Shown: piece after piece, positions 1 to 64,000 of the stretch
Numbering within the stretch: position 1 is the first letter of the stretch
Layout of the letters: each line of letters starts with the position of its first letter
Origin: Candidatus Xenobia bacterium
GTDB lineage: Bacteria > Vulcanimicrobiota > Xenobia > Xenobiales > QWHO01
Assembly (NCBI GenBank): GCA_045863235.1
Contig: BTUM01000027.1
Span: 1 to 64,000, forward strand
Direction of reading: 5' to 3'
Length of the DNA: 64,000 nt
Notes under the pieces: model-generated
The model's input: the letters and a program-made list of their open reading frames with translations, nothing else
Databases searched by the model: none
What the model was told of the DNA's origin: nothing
Translations under genes and position numbers: made by a program

Positions 1-172
1 CTGCTATCCGGGCGCGGCGCACCTATTCCCTGCGCGGGGGCCCCCCGGCGCTCGGGCCACCCCCCCGGGCGCCCGGCGGCCGCTGGGGGGCGGCCCCCCG
101 CGACTGGTCTTTCTCGACCGGCTGGCGGCCGAACAGGCGCTGAAGGAAAGTAAACTTCATCAGAAAGTCCAT
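1..172 (-). CDS. minE: Probable MinE, 5' part only; runs off the window and the sequence below about 105 looks degraded
   Basis: ATG at 172 with GGAGG RBS directly after the minD stop. Reads MDFLMKFTFLQRLFGRQPVEKDQSR, resembling the amphipathic MinE N-terminus, then becomes almost pure G/C. Call rests mainly on minC-minD-minE synteny. Confidence 0.6.
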
Positions 173-184
173 TCTTTCTGCCTC

Positions 185-1003
185 CTACTGCGCCACCTGG
201 CTGCCCAGGCCGGCGGTGAAGAAGCGACGGAGCTTGCCCATCAATCCGGGATCTTCCACCAGGCTGGGGCCGGGGGTCGAGGGGTCGATCAGGCAGCGGA
301 CCACCTGGCGGTAGGCCTCACCCGCGCGCGAGTTGCGGTCGAGTACGGCCGGCTCGCCCCGGTTGGAGGCGTGAATGATGCGCTCATCCTCGGGGATCAT
401 TCCGAGCAGGTCGAGATTGAGGATCTCCTGCACGTCCTGGACCGAAAGCATCTGCCCGCGCCGCACCATGTCGGCCTTGACGCGGTTCAGAATGAGCTTG
501 ATGCTGGACATCTCGTTGGCCTCGAGCAGGCCCACGATGCGGTCGGCGTCGCGCACGGCCGAGACCTCCGGGTTGGTGACCACGATGGCCTCATCGGCCC
601 CCGCGATGGCGTTCTTGAAGCCCATCTCGATACCGGCCGGGCAGTCGACGAGCACGAAGTCGAAAGACTCCTTCATCTCCTGACACAGCTCGCGCATCTG
701 CTCGGGCTTGACGGCGTCCTTGTCCTTGGACTGGGCCGACGGCATCATGAACAGGTTGTCAAAGCGCTTGTCCTTGATGAGGGCCTGGCGATAGGAGCGG
801 CACTTGCCTTCTACCACGTCCACCAGGTCAAACACGATGCGGTTCTCAAGACCCATCACCAGGTCGAGGTTTCTCAGGCCAATGTCGGCATCCACCAGGA
901 TGACCGATTTACCGGCCAGAGCCAGCCCCGAGCCCAGGTTGGCCGTGCAGGTCGTTTTGCCGACGCCCCCTTTGCCGGAGGTGATTACGATGACTTTACC
1001 CAC
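185..1003 (-). CDS. minD: Septum site-determining ATPase MinD
   Basis: Deviant Walker A SGKGGVGKTT, DADIGLRNLD, DCPAGIE and SAVRDADR motifs; C-terminal amphipathic LMGKLRRFF. Confidence 0.97.
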   Translation of the reverse strand: MGKVIVITSGKGGVGKTTCTANLGSGLALAGKSVILVDADIGLRNLDLVMGLENRIVFDLVDVVEGKCRSYRQALIKDKRFDNLFMMPSAQSKDKDAVKPEQMRELCQEMKESFDFVLVDCPAGIEMGFKNAIAGADEAIVVTNPEVSAVRDADRIVGLLEANEMSSIKLILNRVKADMVRRGQMLSVQDVQEILNLDLLGMIPEDERIIHASNRGEPAVLDRNSRAGEAYRQVVRCLIDPSTPGPSLVEDPGLMGKLRRFFTAGLGSQVAQ

Positions 1004-1021
1004 TTTGCTCCCACCTTCTTC

Positions 1022-1798
1022 CTACATGGCTTCCGTGAACAGTTTTCCCTGGCGCACCCAGGCTTTCATGGGGCCGGTGCGCGCCTTCTTGGCGCTCGTC
1101 TCGGGCACCCAGAGCTCTTCGCCCACGCGCAGTTGGGTGGGCTGCATGACCAGCGCCATGACGCTGGCATCGCTCTTGCCCGAGCAACCGGCGTGGGCCA
1201 GCCCCCGCAAGGTGCCCAGCACCACCACGTCGCCTTCGGCCTCAATCTCAGCTCCCGGGTTGACATCTCCCATCACCACCACGTTGCCGGCGAAGATCAC
1301 CTTCTGACCCGAGCGCAGAGTCTTGCGCAACAGCAGGGTGGGCTCTTCGTCGCGCGGGGCCGGCGCGGGAGGTGTCTCGGGCTCAGCGAGGGCGACAGCG
1401 GGCTCGGGCTCGGGGGCGGCGGTCTCCTCCACCTGAGCTGGCCGGGCCTGGCGTCGGATGGCCCGACCCTGATGCTCAGCCAGGCCTAACCGGCCGATAA
1501 TGGCTTTGTAGCCGTGCGATTCGGCCAGAGTCCGAGTGGCCAGGGAGGTGCTCAGCACACCTTGCATCTTCACTCCGGTGGCTGCCAGCGTGGCTTCCAG
1601 CGAGGCGAATTGCTCGGAGCTGGTCTCTCGCCAACCCAGGTCGACCGATACCGAGGCCCCACCCAGAAAGGCTTGTTCCTGAGCCAGGCGTTCACTCAGG
1701 GAATGCATCGCCTGGGCGAAGTCGGCGTCCTCGCGGATGCTGATCAATAGCCCGAAGCGGGTGCCTTTGATGACGATCGGGTCAAGCGCCCCCTGCAT
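1022..1798 (-). CDS. minC: Septum site-determining protein MinC
   Basis: C-terminal beta-helix motifs TLRSGQKV, GDVNPGAEIEAEGDVVVLGTLRGLAHAG; adjacent to minD. Confidence 0.95.
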   Translation of the reverse strand: MQGALDPIVIKGTRFGLLISIREDADFAQAMHSLSERLAQEQAFLGGASVSVDLGWRETSSEQFASLEATLAATGVKMQGVLSTSLATRTLAESHGYKAIIGRLGLAEHQGRAIRRQARPAQVEETAAPEPEPAVALAEPETPPAPAPRDEEPTLLLRKTLRSGQKVIFAGNVVVMGDVNPGAEIEAEGDVVVLGTLRGLAHAGCSGKSDASVMALVMQPTQLRVGEELWVPETSAKKARTGPMKAWVRQGKLFTEAM

Positions 1799-2007
1799 GG
1801 AAACTCTCCTCGTGGGTGACGTACGGCCAGCGCGGCCGGTTTCGGCATGGTTTCCGTGGCTTGAGGAATATTCCTCCTACACCCTGCGAATTTTCTTCAA
1901 AAGGACATAGAACCCCCCTCCCGAAGCCGTCCGTCACCGGTCTGGCGGACGCAGGGCCGGTTACCTCAACTGATGTGCTGACCAGACGCAGCGAGAAGGA
2001 GACAACC

Positions 2008-2295
2008 ATGACGAGCGAGCTCGAGAAGGACATGCTGGAAGCCGGAGAGCACCTGGGCAAACTGATGGCCGAGGCCGACGAGCACCACAAGCAGGTGCTT
2101 TCGGTGGCGCACGAGCAACTCGACGCCTTCATCAAGGAAAAGCACGCCGAGGGTAAGCTGCTCGACTCGGCAGCCCTCTTCGCCATCGTGATCGTCTCCC
2201 ACCCCGACATCAAGGACGAGAACCTGATCAAGGCGGCCAAGAGCTACATCGACAAAGACTACCTGTTCTGCCAGACTCTGCGCGAGAAGAAGTAA
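2008..2295 (+). CDS. Hypothetical 95-aa helical protein
   Basis: AAGGAG RBS before ATG 2008, host-like codon usage, 5 bp upstream of the glycosyltransferase. Confidence 0.75.
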   Translation: MTSELEKDMLEAGEHLGKLMAEADEHHKQVLSVAHEQLDAFIKEKHAEGKLLDSAALFAIVIVSHPDIKDENLIKAAKSYIDKDYLFCQTLREKK

Positions 2296-2300
2296 CGCCC

Positions 2301-3266
2301 ATGGCCCTGCCGGAGCTCTCGTTGGTCGTCCCGGTCTACAACGAGGAGGACAACATCCAGCCGCTCTTCTCCAAGATCGCCAGCGCGATGGAGGGGTTGG
2401 GGCGAAGCTGGGAGGTGGTCTTCGTCGATGATGGCAGCCGCGATCAGAGCCTGGCCAGGCTCGAAGCCCTGGCAGGAGACGACCGGCGCGTCGTGGTGGT
2501 GGGTCTGCGCCGCAACTACGGTCAGACCGCCGCCATGATGGCCGGGTTCGACCACGCCCGGGCCAGCGTGATCATCACCCTGGACGCTGACCTGCAAAAC
2601 GACCCGGCCGACATCGGCAAGCTGCTCGACAAACTCAACGAGGGCTACGACGTGGTCAGCGGCTGGCGCAAGAACCGGCAAGACGCGTTCGCCTCTCGCA
2701 CCCTGCCCTCCAAAATCGCCAACAGCCTCATCTCCTGGGCCACCGGGGTCTATCTGCACGACTACGGCTGCACCCTGAAGGCCTACCGGCGCGAGCTGAC
2801 CCAACACCTGCGCCTGTATGGCGAAATGCACCGCTTCCTGCCCGCCCTGCTGGCCCAGCAGGGGGCCCGGGTGACCGAGGTGCCTGTCAACCATCATCCC
2901 CGCCTGCACGGCACCTCGAAGTACGGGCTGGGTCGCACGCTCAAGGTGCTGCTCGACCTGATGACGGTCAAGTTCCTGGGCAGCTACTCCACCAAACCCA
3001 TTTACGTCTTCGGCGGGGCCGGGTTCATCAGCTCGTTTCTGGGCCTGAGCGCGGCCAGCTACATGATCTACCTCAAGCTGGTCCGCGGGGTCAGCATGAT
3101 TCTCACCCCTCTACCGATGCTCTCAGCCATGCTGATCATTCTGGGGGTCCAGTTCCTGGGTATGGGCCTCCTGGCCGAGCTGATCACGCGTACCTATCAC
3201 GAGTCGCAACAAAAGCGCATTTACAACGTGCGCCGGGTCGTCTCCCAGGAGGTCGCCACGGGTTGA
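2301..3266 (+). CDS. GT2 polyprenol-phosphate glycosyltransferase (ArnC/GtrB-like)
   Basis: [32 protein letters not shown] and LYGEMHRF motifs; two C-terminal TM helices. Confidence 0.93.
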
Positions 3267-4222
3267 AGCGCAGCCTGCTCGAGCTCCTGGTCTGCCCAAC
3301 GTGTCACGGCCAACTTCACAGCGAGCCAGCGGCCGAGGAGGTGCTGGAGGGCTATCTCCACTGCCCGGCCTGCCGCCACTCCTATCCGGTGCGCGACGGC
3401 ATTCCCCGCTTTGTCGAGAATCGCTCCAGCGGCTTTGAATACCAGTGGAAGTTCTATCGCGAGCTGAACACAACGCTCTACGAGCGCCAGTTTTTCGACT
3501 GGCTGGCCCCGGTCGAGCCCGAGTTCTTCCGGGATAAACTCGTGCTGGAGGCAGGCTGCGGCAAAGGCCGCCACACGGTGGTTGCGGGCAAGCACGGGGC
3601 GCGACTGGTGGTGGCCCTGGACGTCACCGAGGCGGTGGACGTGGCCCGGGCCAACGCCGGCGAGGCGTCCAACCTGGCCTTCGTGCAGGCCGATCTGATG
3701 CACCCTCCCTTCCGCCCCGGCACTTTCGACTACGCCTTCTCCATCGGAGTGCTGCACCATCTGCCCGACCCCCGGGCCGCCTTCGACTCTCTGGCCCGTC
3801 AGGTCAAGCCCGGCGGACACGTGTCGGCCTGGGTCTACGGGCGCGAGAACAACGGCTGGATCCTGTATTTCCTCGACCCCCTGCGGATCAACATTTTCCG
3901 CCGCGTTCCTGCCCCGATGTTGCACGGGTTGGCCTGGCTCGGTGCCGTCAGCGTCAAGCTGATCGCGCGCGGGCTCTACGCGCCGCTGCTCAAGCTCTGG
4001 CCCCGCGCTCCGCTCTTTTATCGCGACTACCTGATGTACGTGGGAGGTTTTCCGCTCATCGAGCTGGAGACCATCGTCTTCGACCACCTGCACCCGACCT
4101 ACTCCCACTACCTGCGTAAGGAGGAGTTCTCGGCCTGGTTTCAGGGCTTCCAGGAGGTCGTGATCGGCTGGCACAACCGCAACTCATGGCGCGGGTTCGC
4201 CCGCAAGCCACCGGCTCAGTAA
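3263..4222 (+). CDS. Trm112-like zinc domain fused to a class I SAM methyltransferase
   Basis: N-terminal LVCPTC...[24 protein letters not shown] motif I; FSIGVLHH. Confidence 0.88.
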
Positions 4223-4977
4223 TCCACCTTGACCAGGTAAAGCCCCGCGGCCGGGGCCAGCGGCATGTGAGTCGATTGGCGCGCCTGCAGGGCCCGACGC
4301 ACCTGATCGGGCTCCCATTCGCCACTGCCCACCCTGACCAGGGCACCCACCATGAATCGCACCATGCGGCGCATGAACGAGTCGGCCCGAGCCTCCACCC
4401 AGACAAAAGGCCCCAGCCGATCCAGAGGAGGTGGGCCGGGGGCTGTCTCGGACTGCCCCAGCTCGAGCTGCAACAAAGTTCGCTCGCGTCGCTGGCCTTC
4501 TGGCCTCGAGGTGAAGGCTGAGAAGTCGTGCTTGCCCAGCAGGTGCTCGGCAGCCGCTCGCATGGCCTCGAGATCGAGCCTTCCTGGCACCACCCAGGCC
4601 AGGCCGGACAGGATCGGGTCGGGAGGACCATTCACGATCAAGTAGCGATAGGTGCGCGAGCGAGCCGAGAAGCGAGGGTGGAAGTCGGGGGCCACGATCT
4701 CGGCCGAGACCACCCGGATGTCGGGCGGCAGCATGATGTTGCCCGCCTGCACCACCTGCTCGCCGGTGCGCGGGTTGGTCGAGTCGAATGCGACCACCTG
4801 GCCGGTGGCGTGGACCCCGGTGTCGGTGCGCCCCGCACCCAGCACCCGCACCTTATGACCACAGAGCCGTTCGTAGACCCTCTCCAGCTCTCCCTGCACG
4901 GTGCGCTTGCGAGACAGCTTCTGAAAACCGGCAAAGCCAGCCCCGTTGTACTCGACCACCAGACGATAGCGGGTCAC
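4216..4977 (-). CDS. truA: tRNA pseudouridine(38-40) synthase TruA
   Basis: [34 protein letters not shown] and FMRRMVR motifs. Confidence 0.96.
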
Positions 4978-5777
4978 CAGAAACGTTCGCCGGCCACCAG
5001 GCCGGCCAGCAGGGCAAGCGAGAGCAGGAAGGCCAGACCATCGGCCGGCCGCAGGCGGAGCTCGCGCCAGCGGCTGCGACCCTTGCCACCGGTATAGCCG
5101 CGAGCCTCCATGGCCACCGCCAGCTGGTCGGCGTGTTGGAAGGCGCGCGTGAAGAGGGGCACCAACAGGGCCACCAGCGCGCCCGTCCGGGCCAGCAGGC
5201 CGCCCCGATCGAAAGCTGCCCCGCGGGCCATCTGGGCCCGCCCGATGCGCTCAGCCTCCAGGGCCAGAGTGGGCACGAATCGCAGAGCGATCGTAAAGAC
5301 CAGGGCAACCTCGTGAGGTCGCCCCCCGACCCAGCCCAGCGGGGCCAGCATGCTCTCGATACCATCGCACAGCCTCAAGGGTGAAGTCGTGAGAGTCAGC
5401 AGGGTGGTGCAGAGAACCAGACCGATCAACCGGATGGCCAGCAGACCGCCCCGCTCGAGGCCGTTGAGGCTGATGGGAAAGGCCTCCAGCCGGGGGCCGG
5501 GGCCGAAGAAGGCGTTGAAGACCAGGGTCAGTAAGAGCAGCGGCCAGACAGGGCGGAGCCCACGCAACAGGTAACCAGGGCTCAGCCCGGCCGAGCGGCC
5601 CAGGAGCAGCGCCAGTGCGATCAGCAGGGCCAGGCTGAGGGCCTGCTCGAGCCAGAAGACGGCCCCCATCACGCCGGCCAGAATGGCCAGCTTGACGCGC
5701 GGATCGAGGCGGTGCAGCCAGGACTCGCCGCTGACGTATTGGCCCAGGGTCAGGTTGCGCAGGAACTCGATGGCCAC
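4974..5777 (-). CDS. ecfT: ECF transporter transmembrane T component
   Basis: LHRLDPRVK, IALRFVP, AQMARG and AMEARG motifs; ecfT-truA synteny. Confidence 0.93.
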   Translation of the reverse strand: MAIEFLRNLTLGQYVSGESWLHRLDPRVKLAILAGVMGAVFWLEQALSLALLIALALLLGRSAGLSPGYLLRGLRPVWPLLLLTLVFNAFFGPGPRLEAFPISLNGLERGGLLAIRLIGLVLCTTLLTLTTSPLRLCDGIESMLAPLGWVGGRPHEVALVFTIALRFVPTLALEAERIGRAQMARGAAFDRGGLLARTGALVALLVPLFTRAFQHADQLAVAMEARGYTGGKGRSRWRELRLRPADGLAFLLSLALLAGLVAGERFW

Positions 5778-5804
5778 GGCCCTCCGCGCGTCAGTATAGC
5801 ACAG

Positions 5805-6632
5805 TCAGTGCTGGGCGTGGCTGGAGACCTCGCTCAGGCGCTTGGACTTGGTGTATGCCGAGAATACCGCCTTGGAGAGGATGGTGCGCAGCCCCCCCTT
5901 CTCCATCTGGTAGAGGGCGTCGGCGGTGGTGCCGCCGGGGGAGGTGACCTGGTTGCGCAGCTCGGCGAGGTGGGTGGAGTTGGCCTGGATGGCAAACTCC
6001 ACCGAGCCTTTGACGGTCTGCAACACCAGCTCCTGAGCGATGCGCCGGGGAAAGCCCATATGCACGCCCGCGTCCACCAGCGCCTCCATGAACAAGAAGA
6101 CATAAGCCGGACCGGTGCCCGACAGGGCGGTGGCCTTGTCGAGATCGCTCTCGTGGTCGACGTAGATCTCCTTGCCCAGGGCCTGCAGCAAAGACCGCGC
6201 CCGGGCTGAGTCGGCCGGGGAGACCTCGGGCGTGGACGTCCAGACGCTCATCCCCTCCCCGATGCGGGCCGGGGTGTTGGGCATCACCCGCACCACGGCG
6301 CCATGGGCCAGCAGTTGCTGGATGCTCTGGCTGGTGGCTCCGGCCACGATGCTCAGCACAAGCTGGTCGCTCTTGATCTTGCCCTTCATCTCGCCCAGAA
6401 CCTCGGCCAGCACCTGAGGCTTGACTGACAACACGACCGTTTCCGCTCCCTCGGCAGCGGCCAGGTTGTCGGTGGTGGTGTGCACCCCGTAGCGCTCGCG
6501 CAGGAAGTCACCCCGGGCCGGGAGCGTGTCTGAGCAGTGAATCTGCTCAGGCGAGTAGAGCTTGTGGGCCAGAATACCCAGGATCATGGCCTCGGCCATG
6601 ACTCCGCTTCCGATGAAGGCGATCTTGGACAT
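5805..6632 (-). CDS. proC: Pyrroline-5-carboxylate reductase
   Basis: FIGSGVMA, VKPQ, RVMPNTP, ALSGTGPAY and VTSPGGTT motifs. Confidence 0.96.
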   Translation of the reverse strand: MSKIAFIGSGVMAEAMILGILAHKLYSPEQIHCSDTLPARGDFLRERYGVHTTTDNLAAAEGAETVVLSVKPQVLAEVLGEMKGKIKSDQLVLSIVAGATSQSIQQLLAHGAVVRVMPNTPARIGEGMSVWTSTPEVSPADSARARSLLQALGKEIYVDHESDLDKATALSGTGPAYVFLFMEALVDAGVHMGFPRRIAQELVLQTVKGSVEFAIQANSTHLAELRNQVTSPGGTTADALYQMEKGGLRTILSKAVFSAYTKSKRLSEVSSHAQH

Positions 6633-6719
6633 AGACTCCTCGAGTTGCGCTTGGTTTCGGGGCGGGCCCTTTCACGCGCGCAGAGGGGGTTCCTCCCCGA
6701 GCCGCCGAAGCGGCCGCTC

Positions 6720-8105
6720 ATGAACGTTCTCTTTCTGGCCGCCGAGGCGGTCCCTTATGTCAAAATCGGCGGGCTGGGCGACGTGGCCGGAGCCATGCCC
6801 CAGGCCCTGCGGCGCGAGGGCGTCGACGTGCGCTTAATGGTGCCCCGCTACGGCACGGTCGACCCGGGCAAGTGGCAGCTGAGCAAAGTGCTGGACAACT
6901 TCCCGGTCTACATGGACTGGCGGCGCGAGGAGTGCCAGCTGCTGGCAACCCCGGACGGCAACACGCTCTTTATTGAGAACCAGTATTTCTTCGGCTCGCG
7001 CGACTCGATCTACGGTCACGGCGACGATGCCGAGCGCTTCGTGCTGTTCAGTCGGGCCGCCCTGGAGGCGTGCCGATACGCGGGCTGGAAGCCGGACATC
7101 GTGCACGCCCACGACTGGCACTCGGCGGCCGCCCTGCGGGTGCACTGGGCTGCTCCCGAGCGAGCCGGACTGGTGTTCACCATCCACAACATCGCCCACC
7201 AGGGAGCTTTCGTGCCCGAAAAGTGGCCCCTGGTCGGGGTGTACGACGCCAGCGGACCGCTCAACCTGATGGAGCAGGCCATCTGGGCCGCCGACGTGGT
7301 CACCACCGTCAGCCCCACCTATGCCCAGGAGATCCAGCGGCAGGAGTACGGCTTCGGGCTGGAAGGCAGGCTGCGCGAAAAGTCCCACCGACTGGCCGGC
7401 ATTCTCAACGGCATCGACGTGGAATCCTACGACCCGGCCACCGACAAAGCTCTGGCCGCCCGCTTCCGGGCCGGCGACCTGCGGGGCAAGGCGGCCTGCA
7501 AGGCCGACCTGCAGCGCCGGGTGGGACTTCCCCAGCGGCCCGACGTCCCCTTGATCGGGGTGGTCTCTCGACTCGACGGGCAGAAAGGGATCCGGCTCAT
7601 CGTGGAGGCCCTGCAAAGCATCATCCACCTCTCCGACGCCCAGCTGATGGTGCTCGGCTCGGGGCTGCACGACTACGAGCAGGCCTTCCACTGGGCCACC
7701 GTCCACCACCCCGACCGGGTGGCCAACTACATCGGCTTCAACGCCGACCTGGCGCGCCAGGTCTATGCCGGCAGCGACATCTTCCTCATGCCCTCCTGGT
7801 TCGAGCCCTGCGGCATCTCCCAGATGCTGGCCATGCGCTACGGCACTCTACCGGTAGCCCGGGCCACCGGGGGGCTGGTGGACACCATTGTGGACCGCCA
7901 TCATCCGGAGGGAGTGGGCTATCTCTTCGGCCCTTACGAAACGGGCGACATGCTGGGAGCTCTGGCGCGGGCCCTGGGCGACTATCGCCAACGTCCCTCC
8001 TGGGAGGAGGCGATGCGCCGGGCCATGAGCATCGACTTCTCCTGGATCCGCTCGGCCCGCAGCTACATTTCTCTCTACAACTGGGCACTCGAGCTGCGTG
8101 GATAG
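6720..8105 (+). CDS. glgA: Glycogen synthase
   Basis: KIGGLGDV, HAHDWH, TIHNIAHQG, EPCGISQM and ATGGLVDT motifs; start placed at MNVLFLAAE. Confidence 0.95.
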   Translation: MNVLFLAAEAVPYVKIGGLGDVAGAMPQALRREGVDVRLMVPRYGTVDPGKWQLSKVLDNFPVYMDWRREECQLLATPDGNTLFIENQYFFGSRDSIYGHGDDAERFVLFSRAALEACRYAGWKPDIVHAHDWHSAAALRVHWAAPERAGLVFTIHNIAHQGAFVPEKWPLVGVYDASGPLNLMEQAIWAADVVTTVSPTYAQEIQRQEYGFGLEGRLREKSHRLAGILNGIDVESYDPATDKALAARFRAGDLRGKAACKADLQRRVGLPQRPDVPLIGVVSRLDGQKGIRLIVEALQSIIHLSDAQLMVLGSGLHDYEQAFHWATVHHPDRVANYIGFNADLARQVYAGSDIFLMPSWFEPCGISQMLAMRYGTLPVARATGGLVDTIVDRHHPEGVGYLFGPYETGDMLGALARALGDYRQRPSWEEAMRRAMSIDFSWIRSARSYISLYNWALELRG

Positions 8106-8178
8106 CCTGAGCCCCGGGAGGAACCCCGGAGCCGGATTCGAAAATCTCTCTTACCGAGAAAAAGACAGGAGGCAAGCC

Positions 8179-8949
8179 GTGCAACCTGCCACCACGGAAC
8201 CGTATCGTCCCGAAACCGAGCCCCCGAGCTATCGACCCCTTTCCACCCAGGAGCGGCTCTGGACCACCATCTCTTTGAGCCCCGACCGGGCCGAGCTGAT
8301 CCGGGCCACCTATCGCTACCTCTGCATCAGTTGCGCCGCCGCCATGGCCGGCGGCTGGGTGGGTTACCAGCTCGAGCCCTGGGTTGATTTCATGTGCACC
8401 TGGCCGGGCTGGATCACGGCCATGATCCTCATCAACGTTCTCCCCAATCTGGCCCTGCGCTTCTCGCGCTCCGACCCGATGAAGGCCTCGCTGGCCCTGG
8501 CCGCCGACGGGTTCGTGTCGGGGATGGTGCTGGCTCCCCTGATCTTCATCGCCATGATCTTGAGCGTGGGCAGCCTGGGCCCCAACCTGGTGCAGCAGGC
8601 GCTGGTCATCACGGCGGTAATCTTCGGAGCGGTGACCTTCGCCGTCTACAAGAGCGGCCAGCACTACTCTGCCCCTCGAGCCATGATGATGGGGATGTTC
8701 TTCGCGATCGCCGGGGCCATCCTGATCAACGGGGTGTTCCTCCACAGCGGGCTGGTGGGCACGCTCATCACTGCCGGCATCGGCATCTTCGGCACCATGA
8801 CCCTGGTCTACTCGACCAGTGGCGTGCTGCACGACCCCGAGTACGACAACCCGGTCTACGGAGCGGTGACGCTGTTTGCCGGCCTGTTCATGGTCTTCCA
8901 GGCCGTGTTGCGCATCCTGATGATGTTCGCCGGCGGCCGGCGCGACTGA
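8179..8949 (+). CDS. Bax inhibitor-1/YccA family membrane protein
   Basis: AGGAGG RBS before GTG 8179; about 7 TM helices; IRATYRYL start and LRILMMFAGGRRD end typical of YccA. Confidence 0.85.
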   Translation: MQPATTEPYRPETEPPSYRPLSTQERLWTTISLSPDRAELIRATYRYLCISCAAAMAGGWVGYQLEPWVDFMCTWPGWITAMILINVLPNLALRFSRSDPMKASLALAADGFVSGMVLAPLIFIAMILSVGSLGPNLVQQALVITAVIFGAVTFAVYKSGQHYSAPRAMMMGMFFAIAGAILINGVFLHSGLVGTLITAGIGIFGTMTLVYSTSGVLHDPEYDNPVYGAVTLFAGLFMVFQAVLRILMMFAGGRRD

Positions 8950-8964
8950 CCAACCTGGAGCAAC

Positions 8965-9032
8965 GAGCCCCGCTGCGCGTTGAACGCCTGAGGAATCGGA
9001 TCAGGCGGGCATGGAGGCAGCGGGGCTCTTTT
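8965..9032 (+). terminator. Long nested stem-loop with U-tract after the YccA-like gene
   Basis: GAGCCCCGCTGC (8965-8976) pairs with GCAGCGGGGCTC (9017-9028); inner stem CGCCTGA/TCAGGCG; followed by TTTT. Confidence 0.7.
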
Positions 9033-9075
9033 CGTGCTCTGAGGGCGCGCGGGACACGTTCTCAACTGCGACGCA

Positions 9076-11067
<1,992 letters not shown>

Positions 11068-11171
11068 GGGCGGCTCTTTCCTGCCGCGCCGCGGCAATCC
11101 TGGCAAGGCAGGAAACGCCCTCCCCTTCGTTCGAAGGCCTGTTCTCCATCACCAGAGAAGGCGGGCCCGCT

Positions 11172-12167
11172 GTGGAATTTGGCATCACGTTCAAGGGAGA
11201 CATCAGCCCCGAGCGCACGATTGCGCTCTGCAAGCAGGCCGAGGCGGCCGGATTCGATTACGTCTGGTTCTTCGACTCGCACGTGCTGTGGCCCGAGTGC
11301 TATACCACGATGGCGGTCTGCATGCGCGAGACCGAAAGGCTGCGCTACGGACCTTGCGTGACCAATCCCGGCGTGCGCGACTGGACCGTGGCGGCCTCCA
11401 CCTTCGCCCAGCTCAACCGTCTCAGCGGCAACCGCTACGACCTGGGCGTGGGGCGGGGCGATAGCTCGCGGCGCGTGCTGGGAAAAAAGCCCCTCAACCT
11501 GCAAACCATGGTCGAGTTCACGCGCGCCTGCGTGGATCTGGCCGCGGGCAAGAAGATCGAGGTTGACGAGCGCGAGGTTGAGCTGGTCTGGTCCCACAGC
11601 CCGATGCCCGCCTGGTTTGCCGCTTACGGCCCCAAGGCCCTGGCCTGCGCCGGCGAGCATGCCGACGGGCTCATCTTGCAGTTAGCCGACCCCTGGCTGG
11701 TCAAGTGGTTCAGCAAACAAGCCCTGGAGGCGGGCGAAAAGGCCGGCCGCGATATGAGCAAGTTCCGCATCATGTCGGCCGCTCCGGTCTGGGTGGGCGA
11801 TCTGGAGCGGGGCCGGGCCCAGACGAAGTGGTTCCCTGCCATGGTGGGCAACCACGTAGCCGACCTGGTCGAGAAGTACGGCAAGGATGGCGGGGGTGAC
11901 GTGCCCGAGCGCCTGGTGCAGTACATCGAAGGACGCAAGGGCTACGACTACAAGCACCACGCCGACAAGAACGCCGACCACCTCGACTTCATCAGCTCCG
12001 ACATCATCGATAGCTTCAGTATTCTGGGCGATCCGGCGGCTCATATCCACAAGCTGGAAGAGCTCAAGCGAGCGGGCGTCACCCAGTTCAACATCTACCT
12101 CATGTGTGAAGAGGAAGAGCGCATCGTGGCCGAATACGGCGACCATGTCCTCCCGCACTTCCGCTGA
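11172..12167 (+). CDS. LLM-class flavin/F420-dependent oxidoreductase (TIGR03842-like)
   Basis: MEFGITF, FDSHVLW, GPCVTNP, GVGRGDS and AAYGPKAL motifs; C-terminal GVTQFNIYLM. Confidence 0.88.
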   Translation: MEFGITFKGDISPERTIALCKQAEAAGFDYVWFFDSHVLWPECYTTMAVCMRETERLRYGPCVTNPGVRDWTVAASTFAQLNRLSGNRYDLGVGRGDSSRRVLGKKPLNLQTMVEFTRACVDLAAGKKIEVDEREVELVWSHSPMPAWFAAYGPKALACAGEHADGLILQLADPWLVKWFSKQALEAGEKAGRDMSKFRIMSAAPVWVGDLERGRAQTKWFPAMVGNHVADLVEKYGKDGGGDVPERLVQYIEGRKGYDYKHHADKNADHLDFISSDIIDSFSILGDPAAHIHKLEELKRAGVTQFNIYLMCEEEERIVAEYGDHVLPHFR

Positions 12168-12174
12168 GGCTCCC

Positions 12175-13983
12175 GTGGCCACAGGAGCCTGGCTGACGGC
12201 CGTCGCGCCCGACAAGCAGGTGCAACGCTGGGTCATCCCCGAGACGGAAGTCCTGGTGGGCCGGCCCGAGGCTCAGGAGCCGGAAGGCAAGCTCACGGTA
12301 GCCGGCGACCCGACCCTCAGCCGGCGCCACTTCTGGGTAGCCCGCACGCTGACGGGGCTGCGCATCCGCCGCTGTCCCGAGGCCCGCAACCCAATCTTCT
12401 TCCAGGGCCAGGACAGGGAAGACTTCGAGCTTTCGGCCGGCCAGCACTTCGTGGTGGGCAGCACCCACTTCCAGTTCGCCACGAGCGACCGCTCCTCCGA
12501 GCCCCCCACCCCGGCCCGCGAGATGACTCTGGCCCACTCCAGTCGGGAGGGGGCGCGCGAGCGTCAGGCGCGCGAGTGCCTGCACGCCATGACCCGCCTA
12601 CTACCCCGTCTCAAGCGGGCCACCGACGAGCAGGGCCAGTGGGAGGGGGCGCTGGAGGTGCTGGCCGGGGTGCTGCCCCGGGCCAGCACGGTGATGGCCC
12701 TGAAGATCGACCCCGAGCGCCTCGAGCACGACCAGGGCGACTTCTACGAGGTGATCCACTCCTATCAGCCCTTTGCCATGAGCCGTCCGCTGCCGCCCAG
12801 CCGGCGCCTGCTCCGCTCCGCCTTCAAGGGCCGGGAAACCTCGCTGCACCTCTGGGAGGACGCCGGCGGGGGGGAGGGACTGACGGTGCAGTCCCAGATG
12901 ACCTGGGCCCTGGCCGCCCCCGTGCCCGACACCGACTATGCTCTCTACGCCTGGGGGGGAGAGATGGGTAGCACCCTCACCCTGGGCACCGAGGACCAAC
13001 CTGGCCAGCAGGAGCGCGTGCTGGTCGACCTGGTGGCCGAGACCCTGGCTCACTACCTGGTGCTACGCCAGATGCACCAGCTCGAAGGGCAGGTGGGTCA
13101 GTTCTTCTCGCCCGCCCTGCGCAAGCTGATGCTCCAGCGCGGGTCGGAGGCCATCCTGCACCCGGCCCGCCGCCATGTGACCGTGCTCTTCTTCGACCTG
13201 CGCGGCTTTTCACGGGCCACCGAGAAGGCCGACGACGGGGCCCAGGACCTGGACAAGATGCTCGAGCACCACGATGCGCTGACCGAGGTGATGACCATGG
13301 TGACCGGCGCCGTATTCGACGAAGAGGGCATTGTGGTGGACTATCAGGGAGACGCCATGCTGGCCTGCTGGGGGGCGCCGATGGCCTGCGAGGACCATTC
13401 CCCGCGGGCGGTGCGCACGGCTCGCACCATTCTGGAGAAGTTGCACGGGCTGGATGTGCCCTTCGGCACCCAGGCCCCCGGCGGGCGACGTCAGATCATG
13501 CGCTGCGGAATGGGTATCGGCTGCGGCGAGGTGGTGGCCGGACAGATCGGAGCCCGCCATCAGATCAAGTATGGCGTGATGGGCCGGGTGGTCAACCAGG
13601 CCTCGCGCCTGGAAGGGCTGACCAAGTACATCGGCGTGCCGGTGCTCATGACCGCTGACGTGCGCGCCTCGCTGGACGAAGAGGTGTTGTGTCGGCGCGT
13701 GGGCCGCATCCGTCCGGCCGGAATGTCCGAGGCCCTGCTCTTGCACGAGCTGGTGGTGCCGGTCGAACTGGGCGGCAGCGGCCTCTCGGCCGAGGAGGTG
13801 GCCGCCTACGAGGCGGGTGAGGCGCTCTTCACCGAGGGCCGTTTCATGGACGCCCTGAGCTCACTGCGCCAGGTGCCCCTGGAGGACCCGGTGGGGAGCT
13901 TTCTCACCCGCCGGGCTTACCAGCTGATGGACGAGGGCGCTCCCGAAGGCTGGGAGGGCGTGCTGGAGTTCAAGGCCAAGTAG
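12175..13983 (+). CDS. FHA-domain class III nucleotidyl cyclase
   Basis: FHA motifs GR...SRRH..RN; cyclase motifs VLFFDLRGFS, YQGDA, VNQASRLE. Start moved to GTG 12175, just after the LLM stop. Confidence 0.88.
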   Translation: MATGAWLTAVAPDKQVQRWVIPETEVLVGRPEAQEPEGKLTVAGDPTLSRRHFWVARTLTGLRIRRCPEARNPIFFQGQDREDFELSAGQHFVVGSTHFQFATSDRSSEPPTPAREMTLAHSSREGARERQARECLHAMTRLLPRLKRATDEQGQWEGALEVLAGVLPRASTVMALKIDPERLEHDQGDFYEVIHSYQPFAMSRPLPPSRRLLRSAFKGRETSLHLWEDAGGGEGLTVQSQMTWALAAPVPDTDYALYAWGGEMGSTLTLGTEDQPGQQERVLVDLVAETLAHYLVLRQMHQLEGQVGQFFSPALRKLMLQRGSEAILHPARRHVTVLFFDLRGFSRATEKADDGAQDLDKMLEHHDALTEVMTMVTGAVFDEEGIVVDYQGDAMLACWGAPMACEDHSPRAVRTARTILEKLHGLDVPFGTQAPGGRRQIMRCGMGIGCGEVVAGQIGARHQIKYGVMGRVVNQASRLEGLTKYIGVPVLMTADVRASLDEEVLCRRVGRIRPAGMSEALLLHELVVPVELGGSGLSAEEVAAYEAGEALFTEGRFMDALSSLRQVPLEDPVGSFLTRRAYQLMDEGAPEGWEGVLEFKAK

Positions 13984-14120
13984 AGCCGCGCATAGCGCTC
14001 GAGTCCAACCCTGAGGTGGGGCGGCAGGGAAGCGGGTGTGGTCATCCGCTCGATCTGGGCCACCCTGCGAGGGATGGCTTTGAAGTCGATGTCCACCTGG
14101 TCTTTGATCTTCTGTCTCAT
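13917..14120 (-). CDS. Possible small hypothetical protein (67 aa)
   Basis: Host-like codons, downstream of polB on the same strand, but overlaps the cyclase 3' end and has no clear RBS. Confidence 0.3.
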   Translation of the reverse strand: MRQKIKDQVDIDFKAIPRRVAQIERMTTPASLPPHLRVGLERYARLYLALNSSTPSQPSGAPSSISW

Positions 14121-14186
14121 AGACCAAGCGTAAGGCAGGTGGGCTCAGACTTCAGTGATCATGCGTCACGTTTCAGGTCCAAGAAT

Positions 14187-16412
14187 TCAGCGGCGGTCGA
14201 CCAGCTGAGGCACGAATTTCTGATAAAGCTCGCTGAGCTTTTTCTGGTAGTAGGCCACGTTCTCGTCCGGGCTGGCAGGATCGTGCTCCACCACGCGCTT
14301 GCAGTGATTGTAGGCGGTCACGCTGGCTTTCTGGCCGGTGATGTAGTAGCTGACCGAGTCGCCAGCGACGTAGCCCCGCTCGGCGGCCAGGGCCAGTTCG
14401 TAGGCGGCGGCCCGGTTGCGCGAGCCGGCTCCGGTCTTCTTGCGGTAAGCCTCGGGCGACTCGGACAGGGTCTCGGTGCGGGCCAGGTCGCGCACGGGAA
14501 CCCGGCGCTGCTGCAGGGCCTCGAGGGTCTCTCGGTAGAGCTGCTCCACCTGCTCCCCATGGCCGGAAAGCACCAACCGTAGCATCTGCTCGACAAACTT
14601 GCGAAGATAGGGCTCCAGGCTACGAGAGCGCAGGCCCGAGCCCTTGACCGTCAACTGGCCGGCCTCATCGAGCAGGGCGTAGTTCTTCATTTTGTGGCAG
14701 TACATGGCCACATAACGACCGTCCAGCTCAACTTGCAGGCCGGCCGGGAACTCGGCGTTCAGAGCCTGGACCAGGGCCTCCTCGGCCGACTCGCCCTGCA
14801 CTTCGGGAGGGGGTACGAAGTAGACCCCATCGGTGTCCACCTCCAGGATGGTGGCCCCGCGGCCCTTCAGCCACTCGATCATGCGGGTGAGCAGTTGGCG
14901 GCCTTCAGACGTGACCCGGGCGGCCTGCTCGAAGTCGCTGAAGTTGCCCTGAGCAAAGCCCAGGTAGCCGTAGAACGAGTTGATCAGGATCTTGAAGATG
15001 GTCTGCAGAGCGTTGTAGAATTGGCGCTCTTCCGGGGCCTGACTGGCGCGGTGCAGGCGGCGAGCCTCCAGGCGAAAGCTGCGAAGGTCGGTGAGCAGCC
15101 CTCGAAACACTCCCAGCGTGTCGCCCCGGGGCCACAGCTCGTGCTCAACCATCAGGGACGGATAGAGCGAGGCAACGTCACAGTGCAGCACCCCGCGGGC
15201 CACCCCGGCGTGCTCCTGGGCCGTCAGTCCGCCGGCGAACTCTTGCACGCCGGGCCGGGCCGGCAGGCTTGTGCGCCGACGCAAATACTCACGCAAGAAG
15301 AGCGAGTTGATGCGGGTGGCATTGCCCCGCAAGATGACGTGCTCGTAGCCGTAAGGGAAGATCTGGGTCTGCAGGAAATAAGGATAGGCCAGAACCCGGG
15401 CCACCTCGAGAATCAGCTCGGCATCCTGGCGAGTTTGAGCCAGCACCCGGTCGGGGCGGTTGTGGAACAGGCCGGCCCGCTCGAGCGGCGAGAGCCAGGC
15501 GGACCGGGACAGGCCAACTCCCAGGTGGTCGGCCACCTCGCGCAGCTCGTAGGAGGGCAGGTCGCGCTCGGAGACGTCGTAGAGCTGGGTGAGGATCCAG
15601 AGATCGAGCAGATCGCGGCCGCGAATCTCCCAGCGCGGATAGTCCAGGGTGCGCTCGGCAATGAACATGCGCGAGATCTGATAGCGAGCGGGGCTGCCGT
15701 CCCGGCCCAGATCGAGCGAAATCTCCAGCGACCTGGCCCGACGGTAAAGGTAGCGCAGCGTGGTCTTGAAGAGGTCGTGGCCCTCGATGACATCCGGGTC
15801 GCGCTCTCGCACCAGGGCCACGAAACGCTCCAGCATCTCCTCTTCGGTCAACTCGTCCAGGCTGAGCACGGTCTCCCAGCCGCTCGGCTCTCGCAAAACG
15901 ATGGCCAGGATCGGGTCACGCTCGGGCGAGGAGAACTCAAAGCCCTCGGTCAGGTCGGTCTCGATGGTGATGGCCAGACGCTGCAGCTCCTCGAAGGCGA
16001 TGCCGCGGTAGAAGGTTCGCCCGGTCCAGAGCAGGTACTGATGGATCACGTCGGGGCTGAAGATCTGCGCAGACTCCTGGTGCCCGGGCGAGTTGCCGCA
16101 AGCTTTGGCGACGTGACGGCTCACCTTGCGCAGCTCGCTCATGTCGGGGCAGCGAACCAGGAAGCGGAAAAAGCCCTCCCCGGCCAGGGGCTCGAGCTCG
16201 AACCGGGCGCTGCAGCCCTCAAGCAGCTCGCTCTGGCTCAGCCAGAGGAAAGGCTGAAAGTCTTCCGACCGCTGCTCGACCCCCCGCTCGGTGCGCCACC
16301 ACGTGGTCACGCCGACCGCCTCCTCGGCCGCCCCCACCAACCCGTGGGTGCGATCGGAGCCGAAGAGAGCTGGATGATCGGCCAGGGGCAAATGGTCCAG
16401 CGAAAGCCTCAC
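14187..16412 (-). CDS. Family B DNA polymerase with a degenerate 3'-5' exonuclease domain
   Basis: Polymerase motifs DVASLYPS, KILINSFYGY and DTDG are intact. Start uncertain (GTG 16412 or the ATG near 16469); the longer ORF would overlap the DUF971 gene. Confidence 0.9.
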   Translation of the reverse strand: MRLSLDHLPLADHPALFGSDRTHGLVGAAEEAVGVTTWWRTERGVEQRSEDFQPFLWLSQSELLEGCSARFELEPLAGEGFFRFLVRCPDMSELRKVSRHVAKACGNSPGHQESAQIFSPDVIHQYLLWTGRTFYRGIAFEELQRLAITIETDLTEGFEFSSPERDPILAIVLREPSGWETVLSLDELTEEEMLERFVALVRERDPDVIEGHDLFKTTLRYLYRRARSLEISLDLGRDGSPARYQISRMFIAERTLDYPRWEIRGRDLLDLWILTQLYDVSERDLPSYELREVADHLGVGLSRSAWLSPLERAGLFHNRPDRVLAQTRQDAELILEVARVLAYPYFLQTQIFPYGYEHVILRGNATRINSLFLREYLRRRTSLPARPGVQEFAGGLTAQEHAGVARGVLHCDVASLYPSLMVEHELWPRGDTLGVFRGLLTDLRSFRLEARRLHRASQAPEERQFYNALQTIFKILINSFYGYLGFAQGNFSDFEQAARVTSEGRQLLTRMIEWLKGRGATILEVDTDGVYFVPPPEVQGESAEEALVQALNAEFPAGLQVELDGRYVAMYCHKMKNYALLDEAGQLTVKGSGLRSRSLEPYLRKFVEQMLRLVLSGHGEQVEQLYRETLEALQQRRVPVRDLARTETLSESPEAYRKKTGAGSRNRAAAYELALAAERGYVAGDSVSYYITGQKASVTAYNHCKRVVEHDPASPDENVAYYQKKLSELYQKFVPQLVDRR

Positions 16413-16568
16413 GGGGGCGGCTTCTTGAGCAACGCGAAAAGTCTTTCCAGAAGTTCTGAGCCTTGTCATCGCCGGGGACCCGTCCTCAGGGAGCCGCTCA
16501 GAACAAGTTCTTTCGGGCACTGCTCGGCCGGGGAGGACCTGCGCCCGGCCGGGCGCGAACGGCCGCTC

Positions 16569-16880
16569 ATGGAGCCAGTGGACTACGATATCGAGCCCTC
16601 CCAGGATTTGCTTCGTTTGATGTGGAGTGACGGGCGGGCCACCCTGCACTCCATGGCCGACCTCCGCCGTCAGTGCCCCTGCGCTTCCTGTCGCGCCGAG
16701 CGCGAGAAGATGAAAAACCCGACGGGGCTGCGCGTCCTGAGCGGGCCCGCCCCGACCGTACAGCAGGCTGTCATCCTGAAGGTTCATCCAGTAGGGCGCT
16801 ACGCCTTGCGCTTTGACTGGAACGATCGGCACTCCACCGGAATCTACAGCTACGAGTTCTTACTCGAGCACAGCCAGTAA
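16569..16880 (+). CDS. DUF971 / GBBH-like N-terminal domain protein
   Basis: WSDG...LRRQCPCASC...VGRYALRFDWNDRHSTGIYSYEFL; this is the real C-terminal part of the 728-aa track ORF. Confidence 0.9.
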   Translation: MEPVDYDIEPSQDLLRLMWSDGRATLHSMADLRRQCPCASCRAEREKMKNPTGLRVLSGPAPTVQQAVILKVHPVGRYALRFDWNDRHSTGIYSYEFLLEHSQ

Positions 16881-16951
16881 GTCTTTCAGCATTTTTTCAG
16901 GGTCGACTGGTAGTTTACAACTACAGCAATCTGCGACCAGGGAGGCGTGCG

Positions 16952-17155
16952 ATGATCGACAACAATAACCTTCGTGTCAGCTCATCCAATCAGTATCTGA
17001 TGAGCAGCGCCTCGGGCCGTAACTCGGCCTGCCTGACGGCGCCCGAGCATGGTGAGCTGCTGATCGACAGCGGGCTGAACAGCCTGGCCTGGCTCGAGCA
17101 GCCTATGTCGCTGGCCGAGATGCAAAAAAACGGCAACTCGAGCTTCGTACTCTAA
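16952..17155 (+). CDS. Small hypothetical protein (67 aa), Ser/Asn-rich N-terminus
   Basis: GGGAGG RBS, isolated intergenic position, terminator downstream. Confidence 0.65.
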   Translation: MIDNNNLRVSSSNQYLMSSASGRNSACLTAPEHGELLIDSGLNSLAWLEQPMSLAEMQKNGNSSFVL

Positions 17156-17205
17156 GCTTCTTCGAGTCTACGCTCGATGAAGTCCTAAGCACTGCTCTTC
17201 AGATG

Positions 17206-17247
17206 CAATGAAAATGGGCCGCCCTTTCGGACGGCCCATTTTCATTG
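17206..17247. terminator. Bidirectional intrinsic terminator
   Basis: CAATGAAAATGGGCCG / CGGCCCATTTTCATTG inverted repeat between convergent genes. Confidence 0.85.
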
Positions 17248-17271
17248 TCAGCAAGTCAGCTGCCTTGCACG

Positions 17272-19386
17272 TTAGAAGTCGACCTTCATCTCGGCCATGA
17301 ACTGGTGGGCGCGATAGTTGCCACCAGCAAAGGCCCGCTGCTGGAAGTCGAGGTAGCGGTAGTCGAGCGACAGTCGGGTGTCGCGCGAGAGCTCGAAGTC
17401 CAGGCCGATGTTGGGGATGGTCTGGGTGAAGCTGGTGTTCAGCACCCCGCTGAATCCGCGGTAGTCGAGATACCAGATACCACCGCGAATGTCGATGTCC
17501 TCGAACATCGGGTAGGCCAGAGACAACTTGTAGACATCTTCGGTCAGGCTCATCGCGTCGATGGCCGGGCCGCCGCGCCGCAGGTTGTAGCGGAAGTAAT
17601 CAGCTCCGAGCTGCAACTGGTTGTCGAACTCGTGCCGGAAACCAGCACCGTAGGATTCCACCGTGCCGCGCTCGGCCCCGCCAGCCTGGAGCATCGGGAA
17701 GAGGGGCTCGATGTTGCCCACCGTCTGCACCTGGGCCGGAGTGGTGGCCTTGACCTGCTGCAAATTCTGGTAGTTGACGAAGACCGAGGTCTTACCGTTC
17801 TTGTTCCACTGGTCCTCGTTCCAGGCATAGCTACCGTTGAACTGGAAGCCCTTACGATTGTTCGGATAGTTCAGGTAGTCATGCAGCTGGTAGTAAGCCG
17901 AGTAGTAAGTTCCGTAGGGCAGGAAGACCGGAATCGCCGGCGAGGTCGGATAAGCGATCATGAACGGGTCGTAAGTCGGGTCCGTATGCTGATACTGCAA
18001 GCTCAGGTAGAGCCGCTCCATGGGAGCAGCGCTGATACCCAACCGGTAAAGACTTCCCGTCGCCGTTGTCGAGAACAGGTTCCCCTGACGATCCGGGTCA
18101 TAAGTCGAGTGGGCATACTCACCAAACAGGCGAAGGTCGATGTCTTCCACCACCTGACCATCGGCGTGCAGACCGAATGTGACCTCTTCCTGGGGACCGA
18201 CAAAGGTGCGCGCCGTATTGGTGCGCGTGTCGAGCCACGAGGAAGTGGAGACCGGCGGAGCGCCCGGCCCGGTGAAAGGCACGGCCGGCAAAGGCACCAG
18301 GCCCGAGCCGAAGCGCACGCCGTCATTATGGGAGTCATTGACGGTGCGGGCCACGTTCAGGTCGACCATGCCCTGTTTGAACTCGTAGCGGATATTGCCC
18401 GCCATCGACTGAGTGTTGTAGGCCGTCAGGTCGGGCAGGATGGTGTAGAGGGCCTCATACTTCCAACCCGAGTCGGTCCCGGCGATCGAGCCGTTGACAT
18501 TGAAGCCGTTCATGGACAGCCAGCGCGGCTTCTGGTAACCAGGGTTGCGCGGCCCCTGGAGCACGAAGCCCTCCACATACCGGGGGAAGAACGAGCCGAT
18601 GGTGAGCTTGGTGTCGCTGGGACGATGCTTGACCCAGAAGTTGTCGAGCACCATGCGGGTAAAAGGCTGATTGTTGTCGGGCTGCTGGCCGGGGATCACG
18701 CCGCCGCGAGCGGTCCACTGGTTGAGCAGGAAGGGAGGAGTGATACCCCAGTAGGCATCTACGCCCTGGTCACCCTGAGAGGTGAAGGCCACGAACTCAG
18801 CCCCGGCCAGGATGTCATCCGAGACGTCGGCATTCAAGCCCAACGTTGCCGCGGAGGTGAAACCTGCTCCTTCCAGGAGCAGGCGACCGGTGGACCAGTC
18901 GATCCCCGGGTTGGCGGCCGTGCCGATGGTGGTGGGGCCCACCAGGCTGTTCGAGACAGCGATGGTATGCAGACGCCCGTAGAATCGGATGCGCTCGAGG
19001 TCGGCTACGCGCTTGTCGAGGCGACCCACGTTCTCCTCAAGGTTCGTGACCCGAACGCCCAGGGCTTGAAGCTCCTCGCGATAGGCCTCCACCAGCTTGC
19101 GCAGGTCGTTGAGCTCGGCTTTGGTGGCGAACGTGGCGTGCTCTTGCTCCATCTTGGCCAGTAAGCGGGCGATGACCATGGCGACCTCATAGCGCGTTGC
19201 CGCCCGGTCACCTTTAAATGTCCCGTCCGGGTAGCCTTCGACCAGGCCTTTCGCCGCCAGAGCCCTCAGGGCGTCCGAAGCCCAGTGGTTCTCAGGAGCG
19301 TCCGGGAATAGCGGAGCCGCCACGCTCTGAGCCGCCAAAATCGACACGAGCGAGAGCCCACCGACAAAGTTCCACAACCGTTGCAC
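17272..19386 (-). CDS. SLH-domain outer-membrane beta-barrel protein (OmpM-like architecture)
   Basis: Signal peptide; SLH (FPDAPENHWA...GYPDGTFKGDRAATRYE); coiled-coil stalk; beta-rich C-terminus ending in Phe (EMKVDF). Confidence 0.85.
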   Translation of the reverse strand: MQRLWNFVGGLSLVSILAAQSVAAPLFPDAPENHWASDALRALAAKGLVEGYPDGTFKGDRAATRYEVAMVIARLLAKMEQEHATFATKAELNDLRKLVEAYREELQALGVRVTNLEENVGRLDKRVADLERIRFYGRLHTIAVSNSLVGPTTIGTAANPGIDWSTGRLLLEGAGFTSAATLGLNADVSDDILAGAEFVAFTSQGDQGVDAYWGITPPFLLNQWTARGGVIPGQQPDNNQPFTRMVLDNFWVKHRPSDTKLTIGSFFPRYVEGFVLQGPRNPGYQKPRWLSMNGFNVNGSIAGTDSGWKYEALYTILPDLTAYNTQSMAGNIRYEFKQGMVDLNVARTVNDSHNDGVRFGSGLVPLPAVPFTGPGAPPVSTSSWLDTRTNTARTFVGPQEEVTFGLHADGQVVEDIDLRLFGEYAHSTYDPDRQGNLFSTTATGSLYRLGISAAPMERLYLSLQYQHTDPTYDPFMIAYPTSPAIPVFLPYGTYYSAYYQLHDYLNYPNNRKGFQFNGSYAWNEDQWNKNGKTSVFVNYQNLQQVKATTPAQVQTVGNIEPLFPMLQAGGAERGTVESYGAGFRHEFDNQLQLGADYFRYNLRRGGPAIDAMSLTEDVYKLSLAYPMFEDIDIRGGIWYLDYRGFSGVLNTSFTQTIPNIGLDFELSRDTRLSLDYRYLDFQQRAFAGGNYRAHQFMAEMKVDF

Positions 19387-19531
19387 CGATCGATGCCCCC
19401 TTATCCAGATTCGCCCCGGTAGGCACGAAGAAACTTCAGTACGCCCGGGTTCTTATTTGAATACCATTCTATTCTTGAGTTTTCCGCAGTATTCTCGCAG
19501 GAACTGTTTTCCCCTTCCGAATGTCTGAAAA

Positions 19532-20755
19532 GTGGAAAAACCGTTCGAGACAGTCATCGTGGGTGGCGGTGCCGCGGGTTTTTTTGGGGGCCTGCGAGTT
19601 CGTGCGCTGGCACCTCGAGCCTCAATTCTGATCCTCGAGTCGGCCGCCCGGCCCCTGGGCAAAGTGCTCATCTCGGGAGGAGGACGCTGCAACGTCACCC
19701 ACGACCTCAACGACCTGGACCGACTGCTGGAGTTCTATCCTCGCGGCGGACCGGCTCTGGCCTCGATCCTGCGCCGATTCATGCCGGCCGACACGGTCAA
19801 ATGGTTCGAGTCGCGCGGGGTCAAGCTCAAAACCGAGGCCGACGGACGCATGTTCCCGGTCACGGACCGCTCTCAGAGCATCGTCGACTGCCTGCTCAAA
19901 GAAGCAGCCCGGTCGAGAATCGAAGTTCGTTCAGGCGACCCGGTCAGGTCCGTCGCTTGCAGCCCCGAGGGCTATCTGGTCCAATCCAAGAGCGGCCGCT
20001 TCCCGTGCCGGGCCGTGCTGCTGGCCAGCGGTAGCTCGCCAGCGGGATATCGCTGGGCCACCGCCCTGGGCCACGAGCTGGTGGCACCAGTACCTTCTCT
20101 CTTCACCTTCAAAGTGAACAGCCCGCTGCTCCAGGGCCTGGCCGGGGTCAGCCTGAGCCGATCTCGGGCCACCTTACTGCTCGACCCTCCCATCACCCAG
20201 GAGGGACCCTTGCTGGTCACCCACTGGGGCCTGTCGGGGCCGGCTATCCTGAAGCTCTCGGCCTGGGGAGCCCGAGTTCTGGCCGAGCGCAACTGGCGAT
20301 GCCCTCTATCTGTCGACCTCGTCCCCGATCACACCGGAGCAGAGCTGCGCGAGCTGCTCGTAAGCCTGAAGGAGGGCGGACGACGCCAGCTCGGCAACCC
20401 ACCCGTCGACCTGCCCCGCAGCCTGTGGCGAGCCGTGCTGCAAGGGGCCGAGCTTCATCCCCAGCGGGTCTGGGCCGAAACCTCCAACCGTGACCTGGGC
20501 CGCCTGGCCGAGCACTTGAAGGCCTGGCGGTTCGAGATCGCGGGCCGAGGCGTCTTCAAGGAAGAGTTCGTGACCGCCGGAGGAGTCCCGCTCGATCAGG
20601 TCCATCTCAAGACTCTGGAGTCGCGGGCCTCGCCGGGCCTGTTCCTGGCCGGAGAGATCCTGAACGTAGACGGGTTGACCGGCGGGTTCAACTTCCAGAG
20701 CGCCTGGGCCAGCGGTTGGGTGGCCGGCCAGGGAATTGCCACCAGGTTGCAGTGA
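19532..20755 (+). CDS. HI0933/YhiN/BaiN family flavoprotein
   Basis: GGGAAG, KVLISGGGRCNVT, GRMFP, FVTAGGV and DGLTGGFNFQ motifs. Confidence 0.93.
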   Translation: MEKPFETVIVGGGAAGFFGGLRVRALAPRASILILESAARPLGKVLISGGGRCNVTHDLNDLDRLLEFYPRGGPALASILRRFMPADTVKWFESRGVKLKTEADGRMFPVTDRSQSIVDCLLKEAARSRIEVRSGDPVRSVACSPEGYLVQSKSGRFPCRAVLLASGSSPAGYRWATALGHELVAPVPSLFTFKVNSPLLQGLAGVSLSRSRATLLLDPPITQEGPLLVTHWGLSGPAILKLSAWGARVLAERNWRCPLSVDLVPDHTGAELRELLVSLKEGGRRQLGNPPVDLPRSLWRAVLQGAELHPQRVWAETSNRDLGRLAEHLKAWRFEIAGRGVFKEEFVTAGGVPLDQVHLKTLESRASPGLFLAGEILNVDGLTGGFNFQSAWASGWVAGQGIATRLQ

Positions 20756-20901
20756 CGGGTTTGCTACAACCAGCGGCGTCCCCCGGGGGACTTCGCCACC
20801 GAAACTGCAGGGAACTCCTGAAGGCACGGGGCCGGTCTTGGGAGAGGTAAAACGGACCCGGCTGCGAAACCGTTTTGACTGTTTGGCCTGAAGGAGTGTC
20901 C

Positions 20902-22584
20902 ATGAAAAAGCATGCCTGGTGCGCCGCCGCGCTCTTCGCCTCCCTGACCTTCGGATGCGGCGGCGATTCTGCCGCCACCAACACAGGCGGCAACGACGTC
21001 CCCGATCCACTCCCCCTCGGCGGCAGCTTCCGACTCGACCTGGGAGCCTTCGGGCCAGGGAACGTCGCCGATCTGCTCTTTTTCACCACGCCCGCGAATG
21101 GCAACGCCAGCTTGCAGGTCAATCTCGACAACCAGAACCGCGAGCCGGTCTCGACTCGCACCGGGGAAGAGACCTGCAACGACTCGGGTGGGGAAGGGGA
21201 AGAGGTGGCCTCCAAAGACCTGCCGCCCGATGTGTGCGCGGCCGAGCGCAGCGAAATCGCGCGTGCCATCAAACAGCGGGCCAATGGCGGCGGCGCGGGC
21301 GTGCAGCCCCGCTTCGAGCAAGTGGCCCAGGGTAGCGACATCACCTTCTTCGTGGTGGGCCCGGGCAACCTGAACTGCCGCAAGATCCTGGACGAGACTC
21401 AGACCACGAACTGCGTGATCTTCGCCGAGGTCCGCAACGGGCAGCCGGTGCTCAGCACCGAGCGCGCCCTGGCCATCGCCCAGGCCTGGGACACAAACAA
21501 CCCGGCCCGCCCCGGCGCGGGCATCTATGCTCAGGTCCGGGCCGCGTTCGGCTCGGAGTGGACCACCAACGGGGGGCGTGACGGCGACAGCAAGATCGTC
21601 CTGGTCTTCTGCAGCGGAGCCAGCATCGGCTCGAGCCTGTTCGGTTTCTTCCGTCCGTCCGACGAGTTCAGCAAGGCCGAGATCGGCACCTCGAACGAGG
21701 GCGAGATCCTCTACCTGAATGCTGACAAGTCCGATTTCGACACGCTGGCCACCATGGCCCATGAGTTCCAGCACATGGTCCGCTTCAATCAAAAGCTCAT
21801 CCAGCAGGGCACGTTCGCCGGCACAGCTGAGAACGATACGATCGATGAGGGTGCCTCGATGAACGCCGAGGAGCTTTGCGGCTACAGCCTCGATGCGGCC
21901 GGCGGCGGGAACCGGTTCATGTTCCAGGGTTGCCAGTCCTACCTCGAGCAAGCGGCTGACAGCAATCTCTTCGATGGATTCAACGGCGCCCTCCGGTTCT
22001 ATGGCGGCGGCTACCTGCTGGTCAAATACTTCCGCGAGCAGTTTGGCCAGACTGCCTTTGTCACTTTCAATACCAACACCGGCATCGGCTTCAGCAACAT
22101 GGCCTCGGTGGCCGGGCTGAGCCAGGCCGAGCTGTTCCGCCGCTTCTCGTTGGCCCTGCTGACCTCGGGGTTCACCGGCTCGGTCCCGCCCGAAGGCCGC
22201 TTCCCCTCGGGCTTCAGCACGCAGGGCTCCTTTAACATCAACGAGCTAGGAGCCGTTTCACTGCCCGGTCTCCAACCCTCCACGGTGCTCAACCCCCCGT
22301 CCAGTCCGAGCAATCTCACGGTTGTTGCCTTTGCGCCCACGCTGGTGAGACTCCAGGGCGGCTCGGGGCAGAACCTGGTGGTGGAGGGCACGACCACCGG
22401 CGAAGGCACCCTGCAGGCTGTCACCGAGAGCACGGTCGGCGTGGTGGCCTCGACGGCGGCCCAGACCCTGGGCGCTCAGGCCCGCGCCGAGGACCAGCAT
22501 GCGACGACCCAGGAGTCGGTGGTGCACAAGGTGACCCCGCCCGAGAACGTTCCCCAGCTAGACGTCATCTGGCTGGCCGACTGA
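20902..22584 (+). CDS. Lipoprotein zinc metallopeptidase (gluzincin, M30-like)
   Basis: AAGGAG RBS; lipobox TFGC; AHEFQH followed by IDEG; GRDGDSKIVLVF and SNEGEILYLN segments. Confidence 0.78.
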   Translation: MKKHAWCAAALFASLTFGCGGDSAATNTGGNDVPDPLPLGGSFRLDLGAFGPGNVADLLFFTTPANGNASLQVNLDNQNREPVSTRTGEETCNDSGGEGEEVASKDLPPDVCAAERSEIARAIKQRANGGGAGVQPRFEQVAQGSDITFFVVGPGNLNCRKILDETQTTNCVIFAEVRNGQPVLSTERALAIAQAWDTNNPARPGAGIYAQVRAAFGSEWTTNGGRDGDSKIVLVFCSGASIGSSLFGFFRPSDEFSKAEIGTSNEGEILYLNADKSDFDTLATMAHEFQHMVRFNQKLIQQGTFAGTAENDTIDEGASMNAEELCGYSLDAAGGGNRFMFQGCQSYLEQAADSNLFDGFNGALRFYGGGYLLVKYFREQFGQTAFVTFNTNTGIGFSNMASVAGLSQAELFRRFSLALLTSGFTGSVPPEGRFPSGFSTQGSFNINELGAVSLPGLQPSTVLNPPSSPSNLTVVAFAPTLVRLQGGSGQNLVVEGTTTGEGTLQAVTESTVGVVASTAAQTLGAQARAEDQHATTQESVVHKVTPPENVPQLDVIWLAD

Positions 22585-22621
22585 GCCACTCGCTCCCCGC
22601 CGCACCTTCTCGTAAGAGAGG

Positions 22622-25600
22622 TCAGCGCACCACCAGTCGGTCCGAGCCGCTGCGCCCGAAGGTCTCGGGGTTGTACATCTCCTCGGCCTTGGAGGGCGGC
22701 ACCACGTAGCTCCCGGGCGTGGTGGCCCGGGCCACGTAGGTGTAGTCGTAGACCCCTTCCCAGAGCATCGAGGTGAAGGCTTCCACCCGCTCGTCGCGCA
22801 TGTTCTGGTGCTCGTACCAGGTGCCCATCCAGTACCAGTAGGGCCCGATGGCATCGCGCTGCTTCGGATCCTGAGGCACGGTGCCGGTCACCTTGAGAGC
22901 CGGGTTCAGAGGCTCGAGCCCGGCCGGCAGCGGGTCCACCAGGGCCACATGGTAGCGTCGGTTGGGTGCCACCATCGTCAGGCGCACCCGCACCCGGGCG
23001 CCGGCCTTGACGGTCCACACCCCTTCGGCATCTTGAGCCACGTCGCCCTTGTCGTCCACGGCCTCGTAGCGGCGCTGCACGGTGAAGCCGTGGTCGGCCG
23101 GCTCGAGCTTGAGGTCCTTCGGCGCATAGCGCATCCCGATGCGATAGTAGAGGCGGCCGGGACCCTCCTTGCTGAGCACCAGGTCCTGCTTGCCCTTGCC
23201 TGCCAGCCAGCTCATGGGGACCTCCAGGCCTTTGCGGTCGGGGCTGCGGCCCCGAAAGCGCTGCTCGCCGGCGTACTGCTTGCCCAGCCAGACCCGGGCC
23301 ACGAAGTCGGGCGTGACCTTCTCGTAGGTGTTGAAGTAGCGGTCCATGGCCAGCAGCACGAAGACGTTCTCCTGGGTGTTGAGCCAGCGCCCTTTGGTGC
23401 GGTGGCCCAGCAAGCCCCGCACCAGCTTGGGGATCAGGTCGCTTTTGGGTGAATCCAGGATCAGCGCTTCCAGCAAGATGGCGTCCACCCGACGATCCGA
23501 GTAGAGCAACAGGTGCGGGCCGCTCTCGCCGTAGTCCTGGACGAAGTTGGCCGCCTCGGCCGTCTCAGTGACCCGGTTGTCAAGGTGACGCCGGATAGCG
23601 GCCGCCTCGGGCTCCTTGCTCAGAATGGGCAGGATGAAGCCCAGCGCCTCCAGCGAGAGCTTGTCCACCCCCGCCTCGGCCACCAGCTTCTTGGCCCGGC
23701 TCACGTCCTTGTCGCCGTTGAGGAAACGAACCCAGAGAGCGTAGGCGATGATGGTGCGCCGGCAATCCAGGCCATACCAGTGATGGATGTGGTTCTCCAC
23801 GTCCCGCACGTAGGCCAGGCTACGCTCGAGCATATCACCGGGAATGGCATGCCCCTTCAGTTTGGCCCGCACCAGGGTGTGGGCTACGTGCACACTGAGG
23901 TAGGGCCAGTCTTCCTCGTCGGCACGCCAGAAGCCAAAGCCCCCGTCGGGGCGCTGCATGCCGCGCAGACGCTCGAGATCGAGCTGCACCGACTTCTTGA
24001 CCGCCTCCGGATCAGGCATCTCTTCGCTGCGGAAGGCGGCGAGCACGTCCTGCAGGGCCACGATTCCAAGCACGCGCGAGGAGACCTGCTCGGCGCAACC
24101 GTAGGAATAGGTAACCAGGTAGATCATGGCATCGGTCAGCTCGGCCAGGGCGGTCGAGGTGGTGGTCAACTCCAGGCCTCCGAACTGCTTCCAGACCTCG
24201 CCGGGCGCCTGCACCGGCTGGGCCGTGGCCCCCTCGTCGAGCTGGCCATAGGTAGCGAAGGCCTCGGTGGTGGCCGGCGTCCAGACGGGGAAGCTGAACT
24301 CGCTGGCATCGGAGTTCTTTCCGCTGAAAGCGCCTACCTGGAACGAGGCGGTGCCGGCCGAGTCGGTGCTGACCGGAAAGCGCACCTCGGCCCGGTCGTT
24401 GGCCCTGACCTGGAAGGTCCGGCCCTGGCCCTCGGCCAGGACAGCGTTCTGGGCCCGCACGACCACCTGCACCTCGAGCGGCTGGTCGGTCTGGTTCTGC
24501 ACCACCACCGGCAGCTCGGCCCGGTCGCCGAAGTTCAGGAAGCGCGGAGGCGAGGGGCGCACCATGAGGGGCAGCCGGGCCACCACGCTGGACTCACCTT
24601 TGCCGAACTGGTTGGCACCGGCCACGGCCACGGCCACGATGCGGTAGCGAGTGAGGTTGTCGGGCAGCTTGACGCTGACCCGGGCGGTGCCATCGGCCTT
24701 CGTCCTGACTCGGGGCGCAAACAGCGCCAGGGCTGAAAAGTTCGTGCGCATCTTGACGGGAGGCTGCTGGCTGGCCCCGCCTCCGCCGGCCTCGAGCTTG
24801 GCGCGGCGAGCCACCGGGGCCTTACCCATCTCCTCTTCGGGAGCGGGAGCGGCAGCCGCGCTGGGCATGGGAGCAGCGGCATCCATGACGGCCCCTTCCG
24901 CGTAGCCATTCGCAGTGCGTTGCTCGGCTTGCTCGGAGAGCGAGGCCAGGTCGACCAGCAACACATACTGACGACTGTGCCAGTCGCTCACTCCGGAATC
25001 GCGCTGGGCATAGAACAGGTCCAGCGGATTGGCGATCTGGTACCCGGTGAGAGCCAGCACCGCCTCGTCCACCATCACCAGGGCCACCTCGCTGTCGGGC
25101 ACGTTCTGGCCTTTGGCGTCGGTCACCCGCACGTCCACGTGGGTCTCGGCCCCCGGCTCGAGCCCCTTCTGAGCCGGCAGCACCTCTACCTTGAGCGTGC
25201 GCTCACGGGGCGGCACCGACAAGTTGAGCATACCGGTGGCGTAGGCGGGCCGCTCGGATTTGCCGGAAGCATCGTCCTCGCGCTTGTTCCTGCCCACCAG
25301 GTCAACCTGGGCATACAAATTGGGAATGTGGGCCGACTCCAGGGTCACCTTGAGCACTGTGGAAGGCCCGGTCAGGCTGAAGCGGCGCGTCTCGAGCAGG
25401 CCCGAGCGGCGCAGGGTGAGCACCCCCTCGGCCGGATAGAAGGGCGCCTGCACCAGGATCTGGGCCGTCTCGCCCGGCTGGTAGTCTTTGCGGTCGGGAA
25501 TCAGCACCACTTTCTCCTGGGCCACCCCGCGCTCGGGTACCTGCTTGCCGCCCGGCACCCAGACCGTGAGCTGGCTCTCGTTGGGCCGGTCCTTCTCATC

Positions 25601-28600
25601 GTAAGTACGCACGGTGATCTGGTAGGTGCCCCCGGCCGGCGTCTTGAGGCTGAAATGGGAAGGAGTATCGCCTTTGGAGGCCTCGTCGAAGCTCTGGCGG
25701 TCGGCGTAGACCGTCTGGTAGCGGCCCTTGCGATACTCGTAATCGATGCGGGCCGAGCGCAGCTCGATGGGCCTGCCGGCCAGGGCCTTGCCGGCGGTGT
25801 CGCAGACCAGCACGTCCAACTCGATGGGTTTGCCCTGCTCGACGAAGGTACTGGCTGTCTTGAGCCCCACGTAGGCGTCGGAGGGATGCACCAGGACGCT
25901 GGTGGAGGCGTTCCAGGCCTGCCGGTTGACGTCTTGCACACTGGCTTCGGCCTGCACCACCATGGGCCGGGGCGGCTCCACGCTCGCAAAATCCAGCTTG
26001 AGGCGGTGCACGCCACTCGAATCGGTGCGCCCCTCGAAGGTCTGGGTGGCGTCGGCGGTGGGGCGCACGTAGAAGTCCATGTCCCACCAGGGGGTCCAGG
26101 TGCCGAAGGTGTATTCGTCGCGTCCGGGGGGCTGGAAGGAGCCCTGGGAGGCGCTCACGGCCCAGTCGACCTGGGCGTTGGGCAGGCCGCCCCCGGCGTA
26201 GTAGCTGGCCCTGACCGTGGCCAGAGCGCTCTGACCGATGGAGGAGGTCTCGGGCTCGGCGCTGGCGCTGACCTCGAACTCGGGCCGGCGGAACTCCTGC
26301 ACCTCGAAGGTGTGAGCCGTGCTGCCTCCGGGCGCCAGGCCGGTGGAGAGGTCCAACCGCGAGGTGCCCAGGTTCATGGTCCGGGGAAGCTTCAGCTTGA
26401 GGTCGAAGCCGCCCAGCGGGCTGACCGGGGTCTGGCCCTTCTTGACCTCATTGCCGCGCGAGTCATAGAGGGTCCAGTAAACCTGGGCCTCCCCGCCGGG
26501 GCCGACGGCGGCGATGTCGCCCTTCGGGCCGGCCTGCCAGCGCCGCATCCAGCCTTTGACGAGCACCTCCTCGTCGGGTCGATACATCTTGCGGTCGTCG
26601 AACACGAACCAGCTGAGCCGGTCGTTCTCGGCCATTCTCGACCAACCCGAGCGGTCCCAGGCGTAGACGTTGCGAGGCAGGAACGTGGCGTCCTGGCCCG
26701 AGCGGGCCACCAGGATCTCGCAGCTGTGCGATGGCAGCTCCAGCTTCAGGCTGCCATCGGCGGCGGTGCGGCCGCGGGGGCCACCCAGAAGGCTGACCTC
26801 GGCCTCGCTTACGGGCGAGCCGTCGGCCAGCTTGCTCACGTAGGCCACCAGCGAAGTGGCGTCGTTGGCGGCGTCCAGGCCCAGGTCGGTGACCTGCACC
26901 CAGGTGATGACGCGCTGGGGATACTTCTCCTTGGTTACGGGCTCCACCACGACGATGGCCATGCCCTTGCCAGCCTTGAGAGCCGGCTCCAGAGCCACCT
27001 TGACCTCGGTCAGCTCGTCAGGCTGCACTCCGGTATCCTGGGTGATGTCCACCACCTTCTCGCCGGGGGCCTGGAAGGGACGATCGTAGCTCTGGTCAGT
27101 GAGAGCCTTGAGAAAGTCCGGCCACTGCTCGGGCCCCACGGCGTAAACCTTGACCTTCAGTTTCTGATAGTTGATCAGGTAGAGGGGGAAACCCGGCTTG
27201 TCCTTGGCCTGCAGGGTCACCAGTTGGCCCCCGGGAGCCATGATCTGGGGCTGGGCCGAGCCCACCTTGAAAGTGAGCGACTCGCTCTCGCCGAGCGTCT
27301 GGCCGAAAGTGTCCGGCAGGGAGCCGTCCAGGCGCACGGTGTAGGTCGTGCGGCCTTTGGTCTGGCCTCGCACCCAGAGCACCGAGCCGTTGGCCTCCAC
27401 CTTGAGGCCGGGGAGCTTCGGCTCGACCTTCACCATGGTCTCGGGGTCGAACTTCTCCTCGTCGATCGGGTTGTTGAAACGAATGTAGAAGGGCTGGAGC
27501 GGGCGGCAATCATCCCCCCAGCCGCAGCGGGACTCCTCCACCTCGAGCTTGTCGTAGGTGCGGAAGGAGTAGTTCTGAGCGGCCTCAGTGCGCAGCGGCC
27601 CCTCCGCCGAGGGGGTACCAGGGCCGACGCTGACCGTGTAGCCGGTGGCCGGCTTGAGGGGTGCCGTGGCCTTGAAGACCACCCAGCGCCTCTTCTCCTC
27701 CTCGGAGATCCCCAGGTTGGCGGCTTTGACCTCCTCCTCCGTGGCCAGTCGCACCGAGATGTCGTTGGAAACCTTGACCGTGGCGATCACCTTGGAGGGA
27801 ACCACGTCCTGGTTGAAGCGCAGCCAGAAGAGCGGCTCCAGGGGATGGGGTCCATCGTTGGGCGCAGTGCCCGCCAGGGTGGGCGGCGGGGTCTTGAAGG
27901 TCCAGCGCTCGACGGCGGCCAGCTTGTTGCCGGTGGCCGAGGCGGTGCCGGCCGGCACCTCCACGGTGTACTCCGTGGCCATGGGGAAACGGTGCAACTC
28001 GTGACCCTCGCTCACCAGCCCGCGCGGCTCGAACAACAGGGTCTTGCTACCCACCCAGCGCCAGTTGCCGTCGACCTCGGGGGCCAGGCGCACGGGTATG
28101 CCTTTGGCCAGGGTGTCGGCGTGGGAGGTAACCGCCACCATGGGCTGGGAGAAGGTGACCGAGAGCTGGGGAACCTGCTCCACAGCGCCTTCGGGCGCGT
28201 GGCGCAGCACCTTGAGGGGCCCCGACTCGACCTCCGGCGCCTTCTCCGGGGGCACGGGCGGAGGGAAGGGCTGCTTCTCCACCTTGCCGGCCCGCGGGGC
28301 GGGCAGGGAGCTCTCGCGCAGAGCAAACTCCTGTTTCAGGCCAGGGATCTTCTTTTGAGCCGGCAAGCGGGCGAGCAGCTTCTTGACCTCGGCCTCGCTC
28401 AGGGGTTTTGATTCGGTAGGAGGAGCGGGCGTGCCCCCTCCTCCGGGGGTACCCTCGGACAGGCTGAAAACCAGGCCTTTGGCGGGAGATGCCGTGCTCT
28501 CCGGGGTCTCGGCCGAGCGGGGCCCGCGCGAGCGGGGTCCGGGCGTGCCAGGGCCGGGGGAGCAGCCCCAGACCACCAGTGCGGCCAGGATGCAGAACGA

Positions 28601-28621
28601 GATCAGTCGTGCCCAGCGCAT
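22622..28621 (-). CDS. Bacterial alpha-2-macroglobulin lipoprotein with Ig-like repeats
   Basis: Lipobox VWGC; DRKMYRP, EFRRPEF and LPDNLTRYR MG-domain motifs; thioester motif YGCAEQ; C-terminal AEEMYNPETFGRS. Confidence 0.95.
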   Translation of the reverse strand: MRWARLISFCILAALVVWGCSPGPGTPGPRSRGPRSAETPESTASPAKGLVFSLSEGTPGGGGTPAPPTESKPLSEAEVKKLLARLPAQKKIPGLKQEFALRESSLPAPRAGKVEKQPFPPPVPPEKAPEVESGPLKVLRHAPEGAVEQVPQLSVTFSQPMVAVTSHADTLAKGIPVRLAPEVDGNWRWVGSKTLLFEPRGLVSEGHELHRFPMATEYTVEVPAGTASATGNKLAAVERWTFKTPPPTLAGTAPNDGPHPLEPLFWLRFNQDVVPSKVIATVKVSNDISVRLATEEEVKAANLGISEEEKRRWVVFKATAPLKPATGYTVSVGPGTPSAEGPLRTEAAQNYSFRTYDKLEVEESRCGWGDDCRPLQPFYIRFNNPIDEEKFDPETMVKVEPKLPGLKVEANGSVLWVRGQTKGRTTYTVRLDGSLPDTFGQTLGESESLTFKVGSAQPQIMAPGGQLVTLQAKDKPGFPLYLINYQKLKVKVYAVGPEQWPDFLKALTDQSYDRPFQAPGEKVVDITQDTGVQPDELTEVKVALEPALKAGKGMAIVVVEPVTKEKYPQRVITWVQVTDLGLDAANDATSLVAYVSKLADGSPVSEAEVSLLGGPRGRTAADGSLKLELPSHSCEILVARSGQDATFLPRNVYAWDRSGWSRMAENDRLSWFVFDDRKMYRPDEEVLVKGWMRRWQAGPKGDIAAVGPGGEAQVYWTLYDSRGNEVKKGQTPVSPLGGFDLKLKLPRTMNLGTSRLDLSTGLAPGGSTAHTFEVQEFRRPEFEVSASAEPETSSIGQSALATVRASYYAGGGLPNAQVDWAVSASQGSFQPPGRDEYTFGTWTPWWDMDFYVRPTADATQTFEGRTDSSGVHRLKLDFASVEPPRPMVVQAEASVQDVNRQAWNASTSVLVHPSDAYVGLKTASTFVEQGKPIELDVLVCDTAGKALAGRPIELRSARIDYEYRKGRYQTVYADRQSFDEASKGDTPSHFSLKTPAGGTYQITVRTYDEKDRPNESQLTVWVPGGKQVPERGVAQEKVVLIPDRKDYQPGETAQILVQAPFYPAEGVLTLRRSGLLETRRFSLTGPSTVLKVTLESAHIPNLYAQVDLVGRNKREDDASGKSERPAYATGMLNLSVPPRERTLKVEVLPAQKGLEPGAETHVDVRVTDAKGQNVPDSEVALVMVDEAVLALTGYQIANPLDLFYAQRDSGVSDWHSRQYVLLVDLASLSEQAEQRTANGYAEGAVMDAAAPMPSAAAAPAPEEEMGKAPVARRAKLEAGGGGASQQPPVKMRTNFSALALFAPRVRTKADGTARVSVKLPDNLTRYRIVAVAVAGANQFGKGESSVVARLPLMVRPSPPRFLNFGDRAELPVVVQNQTDQPLEVQVVVRAQNAVLAEGQGRTFQVRANDRAEVRFPVSTDSAGTASFQVGAFSGKNSDASEFSFPVWTPATTEAFATYGQLDEGATAQPVQAPGEVWKQFGGLELTTTSTALAELTDAMIYLVTYSYGCAEQVSSRVLGIVALQDVLAAFRSEEMPDPEAVKKSVQLDLERLRGMQRPDGGFGFWRADEEDWPYLSVHVAHTLVRAKLKGHAIPGDMLERSLAYVRDVENHIHHWYGLDCRRTIIAYALWVRFLNGDKDVSRAKKLVAEAGVDKLSLEALGFILPILSKEPEAAAIRRHLDNRVTETAEAANFVQDYGESGPHLLLYSDRRVDAILLEALILDSPKSDLIPKLVRGLLGHRTKGRWLNTQENVFVLLAMDRYFNTYEKVTPDFVARVWLGKQYAGEQRFRGRSPDRKGLEVPMSWLAGKGKQDLVLSKEGPGRLYYRIGMRYAPKDLKLEPADHGFTVQRRYEAVDDKGDVAQDAEGVWTVKAGARVRVRLTMVAPNRRYHVALVDPLPAGLEPLNPALKVTGTVPQDPKQRDAIGPYWYWMGTWYEHQNMRDERVEAFTSMLWEGVYDYTYVARATTPGSYVVPPSKAEEMYNPETFGRSGSDRLVVR

Positions 28622-28668
28622 GCTTTGAGCCCCTCCAGTCCCGCGTTTGGTCGGCGAGCGGGGCCGCC

Positions 28669-29148
28669 TTATTCCTTCCGGGTCTTCTCGACCAGGAAGT
28701 TCTGCAGGTTCTGGATCAGGTAGGCCACGCCCTCCGAGCCGCGTCCGATGGACACCTGGATGTGATCCATGCGGCTCAGGGTGGCGTCGGGGAAGACCAT
28801 CTGCCCCTCCAGAGTGCGAGCCGCCTCGCGAAAGCTCTCCATCGAATCGCGCAAAGGTGCCAGAAAGCCACCCAGCACACCGGCCTGGGTCTCCTCCAGG
28901 TTCATCATGGAGAGCACGTTGCCGGTCTGGTCCACGTGGCGGATCATCGTGTCGAGGGCCTGGTCGAGCCGACCGAGCACCTGGCGCACCTCATCCGGGC
29001 TGATGCCCCGCTCGCGCTGGGATCTCTGAATGGCGTACAGTTGCGGCATGAAGCCCCGCTGCTCGGCCACCAGGCCGAGATGAAACTGGCAGCGAGTGCA
29101 GGAAGGGCCCGGGCCCTGATTGTCCAGGCCACACTTGAGACAGAGCAT
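28669..29148 (-). CDS. Zinc-ribbon + helical bundle hypothetical protein
   Basis: Starts MLCLKC...CTRC followed by amphipathic helices; start moved to ATG 29148. Confidence 0.7.
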   Translation of the reverse strand: MLCLKCGLDNQGPGPSCTRCQFHLGLVAEQRGFMPQLYAIQRSQRERGISPDEVRQVLGRLDQALDTMIRHVDQTGNVLSMMNLEETQAGVLGGFLAPLRDSMESFREAARTLEGQMVFPDATLSRMDHIQVSIGRGSEGVAYLIQNLQNFLVEKTRKE

Positions 29149-29348
29149 AGGGCGGGGCTCTTCGGGGTCCTCCCCGCGCTTGCCTTCAGGTTTGCTGCAA
29201 CAGCCCCGAACTCCAGGACGACTCGGGAAGAGAGCGCCGAGTTCTTTCATCGCCGAGGTCTTCAGCGGGGATCGCTCTCCTCGCGAGGAAGACTCACAGC
29301 CATGGCGGCGGGATGGGAGTCAGAGACGAGGTTGGGGAGCGTGCCCGC

Positions 29349-30662
29349 GTGAAGTGGACCCTTTATCCCGATCTCGCGGTCCGCTGGCTTGAAGCCAGCG
29401 ATCCGGCTCCGTACTGGGACCTCGAGACCGGACGTCCTTTCGGACTGCTGCGCCGCCCGGTCGAGAGCCCAGGTGAGGTGCTGCTGGTCGCAAAGACCCT
29501 TTTCGAGCCGCGCGAGGACAGGAGCTGGGAGTCGGCCTCAGGGCGCGTCTTGCCGGCTGTTCCCGAGGGCTACGAGCTCTTCCGCCTGGGCCCGGACGGG
29601 GCGCACGCTCTCCTGACGGGCCCGCTGGAAGGGGTGGACATAGGCACCGAGATGCCGCCCCAGGTGACCGTGCTCCTGGAAAAGATGGGCTATCGGGGCC
29701 TGTGGCTGTTTCACTTTGACGAGAACGGCTGGACCAGGCTGAGCGGGACGCCGTTCCCTCAGTCGGACGAAGCGCCCGCGGCCCGCTGGGTGCCCGACCA
29801 TCGCGCCGTCCAAATCGAGGGCGCCTGGGCCTACCGATTCCGGCCCGAACACTGCCGGCTGTGGTTCCCCTCGACGGGCCGAACGTTCTCTACGGGACCA
29901 TCCGGGTCGAAGCCGATCGCCGAGGAACTCTGGGCTTTCGGCGACGAGCGCGGACACCTCTGTGTCTGCGGCCCCACCAGCGAGTCGAGAAAGATCGGCG
30001 AGGGGAACCTGGACGAGTTGCGCCAACTGGCCCACTGTCCCGGCTACTTCTTTACCGGAGGGGAGCAGGCGTGCATCTGGGACCTCGAGCTGAAGGTCCG
30101 GGCCCGGCTGAAGACGGGGCTGGTTTGGGACCTCTGCGCCGCGGGGGATCGCCTGCTGGTTCGCACCCAGACCGGGGCCAGCCTCTGGTCGGTGCCTCAG
30201 GGCAAGCGGCTGCTGGACAAGCCGATCACCGATCCGGATGATACCCGGTTCGAGCCTTGCATCTTCAGCAGCCACGCCGGGGACTGGTTCCTGCTCGCGC
30301 GCTTCAGCATGATGTCGCGTGAAGTCTGGTGCTGGGCCATCCACGGCCAGACGCTGGAGCAGCGAAGCCTGACCCTCCCAACCGGGGTCTGCCGGGGGGC
30401 CGCCAGACTCCTGCCCGACGGCAAACTCCTGTTCCTGACCGATGACGGCCGTTGGCATCTCCACGCCGGGCCGAAGTGGGAGCTGTGCGCGCGGCTCGAG
30501 ACAAGGCCCTCCGGAGGCTGGGTGGTCTCCACGCCGGGGGGCAAGTACGACGCGGCCGACGGCGAGACAGCCGGCGGCAAGCACCACGTGCCCGGTCTGT
30601 GGCAGTCTCTGTGGTGCTCGAGCCCCTCACCGACCCGCAAGCGTCGCTGGGGGATCTTCTAG
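29349..30662 (+). CDS. Hypothetical Trp-rich protein, possibly beta-propeller (WD40-like)
   Basis: Long ORF with IWD/VWD/LWS strands and tail GWVVSTPGGKYD; GGGGAG RBS before GTG 29349. Confidence 0.6.
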   Translation: MKWTLYPDLAVRWLEASDPAPYWDLETGRPFGLLRRPVESPGEVLLVAKTLFEPREDRSWESASGRVLPAVPEGYELFRLGPDGAHALLTGPLEGVDIGTEMPPQVTVLLEKMGYRGLWLFHFDENGWTRLSGTPFPQSDEAPAARWVPDHRAVQIEGAWAYRFRPEHCRLWFPSTGRTFSTGPSGSKPIAEELWAFGDERGHLCVCGPTSESRKIGEGNLDELRQLAHCPGYFFTGGEQACIWDLELKVRARLKTGLVWDLCAAGDRLLVRTQTGASLWSVPQGKRLLDKPITDPDDTRFEPCIFSSHAGDWFLLARFSMMSREVWCWAIHGQTLEQRSLTLPTGVCRGAARLLPDGKLLFLTDDGRWHLHAGPKWELCARLETRPSGGWVVSTPGGKYDAADGETAGGKHHVPGLWQSLWCSSPSPTRKRRWGIF

Positions 30663-30918
30663 AGAGGCCCGTGCCGATCCATAAATTGCGGGCGGTAGGC
30701 GGGGCCAGGTCGGACTTCCAGATTCAACAGAGCAGCGTCGGGAACTTAGCTCGAAGTTAACGCACAGGCAAAGCCTGGAACCATTCATCCGGGCAAGATG
30801 GGCCCGTGATCGAGCGCACGAAACTCAACGCCATGCGGAGCATGTTGGCGTGCTCAAGTCGATGCGGCACGTACCAGGTTTGGACGAGGCTCGCACCAGA
30901 AGTCGGTCGGCAGCGGAC

Positions 30919-31341
30919 ATGAGAACGCTCATCCTGCTGCTGGCTCTGAGCTGCCTGGCGGTGGCCGCCGGGCCCGGGGAATGGCGCGCGAAGGGCAAGC
31001 TCACGGGCGTTCCGGCCGAGGCCAGGCCGGTCGCTTTCTCCCTGAACGGCAAGCTGCTCCACTGCCGTGGGCAGATCTTTGGCTACGTCGGCATGGGCGA
31101 GGCCCGCGGAGTACGGCTCAAGCTCCGGCTAAAGAACGTTTCCCGTCAGAAGGTTCGCTACGCTCTGCACGGGGCTGTTCTCGACAAGCGGGGCGAGTTG
31201 CTGGGCGCGGACGGCGTCCAGGAGATCGTCGGTCTGGAGCCGGGCAAGGACGCCCTCGTGCAGTTCGACCTCGCCATCCCTCGCGCCGAGCAAAAGCGCG
31301 TTGCCGCCTACCAGGCGGTCTTGTTCGAACGAACCCCATGA
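30919..31341 (+). CDS. Secreted small beta-sandwich protein (FxLYD-like), paralog A
   Basis: Signal peptide MRTLILLLALSCLAVAA; LKNVS...LDKRGELLGA...LEPGK. Confidence 0.7.
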   Translation: MRTLILLLALSCLAVAAGPGEWRAKGKLTGVPAEARPVAFSLNGKLLHCRGQIFGYVGMGEARGVRLKLRLKNVSRQKVRYALHGAVLDKRGELLGADGVQEIVGLEPGKDALVQFDLAIPRAEQKRVAAYQAVLFERTP

Positions 31342-31754
31342 GACAGCTCATCCTCATGCTTGTGCTCGCGAGCGTCGCACTGTCCAGCCCTCAGTCCAAT
31401 GCAGTGGCCGGCTCCCTGAGCGCGTCCCAACCCCAGTCCATCGGCATCGAGGGGGCCTATTTCCGCGGCGACGCCCGTCTCGAAGCCGTGACGGACCTTC
31501 GGGACTCCCGCCAGTTCCGCCTCATCCTCAATCTGAAGAACGTCAGTAAAACCAAAGCTTATTGGGCCATCCACGTCTGCCTCCTCGACGCCAGCAACAA
31601 CCTCGTGGGAGCCTGCAGCTACAACCAGGGAAGCGGCGAGAACCCCGGTAAAGCGATCGAGCACCAGGCCGACGTGTTCATGCCCGACGTCCAGGCGGTC
31701 AAGCGCTACCAGCTCGTCTTCTACGAGGACTCCAAACCGATTGGGGCTCGGTGA
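31338..31754 (+). CDS. Secreted small beta-sandwich protein (FxLYD-like), paralog B
   Basis: ATGA overlap with paralog A; signal peptide; LKNVS...LDASNNLVGA...NPGK. Confidence 0.72.
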   Translation: MRQLILMLVLASVALSSPQSNAVAGSLSASQPQSIGIEGAYFRGDARLEAVTDLRDSRQFRLILNLKNVSKTKAYWAIHVCLLDASNNLVGACSYNQGSGENPGKAIEHQADVFMPDVQAVKRYQLVFYEDSKPIGAR

Positions 31755-31798
31755 TCATCGACCCGGCACGCGGTGATTCTCCTGGAGCTCCAGCGGAG

Positions 31799-33187
31799 TC
31801 AGGTCCCGGAACACGGTGTCCTGCCCCGAACCGACGAAGTCAGCCGGATTCGAAAGCTTGCTCCCCGGTCCGGCCCGGACTCCGCCGTCACCTGACCGCC
31901 ATGCGCTTGCACCAGGCTCCGGACGATGGCCAGACCAAGCCCGGTGCCGCCGGTGTCCCGGCTGCGTGACGGATCTGGACGCGCAAAGCGCTCGAACAGT
32001 CCACTTGCCGGCAGCCCTGGTCCCTGGTCGCTGACAACCAGCTCCACCCCATCTTCCACCGCCGTGGCACGCAGGGCCACGGTACTGCCCTCGGGCGCAT
32101 AGCGGAGCGCATTGTCAACCAGGTTGTCGAGCACCTGGCGAAGCCGATCGGCATCGCCCTGAACCGTCAGATCGCTATCGGCCTCCAGCTCGAGATTCAC
32201 AGAGCGCTCGCGAGCCTTCGGCTCGAAGCTGCCTCGGCAGGCCTCGAGCAGCTCCCGCACACCCACTGTCGCCAGGCACAAGCGCAGACCGCCCTGGTCG
32301 ACCTGGCTCAGCGTCAGCAAGTCGCGCACCAACCTGGCCAGGCGACGCGCCTCCTCGAGCGACCTCTCGAGGCAGGAGCGATACTGCTCTGCGTCGCGCG
32401 GGCGGCGCAGAGTCACCTCCAGGTGTCCGATGAGGTTCGTCAGAGGGGTACGGAGCTCGTGGGAGGCGTCGGAGAGAAACTGTTGCTGCAAGCGGAACGC
32501 CTCCTCGAGCTGGGCCAGCATGGCATTGAGCGCCTCACGCAGCACGGTCACCTCGCGATCTTCTCCGGGCTCGGGCTCCAGGCGCCTGGCGAGTTGGTCC
32601 GGACCGATCCTCTGGGCAGCCAGCGCCACCCCTTCGAGGGGATGTGTGATGCGGCATGCGAGCCACCAGCTGAATCCTGCCGCCAGGGCACTGCCGCAGA
32701 GCAGGACGGCGACCAGCACCGTCACGAGTCGACTCAGGGCGTGTCGCACCGGAGCGAGCGGCAGCGCCACCACCGCCACCGCCCGCTGCTGCTCGAGCGG
32801 GAAGAACAGCGCTCGGACAGGTTGCCCCTGCCACTCGAGGTCGGCCAGCATCGGCCGGGTGGTCGACTCGAGGTCGGCGTGACGCGGCAGGGGCTGTGTG
32901 AGGTTGTCGCTCAGGGCCAGCACCTCCCCACCCGGACGTACAATTTGGGCATAGCGCTGGTATCCGCCGCGAAGGCCGACGGTGTCGTGCAGGTGGATGC
33001 GCGGTCCGTCCACGGCCGAAGCGACTTCCGTGCTGGTCACCGCCATCAGGGCCGCGTCCAACTGAGAACTCATGGTGCGACGCGCACCCAGGTAGACCGC
33101 CAGGCCACTCAGGGACAGCAGCATCAAACAGAGCAGTGTGACGCTCGCAGCCAGTCGGTGGCGCAGGCTCAAGGTGCCACCAGACAA
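31799..33187 (-). CDS. Sensor histidine kinase (HAMP-HisKA-HATPase; CusS/CzcS-like)
   Basis: DASHELRTPL H-box, NLVDNALRY, DQGPG and GTGLGLAI; two TM helices; start approximate. Confidence 0.93.
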   Translation of the reverse strand: MSGGTLSLRHRLAASVTLLCLMLLSLSGLAVYLGARRTMSSQLDAALMAVTSTEVASAVDGPRIHLHDTVGLRGGYQRYAQIVRPGGEVLALSDNLTQPLPRHADLESTTRPMLADLEWQGQPVRALFFPLEQQRAVAVVALPLAPVRHALSRLVTVLVAVLLCGSALAAGFSWWLACRITHPLEGVALAAQRIGPDQLARRLEPEPGEDREVTVLREALNAMLAQLEEAFRLQQQFLSDASHELRTPLTNLIGHLEVTLRRPRDAEQYRSCLERSLEEARRLARLVRDLLTLSQVDQGGLRLCLATVGVRELLEACRGSFEPKARERSVNLELEADSDLTVQGDADRLRQVLDNLVDNALRYAPEGSTVALRATAVEDGVELVVSDQGPGLPASGLFERFARPDPSRSRDTGGTGLGLAIVRSLVQAHGGQVTAESGPDRGASFRIRLTSSVRGRTPCSGT

Positions 33188-33834
33188 TAGCCGGAGCCGC
33201 GCACCGTCTTAACCAGGTCTCGATGGGCGCCAAGCTTGCTTCGAAGGTATCCGACGTAGACGTCGACGACGTTCGAGTTCGGCTCGAGGCCGCTCTCCCA
33301 CACGTTCTCCCAGAGCTCCGTGCGCGAAACGATTCTTCCGGCGCGGCGGCAGAGAAGCTCCAGGATCAGGTATTCTCGCGCGGTCAGCGACAGCGGGCGG
33401 CCGTCCAGGAGGACCTGGCGAGAGGCGGGATCGAGCCGGAGCGGGCCCACCTCGAGCGTTTCCCGGGGGGCTACCGCGGGCCGGCGCAGGTGGGCCCGCA
33501 GGCGCGCCACCAGTTCCTCGAAGGCGAAGGGCTTCACGACGTAGTCGTCGGCCCCGAGGTCGAGGCCGCGCACCCGATCGCTGACGCGATCGCGGGCGGT
33601 GAGGAAGACGATCGGCGCCTCCACCCCCTGGCCGCGCCACTGGCGGCACAGCTCGAATCCGTCTCCGCCAGGAAGCATGGCATCGAGCACGATCGCATCG
33701 TAGCGATTCACCGCCAGGGCCTCATCCGCGGCCGGGGCGGTCGACGCCGTATCCACTACGAAACCTTCCTCTTCCAGGCCCTGCTTCAGAAACGCGAGCG
33801 TCTCGAGCTCATCGTCGACAACCAGGAGCTTCAC
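33169..33834 (-). CDS. OmpR-family response regulator (CusR/CzcR-like)
   Basis: LVVDDE, LDAMLPG, GADDYVVKPF, NVVDVYVGYLRSK, TVRGSGY. Confidence 0.95.
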   Translation of the reverse strand: MKLLVVDDELETLAFLKQGLEEEGFVVDTASTAPAADEALAVNRYDAIVLDAMLPGGDGFELCRQWRGQGVEAPIVFLTARDRVSDRVRGLDLGADDYVVKPFAFEELVARLRAHLRRPAVAPRETLEVGPLRLDPASRQVLLDGRPLSLTAREYLILELLCRRAGRIVSRTELWENVWESGLEPNSNVVDVYVGYLRSKLGAHRDLVKTVRGSGYCLVAP

Positions 33835-33838
33835 GACC

Positions 33839-33873
33839 TTCTCATCTTATTCTCACACTGAAAACGATAGACT
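33839..33873 (+). promoter_or_regulatory. Putative OmpR-family direct-repeat site plus -10 box
   Basis: TTCTCA at 33839-33844 and 33850-33855 (11-bp period) and TAGACT at 33868-33873, in the gap between the divergent regulator and membrane gene. Confidence 0.55.
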
Positions 33874-33918
33874 TGAGAAGACCTGGTGTCCATGACCAGG
33901 ATCATTTGGAGGTAGCCC

Positions 33919-34419
33919 ATGAATCCGACTCATCTGCATCTGATGCTCAACCACGTTCCGATCCTGGTCGTTCCCCTGGCCGTGGGGCTTCTCGCGGCGG
34001 GAATCCTGGTCAGCTCTCGGGACCTCAAGAAGGCTGCCCTGGTGTTGTTCGTCCTGGCGGGCCTGGTCATCTGGCCCGTCTACCTCACTGGCGAGCCCGC
34101 CGAAGAGACCGTCGAGAACCTTCCTGGCGTCTCCGAGAGCCTGACCGAGCAACATGAAGATGCCGCCAAACTCGCGCTCATCTTCGTAGAGATCCTTGCT
34201 GTCGGAGCCCTTGGAGGGCTCATCCTGTCACGCATGAACGACGTCAACAAAGTGATTGCCGCGCCGCTACTCGGCCTGGGGCTGGTAGCGACCCTGTCGA
34301 TGGGCTGGGTCGGCTACCTGGGCGGGCAGATCCGGCACACCGAAGTGCGCTCCAACGCAGCGACCGTAACGGCTCCTGAATCCGGCGCCCCTGAGGGCAG
34401 GGGCGACGACGACGACTGA
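33919..34419 (+). CDS. Four-TM His-containing membrane protein (DUF2231-like)
   Basis: GGAGG RBS; HLHLMLNHVP, TGEPAEE, QHEDAA and LGGQIRHTE motifs. Confidence 0.8.
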   Translation: MNPTHLHLMLNHVPILVVPLAVGLLAAGILVSSRDLKKAALVLFVLAGLVIWPVYLTGEPAEETVENLPGVSESLTEQHEDAAKLALIFVEILAVGALGGLILSRMNDVNKVIAAPLLGLGLVATLSMGWVGYLGGQIRHTEVRSNAATVTAPESGAPEGRGDDDD

Positions 34420-34479
34420 CCCGTTGGGCAGTTCGCAGGCCAACTCCCGCGCAGTCCTTGCGCTCGAAGCCTGCGCAGG

Positions 34480-34837
34480 GACCGTCGCCGCCGGCGGCGC
34501 CATCCTGGAAGTTGAAGCGGATGCGGAACTGAGAGAGAGAGCCGTCAGGCGTGGGCAAGAGGCCGATGACGTTGCCGTTGTCCTCCACCACGGTGAAGTC
34601 GGGCAGAGAAACCGTCACCCGATTGTCGTCGCCCTTCCACCCCTGCCGCTCGAGCAGCTTGCTCCGGGCGTAGGCCAGGCCGGCGTCAGCCGCGTGTTGC
34701 GCCGCCTCGTCCTCGCGAGTGCTCTCGGAGAGAGCCAGCGCCGCCGGGCCCAATACGAAAGCCGCCCGAGCCAGCATCCCCAGCACGAGCACGAGCAACA
34801 TCACTGTCACCAGGACGACGCCACCTTTTCCTTGCAT
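34480..34837 (-). pseudogene. Probably truncated PilX-like minor pilin N-terminal fragment
   Basis: AGGAGG RBS; MQGKG|GVVLVTVMLLVLVLGML...AQHAADAGLAYA; after FQDGAAGGDG the frame reads implausibly and runs antisense into the membrane gene. Confidence 0.55.
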
Positions 34838-35004
34838 GCGTTACCCTCCTTCTCCAAGGGCAACACAGGAAAGGCGGCAGAGGCCACCGCGACTTCGGTG
34901 GCGGCGTGAACGATCCACTGGACCGCTGACCTGGACTCGCTCGTCGGCCAAACCAACCCGTCAGACCGGCTCAAGATCGTCGGTCCAACCGGCTCGGTCA
35001 AAGT

Positions 35005-35050
35005 TGTTAACATGTCGGAAGTTTACATTTTTGTCATCATGCCGCAGAAT
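35005..35050 (+). promoter_or_regulatory. TGTTAACA box plus sigma70-like promoter TTTACA-N17-CAGAAT
   Basis: TGTTAACA 35005-35012; -35 at 35022-35027; -10 at 35045-35050. Confidence 0.55.
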
Positions 35051-35083
35051 AGAGGCCTAGAGCCAGTTCATGGAGGTGTCCAG

Positions 35084-35461
35084 GTGGCCCACCCGCACAA
35101 ACGCTCCGACGGAATCGAAGCCATCGGCAACAACCACGCAGCCAGCGCCAACGCCGCCAACAACATCCAGATCCCGCAGCGGCAGGTTACAGTTCAGGCC
35201 CCGGCCACCACGGCCCGGCCGACCGAAGTCGAGCCCTCCGTGGCTCCTCCAGGCCATCGCCGGGCGGACTGGTTGCAGCTCTCGCCCATGGCCTCACAGA
35301 AAGCCATCGAGAATGCTGTCACGAAGCCAACCCGGCGCAGCGAGCTGATGGAGGCGGCCGCCCAGTCGCCCCACGGCCATGAGCTGGCAGCCATCGCCTG
35401 CGGCGAAGTGGTCCCCGAAGCCAGCGGCGGCAGCGCCAGCGGCGATCGCGACGACCGCTAA
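35084..35461 (+). CDS. Hypothetical 125-aa protein with disordered N-terminus and DWLQLS motif
   Basis: GGAGGT RBS before GTG 35084; promoter-like sequence upstream. Confidence 0.6.
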   Translation: MAHPHKRSDGIEAIGNNHAASANAANNIQIPQRQVTVQAPATTARPTEVEPSVAPPGHRRADWLQLSPMASQKAIENAVTKPTRRSELMEAAAQSPHGHELAAIACGEVVPEASGGSASGDRDDR

Positions 35462-35464
35462 GTC

Positions 35465-35992
35465 TTATCGAGTAAAGGTCTGAAGCGAGCCCGGCGCCCT
35501 GAAGTCCAGGGAGGCCGGGTTCAGCACGATCAACAGGTCGGGCAGCGTGCCCTCGTTGCGGTGGCCCCGCTCGTCCACCGCGCCCGGCTCGTCGTTCCAG
35601 GCCAGGATGTGAATCTGGGCAACGTACTCGCCGGCCGCCAGCTCCATGTACCCAACTTTGTCGCTGGCCACCGCCTCGAGGTGGCGGTAATCGCCGAAAC
35701 AGAGCCCGCCGGAAGAGCGGAAGAGATACTTGCGCGAACTCACAGCCAGCAGGCCCCGCTCGCGTTCGGTCAGGTCGGCCGGCTCGGCCGCGCTGCCCAG
35801 ACGCACCTCGTATTCGAAGACCCCTGGCGTGTTCAGGCGCACGGGCACGAAGTAGCCACCAACCGTGTGACGCACGACCTCTGAATCGTCCCCGAGCGTG
35901 TCGTACCAGCTCTCCTCGTCGTAGACCATAGGAAAATGGGTGCTGTCCCACAGCCCGCACATCCCGGAGGTCACCACGCACATTCCCCTCAT
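35465..35992 (-). CDS. Hypothetical acidic cytoplasmic protein
   Basis: Globular-looking ORF with host-like codons; start taken at ATG 35992. Confidence 0.7.
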   Translation of the reverse strand: MRGMCVVTSGMCGLWDSTHFPMVYDEESWYDTLGDDSEVVRHTVGGYFVPVRLNTPGVFEYEVRLGSAAEPADLTERERGLLAVSSRKYLFRSSGGLCFGDYRHLEAVASDKVGYMELAAGEYVAQIHILAWNDEPGAVDERGHRNEGTLPDLLIVLNPASLDFRAPGSLQTFTR

Positions 35993-36281
35993 GGGGTGCC
36001 CTCTTTGACCGCCCCGGCCCGGCACCTTCAGGGCTCGGCTGGCACTGCGCCCGAACGCGTGGAGGTCGCATACCAGAGTCCTGCGAGCACCGTCGGCCCC
36101 TGGGAACTTCTCAAGGCTGACACCCAGGCTCTCTGGCCGATAATTGAATCTGATTCAAGTCCAAAAGAATCTGTTCAAACCCCCACTTTTCGGCTAAGAT
36201 GAAGGCTGCAGTTTTCGCTCTCCGGGCCGCGTCGTGGCGAGTTCCCGGGGCAGGCTGACGAACGACCGGAGGGCCCGTTTA

Positions 36282-37373
36282 TTGGAAGAGCTCGTCGTCG
36301 AGCTGGTGGGCGTCACCAAGCGCTTCGACCGTGTAACCGCAGTGGACAACGTGACCCTGCAGATTCGCCGTGGCGAATTTTTCTCTTTACTGGGGCCTTC
36401 GGGCTGCGGGAAGACCACCAGCCTGCGCCTGGTGGCAGGCTTTGAAGAGCCCGACCAGGGCGAGATCCGTCTTGACGGCAAGCCGGTGCAGTCGCTGCCT
36501 CCCTACCGTCGGCGGGTCAACACCGTGTTCCAGAACTACGCCCTGTTCCCGCACCTGAACGTGTTCGACAATGTGGCCTTCGGCCTGCGCCGCAGCGGGG
36601 TCGCCGAGCCGGAGATCAAGACCCGGGTGGGTCAGGCCCTCGAGCTGGTGCGCCTGCCCGACCATCTCACCCGGCGCACCACCGAGCTCTCCGGCGGCCA
36701 GCAACAGCGGGTGGCTCTGGCCCGGGCCCTGGTCAACGAGCCCCAGGTGCTGCTGCTGGACGAGCCCATGTCGGCCCTGGATCCCAAGCTGCGTCGCGAC
36801 ATGCGCACCGAGCTCAAGCGCCTGCAGAAAGACCTGGGCATCACGTTCGTACTGGTCACCCACGACCAGGAGGAGGCCCTCAGCACCTCCGACCGGGTGG
36901 CCGTCATGAACGCGGGCAGGGTGGAGCAGGTGGATGCGCCCCGGGCCATCTACGAGCGCCCCTCTACCCGCTTTGTGGCCGACTTCATCGGCACCGCCAA
37001 CTTCCTGCCCGCCACCGTCCGCGCCGTCAGCAACGGTCGCTCCACGGTGGTGCTGGCCGACGGCGTCACCCTGGTGGCCCCATCGGCCGAGAAAGCGCCC
37101 GTGGGCGCGGCCGTTGAGCTGTCGGTGCGTCCCGAGCGACTCTGGCTCACCCGCGAGCCCGGCACCAACGGCTCCAATTGCCTGCCCGCCCGGGTCACCG
37201 AGTGCACCTACATGGGCCCGGTCACCCGCTACACCGTCGAGGTGGCCGAGGGCGTGCGACTGACCACCGAGCAACAGAACCAGGAGCTGGTGGACGGCTA
37301 TCAGGCTGGCGAGTCGGTTTTTCTGCAGTGGCAGCCCACCAGCGGCACCCTGCTGCCCGTCGAGGCTCGTTGA
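36282..37373 (+). CDS. potA: Spermidine/putrescine ABC transporter ATPase
   Basis: GPSGCGKTT, VFQNYALFPH, LSGGQQQR; C-terminal TOBE domain; GGAGG RBS before TTG 36282. Confidence 0.93.
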   Translation: MEELVVELVGVTKRFDRVTAVDNVTLQIRRGEFFSLLGPSGCGKTTSLRLVAGFEEPDQGEIRLDGKPVQSLPPYRRRVNTVFQNYALFPHLNVFDNVAFGLRRSGVAEPEIKTRVGQALELVRLPDHLTRRTTELSGGQQQRVALARALVNEPQVLLLDEPMSALDPKLRRDMRTELKRLQKDLGITFVLVTHDQEEALSTSDRVAVMNAGRVEQVDAPRAIYERPSTRFVADFIGTANFLPATVRAVSNGRSTVVLADGVTLVAPSAEKAPVGAAVELSVRPERLWLTREPGTNGSNCLPARVTECTYMGPVTRYTVEVAEGVRLTTEQQNQELVDGYQAGESVFLQWQPTSGTLLPVEAR

Positions 37374-37414
37374 CGAGGGCTCGCGCCCCTCTTGCCGTTC
37401 TCGACCTGTCCCGA

Positions 37415-38440
37415 ATGTCGCGGCGCTCGTTCCTGGGTTGCCTGGCGGCCGGGGCCCTGCTCAGCTCTTGCTCGAGCTCGCACAAGACGCTGAACTTCTA
37501 CAACTGGGCCAACTACATCGGTGAGACCACCGTTCCCGACTTTCAGAAAGCTACCGGCATCCGGGTCAACCAGGATACGTTCAGCTCGCAGGACGTGCTC
37601 TTTGCCAAGCTCAAGATCGGCCTGGAAGGCTACGATCTGGTGGTGGCCACCGATTACATGGTGCGCCGCCTGATCAAGCACCAACTGCTGGCCCCTATGC
37701 GAGGCGTACAGGGCCTCGAGGGCCTGCTGCCGCGCTTTCAGCACAAGCCCTGGGACCCGGAGCACCGCTTCAGCGTGCCCTACCTCTGGGGAACCACCGG
37801 GGTCGCCTTCAACAGCAACTACGCCCGCCCCGTCCCCGACTCGCTCAACGTTCTTTGGGAGCCGCGCTACAAGAACCGCATCGGCATGCTCAACGAAAAG
37901 CGCGACACTATCGGGGCCGCCCTGCTCAAGCTGGGGCTGGACGGCAACTCGGTGCGCCCCGAAGACCTCGAGCGCGCCCAGGCCGCCCTGCTCGCGCAAA
38001 AGCCGCTGGTGCGCAAGTACAGCACCGACATGATCGACGACCTGGTGCGCCAGGAGTTCCACGTAGCCCTGGGCTACTCGGGCGACGTGGGCCAGGCCCA
38101 CGACTCGCTGCCGGAGGTGGGCTACGTCATCCCGCGGGAAGGTGGCTATCTCTGGGCCGACAACCTGTGCATCCCCCACGACGCGCCCCACTATGAAGCC
38201 GCCATCGCCTTCGTCAACTTCGTGCTCGAGCCCGAGGTGGCCGCTGCCATCACCAACACCGTGGGCTACCCCAATGCCGTGGCCCGGGCGCGCGAGCTGG
38301 TCGATCCCAAGCTGCTGGACAATCCCCTCGGTTACGCCCCCGAGCAGATGCTCGAGCAAACCATCTTCCAGGAAGACCTGGGCCCGGGCGAGCGCCTGTG
38401 GGACCGGGTCTGGGAGAAAGTGAAGCTGCACAGCGCATGA
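37415..38440 (+). CDS. potD: Spermidine/putrescine-binding lipoprotein with Tat-like signal
   Basis: SRRSFLG twin-Arg plus LSSC lipobox; YNWANYI, PYLWGTTG, IPREG..LWADN; alternative TTG start at 37370. Confidence 0.9.
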   Translation: MSRRSFLGCLAAGALLSSCSSSHKTLNFYNWANYIGETTVPDFQKATGIRVNQDTFSSQDVLFAKLKIGLEGYDLVVATDYMVRRLIKHQLLAPMRGVQGLEGLLPRFQHKPWDPEHRFSVPYLWGTTGVAFNSNYARPVPDSLNVLWEPRYKNRIGMLNEKRDTIGAALLKLGLDGNSVRPEDLERAQAALLAQKPLVRKYSTDMIDDLVRQEFHVALGYSGDVGQAHDSLPEVGYVIPREGGYLWADNLCIPHDAPHYEAAIAFVNFVLEPEVAAAITNTVGYPNAVARARELVDPKLLDNPLGYAPEQMLEQTIFQEDLGPGERLWDRVWEKVKLHSA

Positions 38441-39276
38441 AGCAGCGCACGGCCTGGCTCCTGGTGCTTCCGATGGTGGGTTGGCTGGTGTTCTTCTATC
38501 TCTTGCCGCTGGGGGCGGTGGCCCTGCAGAGCTTCCACCTGGTCACTCCCGACTACGAGATCGGCCAGGAATGGACGCTGGAGAACTACCGCCGGGCGCT
38601 GAACCCGGACTATTACCCGGTGGTGCTCCGGTCGGCCGGCTATGCCGCCGCCACCACGCTGGCCTGCCTGGTGCTGGGCTACCCTCTGGCCTACTTCATC
38701 GCCCTCCACGGCGGAAGACACAAGAGCCTGTTCCTGCTGCTCTTGATGCTGCCGTTCTGGACCTCGTACCTGGTGCGCACTTACTGCTGGATGACCTTGC
38801 TGCAGACCGAGGGCCTGCTCAACACGGTGCTCTTTGAGCCCTGGCTGGGTCGCCCGCTGGACATGCTGGCCACCGACGGCTCGGTTATCCTGGGCCTGAC
38901 CTACGGCTTTTTGCCCTTTGCGACTCTGCCCATCTACGTGGCCCTGGAGCGCATCGACCGCAGCCTGCTGGAGGCCTCGGCCGACCTGGGCGGCTCCCCT
39001 ACCTCCACCTTGCTCAAGGTCGTTGTGCCGCTGTCGCGCCCGGGCGTCATCGCGGCCACCCTGCTCACCTTCGTGCCAGCCATGGGCGACTTCGTGACCC
39101 CCGAGCTCTTAGGCGGTCCGAGCACCATCACCATCGGCCAGGCCATCCAGGAGCAGTATTTGCAGCTCTTCGACTGGCCTTTCGGGGCCGCCCTGGCGCT
39201 GCTCTTGATGGTGCTGATGCTCATCGGCATCGCCCTCTATGTGCGATTGTCCGGCTCGGAGCGGGTGCTGGCGTGA
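38437..39276 (+). CDS. potB: Polyamine ABC transporter permease
   Basis: GYPLAY, LPFWTSYLVR and LEASADLG (EAA loop). Confidence 0.92.
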   Translation: MKQRTAWLLVLPMVGWLVFFYLLPLGAVALQSFHLVTPDYEIGQEWTLENYRRALNPDYYPVVLRSAGYAAATTLACLVLGYPLAYFIALHGGRHKSLFLLLLMLPFWTSYLVRTYCWMTLLQTEGLLNTVLFEPWLGRPLDMLATDGSVILGLTYGFLPFATLPIYVALERIDRSLLEASADLGGSPTSTLLKVVVPLSRPGVIAATLLTFVPAMGDFVTPELLGGPSTITIGQAIQEQYLQLFDWPFGAALALLLMVLMLIGIALYVRLSGSERVLA

Positions 39277-40058
39277 AGCGCTCCCCCTTTCTGCTGGCCT
39301 ATACCGTGCTGGTGTATCTCTTTTTGTATGCCCCGGTGCTGGTCATGGCCCTCTACAGCTTCAATCAGGACCCGCGCAACGCCGTCTGGAAGGGCTTCAC
39401 CCTGGAGTGGTACGCCAGACTGCTGCAAGACAGCGAGATCCAGCGGGCCCTGCTCAACAGCCTCCAGGTCGGCCTCATCGCCACCCTGGCGGCCACCGTG
39501 CTGGGCACGATGGCCGCCCTGGCCCTGACCCGCTACCGATTCCGGATGCAGGGAGCGTTGAGCGGTCTGGTTTTCCTGCCCATGGTGGTGCCCGAGGTGG
39601 TCATGGGCACCTCGCTGCTGGCTTTCCTGGCCGCTATCGGTTGGAAGCTCTCGCTCTCCACCATCATCGTGGCCCACATCGCCTTCTGCGTCTCCTACGT
39701 GACCATCACCGTGCGGGCCCGCCTGGCCGGGATGGACTTTCGCCTGGAGGAGGCGGCCGCCGACCTGGGCGCCGGGCCCTGGGACACCTTCCGCCTGGTC
39801 ACGCTGCCCCGCATCCTGCCCGGCGTCATCTCGGGCGCTCTGCTCTGCCTGACCATCAGCATCGACGACTTCGTGGTCACCTTCTTCACCCAGGGGATCG
39901 GCTCGGGAACTCTGCCGATCCGCATCTACAGCATGGTCAAAACTGGTATCACACCGGAGATCAACGCGGTCTCGACGCTGATGCTGCTGACCACGTTCAG
40001 CCTCATGCTGCTCTATGGACGCCTCGGCTCAGGGCAGGAACCGTCCCGGGCTCGCTGA
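39273..40058 (+). CDS. potC: Polyamine ABC transporter permease
   Basis: FLYAPV, GFTLEWY, LEEAAADLGA, SIDDFVVT and TPEINA motifs. Confidence 0.93.
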   Translation: MKRSPFLLAYTVLVYLFLYAPVLVMALYSFNQDPRNAVWKGFTLEWYARLLQDSEIQRALLNSLQVGLIATLAATVLGTMAALALTRYRFRMQGALSGLVFLPMVVPEVVMGTSLLAFLAAIGWKLSLSTIIVAHIAFCVSYVTITVRARLAGMDFRLEEAAADLGAGPWDTFRLVTLPRILPGVISGALLCLTISIDDFVVTFFTQGIGSGTLPIRIYSMVKTGITPEINAVSTLMLLTTFSLMLLYGRLGSGQEPSRAR

Positions 40059-40162
40059 ACCTACCGGTCCGGCTGCCGGCAGGCGGCCCGGACCTCCGGC
40101 ACAATAAATTCGCGCGGCCCCAAGCCGTGCCGGGGATGCTGGCCGCGCTCAGCGAGGCGCCC

Positions 40163-40885
40163 ATGTTCAAAAACCAGATTCAGGGACTGCAATCGGCCGG
40201 TGGGGTCACTCTGGAAGAGCGCCGGCGGATGATCCGGGTGCGCTGCTACTGCCACGTCGAGGTGCAGCAGGGCGAGGAGAAGCTCAAGGGCGTGGTGACC
40301 GACCTGGGCGTGGACGGCCTGCGGCTCAAGTGCCCCAGCAAGCTGGCCGAAGGCTCCCAGGTGAGCATTCATTACAACGGCGCGGCCGATGCAGGCGGAG
40401 TGCGCTGCCAGGTGATCTGGAGCCAGCCTCACGCTCGCTACGTCGAGAGCGTCAGCGGGCTTCGCTATGACGACTCGAGCGACAATCTGCGCGCCTCCTG
40501 GGTCAGGCTGGTGCTGCAAGAGCTGGGCTTTGACGAGAGCCGGGTCTACCAGAAACGCAAGTTCATCCGGGCCAACGCCTCCATCCCGGCCCGCCTGGAA
40601 GCGCCCGACAAGAGCCAGCTCAACTGTCGCGTGGTCAACCTGGGCGTGGGGGGCGCCCTGGTGGAGCTGAACGAGGAGTTCCCCCGCGATACCCGGCTGC
40701 AACTGGACATGAGCCTGTGGCGCATCCTGCCCACCCTGAGCCTGCCGGGGCTGGTGGTGGATTCGCGCCGCGACGCCGAGACCGGCATGGTGCTCTCGGG
40801 TCTGCGCTTTGGCGAGCTCAACCCCCAGCAGGTCGAGTTGCTGGGCAAGTACGTGGTCTACCTGCTCAACCAGACGGCCAGTTGA
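40163..40885 (+). CDS. Tandem PilZ-domain protein
   Basis: Two RxxxR ... [DN]xGxxG modules: RRMIR/DLGVDG and RKFIR/NLGVGG. Confidence 0.82.
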   Translation: MFKNQIQGLQSAGGVTLEERRRMIRVRCYCHVEVQQGEEKLKGVVTDLGVDGLRLKCPSKLAEGSQVSIHYNGAADAGGVRCQVIWSQPHARYVESVSGLRYDDSSDNLRASWVRLVLQELGFDESRVYQKRKFIRANASIPARLEAPDKSQLNCRVVNLGVGGALVELNEEFPRDTRLQLDMSLWRILPTLSLPGLVVDSRRDAETGMVLSGLRFGELNPQQVELLGKYVVYLLNQTAS

Positions 40886-41901
40886 AGAGCAGCCTGACCC
40901 TGGAGGCGGCCGGCCGCGAGGTCACCGTCACCAATCCCGACAAGGTCTACTTTCCGAAAGCGGGCAAGACCAAGCTCGATCTGGTGCGCTACTTCCTGAG
41001 CGTGGGCGAGGGGGCTCTGCGCGGGGTGCGCAACCGTCCCATGGTGCTCAAGCGCTTCGTGGACGGGGCCGAGGGCGAGCCGTTTTACCAGAAGCGCGCT
41101 CCCAGCCGTCCCGAATGGATCCGAACCTGCACGATCTCCTTCCCGAGCGGCCGCTCGGCCGACGAGGTGGTGCTCGACGAAGTGGCCGGCCTGGCCTGGG
41201 TGGCCAACCTGGGGTGCCTCGACCTCAACCCCTGGCCCGTACGCACCGAGGATGTGGACCGGCCCGATGAACTGCGCATCGACCTGGATCCCACGCCCGG
41301 AGTGGAGTTCGCCCAGGTGCGCGAGGTGGCCCTGGTGGCTCGCGAGGTGCTGCGCGAGCACGATCTGGAAGGCTTCCCCAAGACCAGTGGCTCGCGCGGC
41401 ATGCACGTCCTGGTGCGCATCGCGCCCCGCTGGGAGTTCTCCCAGGTTCGCCAGGCGGCCCTGGCGCTGGCCCGCGAAATCGAGCGGCGAGTGCCGGCCC
41501 TGGCTACCTCCAAATGGTGGAAGGAAGAGCGCCACGGCGTCTTTGTGGACTACAACCAGAACGCCCGCGACCGCACCGTGGCCTCGGCCTACTCGGTGCG
41601 CCCCACGAGCGACGCGCGCGTCTCCTGCCCGGTCACCTGGGCAGAGGTGCCCACGGTCGACCCGGCCGCCTTCACGATGGAGACTGTACCCCGACGTTAC
41701 GCCGAGATTGGCGATCCCCACCAGGCGATCGACGAGCGAGCGGGCAGCCTGGAAAGCGTGCTCGAGCTGGCTAAAGGACAGGAGGATGCCCCCTGGCCGC
41801 CCCACTTTCGCAAGCAGAAAGCCGAGCCGCCCCGAGTCCAGCCCAGCCGCAGGCGCGCAAAGGCCCAAGAGGATTCTTCGAAATTCGACCGCGAAGGGTG
41901 A
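40882..41901 (+). CDS. Stand-alone LigD-type primase-polymerase (Prim-PolC/PolD-like)
   Basis: TNPDKVYFP, FYQKR, ELRIDLDP, KTSGSRGMH, VDYNQN and AYSVRP; no ligase or phosphoesterase domain. Confidence 0.92.
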   Translation: MKSSLTLEAAGREVTVTNPDKVYFPKAGKTKLDLVRYFLSVGEGALRGVRNRPMVLKRFVDGAEGEPFYQKRAPSRPEWIRTCTISFPSGRSADEVVLDEVAGLAWVANLGCLDLNPWPVRTEDVDRPDELRIDLDPTPGVEFAQVREVALVAREVLREHDLEGFPKTSGSRGMHVLVRIAPRWEFSQVRQAALALAREIERRVPALATSKWWKEERHGVFVDYNQNARDRTVASAYSVRPTSDARVSCPVTWAEVPTVDPAAFTMETVPRRYAEIGDPHQAIDERAGSLESVLELAKGQEDAPWPPHFRKQKAEPPRVQPSRRRAKAQEDSSKFDREG

Positions 41902-41933
41902 GGGGAGAACTTCCTCCGGGGGAGCTTTGAACC

Positions 41934-43622
41934 ATGGCCGAACCCACTGCCACCCAGCAGCCCACGCCTTCGACCCAGACCAACAAGCTGCTCGAGCTTT
42001 GCCGAGCGGTACTCTCGGGTGAGCCGGGCAAGCTCAACGACCTCAATCTGTATTTGCAGGAGCGGGTGATGGCCCTGGATCAGGCCCGGGCCAGCTTTCT
42101 GGAGGCCGTGGGCGCCGAGGGGGAAGCCTTCGCGACCGCCTTCCGCGAGTCCATCGACGCGGTGCTCGAGACCTTCGAGCAGGTGGCCGAGGCTCAGGGC
42201 ACCCTGGCCATGTTCTTGAAAGACCGCCAGATGGTGCACCTCGAGCGGGGGATCGACCAGCTGATCGGGGCCACCAACAACATGTACGTGGCTGTCACCC
42301 ACTACGAGAGCCGTTATGCCCAAACCGGCCCCAGCCAGTTTCCCGTCCTGAACTTCTTTACCAAAGCCGTGGCCTCGCTCAAGGCCGGCGAGATGAGCGC
42401 CGACGACTTCCGGGTGGCCGTCGACGGGGGCCGCCAGTTCTTCGAGAAGGCCGTCGAAGAGATCGACCAGAGCTCGAAGAAGGACGAGAAGGGGGTCCCC
42501 GAGCGTCGCGAGGCGTGCCTTCGTATCATTCAGGCCTTTCAGCAGATGGAGCGCAACCTGGGCGAGAGCGACCTGCTCGAGCTCGATCTGCGGCTGCTCG
42601 AGGAAGGCTTTGCCAAGATGGAGGCGGCCCTCAAGCTCTACCAGCAGGGCGCCTTCATGGAGACCCCCACGGAGTCTCCCTACGTCAACTGGGTCATCCA
42701 TGCCGCCGAGGGCGTCAAGGCGGGCCAGTACCCACCCCAGATCCTCAAGGAAGCCCTCGACTTCCTCGAGAGCAACGTGCGCGAGGCGCGCCGTCAGTTC
42801 GAGAGCTCGGCCCAGGTGCCGGTTTCGTCGGCCGTGCTGCAAGACGAGATCCCCCGCACCCTGGAGGCCTTCGACCTGCACGACGAAGCCATTGCCCAGA
42901 TGCGGGCCACCCTGCCCAATCCCACCCCCGAGCAGATCGACGCTGGCATCGCTGCCCTCACCAACGCCGTCAGCTCGCTCAAGGGCTCGGCCGACGTCTA
43001 TCAGAACGTGGCCGACCGTGAGGGCAAGGTGCTCTGTCCTCGCTGCGGCCAGCCCAATATGCCCGATGTCAGGGTTTGCACCCAGTGCGCGGGTCCGCTG
43101 CCCCGGGTGGCCGACCCCCAGTTCAGCCAGGGCGCCGCCTCGACCTTCGAGGTGCGCGAGACCGACGAGCCGCGTCCTCAGCGCGAGGAGATGGTGATGA
43201 CCACTCACCTCAAGCGCCTCTTCGACGCCTGCGAGGCCATCGACCAGAAGCAGATCACAGCCGAGGAATTTCTGGAGGTGCTCGACTGGGCCGAGGGGCT
43301 GCTCGAGCAGGGCGAGTCCCAACTGGAGAACGTTTCCCGTCCCGGCATCCCCACCGACCTCACCGAGGAAGAAGAAGAGTCCCTGCAAGACCAGCTCGGC
43401 CTGGTGGACGAGACGGTCGACCTCTTGCAGCAGGGCATCCAGGAGTTTCGCAACGGGCTGGAGGTCATGCGCTCTTATCTCGACAAGCGCCAGCGCGATA
43501 CCCTGGTGACCGGCATCCGCATCGTCTGGGAGGGCTCGCAGAAGATCTACCAGGTGCAGCGGATGGGCCAGTTGGCCGAGCAGATGGAGAACGAACCGGC
43601 CCCCGAGCCCCAGGAAGAGTGA
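41934..43622 (+). CDS. Hypothetical protein with four helical-bundle repeats and a zinc ribbon
   Basis: Acidic all-alpha sequence; CPRC...CTQC; internal repeats of about 110 aa. Confidence 0.85.
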   Translation: MAEPTATQQPTPSTQTNKLLELCRAVLSGEPGKLNDLNLYLQERVMALDQARASFLEAVGAEGEAFATAFRESIDAVLETFEQVAEAQGTLAMFLKDRQMVHLERGIDQLIGATNNMYVAVTHYESRYAQTGPSQFPVLNFFTKAVASLKAGEMSADDFRVAVDGGRQFFEKAVEEIDQSSKKDEKGVPERREACLRIIQAFQQMERNLGESDLLELDLRLLEEGFAKMEAALKLYQQGAFMETPTESPYVNWVIHAAEGVKAGQYPPQILKEALDFLESNVREARRQFESSAQVPVSSAVLQDEIPRTLEAFDLHDEAIAQMRATLPNPTPEQIDAGIAALTNAVSSLKGSADVYQNVADREGKVLCPRCGQPNMPDVRVCTQCAGPLPRVADPQFSQGAASTFEVRETDEPRPQREEMVMTTHLKRLFDACEAIDQKQITAEEFLEVLDWAEGLLEQGESQLENVSRPGIPTDLTEEEEESLQDQLGLVDETVDLLQQGIQEFRNGLEVMRSYLDKRQRDTLVTGIRIVWEGSQKIYQVQRMGQLAEQMENEPAPEPQEE

Positions 43623-43665
43623 CCGGTGACCAGGGAGGCAGACCAAAGCTGGTGAATCTATTCGC

Positions 43666-44469
43666 GTGAGCCCCTCTTTGCGCTCGATGTTCCGCACCAT
43701 GCCGGTCACCATGTGGCTGATCGCGCTGAGCCTGGCTGTCATTGTGGCCTTTGTGATCAGTCCGCGCCACGTTCTCGCCTTTGTGGCCGGCGATCCTCGC
43801 CAGTACCCCTGGACGCTATTCACCTACCCCTTCCTCACGGTCATGAACCCGCTGGGCTGGGCCTTCATGATGGCCGTGCTGTGGTGGGTGGGCGGCCAGA
43901 TGGAGTCTTTCTGGGGCTCGCGCAAGCTGCTGGTGGCCTGGCTCACGGTCAGCTGTCTGCATGACCTGGTCACGCTGCTCTGTACCGGCCGCCCCGAAGT
44001 CGGCATGACGCTGCCTCTGGGCTCGCTCTGCGTGGCCTGGACGGTGTTGAACCCGCGGGCCCAGATCATGCTGATGCTGATCATTCCCGTGAGCGGAGTG
44101 ATCTTCCGCTACATCACCCTGATGGGCATGTTCCTCTGGTCGGGCCTGTCGGGCAATCCTCTGTCGGGCGTGGGGGCCGTGCTGGTGGGCCTGGCAGCCG
44201 GCTACTGGACCGCCGTGAGCCCGGCCCGCCAACTCTGGCCCGGCAAGCCCCGCAAAGCCCGCAGCTCAAAGTCCAAAGCTCGCCTGAAGCTGGTCGAGAA
44301 GCCGCCCGCCAGCAACATCCTGGCCCCGGTGCCCGAGGTGAGCACAACCCTCGAAAGAGACATCGACCGAATCCTGGACAAGATCCGGGTGGATGGCATC
44401 GGCGCCCTCACCCCCGAAGAGCGCCGCACCCTTGACGAGCACAGCGTGCGCCTGCGAAAAAGCGACTGA
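43666..44469 (+). CDS. Rhomboid-like membrane protein lacking catalytic residues, DUF6576-like C-terminus
   Basis: PWTLFTYPF, GGQMESFWGS and IDRILDKIRVDGIGALTPEER; no GxSG motif. Confidence 0.75.
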   Translation: MSPSLRSMFRTMPVTMWLIALSLAVIVAFVISPRHVLAFVAGDPRQYPWTLFTYPFLTVMNPLGWAFMMAVLWWVGGQMESFWGSRKLLVAWLTVSCLHDLVTLLCTGRPEVGMTLPLGSLCVAWTVLNPRAQIMLMLIIPVSGVIFRYITLMGMFLWSGLSGNPLSGVGAVLVGLAAGYWTAVSPARQLWPGKPRKARSSKSKARLKLVEKPPASNILAPVPEVSTTLERDIDRILDKIRVDGIGALTPEERRTLDEHSVRLRKSD

Positions 44470-44478
44470 CCTTGCGAG

Positions 44479-45819
44479 GTGAGGGAAGCCGTCGAGCAGA
44501 TCGGCCAGCTGATGGCCGCCCAGGAGATCGCCCACGTGCTGGTGGGCCTTTTCGATCTCAACGGCACGCTGCGCGGCAAGCGGCTTTCGACCCCCCGCTT
44601 TCTCTCCGCTTTGAAAGACGGCTTCCGCTTCGGATCCATCCCGCTTTGTTGGGACGCCGCCGACAACCTGATCGACTATCTCCAGCTCTATGAGGACCAC
44701 CCGGGCTTTCCCGACTTTCCGGCCCGACTGCTCCCCGCCTCGCTGCGAGTGCTGCCCGTCGAGGGCAACATTCCCTTGTTCCTGGCCGAGTACGCTGAGT
44801 CAGGTCCGGGACGCGATTTCTGCTGCCGCTCGCTGCTGCGCCGGGTCACCCGCCGGCTCCAGGATGAGGGTTACGAGAGCATGGCGGGCATCGAGTATGA
44901 GTTCACCGTCTTCAACGAGTCCGAGCACAGCTGCCGCCAGAAGGCGTTTCGCGACCTGATCCAGGCCGGACCGGTGCCGGGAGGCTTCTCGGTCGTGGGC
45001 ACCCTGGCCGAGTCGGAGTTCCACCGCGAGCTGATGGACGCCGCCGCCACCATGGGCCTGCAAATCGAAGCTCTGCACCACGAGACCGAGTCCCTGGAGG
45101 CCGCCCTGGCCCCGGCCCCGGCTCTGGATCTGGCCGACCGGGCGGCGCTCTTCAAGATGCTGGCCAGAGCGGTGGCCCGCCGCCACGGCAAGCTGGCCAG
45201 CTTCATGGCCCGCTGGACCGAGAAGGTGGCCCCCAACGGTGGGCACGTGCACCTCTCCCTTCGCGACGGCGAGGGGGAGAACGTGTTCCGCTGCGAGGAG
45301 GGAGAGCTCTCGACTCCCATGGCCGGCTTTCTGGCCGGACTCCAACGACGCTTGCCCCAGCTGACCGCCCTGCTGGCTCCCTGGGTCAACTCCTATGCCC
45401 GCTTCTGGCCGCACTACGTGACCGCCAACCAGATGAGTTGGGGCATCGAGAACCGCACCTGCGCGGTGCGGGTCATCCCTGGCTCATCGGCCCGGCTCGA
45501 GATTCGGCTGCCCGGGGCGGACGCCAACCCTTACCTCACCCTGGCCGCCATTCTCGCCTGCGGGCTGGAGGGCATCCTGACCGGGGAGACCCCGACCGAG
45601 CCGATGGAGTGCCACTCCTACGACCGGGCCATGGACCCCGACTACCTGCTGCCGGCAACCCTGGGCCAGGCGGCCCGGGCTCTGCGCGAGTCCGAGTTTG
45701 CTCGCCAGACCCTGGGCGAGGTCTTCGTGGACCACTTCGCCGCCACTCGCGAGTGGGAGGAGCGCGAGTTCCGCAGCCAGGTGTCGGAGTGGGAGCTGCG
45801 CCGCTACTTGCTGCTCTAA
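44479..45819 (+). CDS. Glutamine synthetase-family ligase (gamma-glutamylpolyamine synthetase-like)
   Basis: LRGKR, GIEYEF, NGGHVHLS, WGIENRT and EIRLPGADANPYL motifs. Confidence 0.88.
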   Translation: MREAVEQIGQLMAAQEIAHVLVGLFDLNGTLRGKRLSTPRFLSALKDGFRFGSIPLCWDAADNLIDYLQLYEDHPGFPDFPARLLPASLRVLPVEGNIPLFLAEYAESGPGRDFCCRSLLRRVTRRLQDEGYESMAGIEYEFTVFNESEHSCRQKAFRDLIQAGPVPGGFSVVGTLAESEFHRELMDAAATMGLQIEALHHETESLEAALAPAPALDLADRAALFKMLARAVARRHGKLASFMARWTEKVAPNGGHVHLSLRDGEGENVFRCEEGELSTPMAGFLAGLQRRLPQLTALLAPWVNSYARFWPHYVTANQMSWGIENRTCAVRVIPGSSARLEIRLPGADANPYLTLAAILACGLEGILTGETPTEPMECHSYDRAMDPDYLLPATLGQAARALRESEFARQTLGEVFVDHFAATREWEEREFRSQVSEWELRRYLLL

Positions 45820-45920
45820 GGCGCCCGAGACGTGCCCTGAGAACTTGTTTCGAACCGAAGCGGCGAAGTTCAGCCTATTCACCACAGTGCCGTGCGAGGA
45901 GTATAGAACCGCGGCCCATG

Positions 45921-45952
45921 AAAAAAGCCCCCCGGTTGCAGCGGGGGGCTTT
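45921..45952 (-). terminator. Intrinsic terminator for the Gly/Gln-rich gene
   Basis: AAAAAAGCCCCCCG...CGGGGGGCTTT hairpin. Confidence 0.85.
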
Positions 45953-45974
45953 CTGCTGGTCGAGCGACGGAGAG

Positions 45975-46991
45975 CTAGATGGCCATTCCGCCGAAGTTGG
46001 GCTGCTGGATGCCACCCAGACCCGGGACGTTCTGCCCGAGGCCGAGGCCCTGAGCCAGGGGGTTCTGCTGGCCGAACTGGCCGAGCTGCTGGGCACCGCC
46101 GCCGCCACCCAGGGCAGCCTGCACCAGAGCGTGAGTCTCCGGCTTGATCTGCTGGGCAGACTGCGGGTTCTGGATAGCCTGGGCGTAGGACTGGGCGAGC
46201 TGGGCTTTGAGCGGGTTGCCGCCACCCTGCTGGAGCGGGTTGGCTCCGAACGGCTGCTGGCCGCCGAAGGGCTGCTGTCCACCGGGCTGGCCCGCACCGA
46301 GTCCGGCCTGGAAACCGGCCATAAGCGGGTTGCCACCACCAGCGGCACCGGGAGCGCCCACACCGGGGATTCCTCCCTGCTGGCCGAACTGCTGCTGTCC
46401 GAAGGGCTGCTGCCCACCGAGACCGCCACTCTGCATGAGGACCTGAGCCGCCATGCCCTGAAGCTGGGAGTTGATGTCGCCCTGGCCCTGGCCGGGCTGC
46501 TGGGCCTGCTGCGGTCCGCCAGCCTGCTGAGGCCCGCCGCCGCCGCCAGCCGGGGGAGCGCCGCCGCCACCGCCCTGCTCGCCGCCGCCGCCGCCGCCTT
46601 TGTCGCCGCCGCCGCCAGCGCCTTCACCGGGCTTGTTGCCGCCCATCTCGGCCAGCTTCTTCTTGAGATCCTCGATCTCTTTGTTGAGATCCTCGATCTC
46701 TTTGCCCTTACCAGGCTTTTCGCCCTCTTTGCCCTCCCCGGGCTTCTTGCCTTCGCCTGGCTTCTCGCCATCACCCTTGATGTCGACTTTGTCCTTAGGA
46801 TCCTCTGGCTTTTTGGCGTCGTCCGCTTTCTTGGCTTCGCCAGGCTTTTTGGCTTCAGCAGCCTTTTTCGCATCGGCTGCGCCGGCAGCCTTGTTCTGGG
46901 TCGCACCTTTGTTCGCCTGAGGCTGTTGCCGCTGAGGCTGCGTCCGCTGAGAACCACCACTACCGCTAGTCTTACTCACTCCACCAGCCAT
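45975..46991 (-). CDS. Gly/Gln-rich, Cys- and Trp-free low-complexity protein (harpin-like composition)
   Basis: AAGGAG RBS, extended -10 upstream and terminator downstream; KPGE, KEIEDL and GGQQPF repeats. Confidence 0.85.
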   Translation of the reverse strand: MAGGVSKTSGSGGSQRTQPQRQQPQANKGATQNKAAGAADAKKAAEAKKPGEAKKADDAKKPEDPKDKVDIKGDGEKPGEGKKPGEGKEGEKPGKGKEIEDLNKEIEDLKKKLAEMGGNKPGEGAGGGGDKGGGGGGEQGGGGGAPPAGGGGGPQQAGGPQQAQQPGQGQGDINSQLQGMAAQVLMQSGGLGGQQPFGQQQFGQQGGIPGVGAPGAAGGGNPLMAGFQAGLGAGQPGGQQPFGGQQPFGANPLQQGGGNPLKAQLAQSYAQAIQNPQSAQQIKPETHALVQAALGGGGGAQQLGQFGQQNPLAQGLGLGQNVPGLGGIQQPNFGGMAI

Positions 46992-47027
46992 TCTTCATTT
47001 CTCCTTTGCTCAAGACAGGTTAGGCAC

Positions 47028-47123
47028 ATCTTACCACCGGCTCCTCGGTCATGCATAGAGCACTTGTAACATGAAGTTTGCCGATGTTAACAAATAAAGA
47101 CGGAACGTAAACAGCCTGTTAAC
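47028..47123 (-). promoter_or_regulatory. Extended -10 (TGGTAAGAT) with four phased GTT[AT]AC-like boxes upstream
   Basis: Minus-strand boxes at 47117-47123, 47106-47112, 47085-47091 and 47064-47070 (spacings 11, 21, 21 bp); -10 at 47028-47033. Confidence 0.55.
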
Positions 47124-49503
47124 TCGAGGTCAAAGGGGGAAGGGCCACCTCCAGCACTTCTTCCATCCCTTCCACGAAAACGAAGTCCAGCTTGGACTTG
47201 ACGTTCTCGGGCACATCCTGCAGGTTCTTCTGGTTGGCCCGGGGCAGCACCACGCGCTGAACGCCGGCGTTGTAGGCGGCCAGAACCTTCTCCTTGATCC
47301 CTCCCACCGGCATGACCCGCCCCCGCAGCGTGATTTCTCCTGTCATCACCACGCTCCAATCGACCGGCAGCCGGGTGACGGCCGAAACCAGAGCCGTGGC
47401 CATGGTAATTCCGGCCGAGGGACCGTCCTTGGGGATGGCCCCCGAGGGTACGTGCAGATGCAAGTCGTGGGCATAATAATCGAACGGGATTCCCTGACGA
47501 CCACAGTAGCTGCGGACCCAGGTGGCGGCCGCTCGAGCCGATTCCTTCATGACCTGGCCCAGGGATCCGGTCAGAACCAGCCGCCCTTTCCCCTCGGTCA
47601 GGTTAGCCTCGATCAGCAAGACCTCCCCCCCCACCGAGGTCCAGGAGAGGCCTCGAGCCGCTCCCAGGAGGTCGCGGGGCTCGCGCTCATCGCACCCCCA
47701 CTCGAAGATGGGCACCCCCAGCGCTTTCTCCAGGTGACGTGGCAAAACTGGCCCGGGCCTTCGTCCGAGCACCTTCTCGACCACCTGCCGGGCCCGTTTA
47801 CGGCACAGCCTGGCGATCTGGCGGTCGAGATTGCGAACCCCGGCTTCCCGAGTGTAATTGCGGATAATGGCCCGAACGGTCTCCTCGGGCAGGCCGAGCT
47901 GGCGAGAGCTCAGTCCGTGGGCCTCCAACTGCCGGGGTACCAGGAAGCCCAGTGCGATGTGTATCTTCTCCTCTTCCGTGTAGCCGGGAATTCGAATCAC
48001 TTCCATGCGGTCACGCAAAGCTGGAGGAACCGGGTCGAGCAGGTTGGCGGTCAGCAAGAACATGACCTCGGAGAGGTCCACTGTGACTCCCAGATAGTGG
48101 TCCTTGAACTCCTTGTTCTGCTCGGGATCGAGCGCCTCGAGCAGCGCGGCCGAGGGGTCGCCACGAAAATCCAGGCCGAGCTTGTCGATCTCATCGAGCA
48201 CGAGCACCGGGTTCTTACTCTTGGCCTGACACAAAGACTGCACGATGCGTCCGGGGAAGGCGCCCACATAGGTGCGCCGATGCCCGCGGATCTCCGCCTC
48301 GTCCCGCACCCCTCCCAGCGAGGTGCGATGGAACTTCCGACTCAAGGCCCGAGCGATCGAGCGCCCCAGGGAGGTCTTCCCCACCCCAGGAGGGCCCACA
48401 AAGCAGAGGATGGGGCCCTTGTGGGCCCCCGCCAGCTGACGCACGGCCAGGAACTCCAGGATGCGCTCCTTGACGTCTTTGAGCCCAAAGTGGTCCTCGT
48501 CCAGGCAGGCTGCCGCTCGCTTGAGGTCGAGCTGGTCCTCGGTGCGAGAGCTCCACGGTACCTGGAGCAGCCAGTCGAGGTAAGTGCTCAGAACCGTCCG
48601 CTCGGCGGCCGCAGGAGGGGTGCGCTCGAGCTTCTTGAGCTCTTTCTCGGCATGCTCGCGAACGTCGCTGGGAAGCTCGGCTCGGGCGATCGTGTCGGCC
48701 AGTTGGCGAACCTCCTCCTCATCCTCGTCCCCGCTCCCGAGCTCTTCCTGGATCGCCCGCAGCTGCTGGCGCAGGAAGTACTCCCGTTGCCCCTTCTCCA
48801 TCTCGCGCTCGGCCCGCGACTGGAGTCGGTTCTCGATCTTGAGCACCTCGAGCTCGCGCGACAGATGCACCGACACCAGCCTGAGCCTCTCTCCGGCGTG
48901 AGCACACTCGAGCAGGACCTGCTTCTCGGCCAGTCCGGTGTCCAGGTGAAAACCGATGACATCGGCCAGGTGACCGGGGTCGGTAATGTTGATGAGAGCG
49001 ACGAGCAACTCGGGTGGAACGTCCTTGCCCAGGTCGACCGCCTGACGAAACTGGTTGAGCACCACCTGCATCCCGGTGCGGGCCGCTTCCTCGCTGCCCC
49101 CCCGCTCGGCCAGCATGCGGATGCTGACCCGAAAGAAGGGTTTGCTCTGCCGCGTGCGCAGGATGCGGGCCCGCTCAAGCCCCTGCACCACGACGCGGTA
49201 GCCCCCTTCGGGAAGTCGCAGCGCCTGCAGGATGCTGCAGTAAGTTCCCACCGTGTAGAGGTCCCGCCGGCCCGGTTGATCCAGCCCCGGGTCTCGCTGG
49301 GTGACCACGAAGAGGCCGCGCTCGTGCTCCAGTGCTCTCTCCAGCGCCCGCACGCTGGGCTCGCGCCCCACCAGCAAAGGCATGATGAGATGCGGGAACA
49401 AGACCACTTCCTTCAGGGCCATGAGCTCAACCTCGCGCTGAGCCGGCTCGTCGGAGACCGGCTCAGGCAGCGGAAGCACGTTGCGAATTCGGCGCCGAGC
49501 CAT
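47119..49503 (-). CDS. lon: Lon protease
   Basis: [30 protein letters not shown] (catalytic Ser) and GGIKEK (Lys). Confidence 0.97.
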
Positions 49504-49660
49504 AAGGCCATACTTTTCTCGCCGGTCAGGCCCTCTCCTCGCCCAGGCCGCCCATCAGGGCCGATTTGTCCGGTTGGCAACAAACTGGAAATACAGGGAT
49601 AACAAAGCACCGAAGGTCGCCGGCTTATCGTGCAGGACAAGACCGCTCAGGAGGCCAGCC

Positions 49661-49780
49661 GTGAACATCCAGATCATTCCCATCGAATCGAACGACCCGC
49701 TCATGGTCGAAGTACCCCTGGAGCAGCCGATGGTCGAGCTGGCCAATCCCAGGTTGCGGGCCGCCGACCTCTGCCTGTAA
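49661..49780 (+). CDS. Possible 39-aa small protein
   Basis: AGGAGG RBS 6 nt before GTG; MNIQIIPIESNDPLMVEVPLEQPMVELANPRLRAADLCL; host-like codons. Confidence 0.5.
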   Translation: MNIQIIPIESNDPLMVEVPLEQPMVELANPRLRAADLCL

Positions 49781-49886
49781 GGCAATGCCAAAGCTTATGG
49801 TCGCTGGGCGGGGAGTTCGCACTCCGCTTTATAAGTCAGCCCCCCTGAGTGAGGGCAGGTCGATCGTCGGCCTCTTCAGGTCCAAC

Positions 49887-49919
49887 AAAAAAGCCTCGGA
49901 GTTGCTCCGAGGCTTTTTT
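49887..49919. terminator. Bidirectional terminator directly after tRNA-Leu
   Basis: AAAAAAGCCTCGGAG-TTG-CTCCGAGGCTTTTTT. Confidence 0.9.
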
Positions 49920-50006
49920 TGGTGCGGAAGGGGAGACTCGAACTCCCACGGGCGTAAGCCCACTGGACCCTGAACCCAGCGCGTCTGCCAATTCCACCAC
50001 TTCCGC
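49920..50006 (-). tRNA. tRNA-Leu(CAG)
   Basis: Minus strand GCGGAAGTGGTGGAATTGGCAGAC...CTGGG-TTCAGGG-TCCAG, long variable arm, GTTCGAG T-loop, encoded CCA. Confidence 0.97.
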
Positions 50007-50016
50007 AGGTCGGGCG

Positions 50017-50502
50017 TTATCCTAGCACAGGGCTGGCGCCTCCGTCAATGGCCTGCAACTCCGACTGCTCCCGAGCCATCTGATCGCACGCTTCGTTGTG
50101 CTCGTGGCCGGCATGGCCTTTGACGTGCTCCCAGGTCACATAGTGCTTACGAGCGGCCTCCAGCAAGCTCTGCCACAGGTCCTGATTCTCCACGTCCTTC
50201 CTGGCAGAAGTGCGCCACCCGTTTCTTTGCCAGCGGTCCAGCCAGTTCTGGTTGAAAGCTTGCACCAGATAACTCGAATCGCTGTAGATGGCCACTCGAA
50301 CCTTGGAGCGGGTCAGACTTCGCAATGCCTCCAGGGCCGCCGTCATTTCCATGCGATTGTTGGTGGTGTGCGCTTCGCCTCCGCAGATGTCACGCACTTT
50401 CCCCGTGGGCACGTGGATCAGACGGGCAGCCCACCCTCCGGGACCCGGGTTCCCCTTGCAGGCGCCATCGGTATAAACGATGACTTCAGGCTGATTGGCT
50501 AC
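50017..50502 (-). CDS. rnhA: Ribonuclease HI (apparent non-canonical GTA start)
   Basis: In-frame VIVYTDGACKGNPGPGGW upstream of the track start at 50412; TTNNRME, YSDSSY, NQDLW and VKGHAG..NEACD. Confidence 0.92.
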   Translation of the reverse strand, partial: VANQPEVIVYTDGACKGNPGPGGWAARLIHVPTGKVRDICGGEAHTTNNRMEMTAALEALRSLTRSKVRVAIYSDSSYLVQAFNQNWLDRWQRNGWRTSARKDVENQDLWQSLLEAARKHYVTWEHVKGHAGHEHNEACDQMAREQSELQAIDGGASPVLG

Positions 50503-50921
50503 TGGGGCCTCCCGGTGGCCTGCATGGCGCTGTCTTCCTCACCCATCGACTTCTCTTCATCGATAAACGGCAAGGCAAAGTCCGTCACAAAGGGAATCTT
50601 GACATACTGACCGCGCCACGCCATCAACATGGCGTAGAGGACGGCCAGCAGGGAAAGCCAGCCCAGAAGCTTGACGAGAGGGTAGAGCATCAAGCCAAAA
50701 AGCGGGTTGCGGCCCAGGAAGGCGGCAAGAGTGCGAACCAGAACCCCGCCCCCCCAGAGGGCCAGGCCCATGAAGAACCCCTGATAGCTGTGATAACGCA
50801 GAAACCGGATCGCTCGCTTCTCCGGGGTCAGGTAAACCAGAAGGAAGACCAGCGGCCAGAAGGGATAGGCCAACCCGGCCAACAGTCGGTCGTCGCGCGA
50901 CACGCTCAGGTCCTTGCTCAA
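50499..50921 (-). CDS. DUF4870-like membrane protein
   Basis: DDRLLAGLAY, FLRYHSYQ and AWRGQYVKIPFV; three TM helices. Confidence 0.8.
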   Translation of the reverse strand: MSKDLSVSRDDRLLAGLAYPFWPLVFLLVYLTPEKRAIRFLRYHSYQGFFMGLALWGGGVLVRTLAAFLGRNPLFGLMLYPLVKLLGWLSLLAVLYAMLMAWRGQYVKIPFVTDFALPFIDEEKSMGEEDSAMQATGRPQ

Positions 50922-51115
50922 AAGAAAACGCCTCCGCTGGCGCTATTTACGCGCAAGACGAAGGCGAAACCTGCCAACCAGAGTTGGGGCCAAGCGCGAA
51001 AGGCGCCCGGACTTCCTCCACTCCCGCGCATAGAGCTGTTCAGAACTAGCAGAATGCGCGGCAATCTGTTGAACGGCGCAGCGCTAACATCTGAAGTGTT
51101 TCAACGCGCGGCGCG

Positions 51116-51925
51116 TTAGCGCAGGACGCGGCGAGAGCCGATGTATGTACGCCGATAGTAATCCTCGCGCAGGCTGCTGACGCAGACCCCACGGGAGGAT
51201 GAGGCGTGAATGAACTTTCCATCGCCGAGGTAGATGCCTACATGGGACGGACCGGGGAGGTAGGTCTCGAAGAAGACCAGGTCGCCCGGCTGCTCCTGGC
51301 CACGGGCTACGCCCACGCCAGCGTTGAACTGGACGTCGGCGGTGCGGGGCAACCGGATTCCGTTCATGGCAAAGACGCGCTGGGTGAATCCCGAACAGTC
51401 GATCCCTCGAGCGGTCGTGCCCCCCATTACGTAAGGAGTGCCCATGAAGCCGTTGGCGCTACGAATCACGCTGGAAACCAGGCGGCCACGCCGCGAGCCC
51501 GCCAGGGAATGCCGGTCGCCGCTGCGGTCGAGTCCAGGCTCGTAGGCCATCTCGACCACTCGACCATCCGGGCCGATGATGCGCCGGAGTTGCTCGGGCT
51601 TGGCGTCGATCTTGATCAGGTGCGCAGCCGGCGGCTCGGCATCGAGACCTGCGATCACAAGCGGATCCTGCACTTGCTCGGTTCCCGAGCCGACTTCGTC
51701 GGCCGTCGGCAGCACGAGCACCGTGCCGGCCGTCAGAGCATCAGACTTCTTCAGGCCAGGGTTGGCCTGCAAAATTGCATTGACATTGAGGCTGTGAGCC
51801 TTGGCAATTTTGGTCAGAGTGTCGGTGGCGCGAACCGAGTAGAGTATTTCGGCTCGGGCCGGGGCCATCAGGGCCAGCAATCCCAGCACCATGACGGCAT
51901 TCTTGAGGCGGACATTGATCCTCAA
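51116..51925 (-). CDS. LysM + NlpC/P60 peptidoglycan endopeptidase
   Basis: Signal peptide; LysM YSVRATDTLTKIA; GTPYVMGG..GIDCSG, PGDLVFF, SHVGIY, FIHASS. Confidence 0.93.
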   Translation of the reverse strand: MRINVRLKNAVMVLGLLALMAPARAEILYSVRATDTLTKIAKAHSLNVNAILQANPGLKKSDALTAGTVLVLPTADEVGSGTEQVQDPLVIAGLDAEPPAAHLIKIDAKPEQLRRIIGPDGRVVEMAYEPGLDRSGDRHSLAGSRRGRLVSSVIRSANGFMGTPYVMGGTTARGIDCSGFTQRVFAMNGIRLPRTADVQFNAGVGVARGQEQPGDLVFFETYLPGPSHVGIYLGDGKFIHASSSRGVCVSSLREDYYRRTYIGSRRVLR

Positions 51926-52243
51926 AGAAACACCTGCCTTTCTTGAATCCCAATCACCAGCGTTCGGCTCGTGATTGAAAAAGATTCCCCCTCGTTATGG
52001 TCTTCCTTCGCTTTCTGCGAGAAGAGTCCTCTCTCTCGCCACAGCCTCTCAAGTGCTTGATTTGAAGCCGTTCCTTCTCATTGTCGACAGCGAAGGACTG
52101 CTTTGAGGCACGGCCTTCCCTCCCCCGATGGAAGATTACCTGGTCTCGAATCAACTTCAAAGGAACAAGTCTTCGACCGCTCCTGCCTTCGCGGACATTC
52201 TCCCCGGGGGAACTGCTCGCGAAAATGTAGAAAGGCCGCTCCG

Positions 52244-52744
52244 ATGTTGCTCTGCTATCACTGCCTGAACCTGAGCAAGCCCCAGGATCAGTGCGAACAC
52301 TGTGGAGCTGACCTACCGGCCCGCAAAGCCCCTCCGCGCATCCAGACAAAGACGGCCCTGCTGAACCGCTGGTCGCTCGAGTATCGAACCCGAGACATCG
52401 AGCGCCCCGAGCTCGAAACCCGGTTGGCCGAAGAGGAGCGGACTATCCGAACGATTCTTGGCCAGGCAGCCGACGAGCAGTTCGACTCCGAATCCCTGCC
52501 GATGGTCGAGGAAGAGCTCCGCACCGGACGCCAGGGCCTGCAAGCCTACCTCGAGGCCCTGGCCGGGTTTCGGACCTGGCTCGACACGGTTGACTCCGGC
52601 GAGCTCAAACGGGTCCTGGCCCTGGCCGCTCAGGCCGACAGTCTCATGAACGATGCGGTAGCAATGAACTTTAACAACTATCGCACTTACCTGGAGAGCA
52701 TGGGGGAGTTTCTCCACCAGGCAGGCTACCAGGGGCCACAATAG
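52244..52744 (+). CDS. Zinc-ribbon + helical bundle hypothetical protein
   Basis: MLLCYHC...CEHC; helical domain similar to the 53791 product. Confidence 0.8.
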   Translation: MLLCYHCLNLSKPQDQCEHCGADLPARKAPPRIQTKTALLNRWSLEYRTRDIERPELETRLAEEERTIRTILGQAADEQFDSESLPMVEEELRTGRQGLQAYLEALAGFRTWLDTVDSGELKRVLALAAQADSLMNDAVAMNFNNYRTYLESMGEFLHQAGYQGPQ

Positions 52745-52765
52745 AGCTGATTCGCAGGCCAGGCC

Positions 52766-53644
52766 TTACTTGAGCAGCCCCTTCATGGGCTCGAACAGGC
52801 TGTCCTGAAGCCCGGCATTCACCTTGACCCCGCGATAGACCCGTGCCTGACGCAGAACCTGGTCGACGTAAATCTCCAGCCGCATGGGAAGATAGCGACC
52901 GTCTTCGAGTTGCTTGATGTCGCGGTAGACGACCTTCTTTTCACCGGGCCCGCTGGAGCCTTCGCCCTTGACCTTCACGACGAGTTGCAGGGGCACACGC
53001 CGAGCCGGGTCGATCCAGACCCGCGTCGGCAGGTCGGGGTGCTCAGGATTGGAGATCTCCACCACTTTTACGGGAATGCCCTCGAAAGACTCCGAGCCCA
53101 CCAGCTTGTAGTCGTCATTGGCGTCGTGGGGATACTTCTGCAGACTGAAGGGGAGCTGCAAGCTCGGCTGCTGAGTATCGGCCCCCTTCTTGACGGGGTA
53201 CTGGCCCATGGAGATGAACATCCACATGTTGCTGCCATCGCGAATGATGACGGCTTGCTTACCATCGAGTTGAGTGCCGGGCTCGTGGAACACGGTATCC
53301 ACTCGAAGTCGATTGGGAAACTTGTAGTAAACCCGGTCGGTGCCGGAAGGAAGGAGGTTTCCCACCCCATCCTGCTCGACCAGTTCGCTGCACTCGATCT
53401 CCAGAATCAGGTCGCGAATGGGCAATCCCTGAGCTGGCGTGTAGAGATTGTCAACCAGCTGACGGGCTTCGCTGGAAGAGACTCCGGGGACCGGGCCGGG
53501 GACTGGAGAGCCTGTCGCAGTTGGGGAGGCGGCGGGATTGGATGGGCCGGTCACACGACCGCTGGGGTAGTTTTGAGCCAGAGCTGGCCAGCCGGCCAGA
53601 CACAAAAGCAGGGCGAGACACAGGACCATCGACCTGGAGTACAC
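52766..53644 (-). CDS. Secreted LolA-like fold protein (outer-membrane lipoprotein-sorting family)
   Basis: Signal peptide; YYKFPNRLRVD, IRDGSNMWM, RVWIDP and KVNAGLQDSLF pattern. Confidence 0.75.
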   Translation of the reverse strand: MYSRSMVLCLALLLCLAGWPALAQNYPSGRVTGPSNPAASPTATGSPVPGPVPGVSSSEARQLVDNLYTPAQGLPIRDLILEIECSELVEQDGVGNLLPSGTDRVYYKFPNRLRVDTVFHEPGTQLDGKQAVIIRDGSNMWMFISMGQYPVKKGADTQQPSLQLPFSLQKYPHDANDDYKLVGSESFEGIPVKVVEISNPEHPDLPTRVWIDPARRVPLQLVVKVKGEGSSGPGEKKVVYRDIKQLEDGRYLPMRLEIYVDQVLRQARVYRGVKVNAGLQDSLFEPMKGLLK

Positions 53645-53790
53645 AGCAAGACCTGTATTAGACAGGCGTCAGGGGCTCCCTTCCTTGGAGGAGTCTGGAA
53701 AAAGCTCGCCGAAGCCCGCCGCACAGCCGGATTGTAAGCGAAGCACGCAGCCAGGCTGCGAGCAGAGCAATCACCTTTGGGAGGAACTTC

Positions 53791-54279
53791 GTGAGCGAGC
53801 AGGCGGGCGACCAGACACTTCAAGATCCGTCCATGAGCAAGCTGAAGGCACAACTGCCGCAAGAAACTGCTCAGGCGCCTGAGCCCGAGCGGGTGAATGA
53901 GCGCCTGATTCAGCTGGAGGATGCTGCTCGCAAGACAGCCGAGGGTGAGTGGTCGGCTGAAGAGCTTGGCGAGTTCCTGGACGGCATCATTCGCATTCTC
54001 AACGAGCGCGAGCAGCAGATCCGCGAGATCGAGATTCCCCCTGAGGCCGTGGAGGACTTTCGTGAGGAGCTCGAGGTCGGCTTCTCCGGTATCCAGCTCT
54101 ACACCGAGGGCGTCCAGCGCATGCTGCTGTTCGTGGAAGACCCCAACCCGGCGCACCTGGAGGAAGGGCTCGAGCTGGCGCGCCAGGGCAATGACCACAT
54201 CAACGAGGCCATGCGCATCAACCGCGAGAATCGCCGCAAGCTCGAAGAAATGTACATCGACGCCTCCACCATGATGTAA
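53791..54279 (+). CDS. Acidic helical bundle hypothetical protein
   Basis: GGAGGA RBS before GTG; paralog of the 52244 product and of the 41934 repeats. Confidence 0.85.
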   Translation: MSEQAGDQTLQDPSMSKLKAQLPQETAQAPEPERVNERLIQLEDAARKTAEGEWSAEELGEFLDGIIRILNEREQQIREIEIPPEAVEDFREELEVGFSGIQLYTEGVQRMLLFVEDPNPAHLEEGLELARQGNDHINEAMRINRENRRKLEEMYIDASTMM

Positions 54280-54300
54280 TGGAGCCCGCCGAAGGACCAT

Positions 54301-54335
54301 GAAAAAAGCCCGGGCTTCGAGGCCCGGGCTTTTTC
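54301..54335. terminator. Bidirectional terminator
   Basis: GAAAAAAGCCCGGGC-TTCGAG-GCCCGGGCTTTTTC. Confidence 0.9.
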
Positions 54336-54347
54336 GTGGTCCGAGAT

Positions 54348-55769
54348 TCAGCTTCGGAAATACTGGTGCCACATCTCGTTGACGCGTTGCATGGTCATCG
54401 CCTGGTTGACGGTCGACTCCTGGAAGGTCTTCATCCAGTAGTCCATGGTTTCTTTCATGATCTTCCAGCGCTCGGCCTCATGCTTTTGCCGCTCGGCCCA
54501 GATCTGCATCCAGATGTCGCGAGCCCCTTCCTGGTCCTGAAGGATCTGCTGCATTCGGCGAGCCTGGTCAGCCGCGGACATGGTCGGGCCGCCAGGACCA
54601 CCGGGGCCTCCCGGGCCGGACGGGGGAATCCCGCTCCCGCCGGGCGGAACACCGCCACCACCGGGCGGGATGCCGCTCCCACCGGGCGGAACGCCGGTCC
54701 CCCCAGGGGGAATTCCGCTCCCTCCGGGTACGAATGCGCTGCCCCCAGGAGGCACACCGCCGCCGCCTCCAGGGGGAAGGCCCGAGCCGCCTCCAGGAGG
54801 AGTTGCTCCGCCTCCATTACCGGGCGCCTCGGCCACCGGCGAGGAGAGCAGGCCCGGAGCATTGGTGGAGCCGAGCAGCTGCTGCGCGGGTGGGCCTTGC
54901 AGGGCCAGACCGGACTGCTGGCCGACCAGCTGGTTTCCGCCCGGAGCCACGGGACCGCCGCCGTTGCCGGCCAGAGTCACCAGGTTCGTCCCGGCGGGAG
55001 TGCCGCCCAGGCTGTAGACCAGGCCCCTGCCCGTATTGGCGATCTGCTCCATCAGGCCGTACTGACTGAGCTTGTCTCCGTAGGCTTTGAGCTCGGCGTT
55101 GCCAGGATCACTGGCCAGTTGAGCCGCGACTTCTTTGCTGGCTGCCTGACGGAAGATATCGATCGCGGGCGTCTGCTTGCCGGCTGCCCGATCGGCTTCG
55201 AACGCCTGGTTCAAAGCATCTCCGAAGGCAGGATTCTTAGCCAGTTGCGGGGGAACGTTGGTGCTGATGTCGCCTTCCAGCTGGTTCAGTTGCGCAGAGG
55301 CCACATTGATGGCCGCCTGACCAGCGGCCGCGCCACCGGGCAACCCCTGACCCATCAGAGCCTTCCCCTCGTTCGCGAAGGCTGACTTGAAGCCATCCGG
55401 CGCCACCGAGACCAGCTCCACAAGCTGTTTGCCAAGTTGCTCAGGATCAAGAACTTCGGCCTGGCTCCCCGATTCGGCCCGAGGGGTGTTCTCGCGCCTG
55501 ACCAGCTCGCGCGACTGGGACTCTTCGCCCTGGCGCGTCTGCTTGGCGCCGGCCTGGCCGGTGAGGCCCAGGTGGGTCGCGTTCTCCAGGTGCTCAGCGT
55601 GACGCTCCTGGTGGCTGAGGGTCACCTCGTCGTTTCGCTGCTCGACGGAGGTTCCGTCCGTCTTGCGAGTGGTTCCGGTGACCGCAGTCTGGCCCACGTG
55701 CTCGGTGCGCTTGACGAGGGCCTGCTGATTCCCGACCGCCGGATTGATGGGACTTCCACTTGTAGCCAC
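54348..55769 (-). CDS. 473-aa protein with Pro/Gly linker and C-terminal domain homologous to the 81-aa triplet
   Basis: AAGGAG RBS before GTG 55769 (MATSGSPINP); promoter upstream; C-terminal AERWKI...TVNQA...W..Y..S. Confidence 0.88.
   Translation of the reverse strand: MATSGSPINPAVGNQQALVKRTEHVGQTAVTGTTRKTDGTSVEQRNDEVTLSHQERHAEHLENATHLGLTGQAGAKQTRQGEESQSRELVRRENTPRAESGSQAEVLDPEQLGKQLVELVSVAPDGFKSAFANEGKALMGQGLPGGAAAGQAAINVASAQLNQLEGDISTNVPPQLAKNPAFGDALNQAFEADRAAGKQTPAIDIFRQAASKEVAAQLASDPGNAELKAYGDKLSQYGLMEQIANTGRGLVYSLGGTPAGTNLVTLAGNGGGPVAPGGNQLVGQQSGLALQGPPAQQLLGSTNAPGLLSSPVAEAPGNGGGATPPGGGSGLPPGGGGGVPPGGSAFVPGGSGIPPGGTGVPPGGSGIPPGGGGVPPGGSGIPPSGPGGPGGPGGPTMSAADQARRMQQILQDQEGARDIWMQIWAERQKHEAERWKIMKETMDYWMKTFQESTVNQAMTMQRVNEMWHQYFRS
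54586..54815 (-). repeat. Coding tandem repeat GGxG[IV]PP (about 21-nt units) plus GGP repeats
   Basis: PPGGGSGLPPGGGGGVPP...GGSGIPPGGTGVPPGGSGIPPGGGGVPPGGSGIPPSGPGGPGGPGGP. Confidence 0.85.
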
Positions 55770-55799
55770 GAAGCTCGCTCCTTTATCCCAGGTGTGTGG

Positions 55800-55881
55800 A
55801 GTATACCAGCCTGCGCTGAAGGCGTAAACGTCGAGTTTGTTTCCAAACTGTAAACAGATGGCCAATCCGATAAATGTTAAA
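55800..55881 (-). promoter_or_regulatory. Promoter TTTACG-N17-TATACT with upstream GTTTACA/TTTAACA boxes
   Basis: -35 at 55823-55828; extended -10 at 55800-55805; boxes at 55849-55855 and 55875-55881. Confidence 0.65.
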
Positions 55882-55985
55882 GCCCCGGGCGCCTGGAGCG
55901 TGGTCGGGCGTCGCGCAGCCGGAAATTGCCTCCGGGGCGCGACGACCACCCATCCACCGAGCCCAGAAAGCCCGGCGGCATCGGC

Positions 55986-56231
55986 CTAGCTCTTGATGTA
56001 GTCGCTCCATTTGTTGAACATCTTGTCCTGCGTCTTGGCCTGGTTGACGGTCACGTCCTGCTGAATCTCGAAAATCTTCGTCTGTGTCTCGCGCAGAATC
56101 TTCCAGCGCTCGGCCTGCTGCTTTTGCGTATCGGCCATCATCTGGGTCTGAATGGTCTGGGCCTGCATCTGGTCGCTCAGGGCCATCTGGGCGATCGAGG
56201 CGGCGTTGGCGGCTCCACCGATGAGTAACAT
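55986..56231 (-). CDS. 81-aa Gln/Ala/Met-rich helical protein, copy 3
   Basis: Protein identical to copies 1 and 2; AGGAGG RBS. Confidence 0.92.
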   Translation of the reverse strand: MLLIGGAANAASIAQMALSDQMQAQTIQTQMMADTQKQQAERWKILRETQTKIFEIQQDVTVNQAKTQDKMFNKWSDYIKS

Positions 56232-56284
56232 GGTCGGTCCCTCCTGATTCTCTCTCTATCCCTCAAAAGTAGACGAAAGCTCTG

Positions 56285-56324
56285 AAAAAAAGCTGAGGGG
56301 CCGGCCTTGCGACCGACCCCGCAG
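56285..56324 (-). terminator. Intrinsic terminator after copy 2
   Basis: Minus strand GGGGTCGGTC-GCAA-GGCCGGCCCC followed closely by T7. Confidence 0.75.
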
Positions 56325-56349
56325 AGAAAGCCCCACCCGATACAGGGAC

Positions 56350-56595
56350 TTAGCTCTTGATATAGTCGCTCCACTTGTTGAACATCTTGTCCTGCGTCTT
56401 GGCCTGGTTGACCGTGACGTCCTGCTGAATTTCGAAGATCTTGGTCTGCGTCTCGCGCAGAATCTTCCAGCGCTCGGCCTGCTGCTTCTGCGTATCGGCC
56501 ATCATCTGGGTCTGAATGGTCTGGGCCTGCATCTGGTCGCTCAGGGCCATCTGGGCGATCGAGGCGGCGTTGGCTGCTCCACCAATGAGTAGCAT
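56350..56595 (-). CDS. 81-aa helical protein, copy 2
   Basis: GGAGG RBS; own promoter-like TTTACT-N17-GATAGA at 56647-56675. Confidence 0.92.
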   Translation of the reverse strand: MLLIGGAANAASIAQMALSDQMQAQTIQTQMMADTQKQQAERWKILRETQTKIFEIQQDVTVNQAKTQDKMFNKWSDYIKS

Positions 56596-56805
56596 TGTTT
56601 TCGGTCCTCCCGGGTGTGTTATTTTTGACTTCTCTGTCTTGGGACTTCTATCACGCGCCCGGGCCGGAAAGTAAAGATGCTTGTCTCTGTATCCGGGCAG
56701 TTTTCCTGAGGACGGCGGGTGACTTGCCGACCCGGCCGCAAGGCCGGGTCTGCAACCGAAAACGGCTCGACCTCGCGGCCGAGCCGGCTTGAAGCGGACC
56801 TGAGC

Positions 56806-57051
56806 CTAGCTCTTGATGTAGTCGCTCCACTTGTTGAACATCTTGTCCTGCGTCTTGGCCTGGTTGACCGTGACGTCCTGCTGAATTTCAAAGATCTTCG
56901 TCTGGGTCTCACGCAGAATCTTCCAGCGCTCGGCCTGTTGCTTCTGCGTGTCGGCCATCATCTGGGTCTGGATGGTCTGGGCCTGCATCTGGTCACTCAG
57001 GGCCATCTGGGCAATTGAAGCTGCGTTGGCTGCACCACCGATTAAGAGCAT
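56806..57051 (-). CDS. 81-aa helical protein, copy 1
   Basis: Identical protein with the most divergent synonymous codons; hairpin at 56729-56750 downstream. Confidence 0.92.
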   Translation of the reverse strand: MLLIGGAANAASIAQMALSDQMQAQTIQTQMMADTQKQQAERWKILRETQTKIFEIQQDVTVNQAKTQDKMFNKWSDYIKS

Positions 57052-57087
57052 ACGTGAAACCCCTTCCAGCGTTTAGACTTCGCCCCT

Positions 57088-57144
57088 ATTATCCCATCCC
57101 ACCTCAACAAAGTAAAGACCAATGTTTGCAAACATTTTGTTAAC
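57088..57144 (-). promoter_or_regulatory. Promoter TTTACT-N17-GATAAT plus 16-bp palindrome and GTTAACA box
   Basis: -10 at 57088-57093; -35 at 57111-57116; perfect palindrome AATGTTTGCAAACATT at 57121-57136; GTTAACA at 57138-57144. Confidence 0.65.
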
Positions 57145-57161
57145 TTGTGCGACGGAAGTGC

Positions 57162-57476
57162 TCAATCCACGTGCGTCTGGTTCACAACCAGTTTGACGCC
57201 TGCCGCCTTGAGGTCTTCCACCAGCTTCTCGTTGTTCTCGTAGAGGGTCAGCACGGTGGCGTCGCGGGCGGCCGTGACCACCACCTCCATCATTTCCAGA
57301 AAGAGCTTGGGATCCACCGAGGGGGACTCGGAAAGGCGCTTGAGCAGGTCGGTGTTCTGGGGACGCTTCATCTCCCGGGCCCAGCTCTCGAGATACATCC
57401 GATTGAAGATGCTGAGCATCGCGGGGGCGCTGAGGCCGAGCTGACCTTCCAGATCGCTGGCGGTGGCTTCTTCCAT
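57162..57476 (-). CDS. Hypothetical 104-aa acidic helical protein
   Basis: AGGAGG RBS inside the end of the aminotransferase gene; last gene of the flhB-flhA run. Confidence 0.8.
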   Translation of the reverse strand: MEEATASDLEGQLGLSAPAMLSIFNRMYLESWAREMKRPQNTDLLKRLSESPSVDPKLFLEMMEVVVTAARDATVLTLYENNEKLVEDLKAAGVKLVVNQTHVD

Positions 57477-57482
57477 GTCGAG

Positions 57483-58829
57483 CTACCTCCTGACCACCGA
57501 GTTGATGCGGTTGGCGATATCCATCAAGTAACCGTTGATTCCCTGAGGCCCAATCTTTTGCATGTGATCGAAGAGAGAACGCCAGGTCTCCAGCAGATGC
57601 TTGAGGTCGGCGTCGCTCGAGACATAGGGAGGCGACACTCGGATCACCTCAGGGCAGTGCACCATCGAGGTGAGCAGGATGCTGTGCTCCTCGCGAATCA
57701 TCTCCTGCACGGTCAGGCCGACAGCTGGAGCCGTCGTGCACAGGCAGCGCATCAATCCCACGCCCCGATGGCCTACGGCAAGGTCCGGGAAGTCGCGGCA
57801 CAGCTCGTCGAAGCCCTTCTCGAGGAGATTGCCCAGATGGGCTGAGCGCTCGACCAGTTTCTCGCTCTCGAGCGCATCCAGGGTGGCCACACCGGCCGCG
57901 CAGGCCAGCGGATTGCCGGCAAAGGTCGAGTTATTGAAGAGGGGTCGCGCCTCCTCGGCGGCCCGAACTCGGGCCGAGTAGAGCACGGCTGAAACCGGGC
58001 AGACCGCGCCCGACAAAACTTTGCCGACACAGATCAGATCGGGCACCACTCCTGAGGCGTCCAGCGCGAACCAGCGGCCGGTGCGACCAAGTCCCGACTG
58101 GATCTCATCGGCGATCAGCAGGGCTCCGTGAGCATCGCAGAGAGCCCTGACCCGCCGCAGGTACTCGGGAGTGGCTACCGAGCAACCGGAAGCCCACTGG
58201 ACCGGCTCGAGAATCACGGCGGCCACATCCGGTCCCATGGCCTTCTCGAGCGCGGCAACGTCCAGGAAGGGGACGATGGTCGCGTCGCTCAAGTTGGGCG
58301 TGCCGCTCTTCCAGTAATCGATGCCTCCCACGCTGAGGGTGCCGATCGACATTCCATGGTAGCCCATGTGCATGCCGATGAAACGGGGGCGTCCGGTCGC
58401 CAGGCGCGCCAGCTTCAACGCCGCCTCCACCGCCTCCGTTCCCGAGTTGAGGAAGGCGCAGAAGGGCAGATTCCCCGGCACTCGCGCCGAAAGTCGAGCG
58501 GCCAGAACAGCTTGACCGGGCACGATGCCGGCTCGGGTCGAGAGCGCGGCGCGCTCGAGCTGTCGCTTCACTGCCTCGATCACTTTGGGATGCGCATGGC
58601 CCAGCCCGAAGGTACCCCCCGCACCCATGCAGTCATAGTAACGACGACCCCGAGGATCGATGAGATAGGCGCCTTCCCCCCGCCACTCGACCAGGGCGCT
58701 GCCCAGAGCCCGCAAAGAGCGAGCCAGGGTGGGATTCATGTGCCTCTCCTGCAGGTCGAGCTGGTCGGCCAGCAACTGGGCGTACTCGGCTTCGTCGAGA
58801 ACCTCGGGATAGTCCAACCAATCGCGCAT
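57483..58829 (-). CDS. Class III PLP aminotransferase (putrescine/ornithine aminotransferase-like)
   Basis: NSGTEAVEAALK, GYHG, ILEPVQ, DEIQSGLGRTG, GK and STFAGNP motifs. Confidence 0.9.
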   Translation of the reverse strand: MRDWLDYPEVLDEAEYAQLLADQLDLQERHMNPTLARSLRALGSALVEWRGEGAYLIDPRGRRYYDCMGAGGTFGLGHAHPKVIEAVKRQLERAALSTRAGIVPGQAVLAARLSARVPGNLPFCAFLNSGTEAVEAALKLARLATGRPRFIGMHMGYHGMSIGTLSVGGIDYWKSGTPNLSDATIVPFLDVAALEKAMGPDVAAVILEPVQWASGCSVATPEYLRRVRALCDAHGALLIADEIQSGLGRTGRWFALDASGVVPDLICVGKVLSGAVCPVSAVLYSARVRAAEEARPLFNNSTFAGNPLACAAGVATLDALESEKLVERSAHLGNLLEKGFDELCRDFPDLAVGHRGVGLMRCLCTTAPAVGLTVQEMIREEHSILLTSMVHCPEVIRVSPPYVSSDADLKHLLETWRSLFDHMQKIGPQGINGYLMDIANRINSVVRR

Positions 58830-58841
58830 GTGGGCCCTTCC

Positions 58842-60701
58842 TCAACGCACGGCGGCGATCAGCTCGCTCACCATGGTGTAGCGGTTTTTTCCGAACGGAG
58901 GGATCAGGTACACCCCCCGAATCTTCTTGCGAATCCGTGCCAGGAGGTCGTTTGTCAGCTCCATCGCCAGTTTCTGGCCATCCTCCGGTGTCTCAACCTT
59001 CTCGTACTGCGCCAGAATCTCCTCGGGTATGACGATTCCGGGGATCTTGCCGGCGGCGAAGAACTCGGCATTTCGTCGACTGGTGATGGGCAAAATGCCA
59101 ACCAGGATGGGAATCGGGAGATGGGCGGTGGCCTCCAGCATCATGTCCACCTCCAACTCACGGTAGACCGGCTGGGTATAGATGAACTGCGCTCCCGCTT
59201 CCACCTTCTGCTCCAGCCATTTGAGCTGAGCCTTGTGCCCGCGGCCGGGGTTAAAGCCCCCTCCGATCATGAAGTCGCACCGGCAGCAGGGGGCCTGATT
59301 GAAAAGGCGACCCGCATTCATGCTCTTGATCAGGCGCATGAGGTTGACCGAGCTCTTGAGGTCGTTGACCCTGGAGGAGTACTTATCGTGGTCGCCCACA
59401 TTGGGATGGTCGCCTGTCACGGCCAGCACCGCCCGGATGCCGGCGTGCCAGGCGCCCAGCAGATAGGATTGCACCGCGACTAGATTGCGATTGCAGGCCG
59501 AAAGATGGATCATGGTCGGGATCTGCGTCTCGCGCTGCATCTGGGCCGCCGACACCAGCGGGTCCACGGTCACCTTGGCCCCAGCATTATCGGGCACGTC
59601 AAAAAGGTGGGCACCCTCCTGAGCAAGCTTCTTGCCAGCCTCGAGAAAGCTGGTCAGGGAATGCTCGCGGTTGGGGCGCATCTCGACCGAGATGACGAAA
59701 TCGACGCTTTTAAAGACCTGCTCGAAGGGATTGGGCTCCTGCACCGCCTCGGGAGCGGGGGCAACCACCTCCTGCACCCGTAGCGCACTGGGATGGCGCT
59801 CGGCGGGGGGCTTGAGACCCTCGACAGCCTGCTTGAGCATGGCGATGTGCGCCGGCTCGGTGCCACAGCAACCGCCTACGATACAGGCACCCGCTTCGAC
59901 CAGGCGCTTGCCGAACCGCTGGAACTGTTCGGGATTGACATGGTAGACCACGCGGCCCCGGTCGATCTCGGGCGAGCCGGCATTGGGCATGGCCACCAGC
60001 GGCAGGTGGGTGAACTGAGCCAGGCGCTGGATGGTTTCCAGAACATCGTAAGGTGCTCGGCAGTTGGCCCCCATCAGATGGGCGCCCAGTCGGGTGGCCA
60101 GCAACGCGAACTCACTGATGTCAGCTCCGGTGCCGGTTTTCCCGTTCTGGACTCCGCCCACCTCGAACAGCACTGGAACCCCGAAAGAAACGGCCTCGCG
60201 CAGGGCCGCCTGGGCCTCATAGAGCGACTGAAAGGTTTCCAGAGCCAGGAAGTCGACGCCGGCCTGCACCAGGGCCTCCATCTGCTCGTTGAAGATGGCC
60301 GCCACTTCGCTCTCTTCATACTCGTGGCGAATGTGGTGAATCTCGAGTGGGCCCACCGAGCCTCCCACGAACCGCTCGGGACCGGCGCACTCGCGGGCCA
60401 TCCTGACCCCCTCGATGTTGATCTCGCGGACCTCGTTGGCCAGCCCATGGCGGGCCAGCTTGATGGAGTTGGCTCCGTAGGTATTGGTGAGGAGAATGTC
60501 GGCACCCACCTCCACGTAAGAGCGGTGCACGGCCATCACCAACTGGCGATAGAGCGGGTCGAGGTTGAGGCCGTCCAGGCATTCGTGCCCGGCCCCGCGC
60601 AGACCCTGAAGCCGGGTGCCCATGGCCCCATCGCAGACCAGGACCCTGGTCTTGATGGCTTCCAGCAGCGTTTTCTTCGCAGTGATGGGCGCTTCCCACA
60701 T
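58842..60701 (-). CDS. yitJ: Bifunctional homocysteine S-methyltransferase / methylenetetrahydrofolate reductase
   Basis: DGAMGT, GANC, PNAG and GGCCG Zn motifs; C-terminal MTHFR with CNRN, TGD and KVEAGAQFIYTQPVY. Confidence 0.92.
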   Translation of the reverse strand: MWEAPITAKKTLLEAIKTRVLVCDGAMGTRLQGLRGAGHECLDGLNLDPLYRQLVMAVHRSYVEVGADILLTNTYGANSIKLARHGLANEVREINIEGVRMARECAGPERFVGGSVGPLEIHHIRHEYEESEVAAIFNEQMEALVQAGVDFLALETFQSLYEAQAALREAVSFGVPVLFEVGGVQNGKTGTGADISEFALLATRLGAHLMGANCRAPYDVLETIQRLAQFTHLPLVAMPNAGSPEIDRGRVVYHVNPEQFQRFGKRLVEAGACIVGGCCGTEPAHIAMLKQAVEGLKPPAERHPSALRVQEVVAPAPEAVQEPNPFEQVFKSVDFVISVEMRPNREHSLTSFLEAGKKLAQEGAHLFDVPDNAGAKVTVDPLVSAAQMQRETQIPTMIHLSACNRNLVAVQSYLLGAWHAGIRAVLAVTGDHPNVGDHDKYSSRVNDLKSSVNLMRLIKSMNAGRLFNQAPCCRCDFMIGGGFNPGRGHKAQLKWLEQKVEAGAQFIYTQPVYRELEVDMMLEATAHLPIPILVGILPITSRRNAEFFAAGKIPGIVIPEEILAQYEKVETPEDGQKLAMELTNDLLARIRKKIRGVYLIPPFGKNRYTMVSELIAAVR

Positions 60702-60719
60702 CGCCCGGGCTGCTTCGTC

Positions 60720-62858
60720 TTAGACCTGGACCATTCCCACCGAGTTGACGTTGACTTTTGGGGCGATTTCGTTCCAAGAGAGCAGCACCAGGTTGGGGAA
60801 GGAGCGCTCGGTCAATTTGCGCAGGGCCGAGCGAACCGGGGGTGAGCACAACAAGATCGGCTGGAGGCCGCGCTCCTGCAACTGCTGCACCTGGCCCGAG
60901 ATGGCCTGCAGGATCTCCTGGCCGGTATTGGGGTCCAGGGTCAGGAACGAGCCCGCCTCAGTGCGCTGGATGGCCGACTGGATGACCTGCTCGATGGACG
61001 GGTCGAGCGTGATCACGTTGATCGTGCCCTCATTGTTCATGTACTCTTTGCAGATCACCCGGCTGAGAGCCACCCGCACGAACTCGGTGAGCATCTCAGG
61101 GTCTTTGGTGATGTGCACGTTGTCGGCCAGTGTCTCCAGAATGGTGACCAGGTCGCGGATGGAGACCCGTTCTTTGACCAGATTCTGGAGCACCTTCTGA
61201 ACTTCGCCCAGGGTCAGGGCGTCGGGGATGACCTCCTTGACCACGGCCGGGTGGGTCTTCTTGACGGTGTCGATGAGGGCCTGAACCTCCTGGCGGCCGA
61301 GCAGCTCGTTGGCGTGGCCGCGCACGACCTCGGTCAATTGGGTCGCCACCACGCTCACCGGGTCGAAGATCATACAACCGAGCCGCTCGGCGTCGCCACG
61401 CTGCTCGGGCGAGATCCAGACGCCGGGCATGCCGTAGGTCGGGTCGACCGTCTTGGTGCCGCGCAGATTCTTCAGCTTCTCTTCCGGGCCGATGGCCAGG
61501 AACTGATTGATCTGAACCTCGCCCTGAGCCACCTCGATCTCCTTGATCTTGATGACGTAGGCATTGGGCTTGAGCTGCAAGTTGTCGCGGAAGCGCACAC
61601 CGGGAACCACGATACCGAGCTCGAGGGCGATGTGACGACGAATCGAGGTGACGCGCTCGAGTAGCTTGGCGCCCTGGTTGGGGTCCACCAGAGAGAGGAG
61701 GCCGCGTCCCACTTCCAGCGAGATGGGGTCGACCTGCATCAACTGCACGACGCTCTCTGGCTTCTTGACCTCGGCCTTCTTCTTCTGGTCTTGCTCCTGG
61801 GCCTGAACGTCGGCAACCTGGACCGACTTCTTGGTCAGAATCGTGCCCACGAAGAACATCAGGCCGCCCAGGCAGAAGAAGGGAAGTGGCGGGAAGGCAA
61901 ACAGCCCTACCACTCCCAGACCCCCGAGCAGGATCATAAAGCCGGCAGCCATTTTGAGCGCGCCCGGCTGGGCGGTGATCTGGCGGGTCACGTCGGAGCC
62001 CAGGTTGGAGTCGGAAGCGGCGCGCGAGACCACCATACCCATCGAGGTCGACATCAAGAAGGCGGGAAGCGTGGTGATGAGGCCGTTTCCGATGGAAAGA
62101 ATGGCGTAGATGTTGATGGCGTGGCCAGCCGACATCTTGTGGTAGAGCACGCCCACCAGGATGCCGCCGATCACGTTCACGACCATGATGACGATGGCCG
62201 CCATCGCGTCGCCTTTGACGAACTTGCCGGCACCGTCCATAGCGCCGTAGAAGTCGGCTTCCTTTTCGATCTGGCGCCGTTTGTTCTTGGCGCCTTCGGC
62301 ATCGATCAGGCCAGCGTGCAGGTCGGCGTCGATGGCCATCTGTTTACCGGGCATCGCGTCCAGGGTGAAGCGGGCGGCCACCTGGGCGATACGCTCGGCA
62401 CCGTTGGTGATCACCATCAGCTGAATGATGATCAAGATGATGAACATGATGAAGCCGACGACCAGGTTGCCGCCTACCACGACCTCACCGAAGGCGGGGA
62501 TCAGGTGGCCGGCGCCGATGGGCTTCTTGCTGACCGGGTCGAGCACGTTGCCGTGCAGCAGGATCATACGCGTGGCCGACACGTCCAGGGCCAGCCGGAA
62601 GAGGGTGGCCACCAGCAGCAGGGTCGGGAAGACGGCGAATTCGAGGGGCTCGGCGATGTAGATCGAGATCAGGATGGTGATCAAGGAGCCGGCGATGTTC
62701 ACCACCAGCAGAAGGTCCAAGAAGTCGGGCGGCATGGGCACGATCAGCATCATCACGATGCCGATCACGACCACGGCGATGCCGATGTCTGAGAACTTTA
62801 AAAGCTTGAGTAATGGATGGTCGGGTAAGCCGTCAGCTGGGTTCGGTTGTCCGGCCAT
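60720..62858 (-). CDS. flhA: Type III export gate protein FlhA/SctV
   Basis: FPTLLLVATLFRL, GAERIAQVAARFTLDAMPGKQMAIDADL, FYGAMDGAGKFVKGDA; large cytoplasmic domain. Confidence 0.96.
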   Translation of the reverse strand: MAGQPNPADGLPDHPLLKLLKFSDIGIAVVVIGIVMMLIVPMPPDFLDLLLVVNIAGSLITILISIYIAEPLEFAVFPTLLLVATLFRLALDVSATRMILLHGNVLDPVSKKPIGAGHLIPAFGEVVVGGNLVVGFIMFIILIIIQLMVITNGAERIAQVAARFTLDAMPGKQMAIDADLHAGLIDAEGAKNKRRQIEKEADFYGAMDGAGKFVKGDAMAAIVIMVVNVIGGILVGVLYHKMSAGHAINIYAILSIGNGLITTLPAFLMSTSMGMVVSRAASDSNLGSDVTRQITAQPGALKMAAGFMILLGGLGVVGLFAFPPLPFFCLGGLMFFVGTILTKKSVQVADVQAQEQDQKKKAEVKKPESVVQLMQVDPISLEVGRGLLSLVDPNQGAKLLERVTSIRRHIALELGIVVPGVRFRDNLQLKPNAYVIKIKEIEVAQGEVQINQFLAIGPEEKLKNLRGTKTVDPTYGMPGVWISPEQRGDAERLGCMIFDPVSVVATQLTEVVRGHANELLGRQEVQALIDTVKKTHPAVVKEVIPDALTLGEVQKVLQNLVKERVSIRDLVTILETLADNVHITKDPEMLTEFVRVALSRVICKEYMNNEGTINVITLDPSIEQVIQSAIQRTEAGSFLTLDPNTGQEILQAISGQVQQLQERGLQPILLCSPPVRSALRKLTERSFPNLVLLSWNEIAPKVNVNSVGMVQV

Positions 62859-62875
62859 AGATTACGTCCTTTCCG

Positions 62876-63976
62876 TCATCGCCGCGCCCCGGTCTTGCCG
62901 CGCCGCCGCTTCATCTCGCGTTTTCGTTTCAACTTGATCACGTAGGCCAGCACCTCGGCCACCGCCTTGTAGAGCTCGGTGGGGATGGCCTGGCCCACCT
63001 CGCAGGCTCCGAACAGCGTTCGCGCCAGCTCGACGTTCTCGATGATGGGTACGTCGTGGTCCTCAGCCTTGACCTTGATCTGCTGGGCCACCAGGTTCTC
63101 CCCCTTGGCCACGACCATGGGAACCGGATCGACCCCGGTTTCGTACTTCAGGGCAATGGCCAGATGGGTAGGGTTGGTCACCACCGCCGAGGAGTTGGGC
63201 ACCTCCTCCATCATGCGGCCCTGGGCGCCCTGGCGCATGAGCTGGCGCATCTTGGCCTTGACCTGAGGGTTCCCCTCGGTATCCTTATACTCGTCTTTCA
63301 ACTCTTGCATGCTCATGCGCATCTGCTTCATGAACTGCTTGTACTGGAACAAGTAGTCGAGAATGGAGAGAGCCGTCATGCCGATCAGCACCTGGAAGGT
63401 GAGGCGCACCAGAATCGTCTTCACCAGGGCGATGGTCTGGTTGAGGTCCATCTGCGGGGAGGCAGCGAACTTGGGCAACTCGCCCTTGACGCACTTGTAG
63501 CAGATCCAGCCGATAACCACCACTTTCAGGATCTGCTTGACCAGTTCCATGACCGACTTCATGGAGAAGATCCGCTTGAACCCCTCGATGGGGTTGATCT
63601 TGCTCAAGGACGGCTTGAGGGGCTCGACCGTAAACAGAAACTTGACCTGGGCTACGTTGGCCAGAATGGCCATGATGAACACCGAGGCCAGCAGTGGGGC
63701 CAGCACGATGAGCACGGTGCCCATCATCAACATCGATTCGCCCATCAGGTTGCGCTCGTTCATCTGGAAAGTGGGGATCAGCATCCAGATGTACTTGGTG
63801 TAGTCGATGATGCGGGCGAGCATCATCTTGCCGCAGGTCAGCAGCACCCCGTAGCAGGCCAGCAGAAGCAGCGTGGAGATGATCTCCTGGCTCTTCAGTA
63901 CCTGGCCTTTCTTGCGCGCTTCCTGGAGCTTATGCTCGGTCGGTTCCTCGGTCTTGTCACTGTCGCTGCCGCCCAC
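62876..63976 (-). CDS. flhB: Type III export switch protein FlhB/SctU
   Basis: DKTEEPT..KL.EARKKGQ, EYKDTEGNP, NPTH autocleavage site, IPTELYKAVAEVL. Confidence 0.96.
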   Translation of the reverse strand: MGGSDSDKTEEPTEHKLQEARKKGQVLKSQEIISTLLLLACYGVLLTCGKMMLARIIDYTKYIWMLIPTFQMNERNLMGESMLMMGTVLIVLAPLLASVFIMAILANVAQVKFLFTVEPLKPSLSKINPIEGFKRIFSMKSVMELVKQILKVVVIGWICYKCVKGELPKFAASPQMDLNQTIALVKTILVRLTFQVLIGMTALSILDYLFQYKQFMKQMRMSMQELKDEYKDTEGNPQVKAKMRQLMRQGAQGRMMEEVPNSSAVVTNPTHLAIALKYETGVDPVPMVVAKGENLVAQQIKVKAEDHDVPIIENVELARTLFGACEVGQAIPTELYKAVAEVLAYVIKLKRKREMKRRRGKTGARR

Positions 63977-64000
63977 GCTGCCTCACCTCCTCTCGGGCTC

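Follow-up and report, generated by a model that had tools for sequence, protein, structure and literature searches.

What kind of machine is encoded where the export-gate genes flhB and flhA share a strand with three copies of a gene for a small helical protein? This arrangement occupies 54348..63976 of the 64,000-nucleotide window that we analysed, positions 1-64,000 of the forward strand of contig BTUM01000027.1 from Candidatus Xenobia bacterium (GCA_045863235.1), and the original prediction read it as an undescribed type III-secreted filament system. With moderate confidence, we favor a motorless, flagellum-derived type III machine of Xenobia and related Eremiobacterota (Vulcanimicrobiota) that would export the 81-aa protein (81-mer) as its filament subunit. 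No description of such a system was found in the literature that we searched, where subscription papers are poorly covered, and the system is apparently new; the 81-mer is probably the building block of a novel type of secretion fibre. Features of the locus are collected in Table 1.

Table 1. Features of the flhB-flhA locus and of the operon continuing beyond the window
Feature	Position	Strand	Basis or remark
162-aa conserved protein	53791..54279	+	Converges on cluster; same place in many loci
473-aa protein	54348..55769	-	Variable N-terminal part, Gly/Pro repeat linker, C-terminal helix homologous to 81-mer
81-aa helical protein, copy 3	55986..56231	-	Identical protein
81-aa helical protein, copy 2	56350..56595	-	Identical protein
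81-aa helical protein, copy 1	56806..57051	-	Candidate major filament subunit
Candidate sigma-70-like promoter site	57088..57116	-	Before copy 1; consensus scan
104-aa three-helix protein, no known family	57162..57476	-	Directly before 81-aa gene in most loci
Class III aminotransferase	57483..58829	-	PF00202; frequent but variable neighbor
Bifunctional homocysteine S-methyltransferase/MTHFR	58842..60701	-	NF006396 above cut-off; variable passenger
flhA of motorless clade	60720..62858	-	TIGR01398 814.6 bits, cut-off 772.1; SctV model 616.5, under 692.25
flhB, export switch	62876..63976	-	TIGR00328 386.7 bits, cut-off 349.25
Operon beyond window: fliR fliQ fliQ fliP fliO fliN fliN fliM flgE-like fliK slt fliJ fliI fliH fliG fliG-like fliF fliE flgC flgB	C27 64000-79363		

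By Pfam and NCBIfam, flhB closes a basal-body and export operon that runs past the window edge, meaning that the lack of rod and hook genes first noted holds within the window but not in the genome, where such genes begin directly past that edge. A second locus adds flgF, flgG, flgJ and a FliA-type sigma factor. The genome encodes an export gate and ATPase (FlhA, FlhB, FliPQR, FliO, FliHIJ), an MS ring, C ring and rod (FliF, FliG, FliM, FliN, FliE, FlgBCFG) with the rod cap FlgJ, a lytic transglycosylase (slt), two FliK-type rulers and a short, 271-aa hook protein that scores best with FlgE models yet falls under their cut-offs. The FlhA/FlhB-type gate first proposed is thus part of a larger machine, whose retention of MS ring, C ring, rod, hook, rulers and sigma factor marks it as a stripped flagellum. 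For each core protein the flagellar model scores above the Sct model, and no Sct cut-off is reached.

No canonical flagellar set emerged from our survey of the genome (97.6% complete), which found no flagellin, FlgK, FlgL, FliD or FlgD (no PF00669 match, and none for PF03963 at E 0.1), no MotA/MotB stator (no MotB plug) and no L/P rings (no FlgI, and no hit for FlgA, FlgH and FlgI queries from the relative G005). A tblastn search with ten flagellum-specific proteins of G005 likewise gave no match at E 1e-3. The sole MotA/ExbB match was rejected as a stator, as it sits in an exbB-exbD-tonB-like operon. Three secretin hits were obtained genome-wide, none near the clusters, and none was accepted as SctC, one being GspD in a type II operon, one PilQ in a pil operon and the third weak and partial. 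In the two loci, no gene for SctD, SctI, the SctW gatekeeper, a tip or a translocon was apparent. The genome survey for fliC, flgE, motAB, sctC and sctF yielded an flgE-like gene but no fliC, motAB or dedicated sctC, and no SctF match for the 81-aa family among the families listed.

Gene order is like that of the Bacillus fla/che operon (flgB flgC fliE fliF fliG fliH fliI fliJ x fliK (flgD) flgE (fliL) fliM fliN fliO fliP fliQ fliR flhB flhA), as is the short hook protein, 258 aa long in Bacillus velezensis. Unlike Bacillus, the Xenobia basal-body operon has no flgD, fliL, flhF/flhG or chemotaxis genes, the genome survey found none of flagellin, FlgK/L, FliD, MotAB and FlgA/H/I, and the 104-aa and 81-aa genes occupy the slot where flhF follows in Bacillus. 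The Bacillus-like order and hook, the flagellar scores of every core gene, an assembly in 166 contigs and the unrelated housekeeping genes that break up the cluster would all suit an ordinary or decaying flagellar cluster, with the 81-aa gene an inherited neighbor and the missing flagellar genes in assembly gaps. We regard this as very improbable, given that 34 of the 44 class genomes lack these genes too, that near-complete flagellin-free genomes with the cluster already point against it, that flagellated genomes use another FlhA clade, that motorless-type FlhA stays 72-100% identical across relatives, even in genomes of 2.2-2.9 Mb, and that passenger genes vary between loci while the 104-aa/81-aa pair stays. 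The comparison with Buchnera, whose flagellar basal body is a proposed secretion system (PMC3459982), shares the non-motile use of a flagellar base; that reduced endosymbiont has lost parts of its only flagellum, whereas the system here is a separate paralogous clade in 2-9 Mb genomes, beside a full flagellum in nine class genomes, with its own candidate filament gene.

The distribution of FlhA separates the two types of system. Motorless-type FlhA occurs in 42 of the 44 class genomes, flagellin in 10 and FlgI in 8, counts that include kin genomes and are not independent. Genomes with flagellin carry a second FlhA (43-55% identity), nine have both a full flagellum and the motorless system, and in family f3 flagellin is present in 0/19 genomes and motorless-type FlhA in 18/19. 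"Flagellar" genes in these genomes are mostly no sign of motility. Retention of the system from large free-living genomes down to those of 2.2-2.9 Mb suggests that it is central to a way of life about which little is known; for one family, other evidence has led to a proposal of predation (PMC9259500). In the FlhA tree, the motorless type forms its own clade (100/100) on a long stem, with true flagella in a separate clade. Free trees, which did not include Myxococcales sequences, place the motorless system outside the Sct clade, but AU tests did not reject a position sister to Sct (p 0.75 and, under LG+G4, p 0.52). A rooted FliI tree was poorly resolved, with long branches.

Linkage of the 81-aa family to motorless flhA across the class, a check called for by the original prediction, proved tight. 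The family (27 genomes) or a divergent homologue (4 genomes) lies within about 4 kb downstream of motorless flhA in 31 of 42 class genomes, with one unlinked and ten undecided. The direct order flhA-104aa-81aa was seen in 12 of 41 fetched loci. In G005, G047 and G049 an 81-aa-type gene lies away from flhA, in the first of these together with the 104-aa gene; G046 and G050 yielded no short homologue. Further out, 132 genomes of families f15, f20 and f21 gave no 81-aa match, though most keep a divergent related cluster; matches in one Bryobacterales and one Blastocatellia genome were rejected as type III loci, cluster genes being absent within 10 kb. Genera g3 and g4 have strongly diverged forms of the 81-mer. 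An hhalign comparison of A2 with A3, with the four g3 rows, scored 27.6, whereas 30 column shuffles never exceeded 12.1 and the reversed control reached 9.0; a figure of 91.9% from the same comparison was discounted since two unrelated rows had inflated it.

Within the window, the 81-aa genes do lie downstream of flhB-flhA as described, but three genes, encoding the homocysteine methyltransferase/MTHFR, the class III aminotransferase and the 104-aa protein, intervene between flhA and copy 1. The first is not at the same position in many relatives, and the second is inverted or absent in some. All three minus-strand ORFs encode the same 81-aa protein, which on reading has no Pro and no WxG. Silent differences separate the genes at 13, 19 and 23 of 246 nt, and RNA contigs in three runs, among the contigs listed, extend across the intergenic stretch from copy 1 to copy 2, indicating real copies under purifying selection rather than an assembly echo. 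These RNA data are assembled contigs from 4 runs (24 listed), with no strand information and a depth that cannot rank genes; they also span the array, and flhA and flhB in part. Tandem arrays of 81-aa-type genes recur in separate lineages. The homologous C-terminal domain claimed for the 473-aa protein was recovered as well (41% over 75 aa, E 4.6e-8), and in many loci the short gene is followed by genes for one or two long proteins of this kind; the 473-aa protein is a candidate minor subunit or tip. Its ORF starts with GTG, and a promoter-like site at 55828-55800 favors this start over a 533-aa reading; the sigma-70 consensus scan returned 2 sites against 0.5 expected, a count that alone says nothing on function. 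The 104-aa protein, with 30 distinct homologues in the loci, is modelled as three helices (pLDDT 86.6) and gave no Foldseek match at E 0.001 and no atlas hit of 0.9; it is a candidate chaperone or cap for the subunit. The 162-aa protein has paralogues elsewhere in the genome.

The model of the 81-mer is a single long helix (residues 3-80) and not an SctF hairpin, and no known family matches above cut-off. Like the Hrp pilins (HrpA, HrpE, HrpY, NopA) and the SctF needle, the protein is small, helical and apparently free of an export signal, and its gene lies in a type III cluster. Hrp pilins have a variable N-terminus and a conserved C-terminus, and the 81-aa family shows the same pattern, along with weak HMM and embedding similarity to HrpA and HrpE: its ESM-feature neighbors include HrpA_pilin (0.91, 0.90; 23-24% of members) and HrpE-like (0.88), and PF09589 matched 4 of 50 members (best E 4.2e-4; 21.5 bits against a Pfam cut-off of 25). 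Two of these four matches failed to recur in a rescan at E 1, and GUCT matched more members than PF09589. Measured against the Hrp pilin families (PF09589, PF28047), the 81-mer is thus an all-helical small protein in a type III cluster that stays below the family cut-off. No SctF family hit for the 50 members appeared among the 25 families listed, and when profiles were compared, neither Nitratidesulfovibrio SctF nor the Mycetohabitans pilin-slot ORFs nor a Sinorhizobium ORF, which we take to be NopA, gave a signal above reversed controls. Searching PDB sequences with the profile of the family brought up a single designed peptide (E 3), and Foldseek found no match for the model, a single helix being an uninformative query. 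The idea of an SctF- or Hrp-like subunit therefore stands as to the single helix and the weak Hrp-pilin-like signals, while homology to SctF or Hrp pilins is not established; further differences from these systems are a flagellar-type base without SctC, multiple gene copies and far stronger conservation. Neither a full flagellar set with an unlinked 81-aa family nor a cytoplasmic-family match emerged in this genome.

That conservation (60-75% across the class) is unlike the pattern in Hrp pilins, on which diversifying selection acts (PMC5483457). It raises the alternative of a motorless type III exporter whose 81-mer, with its longer relatives, serves as secreted effector, as pore-former or as a signalling or targeting module, and forms no filament. 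The six further 81-mer paralogues scattered over the genome would fit such a role. So would the near-identical helix at the end of unrelated proteins (TIR_2 in 11 of 94 scanned hits, VgrG, RHS and an autotransporter in one each, and two resembling peptide precursors), which shows that the helix can act outside any type III system. We nonetheless find this unlikely, as a structural subunit needed in many copies fits the fixed place of the gene where a structural operon ends, its identical triplication and the tandem arrays seen repeatedly, and the diverged forms in g3 and g4 temper the argument from conservation.

FlgH, FlgI, FlgA and a linked secretin were not found, and true flagella of the class do carry L/P ring genes, so that the structure could stay in the envelope as a rod-hook stub or periplasmic fibre, exporting to the periplasm or shaping the envelope. 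For the secretin-less Myxococcales systems, Abby and Rocha argue just such a periplasmic or in-envelope role (PMC3459982). As described there, the Myxococcales non-flagellar T3SS is vertically inherited and conserved without motor, secretin or SctF, none of which was found here either; FlgBCDEK, FliEG and FlgH are missing there and its components score as injectisome, whereas FlgBCEFG, FliE, FliF, FliG, FliM and FliO are kept here and score as flagellar. An in-envelope structure seems to us improbable, since the machine retains its distal rod, rod cap and hook along with two FliK rulers, all lacking in the Myxococcales systems, and a multi-copy late substrate with long variable-domain partners makes more sense at the surface.

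In the surface filament that we favor, the machine would not rotate. Once rod and hook are built, FliK and FlhB would switch export to the 81-mer. This protein would carry no cleaved signal and may use its conserved C-terminal helix to polymerise, forming a thin pilus where flagellin would otherwise stand, with the extra gene copies serving dosage. Longer proteins with the same helix could join as minor or tip subunits that display variable N-terminal parts, and the 104-aa protein may escort or cap the subunit. The most likely use would be contact with other cells or protein delivery to them.

Abby and Rocha concluded that injectisomes arose once from flagella through a motorless, secretin-less intermediate, known only as the much-reduced Myxococcales system (PMC3459982). 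The Xenobia machine would represent a conserved, widespread and earlier-looking stage, its core parts all flagellar, without motor or flagellin and with a candidate filament subunit, and the order of motor loss, filament replacement and outer-membrane crossing becomes testable by structure. More tentatively, and with rather less than even confidence, it may be a third principal class of type III machine, ancient within the phylum, in which a flagellar base has lost its motor, keeps rod and hook and bears an Hrp-like pilus not made of flagellin, with neither secretin nor L/P rings. In that case it would be a living flagellum-to-injectisome intermediate, having either originated independently as a second such case or branched as sister to the injectisomes as a whole, and it would act against other cells; TIR and further proteins in unrelated bacteria would have adopted its pilin helix as a module for polymerisation or as a decoy.

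As a separate observation, many unrelated proteins terminate in a helix like that of the 81-mer; some of them have TIR domains, and two, P0245 and P0252, look by eye like peptide precursors with a double-glycine leader.

The window covers positions 1-64000 of contig C27 in G000, a genome (8.36 Mb, 166 contigs, 97.6% complete) that belongs by its named homologues to Candidatus Eremiobacterota/Vulcanimicrobiota, class Xenobia. As originally noted, three minus-strand genes next to flhB-flhA encode one identical 81-aa protein, the copies differing at 13, 19, and 23 nucleotides, all silent, and the 473-aa gene after the array carries a homologous C-terminal helix behind a Gly/Pro repeat linker. Methyltransferase/MTHFR, aminotransferase, and 104-aa genes separate flhA from copy 1. 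A consensus scan places promoter-like sites ahead of copy 1 and of the 473-aa gene, and there are terminator-like sites behind both of these and behind copy 2, so the array may form its own transcription unit. Also in the window are two related helical proteins (at least five further paralogues in the genome), kept beside the cluster in many relatives with LolA-like and NlpC/P60-LysM-like genes, and a Gly/Gln-rich, low-complexity 338-aa protein (weak paralogue on contig C72) whose likeness to secreted harpin-like proteins is confined to composition.

Coordinates of the features discussed
Feature	Sequence	Position	Strand
81-mer, copy 1	window	56806-57051	-
81-mer, copy 2	window	56350-56595	-
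81-mer, copy 3	window	55986-56231	-
104-aa gene	window	57162-57476	-
473-aa gene	window	54348-55769	-
Helical protein	window	53791-54279	
Related helical protein	window	52103-52744	
338-aa protein	window	45975-46991	-
Stand-alone FlhA domain	G000 contig C80	28012-29436	
Stand-alone FlhA domain	G000 contig C3	26973-28256	
Stand-alone FlhA domain	G000 contig C1	377631-378896	
CxxCxxCC proteins, genus g3	L050	16402-18680	
145-180 aa family member, Bryobacterales	L045	9659-10204	
82-aa protein, Blastocatellia	L049	9896-10144	

The noted absence of rod and hook genes from the window does not extend to the genome: the same strand, starting past the window edge, carries flgB flgC fliE fliF fliG-like fliG fliH fliI fliJ slt fliK flgE-like fliM fliN fliN fliO fliP fliQ fliQ fliR, then flhB flhA. 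This order is shared with the Bacillus fla/che operon, but flgD, fliL, che genes, and flhF are missing, the last as had been noted after flhB-flhA; the hook protein is short, as in the Bacillus flagellum. A second locus (fliK2, FlhB-C-like, flgF, flgG, rod-binding flgJ, FliA-type sigma factor) is kept in G000 and 5/5 fetched relatives. Both flhA and flhB pass NCBIfam flagellar cut-offs, and the SctV model stays below its own. Judged by homology, the flagellar export and basal-body set is complete, and motor, junction, flagellin, caps, and outer rings were not found. G000 also encodes three stand-alone FlhA cytoplasmic-domain proteins without the membrane part (L106-L108), of which one has an FlhB-C-like N-terminus. 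Proteins of this kind are found throughout the class and might serve the export ring as alternative subunits for substrate docking.

Genome-wide, the flagellin N domain and the MotB plug had no match, FlgD and FlgI were not found, and CsrA, FliW, FlgL, FlgK, FlgA, FlgH, FlgI, FliC, FliD, MotA, and MotB from the flagellar cluster of the relative G005 gave zero tblastn matches. The sole MotA-family match was rejected as a stator, the protein being ExbB. The survey for sctC returned one type II secretion secretin, one from type IV pili, and one weak third match.

Since an incomplete assembly is no proof of absence, the weight rests on the class-wide pattern. This FlhA (at least 75% identity, whole or contig-cut) is present in 42/44 class genomes; the other two are G036 (71% complete) and G007, whose 64% form falls inside the same clade. 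Flagellin occurs in 10/44 genomes (0/19 in family f3), all 10 with an additional FlhA of 43-55% identity; FlgI occurs in 8/44, and the MotB plug in 12/44, namely the same 10 plus two weak matches. An ordinary or decaying flagellum would account for the similar construction, but the G000 system departs from one in filament and stator, and we consider this reading very improbable. The motorless system is old and non-decaying. Several genomes have extra FlhA copies outside the operon (L054-L057, L061, L068), lineage-specific duplicates within this clade.

The 81-mer is matched in 38/44 class genomes. The six others form genus g3, where four inspected loci have an 80-81-aa helical protein in the same slot, whose alignment to the family profile is gap-free (score 27.6; shuffled controls at most 12.1); g3 also has scattered paralogues of this form. 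By hand count from coordinates, the family lies on the same strand as flhA, no more than about 4 kb downstream, in 27/42 genomes and a divergent form fills that slot in 4/42, in support of the proposed synteny; in G005 (1/42) a 104aa-81aa module lies away from flhA, and the other 10 are cut by contig ends or fall outside the matches listed. The direct order flhA, 104-aa, 81-aa occurs in 12/41 fetched loci. Passenger genes vary and the 104-aa/81-aa pair is constant, kin genomes not being independent; the association of the machine with both genes is conserved. The short forms frequently occur in more than one copy, and several lineages have them as tandem pairs or triplets; the cluster copy is often followed by one or two long proteins that end in the helix. 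Six dispersed paralogues in G000 (C78, C3, C69, C74, C12, C34) range from short forms 89% identical to C-terminal helices of longer proteins. In g3 loci (L050-L053) the genes after the helical ones encode two CxxCxxCC (zinc/iron-chelating) proteins, and by eye radical-SAM-like genes sit similarly in L070 and L076; modification of the filament is a possible role for all of these, alongside the aminotransferase and the methyltransferase.

No Pfam or NCBIfam family matched the 81-mer above cut-off. Its AlphaFold model is one helix (residues 3-80, pLDDT 82.9), and conservation is strongest in the C-terminal half. Its language-model neighbours include HrpA_pilin clusters (0.91, 0.90; 23-24% of their members carry the family) and HrpE-like proteins (0.88), and 4/50 family members match HrpA_pilin (best E 4.2e-4, below cut-off). 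Direct comparison with reference needle and pilin proteins gave no similarity, and neither PDB nor Foldseek yielded a match. Because Hrp pilins are poorly recognisable by sequence (PMC5483457, available text), these results neither prove nor exclude kinship. We incline to a scheme in which rod and short hook would be built as in flagella, the transglycosylase would breach the wall, FliK and FlhB would change export specificity, and the exported 81-mer would polymerise into a distal filament, in which the long helix-tailed proteins would be minor subunits or make up the tip. A structure confined to the periplasm would suit the missing outer rings; beside the conserved filament candidate it seems quite improbable.

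In the FlhA tree (26 of 61 rows, long-branched f15/f20/f21 rows omitted), this system is a clade (100/100, stem 0.63) separate from phylum flagellar FlhA (100/99) and SctV (100/100), the order of the three not being fixed. A five-gene tree of 20 systems groups it with 4/5 of the phylum's flagellar systems (SH-aLRT 86-90). The proposed flagellar-type gate stands apart from SctV in the free tree, yet sisterhood to injectisomes is compatible with AU tests under LG+G4 (p-AU 0.75 with FlhA and 0.52 with the five genes), in which the constrained tree had a slightly better score. A single clade with all five phylum flagella was rejected (p 0.004), probably owing to the long G005 branch. Known here from its genes, the system would by inference work comparably to an injectisome with an Hrp-type pilus, but by core sequences, secretin, and needle it does not belong among injectisomes. 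In the available text of PMC3459982, neither of its closest precedents, the Myxococcales system and the basal body of Buchnera, pairs a paralogous, phylum-old flagellar base with a filament candidate of its own. We found no description of this motorless system in the literature searched, and the accessible portions of PMC9758169 and PMC11484240 are silent on it. With this system the flagellum-to-injectisome transition becomes testable.

Across the phylum sample, the family profile matches 52 of 201 genomes. Outside the class, the family is present in 13/13 genomes where this FlhA is 72-79% identical, and 10 with FlhA at 65-69% do not match; when a broader profile was used, divergent members turned up in 2/4 tested genomes of the latter group. 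In G047 and G049 the gene does not adjoin flhA. Families f15, f20, and f21 had matches in 0/132 genomes; in eight loci examined, the cluster is fast-evolving, its FlhA is sister to this clade in a single-gene tree, and no pilin candidate lies beside it. Their highly diverged, Ala-rich version of the transglycosylase-containing cluster (L079-L083, L090-L095, L097) also occurs where the genome has no flagellin, and secD-secF-like genes often come next to it, on its far side. Phylum tallies include one unpublished genome (G177, one f15 row), on which alone no claim depends. For one Eudoremicrobium genome, the supplement of Paoli et al. 2022 lists one scaffold bearing a full flagellar set and another that carries flgB, flgC, fliE, fliI, fliP, and an FlhA called SctV by TXSScan, 'no decision', not taken up in the available text (PMC9259500).

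Searching with the profile returned 439 cluster representatives at E 0.001, many carrying the helix as the end of unrelated proteins. Among 94 scanned helix proteins, drawn from 149 new among the matches listed, a TIR domain is present in 11, and there is one VgrG and one RHS protein. TIR enzymes are activated by oligomerisation, so these fusions fit a self-assembling helix; they also show that the motif can function where there is no type III system. That the 81-mer is a secreted module forming no filament would agree with the latter, and we regard it as unlikely. Helix-ended proteins of other bacteria include P0149, P0183, P0185, P0207, P0215, P0232, P0237, P0251, P0255, P0261, and P0263, and also P0164, P0192, P0245, and P0252. 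At the end of TIR-domain, VgrG, RHS, and peptide-precursor-like proteins, the pilin-like helix is nearly unchanged and may act as a switch that polymerises or as a decoy sensing the filament. A recurring 145-180 aa family joins an unnamed N-terminal domain to the helix (P0126, P0127, P0129, P0144, P0145, P0160, P0161, others); the single locus viewed, L045, has no type III genes. By eye, the 82-aa protein at L049 has the helix as its core and a double-glycine-like leader, and its gene sits between ABC transporter and HlyD-like genes.

Follow-up and report, generated by a model that had tools for sequence, protein, structure and literature searches.

The locus analysed here raises the question of what a 473-residue protein does when its C-terminus is a relative of the 81-residue protein encoded three times beside it, close to a flagellar-type export gate. 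It lies in a stretch of 64,000 nucleotides (the window) of contig BTUM01000027.1 from Candidatus Xenobia bacterium, a member of the Eremiobacterota/Vulcanimicrobiota whose genome is 97.6% complete. The answer we lean towards is that the long protein would be a low-copy subunit that docks on a filament of the 81-mer and is exported by the same motor-less machine. The genes concerned are:

54348..55769, minus strand: long paralog 'A' of 473 aa, starting at GTG
55986..56231, minus strand: 81-aa small subunit, copy 3
56350..56595, minus strand: 81-aa small subunit, copy 2
56806..57051, minus strand: 81-aa small subunit, copy 1, with a sigma70-like promoter (57116-57088) in front
60720..62858, minus strand: FlhA-type export gate (Pfam FHIPEP; NCBIfam FlhA)
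62876..63976, minus strand: FlhB

The three 81-mer genes, all just upstream of the long gene, encode identical proteins from DNA that is 90-95% alike. A first-pass annotation had matched the last 74 residues of the long protein to the 81-mer without gaps, with about 30 identities and a shared last residue, and this alignment was reproduced with 30 identities. Its local score of 143 was reached by none of 15,000 shuffles (5,000 each; maxima of 65 with the 81-mer shuffled, 64 with the tail shuffled and 78 with the tail shuffled in 10-aa windows), so the match is significant against composition-matched sequences (143 vs a maximum of 78). Chance, composition and a register artefact were ruled out as sources of the paralogy by these shuffles together with the column permutation and register shifts described below.

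The long gene is framed by candidate expression signals and encodes a protein of distinct parts:

55828-55800, minus strand: sigma70-like promoter (9/12 matches, TG; consensus match only)
55783-55778, minus strand: ribosome site AAGGAG
55778..55828, minus strand: promoter and ribosome-site region
54306..54325, minus strand: terminator-like hairpin 3' of the gene (consensus match only)
55545..55730, minus strand: conserved N-terminal motif, residues ~14-75 (N.Q.VG.Q ... D.V.LS ... TG)
54996..55457, minus strand: all-alpha middle domain, residues 105-258, 7 helices (AF2), genus-specific
54585..54815, minus strand: Pro/Gly tether, residues 319-395, with seven GGxG[ILV]PP units
54351..54578, minus strand: C-terminal helix, residues 398-473, a homolog of the 81-mer

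The ribosome site lies 8 nt 5' of the GTG start, and two sigma70-like promoters were found where 0.5 would be expected, both as consensus matches only. RNA-library contigs from four studies cover the long gene, one of them running from 54368 to 55773; these data consist of contigs only, carry neither strand nor level, have a depth that cannot be used to rank genes and may include library DNA.

Much of the architecture described at first pass held up. The GGxG[IV]PP repeat linker comprises seven GGxG[ILV]PP units at residues 327-383, consists of 75% Pro+Gly and repeats at the DNA level with a 21-nt period (repeat search), and the helical middle domain (residues 105-258) was predicted by AF2 to be all-helical (pLDDT 92.7, pTM 0.83). 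The supposedly Ser/Thr-rich, disordered N-terminus is only mildly enriched in Ser/Thr (15-21%) and more so in D/E/K/R/Q (32-52% in residues 14-104). It also carries a phylum-wide conserved motif that had been overlooked, which we regard as a candidate export or chaperone-binding segment.

Database searches placed the protein in no known family. Pfam returned no match at E 1, the needle-tip families (LcrV/IpaD/SipD) included, and the Flg_hook (T3S4) C-terminal domain of FliK/SctP rulers was not found among its profiles; a PDB sequence search gave nothing meaningful. For the middle domain, Foldseek gave zero matches at E 0.001, the ESM Atlas gave no usable match, and a further fold search reached at best VIA (Z 7.8, rmsd 3.3, 76 aligned) among unrelated bundles; the missing fold match is no proof of a new fold. 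A word-index search with the long protein retrieved four relatives, all at genus level, and none of 29 pattern matches on viral contigs was a relative.

Orthologs were nevertheless widespread in the phylum. At least 41 of 52 small-subunit carriers possess one, mostly in single copy (36 among the 150 of 262 rows listed, plus 5 from further searches). It often lies shortly downstream of the small copies, at a distance of 1.3-2.5 kb; in several genomes, the stretch fetched around the long gene contained no small copy. The 51 aligned orthologs span 192-477 aa and have in common the N-terminal motif and the tail. Run against the 88,734 ORFs of the genome, an HMM of 46 orthologs outside the genus picked out the motif of the long protein (E 1.8e-4) and one further protein. 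By this distribution, the long protein is evidently a conserved component and not a one-off fusion. In the tree, long-A tails formed no single supported clade, and the window genus sat on a long branch. In many cases the small and long genes are separated by another long paralog, 'B' (SH-aLRT 97).

What lies between the conserved ends varies. Pro+Gly content ahead of the tail is at least 30% in 37 of the 51 orthologs, and a crude filter found a folded-looking middle in 10 (five from the window genus). Six family-f3 long proteins outside this alignment carry a different folded middle. The three lineage types of middle domain share no homology detectable by hhalign (probability 0.2-1.3%, values matched or beaten by 12, 31 and 2 of 100 shuffles) or by an HMM test. 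Most orthologs lack the middle, which would therefore be an optional part and not what the protein mainly serves for. A scan of 100 long relatives revealed no Pfam domain of an enzyme or adhesin in those of long-A type. The expectation of further fusions with variable cargo in the same genome failed, as there is one long ortholog only; the remaining paralogs measure just 118-190 aa and carry extensions of low complexity, and the idea of several such fusions was rejected. An acidic protein of ~270 aa elsewhere in the genome (G000:C89:26348-27274) has the long protein's N-terminal motif and no tail, which makes it a candidate substrate of the same export machine.

The orthologs vary in length (192-477 aa) between their conserved ends and have a Pro-rich, disordered body, as FliK/SctP rulers do. 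The long protein could accordingly be a length ruler, a nucleator, or a cytoplasmic chaperone or plug that pairs with the 81-mer against early polymerisation, and be absent from the filament; having its own promoter would suit such a role. The genome already contains two FliK-like genes, both away from the long protein, which itself lacks the FliK C-terminal domain, and a ruler would not readily account for a folded domain that is exposed and differs between lineages. We consider a regulator improbable.

The gate and its neighbours are of flagellar type. FlhA scored 814.6 bits against the NCBIfam FlhA model (passing its cut-off of 772.1) and 616.5 against SctV (failing that of 692.25); likewise, the FliI clade 2 and FliF cut-offs were passed and those of SctN and SctJ failed, so that no injectisome-type SctV/SctN/SctJ core was found in the locus. 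Upstream of flhB, past the window, the cluster continues with two fliQ genes, fliP, fliO, two fliN genes, fliM and a short flgE/F/G-like gene, and further on with fliK, SLT, fliJ, fliI, fliH, two fliG genes, fliF, fliE, flgC and flgB; fliR was read by eye, and flgF and flgG are on another contig. The genome thus holds the flagellar export set, FliF (MS-ring), FliG/M/N (C-ring) and rod genes. Flagellin_N, MotB_plug, MotA_N, FlgD, FliD_C and FlgI had zero matches in this 97.6% complete genome, with positive controls; assembly gaps may lie behind such absences, yet none of 18 family-f2 genomes had flagellin. Secretin profiles gave three matches in the genome, none on the window contig.

In a sample from the phylum, 79 of 80 genomes had an FlhA-family match and 27 of 80 a flagellin match. 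Among 44 genomes tested, strong MotB matches occurred in exactly the 13 that bear flagellin, and three others had weak matches only. In a quick FlhA tree (49 rows, without an outgroup from other phyla), the copies adjoining small-subunit genes formed one group (28 rows, SH-aLRT 96), second copies formed a separate group (15 rows, SH-aLRT 100) that lies near flagellin in several genomes, and other families had a third FlhA type. An FlhA clade of its own and the absence of flagellin and motor argue for a second, motor-less type III machine. Judged by gene content, the locus is a predicted motor-less, flagellum-derived type III export machine, second to the true flagellum in the phylum.

Several further genes deserve mention. 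Between flhA and the small genes, 57483-60701 (minus strand) encodes a class III aminotransferase and homocysteine methyltransferase/MTHFR fusion, and an aminotransferase-like gene occupies the equivalent place in genus g5. Two small unannotated genes, at 57162-57476 (minus strand) and 53791-54279 (plus strand), have lookalikes (by eye) downstream of flhA in distant families and may therefore be chaperones or regulators of the system. The cytoplasmic domain of FlhA recurs in five stand-alone or fused copies (G000 C80, C3, C1, C107, C106), and in some relatives FHIPEP matches number at least 12. A 338-aa Gln/Gly-rich low-complexity protein at 45975-46991 (minus strand), which has a D.V.I motif near its start and belongs to no Pfam family, is a possible secreted substrate.

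The small subunit itself was predicted by AF2 to be one straight long helix (pLDDT 82.9, pTM 0.45), with no needle hairpin. The model had no Foldseek match and only generic coiled coils (Z 7.3 or less) in a second fold search. ESM Atlas features pointed to the HrpA pilin (0.91/0.90), Pfam HrpA_pilin matched 6 of 72 small-subunit family members (best E 0.0012) and NCBIfam T3SS_pilin_HrpA matched 11 of 72 (best E 0.0011); these three pointers are weak and not independent of each other. The HrpA matches span part of the profile only, other unrelated helical families matched equally often, and the 81-mer fell below the HrpA pilin cut-off (PF09589, NF053530), with 19.3 bits at best vs 34. Needle families (SctF) were absent among the 25 families shown in the Pfam and NCBIfam comparisons. 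Our reading is that the 81-mer would be Hrp-pilin-like in its working while standing outside the HrpA family proper.

Those homologs of the 81-mer that bear an organism name belong to Eremiobacterota/Vulcanimicrobiota, among them Ca. Xenobium and Ca. Bruticola. A profile search detected the family, mostly as multiple copies, in 52 of 301 genomes of the phylum, and in 0 of 207 genomes of the largest family sampled; in several stretches fetched from search-negative genomes, flhA is followed downstream by a gene of ~81 aa or by long paralogs. Genus g5, for instance, has a much-diverged small subunit, missed by the family profile, and two long paralogs at the same position (L058:9439-11330, L067:8388-10480). 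The window genome carries three more small copies and five divergent short paralogs on contigs C69, C3, C78, C74, C12, C15, C34 and C18 of G000, of which C34 (118 aa) may be a displaced paralog B.

With the HrpA likeness under its cut-off and additional small paralogs scattered over other contigs, the 81-mer could instead be an abundant effector, a toxin or a coiled-coil/amyloid matrix protein, and the long protein a related secreted substrate; the presence of the 81-mer's tail at the tips of RHS-like and VgrG proteins (see below), the usual position of toxins, would agree. Against this reading, the small gene is tightly linked to flhA across families, and divergent lineages also keep an ~81-aa gene and long paralogs downstream of flhA. 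Furthermore, the rod is retained with no other filament gene found, and conservation is extreme, unlike that of effectors. An effector or matrix protein seems quite unlikely.

The behaviour of the tail points to an interface shared with the small subunit. In five genus relatives, 74-76 of its 76 residues are identical, compared with 81-146 of 154 in the middle domain. Both in 19 genome pairs chosen by hand, with one small copy per genome, and in 11 families represented once each, double-centred comparison showed the tail to be nearer to the small subunit of its own genome than to others (0 of 20,000 permutations; p 5e-5 when the window genome is left out). The observed value of 16.6 compares with a maximum of 5.7 in 1,000 column-permuted controls and with -2.3 to 2.1 after register shifts, and tracking was strongest at small-subunit positions 34-48. 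This position-by-position tracking supports co-assembly, and co-evolving packing partners would be its simplest reading. An old, patchy gene conversion between the neighbouring genes is a possible alternative source. A recent, long conversion is unsupported, since the longest identical nucleotide run between tail and small gene is 7-19 nt, 19 nt at most. Tracking requires binding alone and not incorporation, and in this respect it also suits a ruler or chaperone. A complex prediction with four 81-mers and the tail gave scores of 0.17, 0.35 and 0.01 (mark 0.32), which weigh neither for nor against docking.

Across 19 pairs, the tail has a higher mean hydropathy than the small subunit (Kyte-Doolittle -0.45 vs -1.11), which would fit a membrane-active role as well. 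The long protein might then act like a translocator or harpin, with the Trp/Met-rich amphipathic tail of a pilin-derived protein inserting in a target membrane and not in a filament. Harpins have Gly/Pro-rich disordered bodies, as does the long protein; paralog B, in its frequent position between the small and long genes, recalls one half of a translocator pair, and no other translocon was identified. No transmembrane segment as in the YopB/YopD type was found (maximum 19-residue Kyte-Doolittle 0.86), and the gapless register and position-specific cognate tracking point to a shared protein interface. We give membrane insertion only a slight chance.

The docking reading can be spelled out as a sequence of steps. 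The multi-copy 81-mer would be exported and polymerise on the rod as an HrpA-like helical pilus. The long protein would leave through the same machine by way of its unstructured N-terminus, and its tail would dock in the filament lattice as a tip, a cap or a sparse minor subunit, with the N-terminal part hanging outside on the tether. The weakest step concerns the folded middle, which might be a dispensable module, peculiar to each lineage, for contact with prey or surfaces or for their recognition. The first-pass annotation had proposed a minor or tip subunit that co-assembles into the filament and displays a cargo domain. The subunit half of this proposal fits true paralogy, a type III export context without flagellin, a plausible pilin and a tail that is very strongly constrained within the genus and tracks its cognate small subunit. 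The cargo half fares worse, since cargo is not the conserved feature (10 of 51).

Among known systems, the Hrp pilus (HrpA/HrpE) of plant-associated, non-flagellar T3SS likewise has a small, helical subunit next to an apparatus for type III export; the likeness in features and HMMs is weak. HrpA forms a flexible pilus that replaces the needle, according to Abby and Rocha (PMC3459982). Here, by contrast, the subunit lies below the family cut-offs, the apparatus is flagellar-type (FlhA, FliI clade 2, FliF, FliG/M, rod) and not Sct-type, and the window contig lacks a secretin. We know of no long tethered pilin paralog in Hrp systems. The needle-tip proteins SipD/IpaD/LcrV offer a parallel for a larger low-copy protein packing helix against helix on a filament; PrgI-SipD is described as a four-helix bundle (PMC3150277). 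In our case, the putative docking helix is a paralog of the presumed filament subunit itself (40% identical, gapless) behind a Pro/Gly tether, and the Pfam and fold searches gave no match to tip proteins.

Motor-less type III machines that keep a basal body have a precedent in the Buchnera remnant flagellum, and the Myxococcales T3SS, also motor-less, is without flagellar axial genes and SctF (PMC3459982). The present system differs from both in keeping FliE, FlgB/C/F/G and FliG/M, in sharing some genomes with a second flagellar system that is complete, and in its candidate pilin with two long paralogs. Structural modules with an accessory part riding on a filament are familiar from type IV minor pilins and from VgrG/Hcp/PAAR extensions. 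The fusion of the two parts is the same here; fold and export route differ, the extension is N-terminal and mostly disordered with a short conserved motif, and it bears no recognisable catalytic cargo. The system would not count as a flagellum, lacking flagellin and motor; its core of flagellar type sets it apart from the injectisome clade, and against HrpA it stays below the cut-off. No published description of it was found in the literature searched, a scope that mostly excluded subscription papers.

Reconstructions mostly treat the transition from flagellum to injectisome as a single event that has left few living intermediates (PMC3459982). A phylum-wide second flagellar-type machine, with rod and C-ring kept, motor and flagellin gone, and an apparent new pilin with dedicated long paralogs, would allow this transition to be tested in another lineage as well. 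Through the long subunit, one could find out what the filament contacts.

The small-subunit helix also occurs outside the system. When 1.84 billion representatives were searched with a profile, 555 matched at E 0.001, and among the 150 listed, the last 45-60 residues of the small subunit were found grafted on unrelated proteins, namely trypsin-TIR-TPR, VgrG, CHAT, NB-ARC, another CHAT protein, membrane proteins and an RHS-like core (read by eye):

P0190, P0272, P0278, P0275, P0148, P0266, L185:1-981, L186:2555-4237: grafted-tail proteins (trypsin-TIR-TPR, CHAT, NB-ARC, VgrG, RHS-like core)
L078:5971-6465, L080:5929-6474, L084:5884-6483, L115:5986-6504: Acidobacteriota alpha/beta fusions

Nineteen grafted tails had a median of 33 of 46 residues identical to a small subunit, compared with 20.5 for long A tails, and in a tree from a short alignment, in which few forks were resolved, they nest at several points among the small subunits. 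The tails of P0246 and P0278 are closest to the subunit type of the window genome, that of P0220 to the f3 type. This grafting on many unrelated proteins marks the helix as a portable module. Most other fusions lie on short contigs of no stated origin; out of 53 genome loci, six outsiders were examined in context. Four Acidobacteriota have a solitary gene in which a ~95-aa alpha/beta domain (no Pfam match) is fused to the small-subunit tail, and 17 members of this fusion family were aligned. In Blastocatellia, a peptide (L128:5938-6186) consists of a double-glycine leader and a core formed by the small-subunit tail, and its gene sits between cNMP/C39 peptidase ABC transporter and HlyD/PPIase genes. 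Five Acidobacteriota genomes, of no stated completeness, have one grafted-tail copy each and an FlhA only 37-45% identical to that of the window, vs 62-100% in the system's clade; within that scope, these hosts appear to be without this system's FlhA type.

Such tails could be decoys, jammers or sensors directed against an attacker. Predation was suggested for Ca. Eudoremicrobiaceae (PMC9259500), and our extension of this idea to the Vulcanimicrobiota group derives from that suggestion. In a far-reaching scenario that we hold to be doubtful, non-phototrophic Vulcanimicrobiota would have made a contact weapon resembling an injectisome out of a duplicated flagellum, on a path separate from that of the known injectisome, with its own pilin and with the long protein as a tip subunit whose swappable domain sets the target range. 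Target bacteria would have repeatedly captured the assembly helix and put it to use as a peptide that is secreted to jam the filament (double-glycine leader and C39 exporter), as a VgrG/RHS-like tip, or as an NB-ARC, TIR/trypsin or CHAT decoy that oligomerises when the pilin arrives, amounting to immunity to a bacterial predator's needle. The captured tails would then suggest ready-made filament inhibitors and sensors, and they hint that sludge, gut and soil bacteria of this group attack other bacteria. In a Kiritimatiellia protein of 1,627 aa (L129:5611-10494), the tail lies near residues 110-180 and is followed by propeller-like and DUF11 regions.

Elsewhere in the window, we noted a family B DNA polymerase (14187-16832, minus strand), a bacterial alpha-2-macroglobulin (22622-28621, minus strand) and a LigD primase-polymerase (40717-41901, plus strand).

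Follow-up and report, generated by a model that had tools for sequence, protein, structure and literature searches.

A motor-less type III apparatus with a probable filament subunit of its own in Candidatus Xenobia

Introduction

The known type III export machines fall into two forms, flagella and injectisomes; needle subunits fold as a helical hairpin. The step between flagellum and injectisome has few living witnesses. In a published model, the injectisome arose by losing motility genes before a secretin was captured, and the Myxococcales systems, which are without FlgBCDEK, FliE and FliG, are descendants of this intermediate (PMC3459982, in excerpt). These atypical systems, which are secretin-less and non-motile and occur in free-living bacteria, have been linked to prey killing (PMC10469934, PMC12248157, both in part). 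Flagellar export genes can also be kept and used without a functional flagellin, as in Lysobacter enzymogenes OH11, a single-strain remnant of one flagellar system (PMC7688988, in excerpt). The Xanthomonas pilin HrpE is mainly helical; its secretion signal is in the N-terminal half, which is variable, whereas the C-terminal half is conserved (PMC6026121, in excerpt).

In the little-studied phylum to which Candidatus Xenobia belongs, the one cultured member is a diderm without flagella or a flagellin gene (PMC9758169, in part), and marine members have been suggested to behave as predators and are also predicted to be motile (PMC9259500, in part). Here, we describe a flagellar-type operon from this class that ends in three copies of a small helical protein gene. 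The system is likewise secretin-less, non-motile and present in free-living bacteria, as in the Myxococcales, yet it keeps most of the parts that those systems are without, and unlike the export genes of OH11 it is an old duplicate whose conservation spans the class and reaches further, and it has a multi-copy subunit family to itself. We found no description of the system or of the family in full-text literature searches, on which unseen supplements and subscription journals may bear, nor in the accessible portions of PMC9259500, PMC11484240, PMC9758169, PMC10469934, PMC12248157 and PMC10284905.

Results

Three tandem genes encode one invariant protein

The window analyzed here is the whole 64,000-nt stretch of DNA from contig BTUM01000027.1 (C27 below; assembly GCA_045863235.1, genome G000, 8.36 Mb in 166 contigs, 97.6% complete), and samples that contain it come mostly from digesters, sludge and bioreactors. 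A preliminary description of the window had reported three tandem genes for an identical protein with only silent differences between them, and had quoted distinct 5′ codon spellings for the three; ORF translation gave one product that is 100% identical across the copies (Table 1), and the spellings matched the quotation. The copy pairs differ at 19, 23, and 13 positions over 246 nt, none of which changes a residue. With approximately 46.5 synonymous and 196.5 non-synonymous sites, the pairwise dS (Jukes-Cantor, JC) was 0.54, 0.81, and 0.32 and dN was 0, and the probability of all differences being silent under neutrality was 1e-13, 3e-17, and 3e-9 (the pairs are not independent). This pairwise dN/dS check, with a dN of 0 against a dS of 0.3–0.8, upheld the purifying selection that had been proposed.

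It had also been argued that the triplet was neither an assembly artefact nor a very recent duplication, and both arguments were borne out. Contigs of run X1 cross the spacer at 56232–56349, and contigs of runs X2 and X7 cross the one at 56596–56805, where run X2 comes from another strain, with 44 differences over 3,268 nt; this check drew on 4 of the 21 listed runs, leaving out runs with a small share, run X1 may be the same sample as the source of the assembly, and each listed contig covers fewer than all three copies. The triplet also occurs in all three congeners with the locus in view (G021, G022, and G023), where the copies show 0–1 residue differences over the 75 residues compared, and a fourth congener (65% complete) has two family matches; together, the crossed spacers and the congeners exclude an artefact. 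Copy 1 is orthologous in G000, G021, and G023, at 5–9 of 225 nt apart, and this orthology across species, along with the dS values, ruled out a very recent duplication. Copies 2 and 3 lie only 4 of 225 nt apart in G021 and 9 nt apart in G023, and G022 has one residue change that is common to its three copies and absent from the other species. From these patterns within genomes, we concluded that selection and gene conversion both act here, with conversion contributing beside purifying selection. Taken alone, the triplet is an ordinary gene-dosage arrangement.

The hairpins described after copies 1 and 2 were present, and the hairpin scan found none after copy 3. A sigma-70 scan returned two sites against a shuffle mean of 0.4 (Table 1). 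Of the promoter boxes described in the spacers, those of copy 1 were recovered by the scan and those of copy 2 by eye (boxes as in copy 1, with 17-nt spacing), but the similar boxes of copy 3 have only 7 nt between them, which is the wrong spacing. The very high expression that had been expected found a weak hint in one RNA run, in which a contig spanning copy 1, the spacer and copy 2 had a depth of 81 compared with 2–14 for the seven other listed contigs, but the second of the two RNA runs examined showed no depth peak over the subunit genes; contig depth cannot rank genes, and we did not use it as an expression measure.

Table 1. Positions of the subunit genes, their operon partners and neighbors, and associated signals (window numbering).
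Feature	Position	Strand	Remarks
FlhB	62876..63976	-	Operon member
FlhA	60720..62858	-	Passes the flagellar FlhA cut-off, not the SctV cut-off
Homocysteine methyltransferase/MTHFR fusion	58842..60701	-	Often kept in the operon across loci
Class III aminotransferase	57483..58829	-	Often kept between flhA and the subunit gene
104-aa three-helix protein	57162..57476	-	Conserved, directly 5′ of the subunit gene in most loci
Sigma-70-like promoter site 5′ of copy 1	57088..57116	-	Consensus match only
Subunit gene copy 1	56806..57051	-	81 aa; ORF translation, single predicted helix, without a Pfam or NCBIfam family
Terminator-like hairpin after copy 1	56763..56786	-	Hairpin scan
Subunit gene copy 2	56350..56595	-	ORF translation identical to copy 1
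Terminator-like hairpin after copy 2	56297..56320	-	Hairpin scan
Subunit gene copy 3	55986..56231	-	ORF translation identical to copy 1
Sigma-70-like promoter site 5′ of the long paralogue	55800..55828	-	Consensus match only
Long paralogue, about 473 aa	54348..55769	-	Gly/Pro-rich low-complexity body and C-terminal divergent subunit domain (41% identity)
162-aa protein	53791..54279	+	Conserved cluster neighbor across the class
LolA/RseB-like periplasmic protein	52766..53644	-	Conserved neighbor
LysM-NlpC/P60 peptidoglycan hydrolase	51116..51925	-	Conserved neighbor

The triplet ends a flagellar-type operon

The triplet ends a Bacillus-type flagellar operon on the same strand, which extends past the window to C27:79252 and has the same gene order from flgB to flhA as the fla/che operon of Bacillus velezensis. 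The genes run flgB, flgC, fliE, fliF, two FliG-like ORFs, fliH, fliI, fliJ, a lytic transglycosylase gene, fliK, a short flgE-like (hook-like, 271-aa) gene, fliM, two fliN, fliO, fliP, two fliQ, fliR, flhB, and flhA, and after flhA come the methyltransferase/MTHFR gene, the aminotransferase gene, the 104-aa gene, the triplet, and the 473-aa gene. The tandem fliQ genes lie at L001:796-1385 (64796-65385 in window numbering) and the two FliG-like ORFs at L001:10318-12130. Genes for flgF, flgG, and the rod-binding flgJ are located on a separate contig, C74. Compared with the Bacillus order, the slots of flgD, fliL, and cheY are empty. FlhA, FlhB, FliI, FliF, and FliP all pass flagellar NCBIfam cut-offs and not the injectisome ones. 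The preliminary description had overlooked this flagellin-less, motor-less type III operon 5′ of the triplet.

Several neighbors may have accessory roles. The long paralogue, a counterpart of which is present 3′ of the subunit gene in most syntenic loci, is a candidate minor, tip or cargo-bearing subunit, and the 104-aa protein is a candidate chaperone of the subunit; a fold search with the latter gave a best Z of 7.6 and none at 8, with matches to generic helical bundles. The methyltransferase/MTHFR and aminotransferase genes, which travel with the operon in many loci, perhaps serve to modify the filament. The MTHFR gene also occurs inside the clusters of family f14. Elsewhere in G000, five proteins have the FlhA cytoplasmic domain only (C80:28012-29436, C3:26973-28175, C1:377631-378872, C107:13658-15829, and C106:14866-16857), and genomes of the class each have between 1 and about 17 such FlhA-partial matches; these proteins might act as adaptors of the export gate or as variants for docking at it. 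The window also encodes a 1,999-aa bacterial alpha-2-macroglobulin at 22622-28621, which is unrelated to the subunit finding.

The genome has no recognizable flagellin, hook-filament junction or stator

Pfam models for Flagellin_N, MotB_plug, FlgI, and FlgD found nothing in G000, while each was found in 3–4 of 14 control genomes. We also searched G000 by tblastn (E 1e-4) using the Pfam-named proteins of a true flagellum from G005, and obtained no match for FliC, FlgL, FlgK, FliD, FlgM, FlgA, FlgH, FlgI, FlgD or FliW, nor for the two MotA and one of the MotB proteins of G005. The second G005 MotB had a weak match (E 4e-8), G005 FlgE matched the rod gene flgG, and the single MotA/ExbB match of G000 adjoins genes that we read as exbD- and tonB-like. 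Two sigma-factor-like genes at G000:C11:114004-115563 resemble, at 39% and 36%, the sigma-factor-like genes next to the G005 motile flagellum and are possible regulators of the export system.

Judged as a motile flagellum, the system is thus without flagellin, FlgK/FlgL/FliD, MotA/MotB, FlgD, and the L and P rings, and it has the rod, FliE, MS ring, C ring, export gate, and ATPase. Judged as a non-flagellar T3SS, it has no linked SctC, as the three secretin matches in G000 are on C26, C145, and C70, with none on C27 or C74, although one of these may yet serve the system, and it retains the rod, FliE, and FliG, which such systems have lost.

The subunit resembles Hrp pilins in layout

The structure model of the subunit is one straight helix spanning residues 3–80 (pLDDT 82, pTM 0.42), unlike the hairpin of needle subunits. 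The protein is polar along its whole length, and in the family alignment its N-terminus is variable and all 18 invariant columns lie at residue 20 or later, so that it shares with HrpE the layout of a variable start and a conserved end. Identity of the subunit is fixed within the genus and falls to 60–90% across families. We found no Pfam, NCBIfam or PDB-sequence family for it (best PDB E 0.4) and no Pfam HrpA or needle match at E 10, and Foldseek gave no match to the single-helix model, which says little for one helix. Among the best 120 of 199 matched homologues, none had a Pfam family, and the close named ones were labelled Ca. Eremiobacterota, Vulcanimicrobiota, Ca. Xenobium or Ca. Bruticola, apart from a few with other labels on metagenome bins; these labels suggest the class Xenobia for the host. 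Of the nine family matches in G000 itself, three are the triplet, three are close stand-alone paralogues at other sites, and the last three are longer or weaker. The scattered matches lie at C78:33076-33312, C69:19357-19557, C3:179378-179629, C74:12551-12952, and C12:22793-23317; the close ones are 64–89% identical to the subunit and are possible alternative subunits.

Language-model comparison pointed toward Hrp proteins. The neighbors of the window protein were two HrpA pilin sets (0.91 and 0.90, with the HrpA name carried by 23–24% of their members) and HrpE (0.88), and for a strongly diverged member, among named clusters, six of six listed neighbors were T3SS pilus or needle proteins (HrpA, HrpE, SctF pilus, needle; 0.89–0.78). 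Scores below 0.9 serve only as leads here, and 4–10 of 100 shuffled proteins also attain 0.9. Against the family profile, AscF, HrpA, and two annotated SctF proteins scored 3–5 bits, values matched by 3–19 of 200 shuffles, and flagellins and rod proteins also scored at shuffle level. A search for HrpA among plasmids yielded nine records, a set too narrow for profile-profile comparison. Because Hrp pilins diverge fast, we take the missing homology to SctF and HrpA to lower the case for membership of those families, not the case for likeness to them.

The system is conserved across the class, beside separate motile flagella

In a survey of 44 genomes of the class, the subunit family was present in 38 and FHIPEP in all 44 (in some as fragments only), while flagellin was found in 10 and MotB in 12, namely those 10 and two with weak matches. 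These genomes are kin rather than independent samples, and the counts given here and below are patterns, not tests. All six family-negative genomes belong to one genus, and the four of them that we examined have an 80–81-aa ORF in the same slot that scores on a broader profile. In family f3, whose smallest genomes are about 2 Mb, the subunit was present in 19 of 19 and flagellin in none of 19. The rod domain occurs exactly four times in 22 of the 24 flagellin-less genomes of at least 90% completeness (five times and once in the other two) and 5–13 times in the nine flagellated genomes, counts from which we concluded that flagellated members carry a second, separate basal-body set. A complete second flagellar set, stator included, is kept in 10 genomes of the class.

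Window-type flhA was present at 15 of 20 loci, and at 14 of these a family member lies just downstream; four of the 14 members are divergent (12–16 bits), and for the two tested, 0 of 200 shuffles scored as high. At the fifteenth locus, that of G005, the block has been relocated. No family member was found at three true-flagellum loci or at two loci of a third flhA paralogue.

The family was present in 43 of 201 genomes sampled across the phylum, two of which are unpublished (G173 and G208) and served for the tallies alone, but in 0 of 125 from family f14 and 0 of 16 from f18. Outside the class, 10 window-type loci held four clear members, one weak member and, at five (some ended by the contig), none. 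Genomes of f14 and f18 have a reduced, fast-evolving related cluster (L103-L108, L114, L115, and L158-L160), which is often followed by secD/secF; no subunit was detected at eight loci of this cluster, there was no FliG nearby at two f14 loci, and full-length FlhA was present in 108 of the 125 f14 genomes sampled. Lone full-length flhA paralogues of the same clade also occur away from export genes (L047:13641-15758, L056:3891-6008, L121:7784-9853, and L122:8488-10584), and one sits after the ATP synthase operon.

Trees disagree on the origin of the export system

In every tree, the system formed its own clade apart from the motile flagella of the phylum; 10 of the 44 class genomes have both. 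Its deeper placement varied with the method. FastTree with 72 FlhA sequences nested it with Bacillus and the phylum's flagella (0.999), whereas a site-heterogeneous model of 26 of the 72 placed the system, together with long f14/f18 rows, on the SctV side (95/94); the FastTree grouping was not rejected (AU p 0.053), and without the two long f14/f18 rows the backbone collapsed, as did that of the FliI tree, from which four redundant rows were dropped. Quick six-gene trees joined the system to the phylum's flagella (94 with 21 of 34 systems, 84 with 17 of 34), but a careful six-gene tree with 17 of the 34 systems joined it to Sct proteins (68/93, in 66% of bootstraps), a grouping that was not rejected (AU p 0.68). 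These trees sampled 3–5 proteobacterial injectisomes and neither Myxococcota (and so none of the Myxococcales systems) nor Chlamydiota, and long branches are in play. Since the better models disagreed with the nested FastTree result, we did not take the latter as settled; the system may be either an independent exaptation of a flagellum or sister to injectisomes.

The subunit motif is fused to other domains in other bacteria

A profile search of 1.84 billion representatives returned 439 clusters at E 0.001. Among the 149 new top matches, 40 are of at most 100 aa, and another 80 exceed that length and have the motif at their extreme C-terminus, with fusion partners that include TIR, CHAT, RHS, VgrG, and autotransporter domains (11 of the 32 scanned had a family). 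In Acidobacteriota, all eight fusions scanned are TIR_2 proteins (L064, L065, L081, L082, L086, L087, L092, and L093, with the match near position 8000, or near 5200 in L064), and the ninth protein scanned, which has PAAR, lies within a T6SS cluster (L083:7044-8189). Five such genomes that we checked have one match each, and three of the five are without FlhA. Animal NAIP sensors detect needle proteins. The TIR-fused motif is perhaps a decoy sensor that clusters on incoming subunit; alternatively, one reading of the fused motif would be a general assembly tag.

Discussion

The operon described here encodes what is probably a motor-less type III apparatus that has not been described before, together with a likely filament subunit. 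It differs from a bacterial flagellum in that no flagellin, FlgK, FlgL, FliD, FlgD, FlgM, FlgA/H/I or MotAB was found. It is like an injectisome in that the motor is lost and a small helical subunit of 77–90 aa, with a variable N-terminus and a conserved C-terminus, is encoded in the cluster, in that the model neighbors of this subunit are HrpA, HrpE, and SctF clusters, and in that its export gate falls with Sct proteins in two of the best-model trees. It is unlike an injectisome in keeping FlgB/C/F/G, FliE, FliG, FliM, FliO, and a full FliF, in having no linked secretin and core parts that score below the Sct cut-offs, and in having a subunit without detectable homology to SctF or HrpA. The system thus qualifies as neither flagellum nor injectisome, and most likely works like a pilus-building T3SS.

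We consider it probable that the 81-aa protein is the major filament (pilus or needle) subunit of this non-motile, flagellum-derived type III system. The preliminary description had called it a polymer subunit, and this stands as the best reading, drawn from context and likeness. The subunit would leave through the export gate, led by its variable N-terminus, pass the rod and the short hook, and polymerize via its conserved C-terminal helix into a hollow filament, which the long paralogue would join as a minor, tip or cargo-bearing subunit, while the 104-aa neighbor may hold the subunit monomeric inside the cell. Three gene copies with their terminators would supply the amount of subunit that a filament needs, and contacts in the filament lattice would fix the protein while silent sites drift, partly homogenized by conversion. 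The likely use would be to make contact with the cells of prey or hosts, or to deliver protein into them. Some observations fit such a filament less well: there is no linked outer-membrane exit (no FlgH/FlgI, and the secretins are on other contigs), though the phylum has a diderm as its cultured member; paralogues also lie dispersed outside the operon; some bacteria without FlhA have the motif in their proteins; and outside the class a member is clear at only 4 of 10 window-type loci.

The lack of an L/P ring and of a linked secretin would be expected if the exported polymer were confined to the envelope, as a periplasmic structure that extends the rod or hook or forms a plug, without any long external filament, and a periplasmic needle-like structure has been proposed for the ancestral injectisome (PMC3459982, in part). 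We find this unlikely, as such a structure would need few subunits, leaving the two to three near-identical tandem copies in many genomes unexplained, and every one of the usual rod genes is retained.

Effectors and translocators tend to vary rapidly, whereas the subunit is fixed within its genus and conserved across families, is polar throughout, and has pilins as its nearest language-model neighbors. These properties make it quite unlikely, in our judgment, that the protein is a secreted substrate rather than a conduit (an abundant effector, a pore former or a translocon-like protein, in which case the long paralogues would be additional substrates), even though L. enzymogenes OH11 is reported to export toxic proteins by its flagellar system without flagellin (PMC7688988, in excerpt) and the motif is carried on PAAR, VgrG, and RHS proteins elsewhere.

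The longer proteins with the motif at their extreme C-terminus, and the Acidobacteriota TIR fusions, three of five of them in genomes without FlhA, would also fit a general self-assembling cytoplasmic signal module that clusters TIR/CHAT partners, in which case the adjacency to flhA would be regulatory or historical. We regard this as very improbable: the host lineage keeps stand-alone copies fixed beside flhA, and the single match in each of the five Acidobacteriota genomes checked means that no partner with the same motif is encoded there. Finally, a cryptic motile flagellum in which the subunit replaces flagellin and an unrecognized stator drives rotation is scarcely credible, for although FliG, FliM, and FliN are kept and core parts pass flagellar cut-offs, no MotA/MotB was found by family, the sequences of a relative match at most weakly, FliL and CheY are absent from the operon and present in the Bacillus one, and 10 genomes keep a complete second flagellar set with a stator of its own.

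Returning to the filament subunit as our preferred reading, the system could be a living intermediate from flagellum to injectisome, sister to all non-flagellar T3SS, in which motor and flagellin were lost and an 80-aa filament subunit was gained, with the rod, a hook remnant and the FliG/M/N ring kept and no secretin. That this holds and that prey (e.g., Acidobacteriota) also use a TIR-fused assembly helix as a co-assembling decoy that triggers defence is a combination we put forward tentatively and consider rather unlikely.

Throughout the class, a complete basal body without motor or flagellin is retained, even in genomes of 2.2–2.6 Mb, along with a multi-copy subunit family that has no annotation. 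Annotation tools label the core of the system as flagellar, which can give these bacteria a motile appearance. Judging by the TIR, CHAT, PAAR, and VgrG fusions, other bacteria may react to this filament or exploit it. Beside flagella and the needles of pathogens, the system may represent a third kind of type III secretion apparatus, and it would be either a second conversion of flagella to a filament-building secretion device or the closest known relative of the injectisome ancestor; both origins make the origin of the needle testable.
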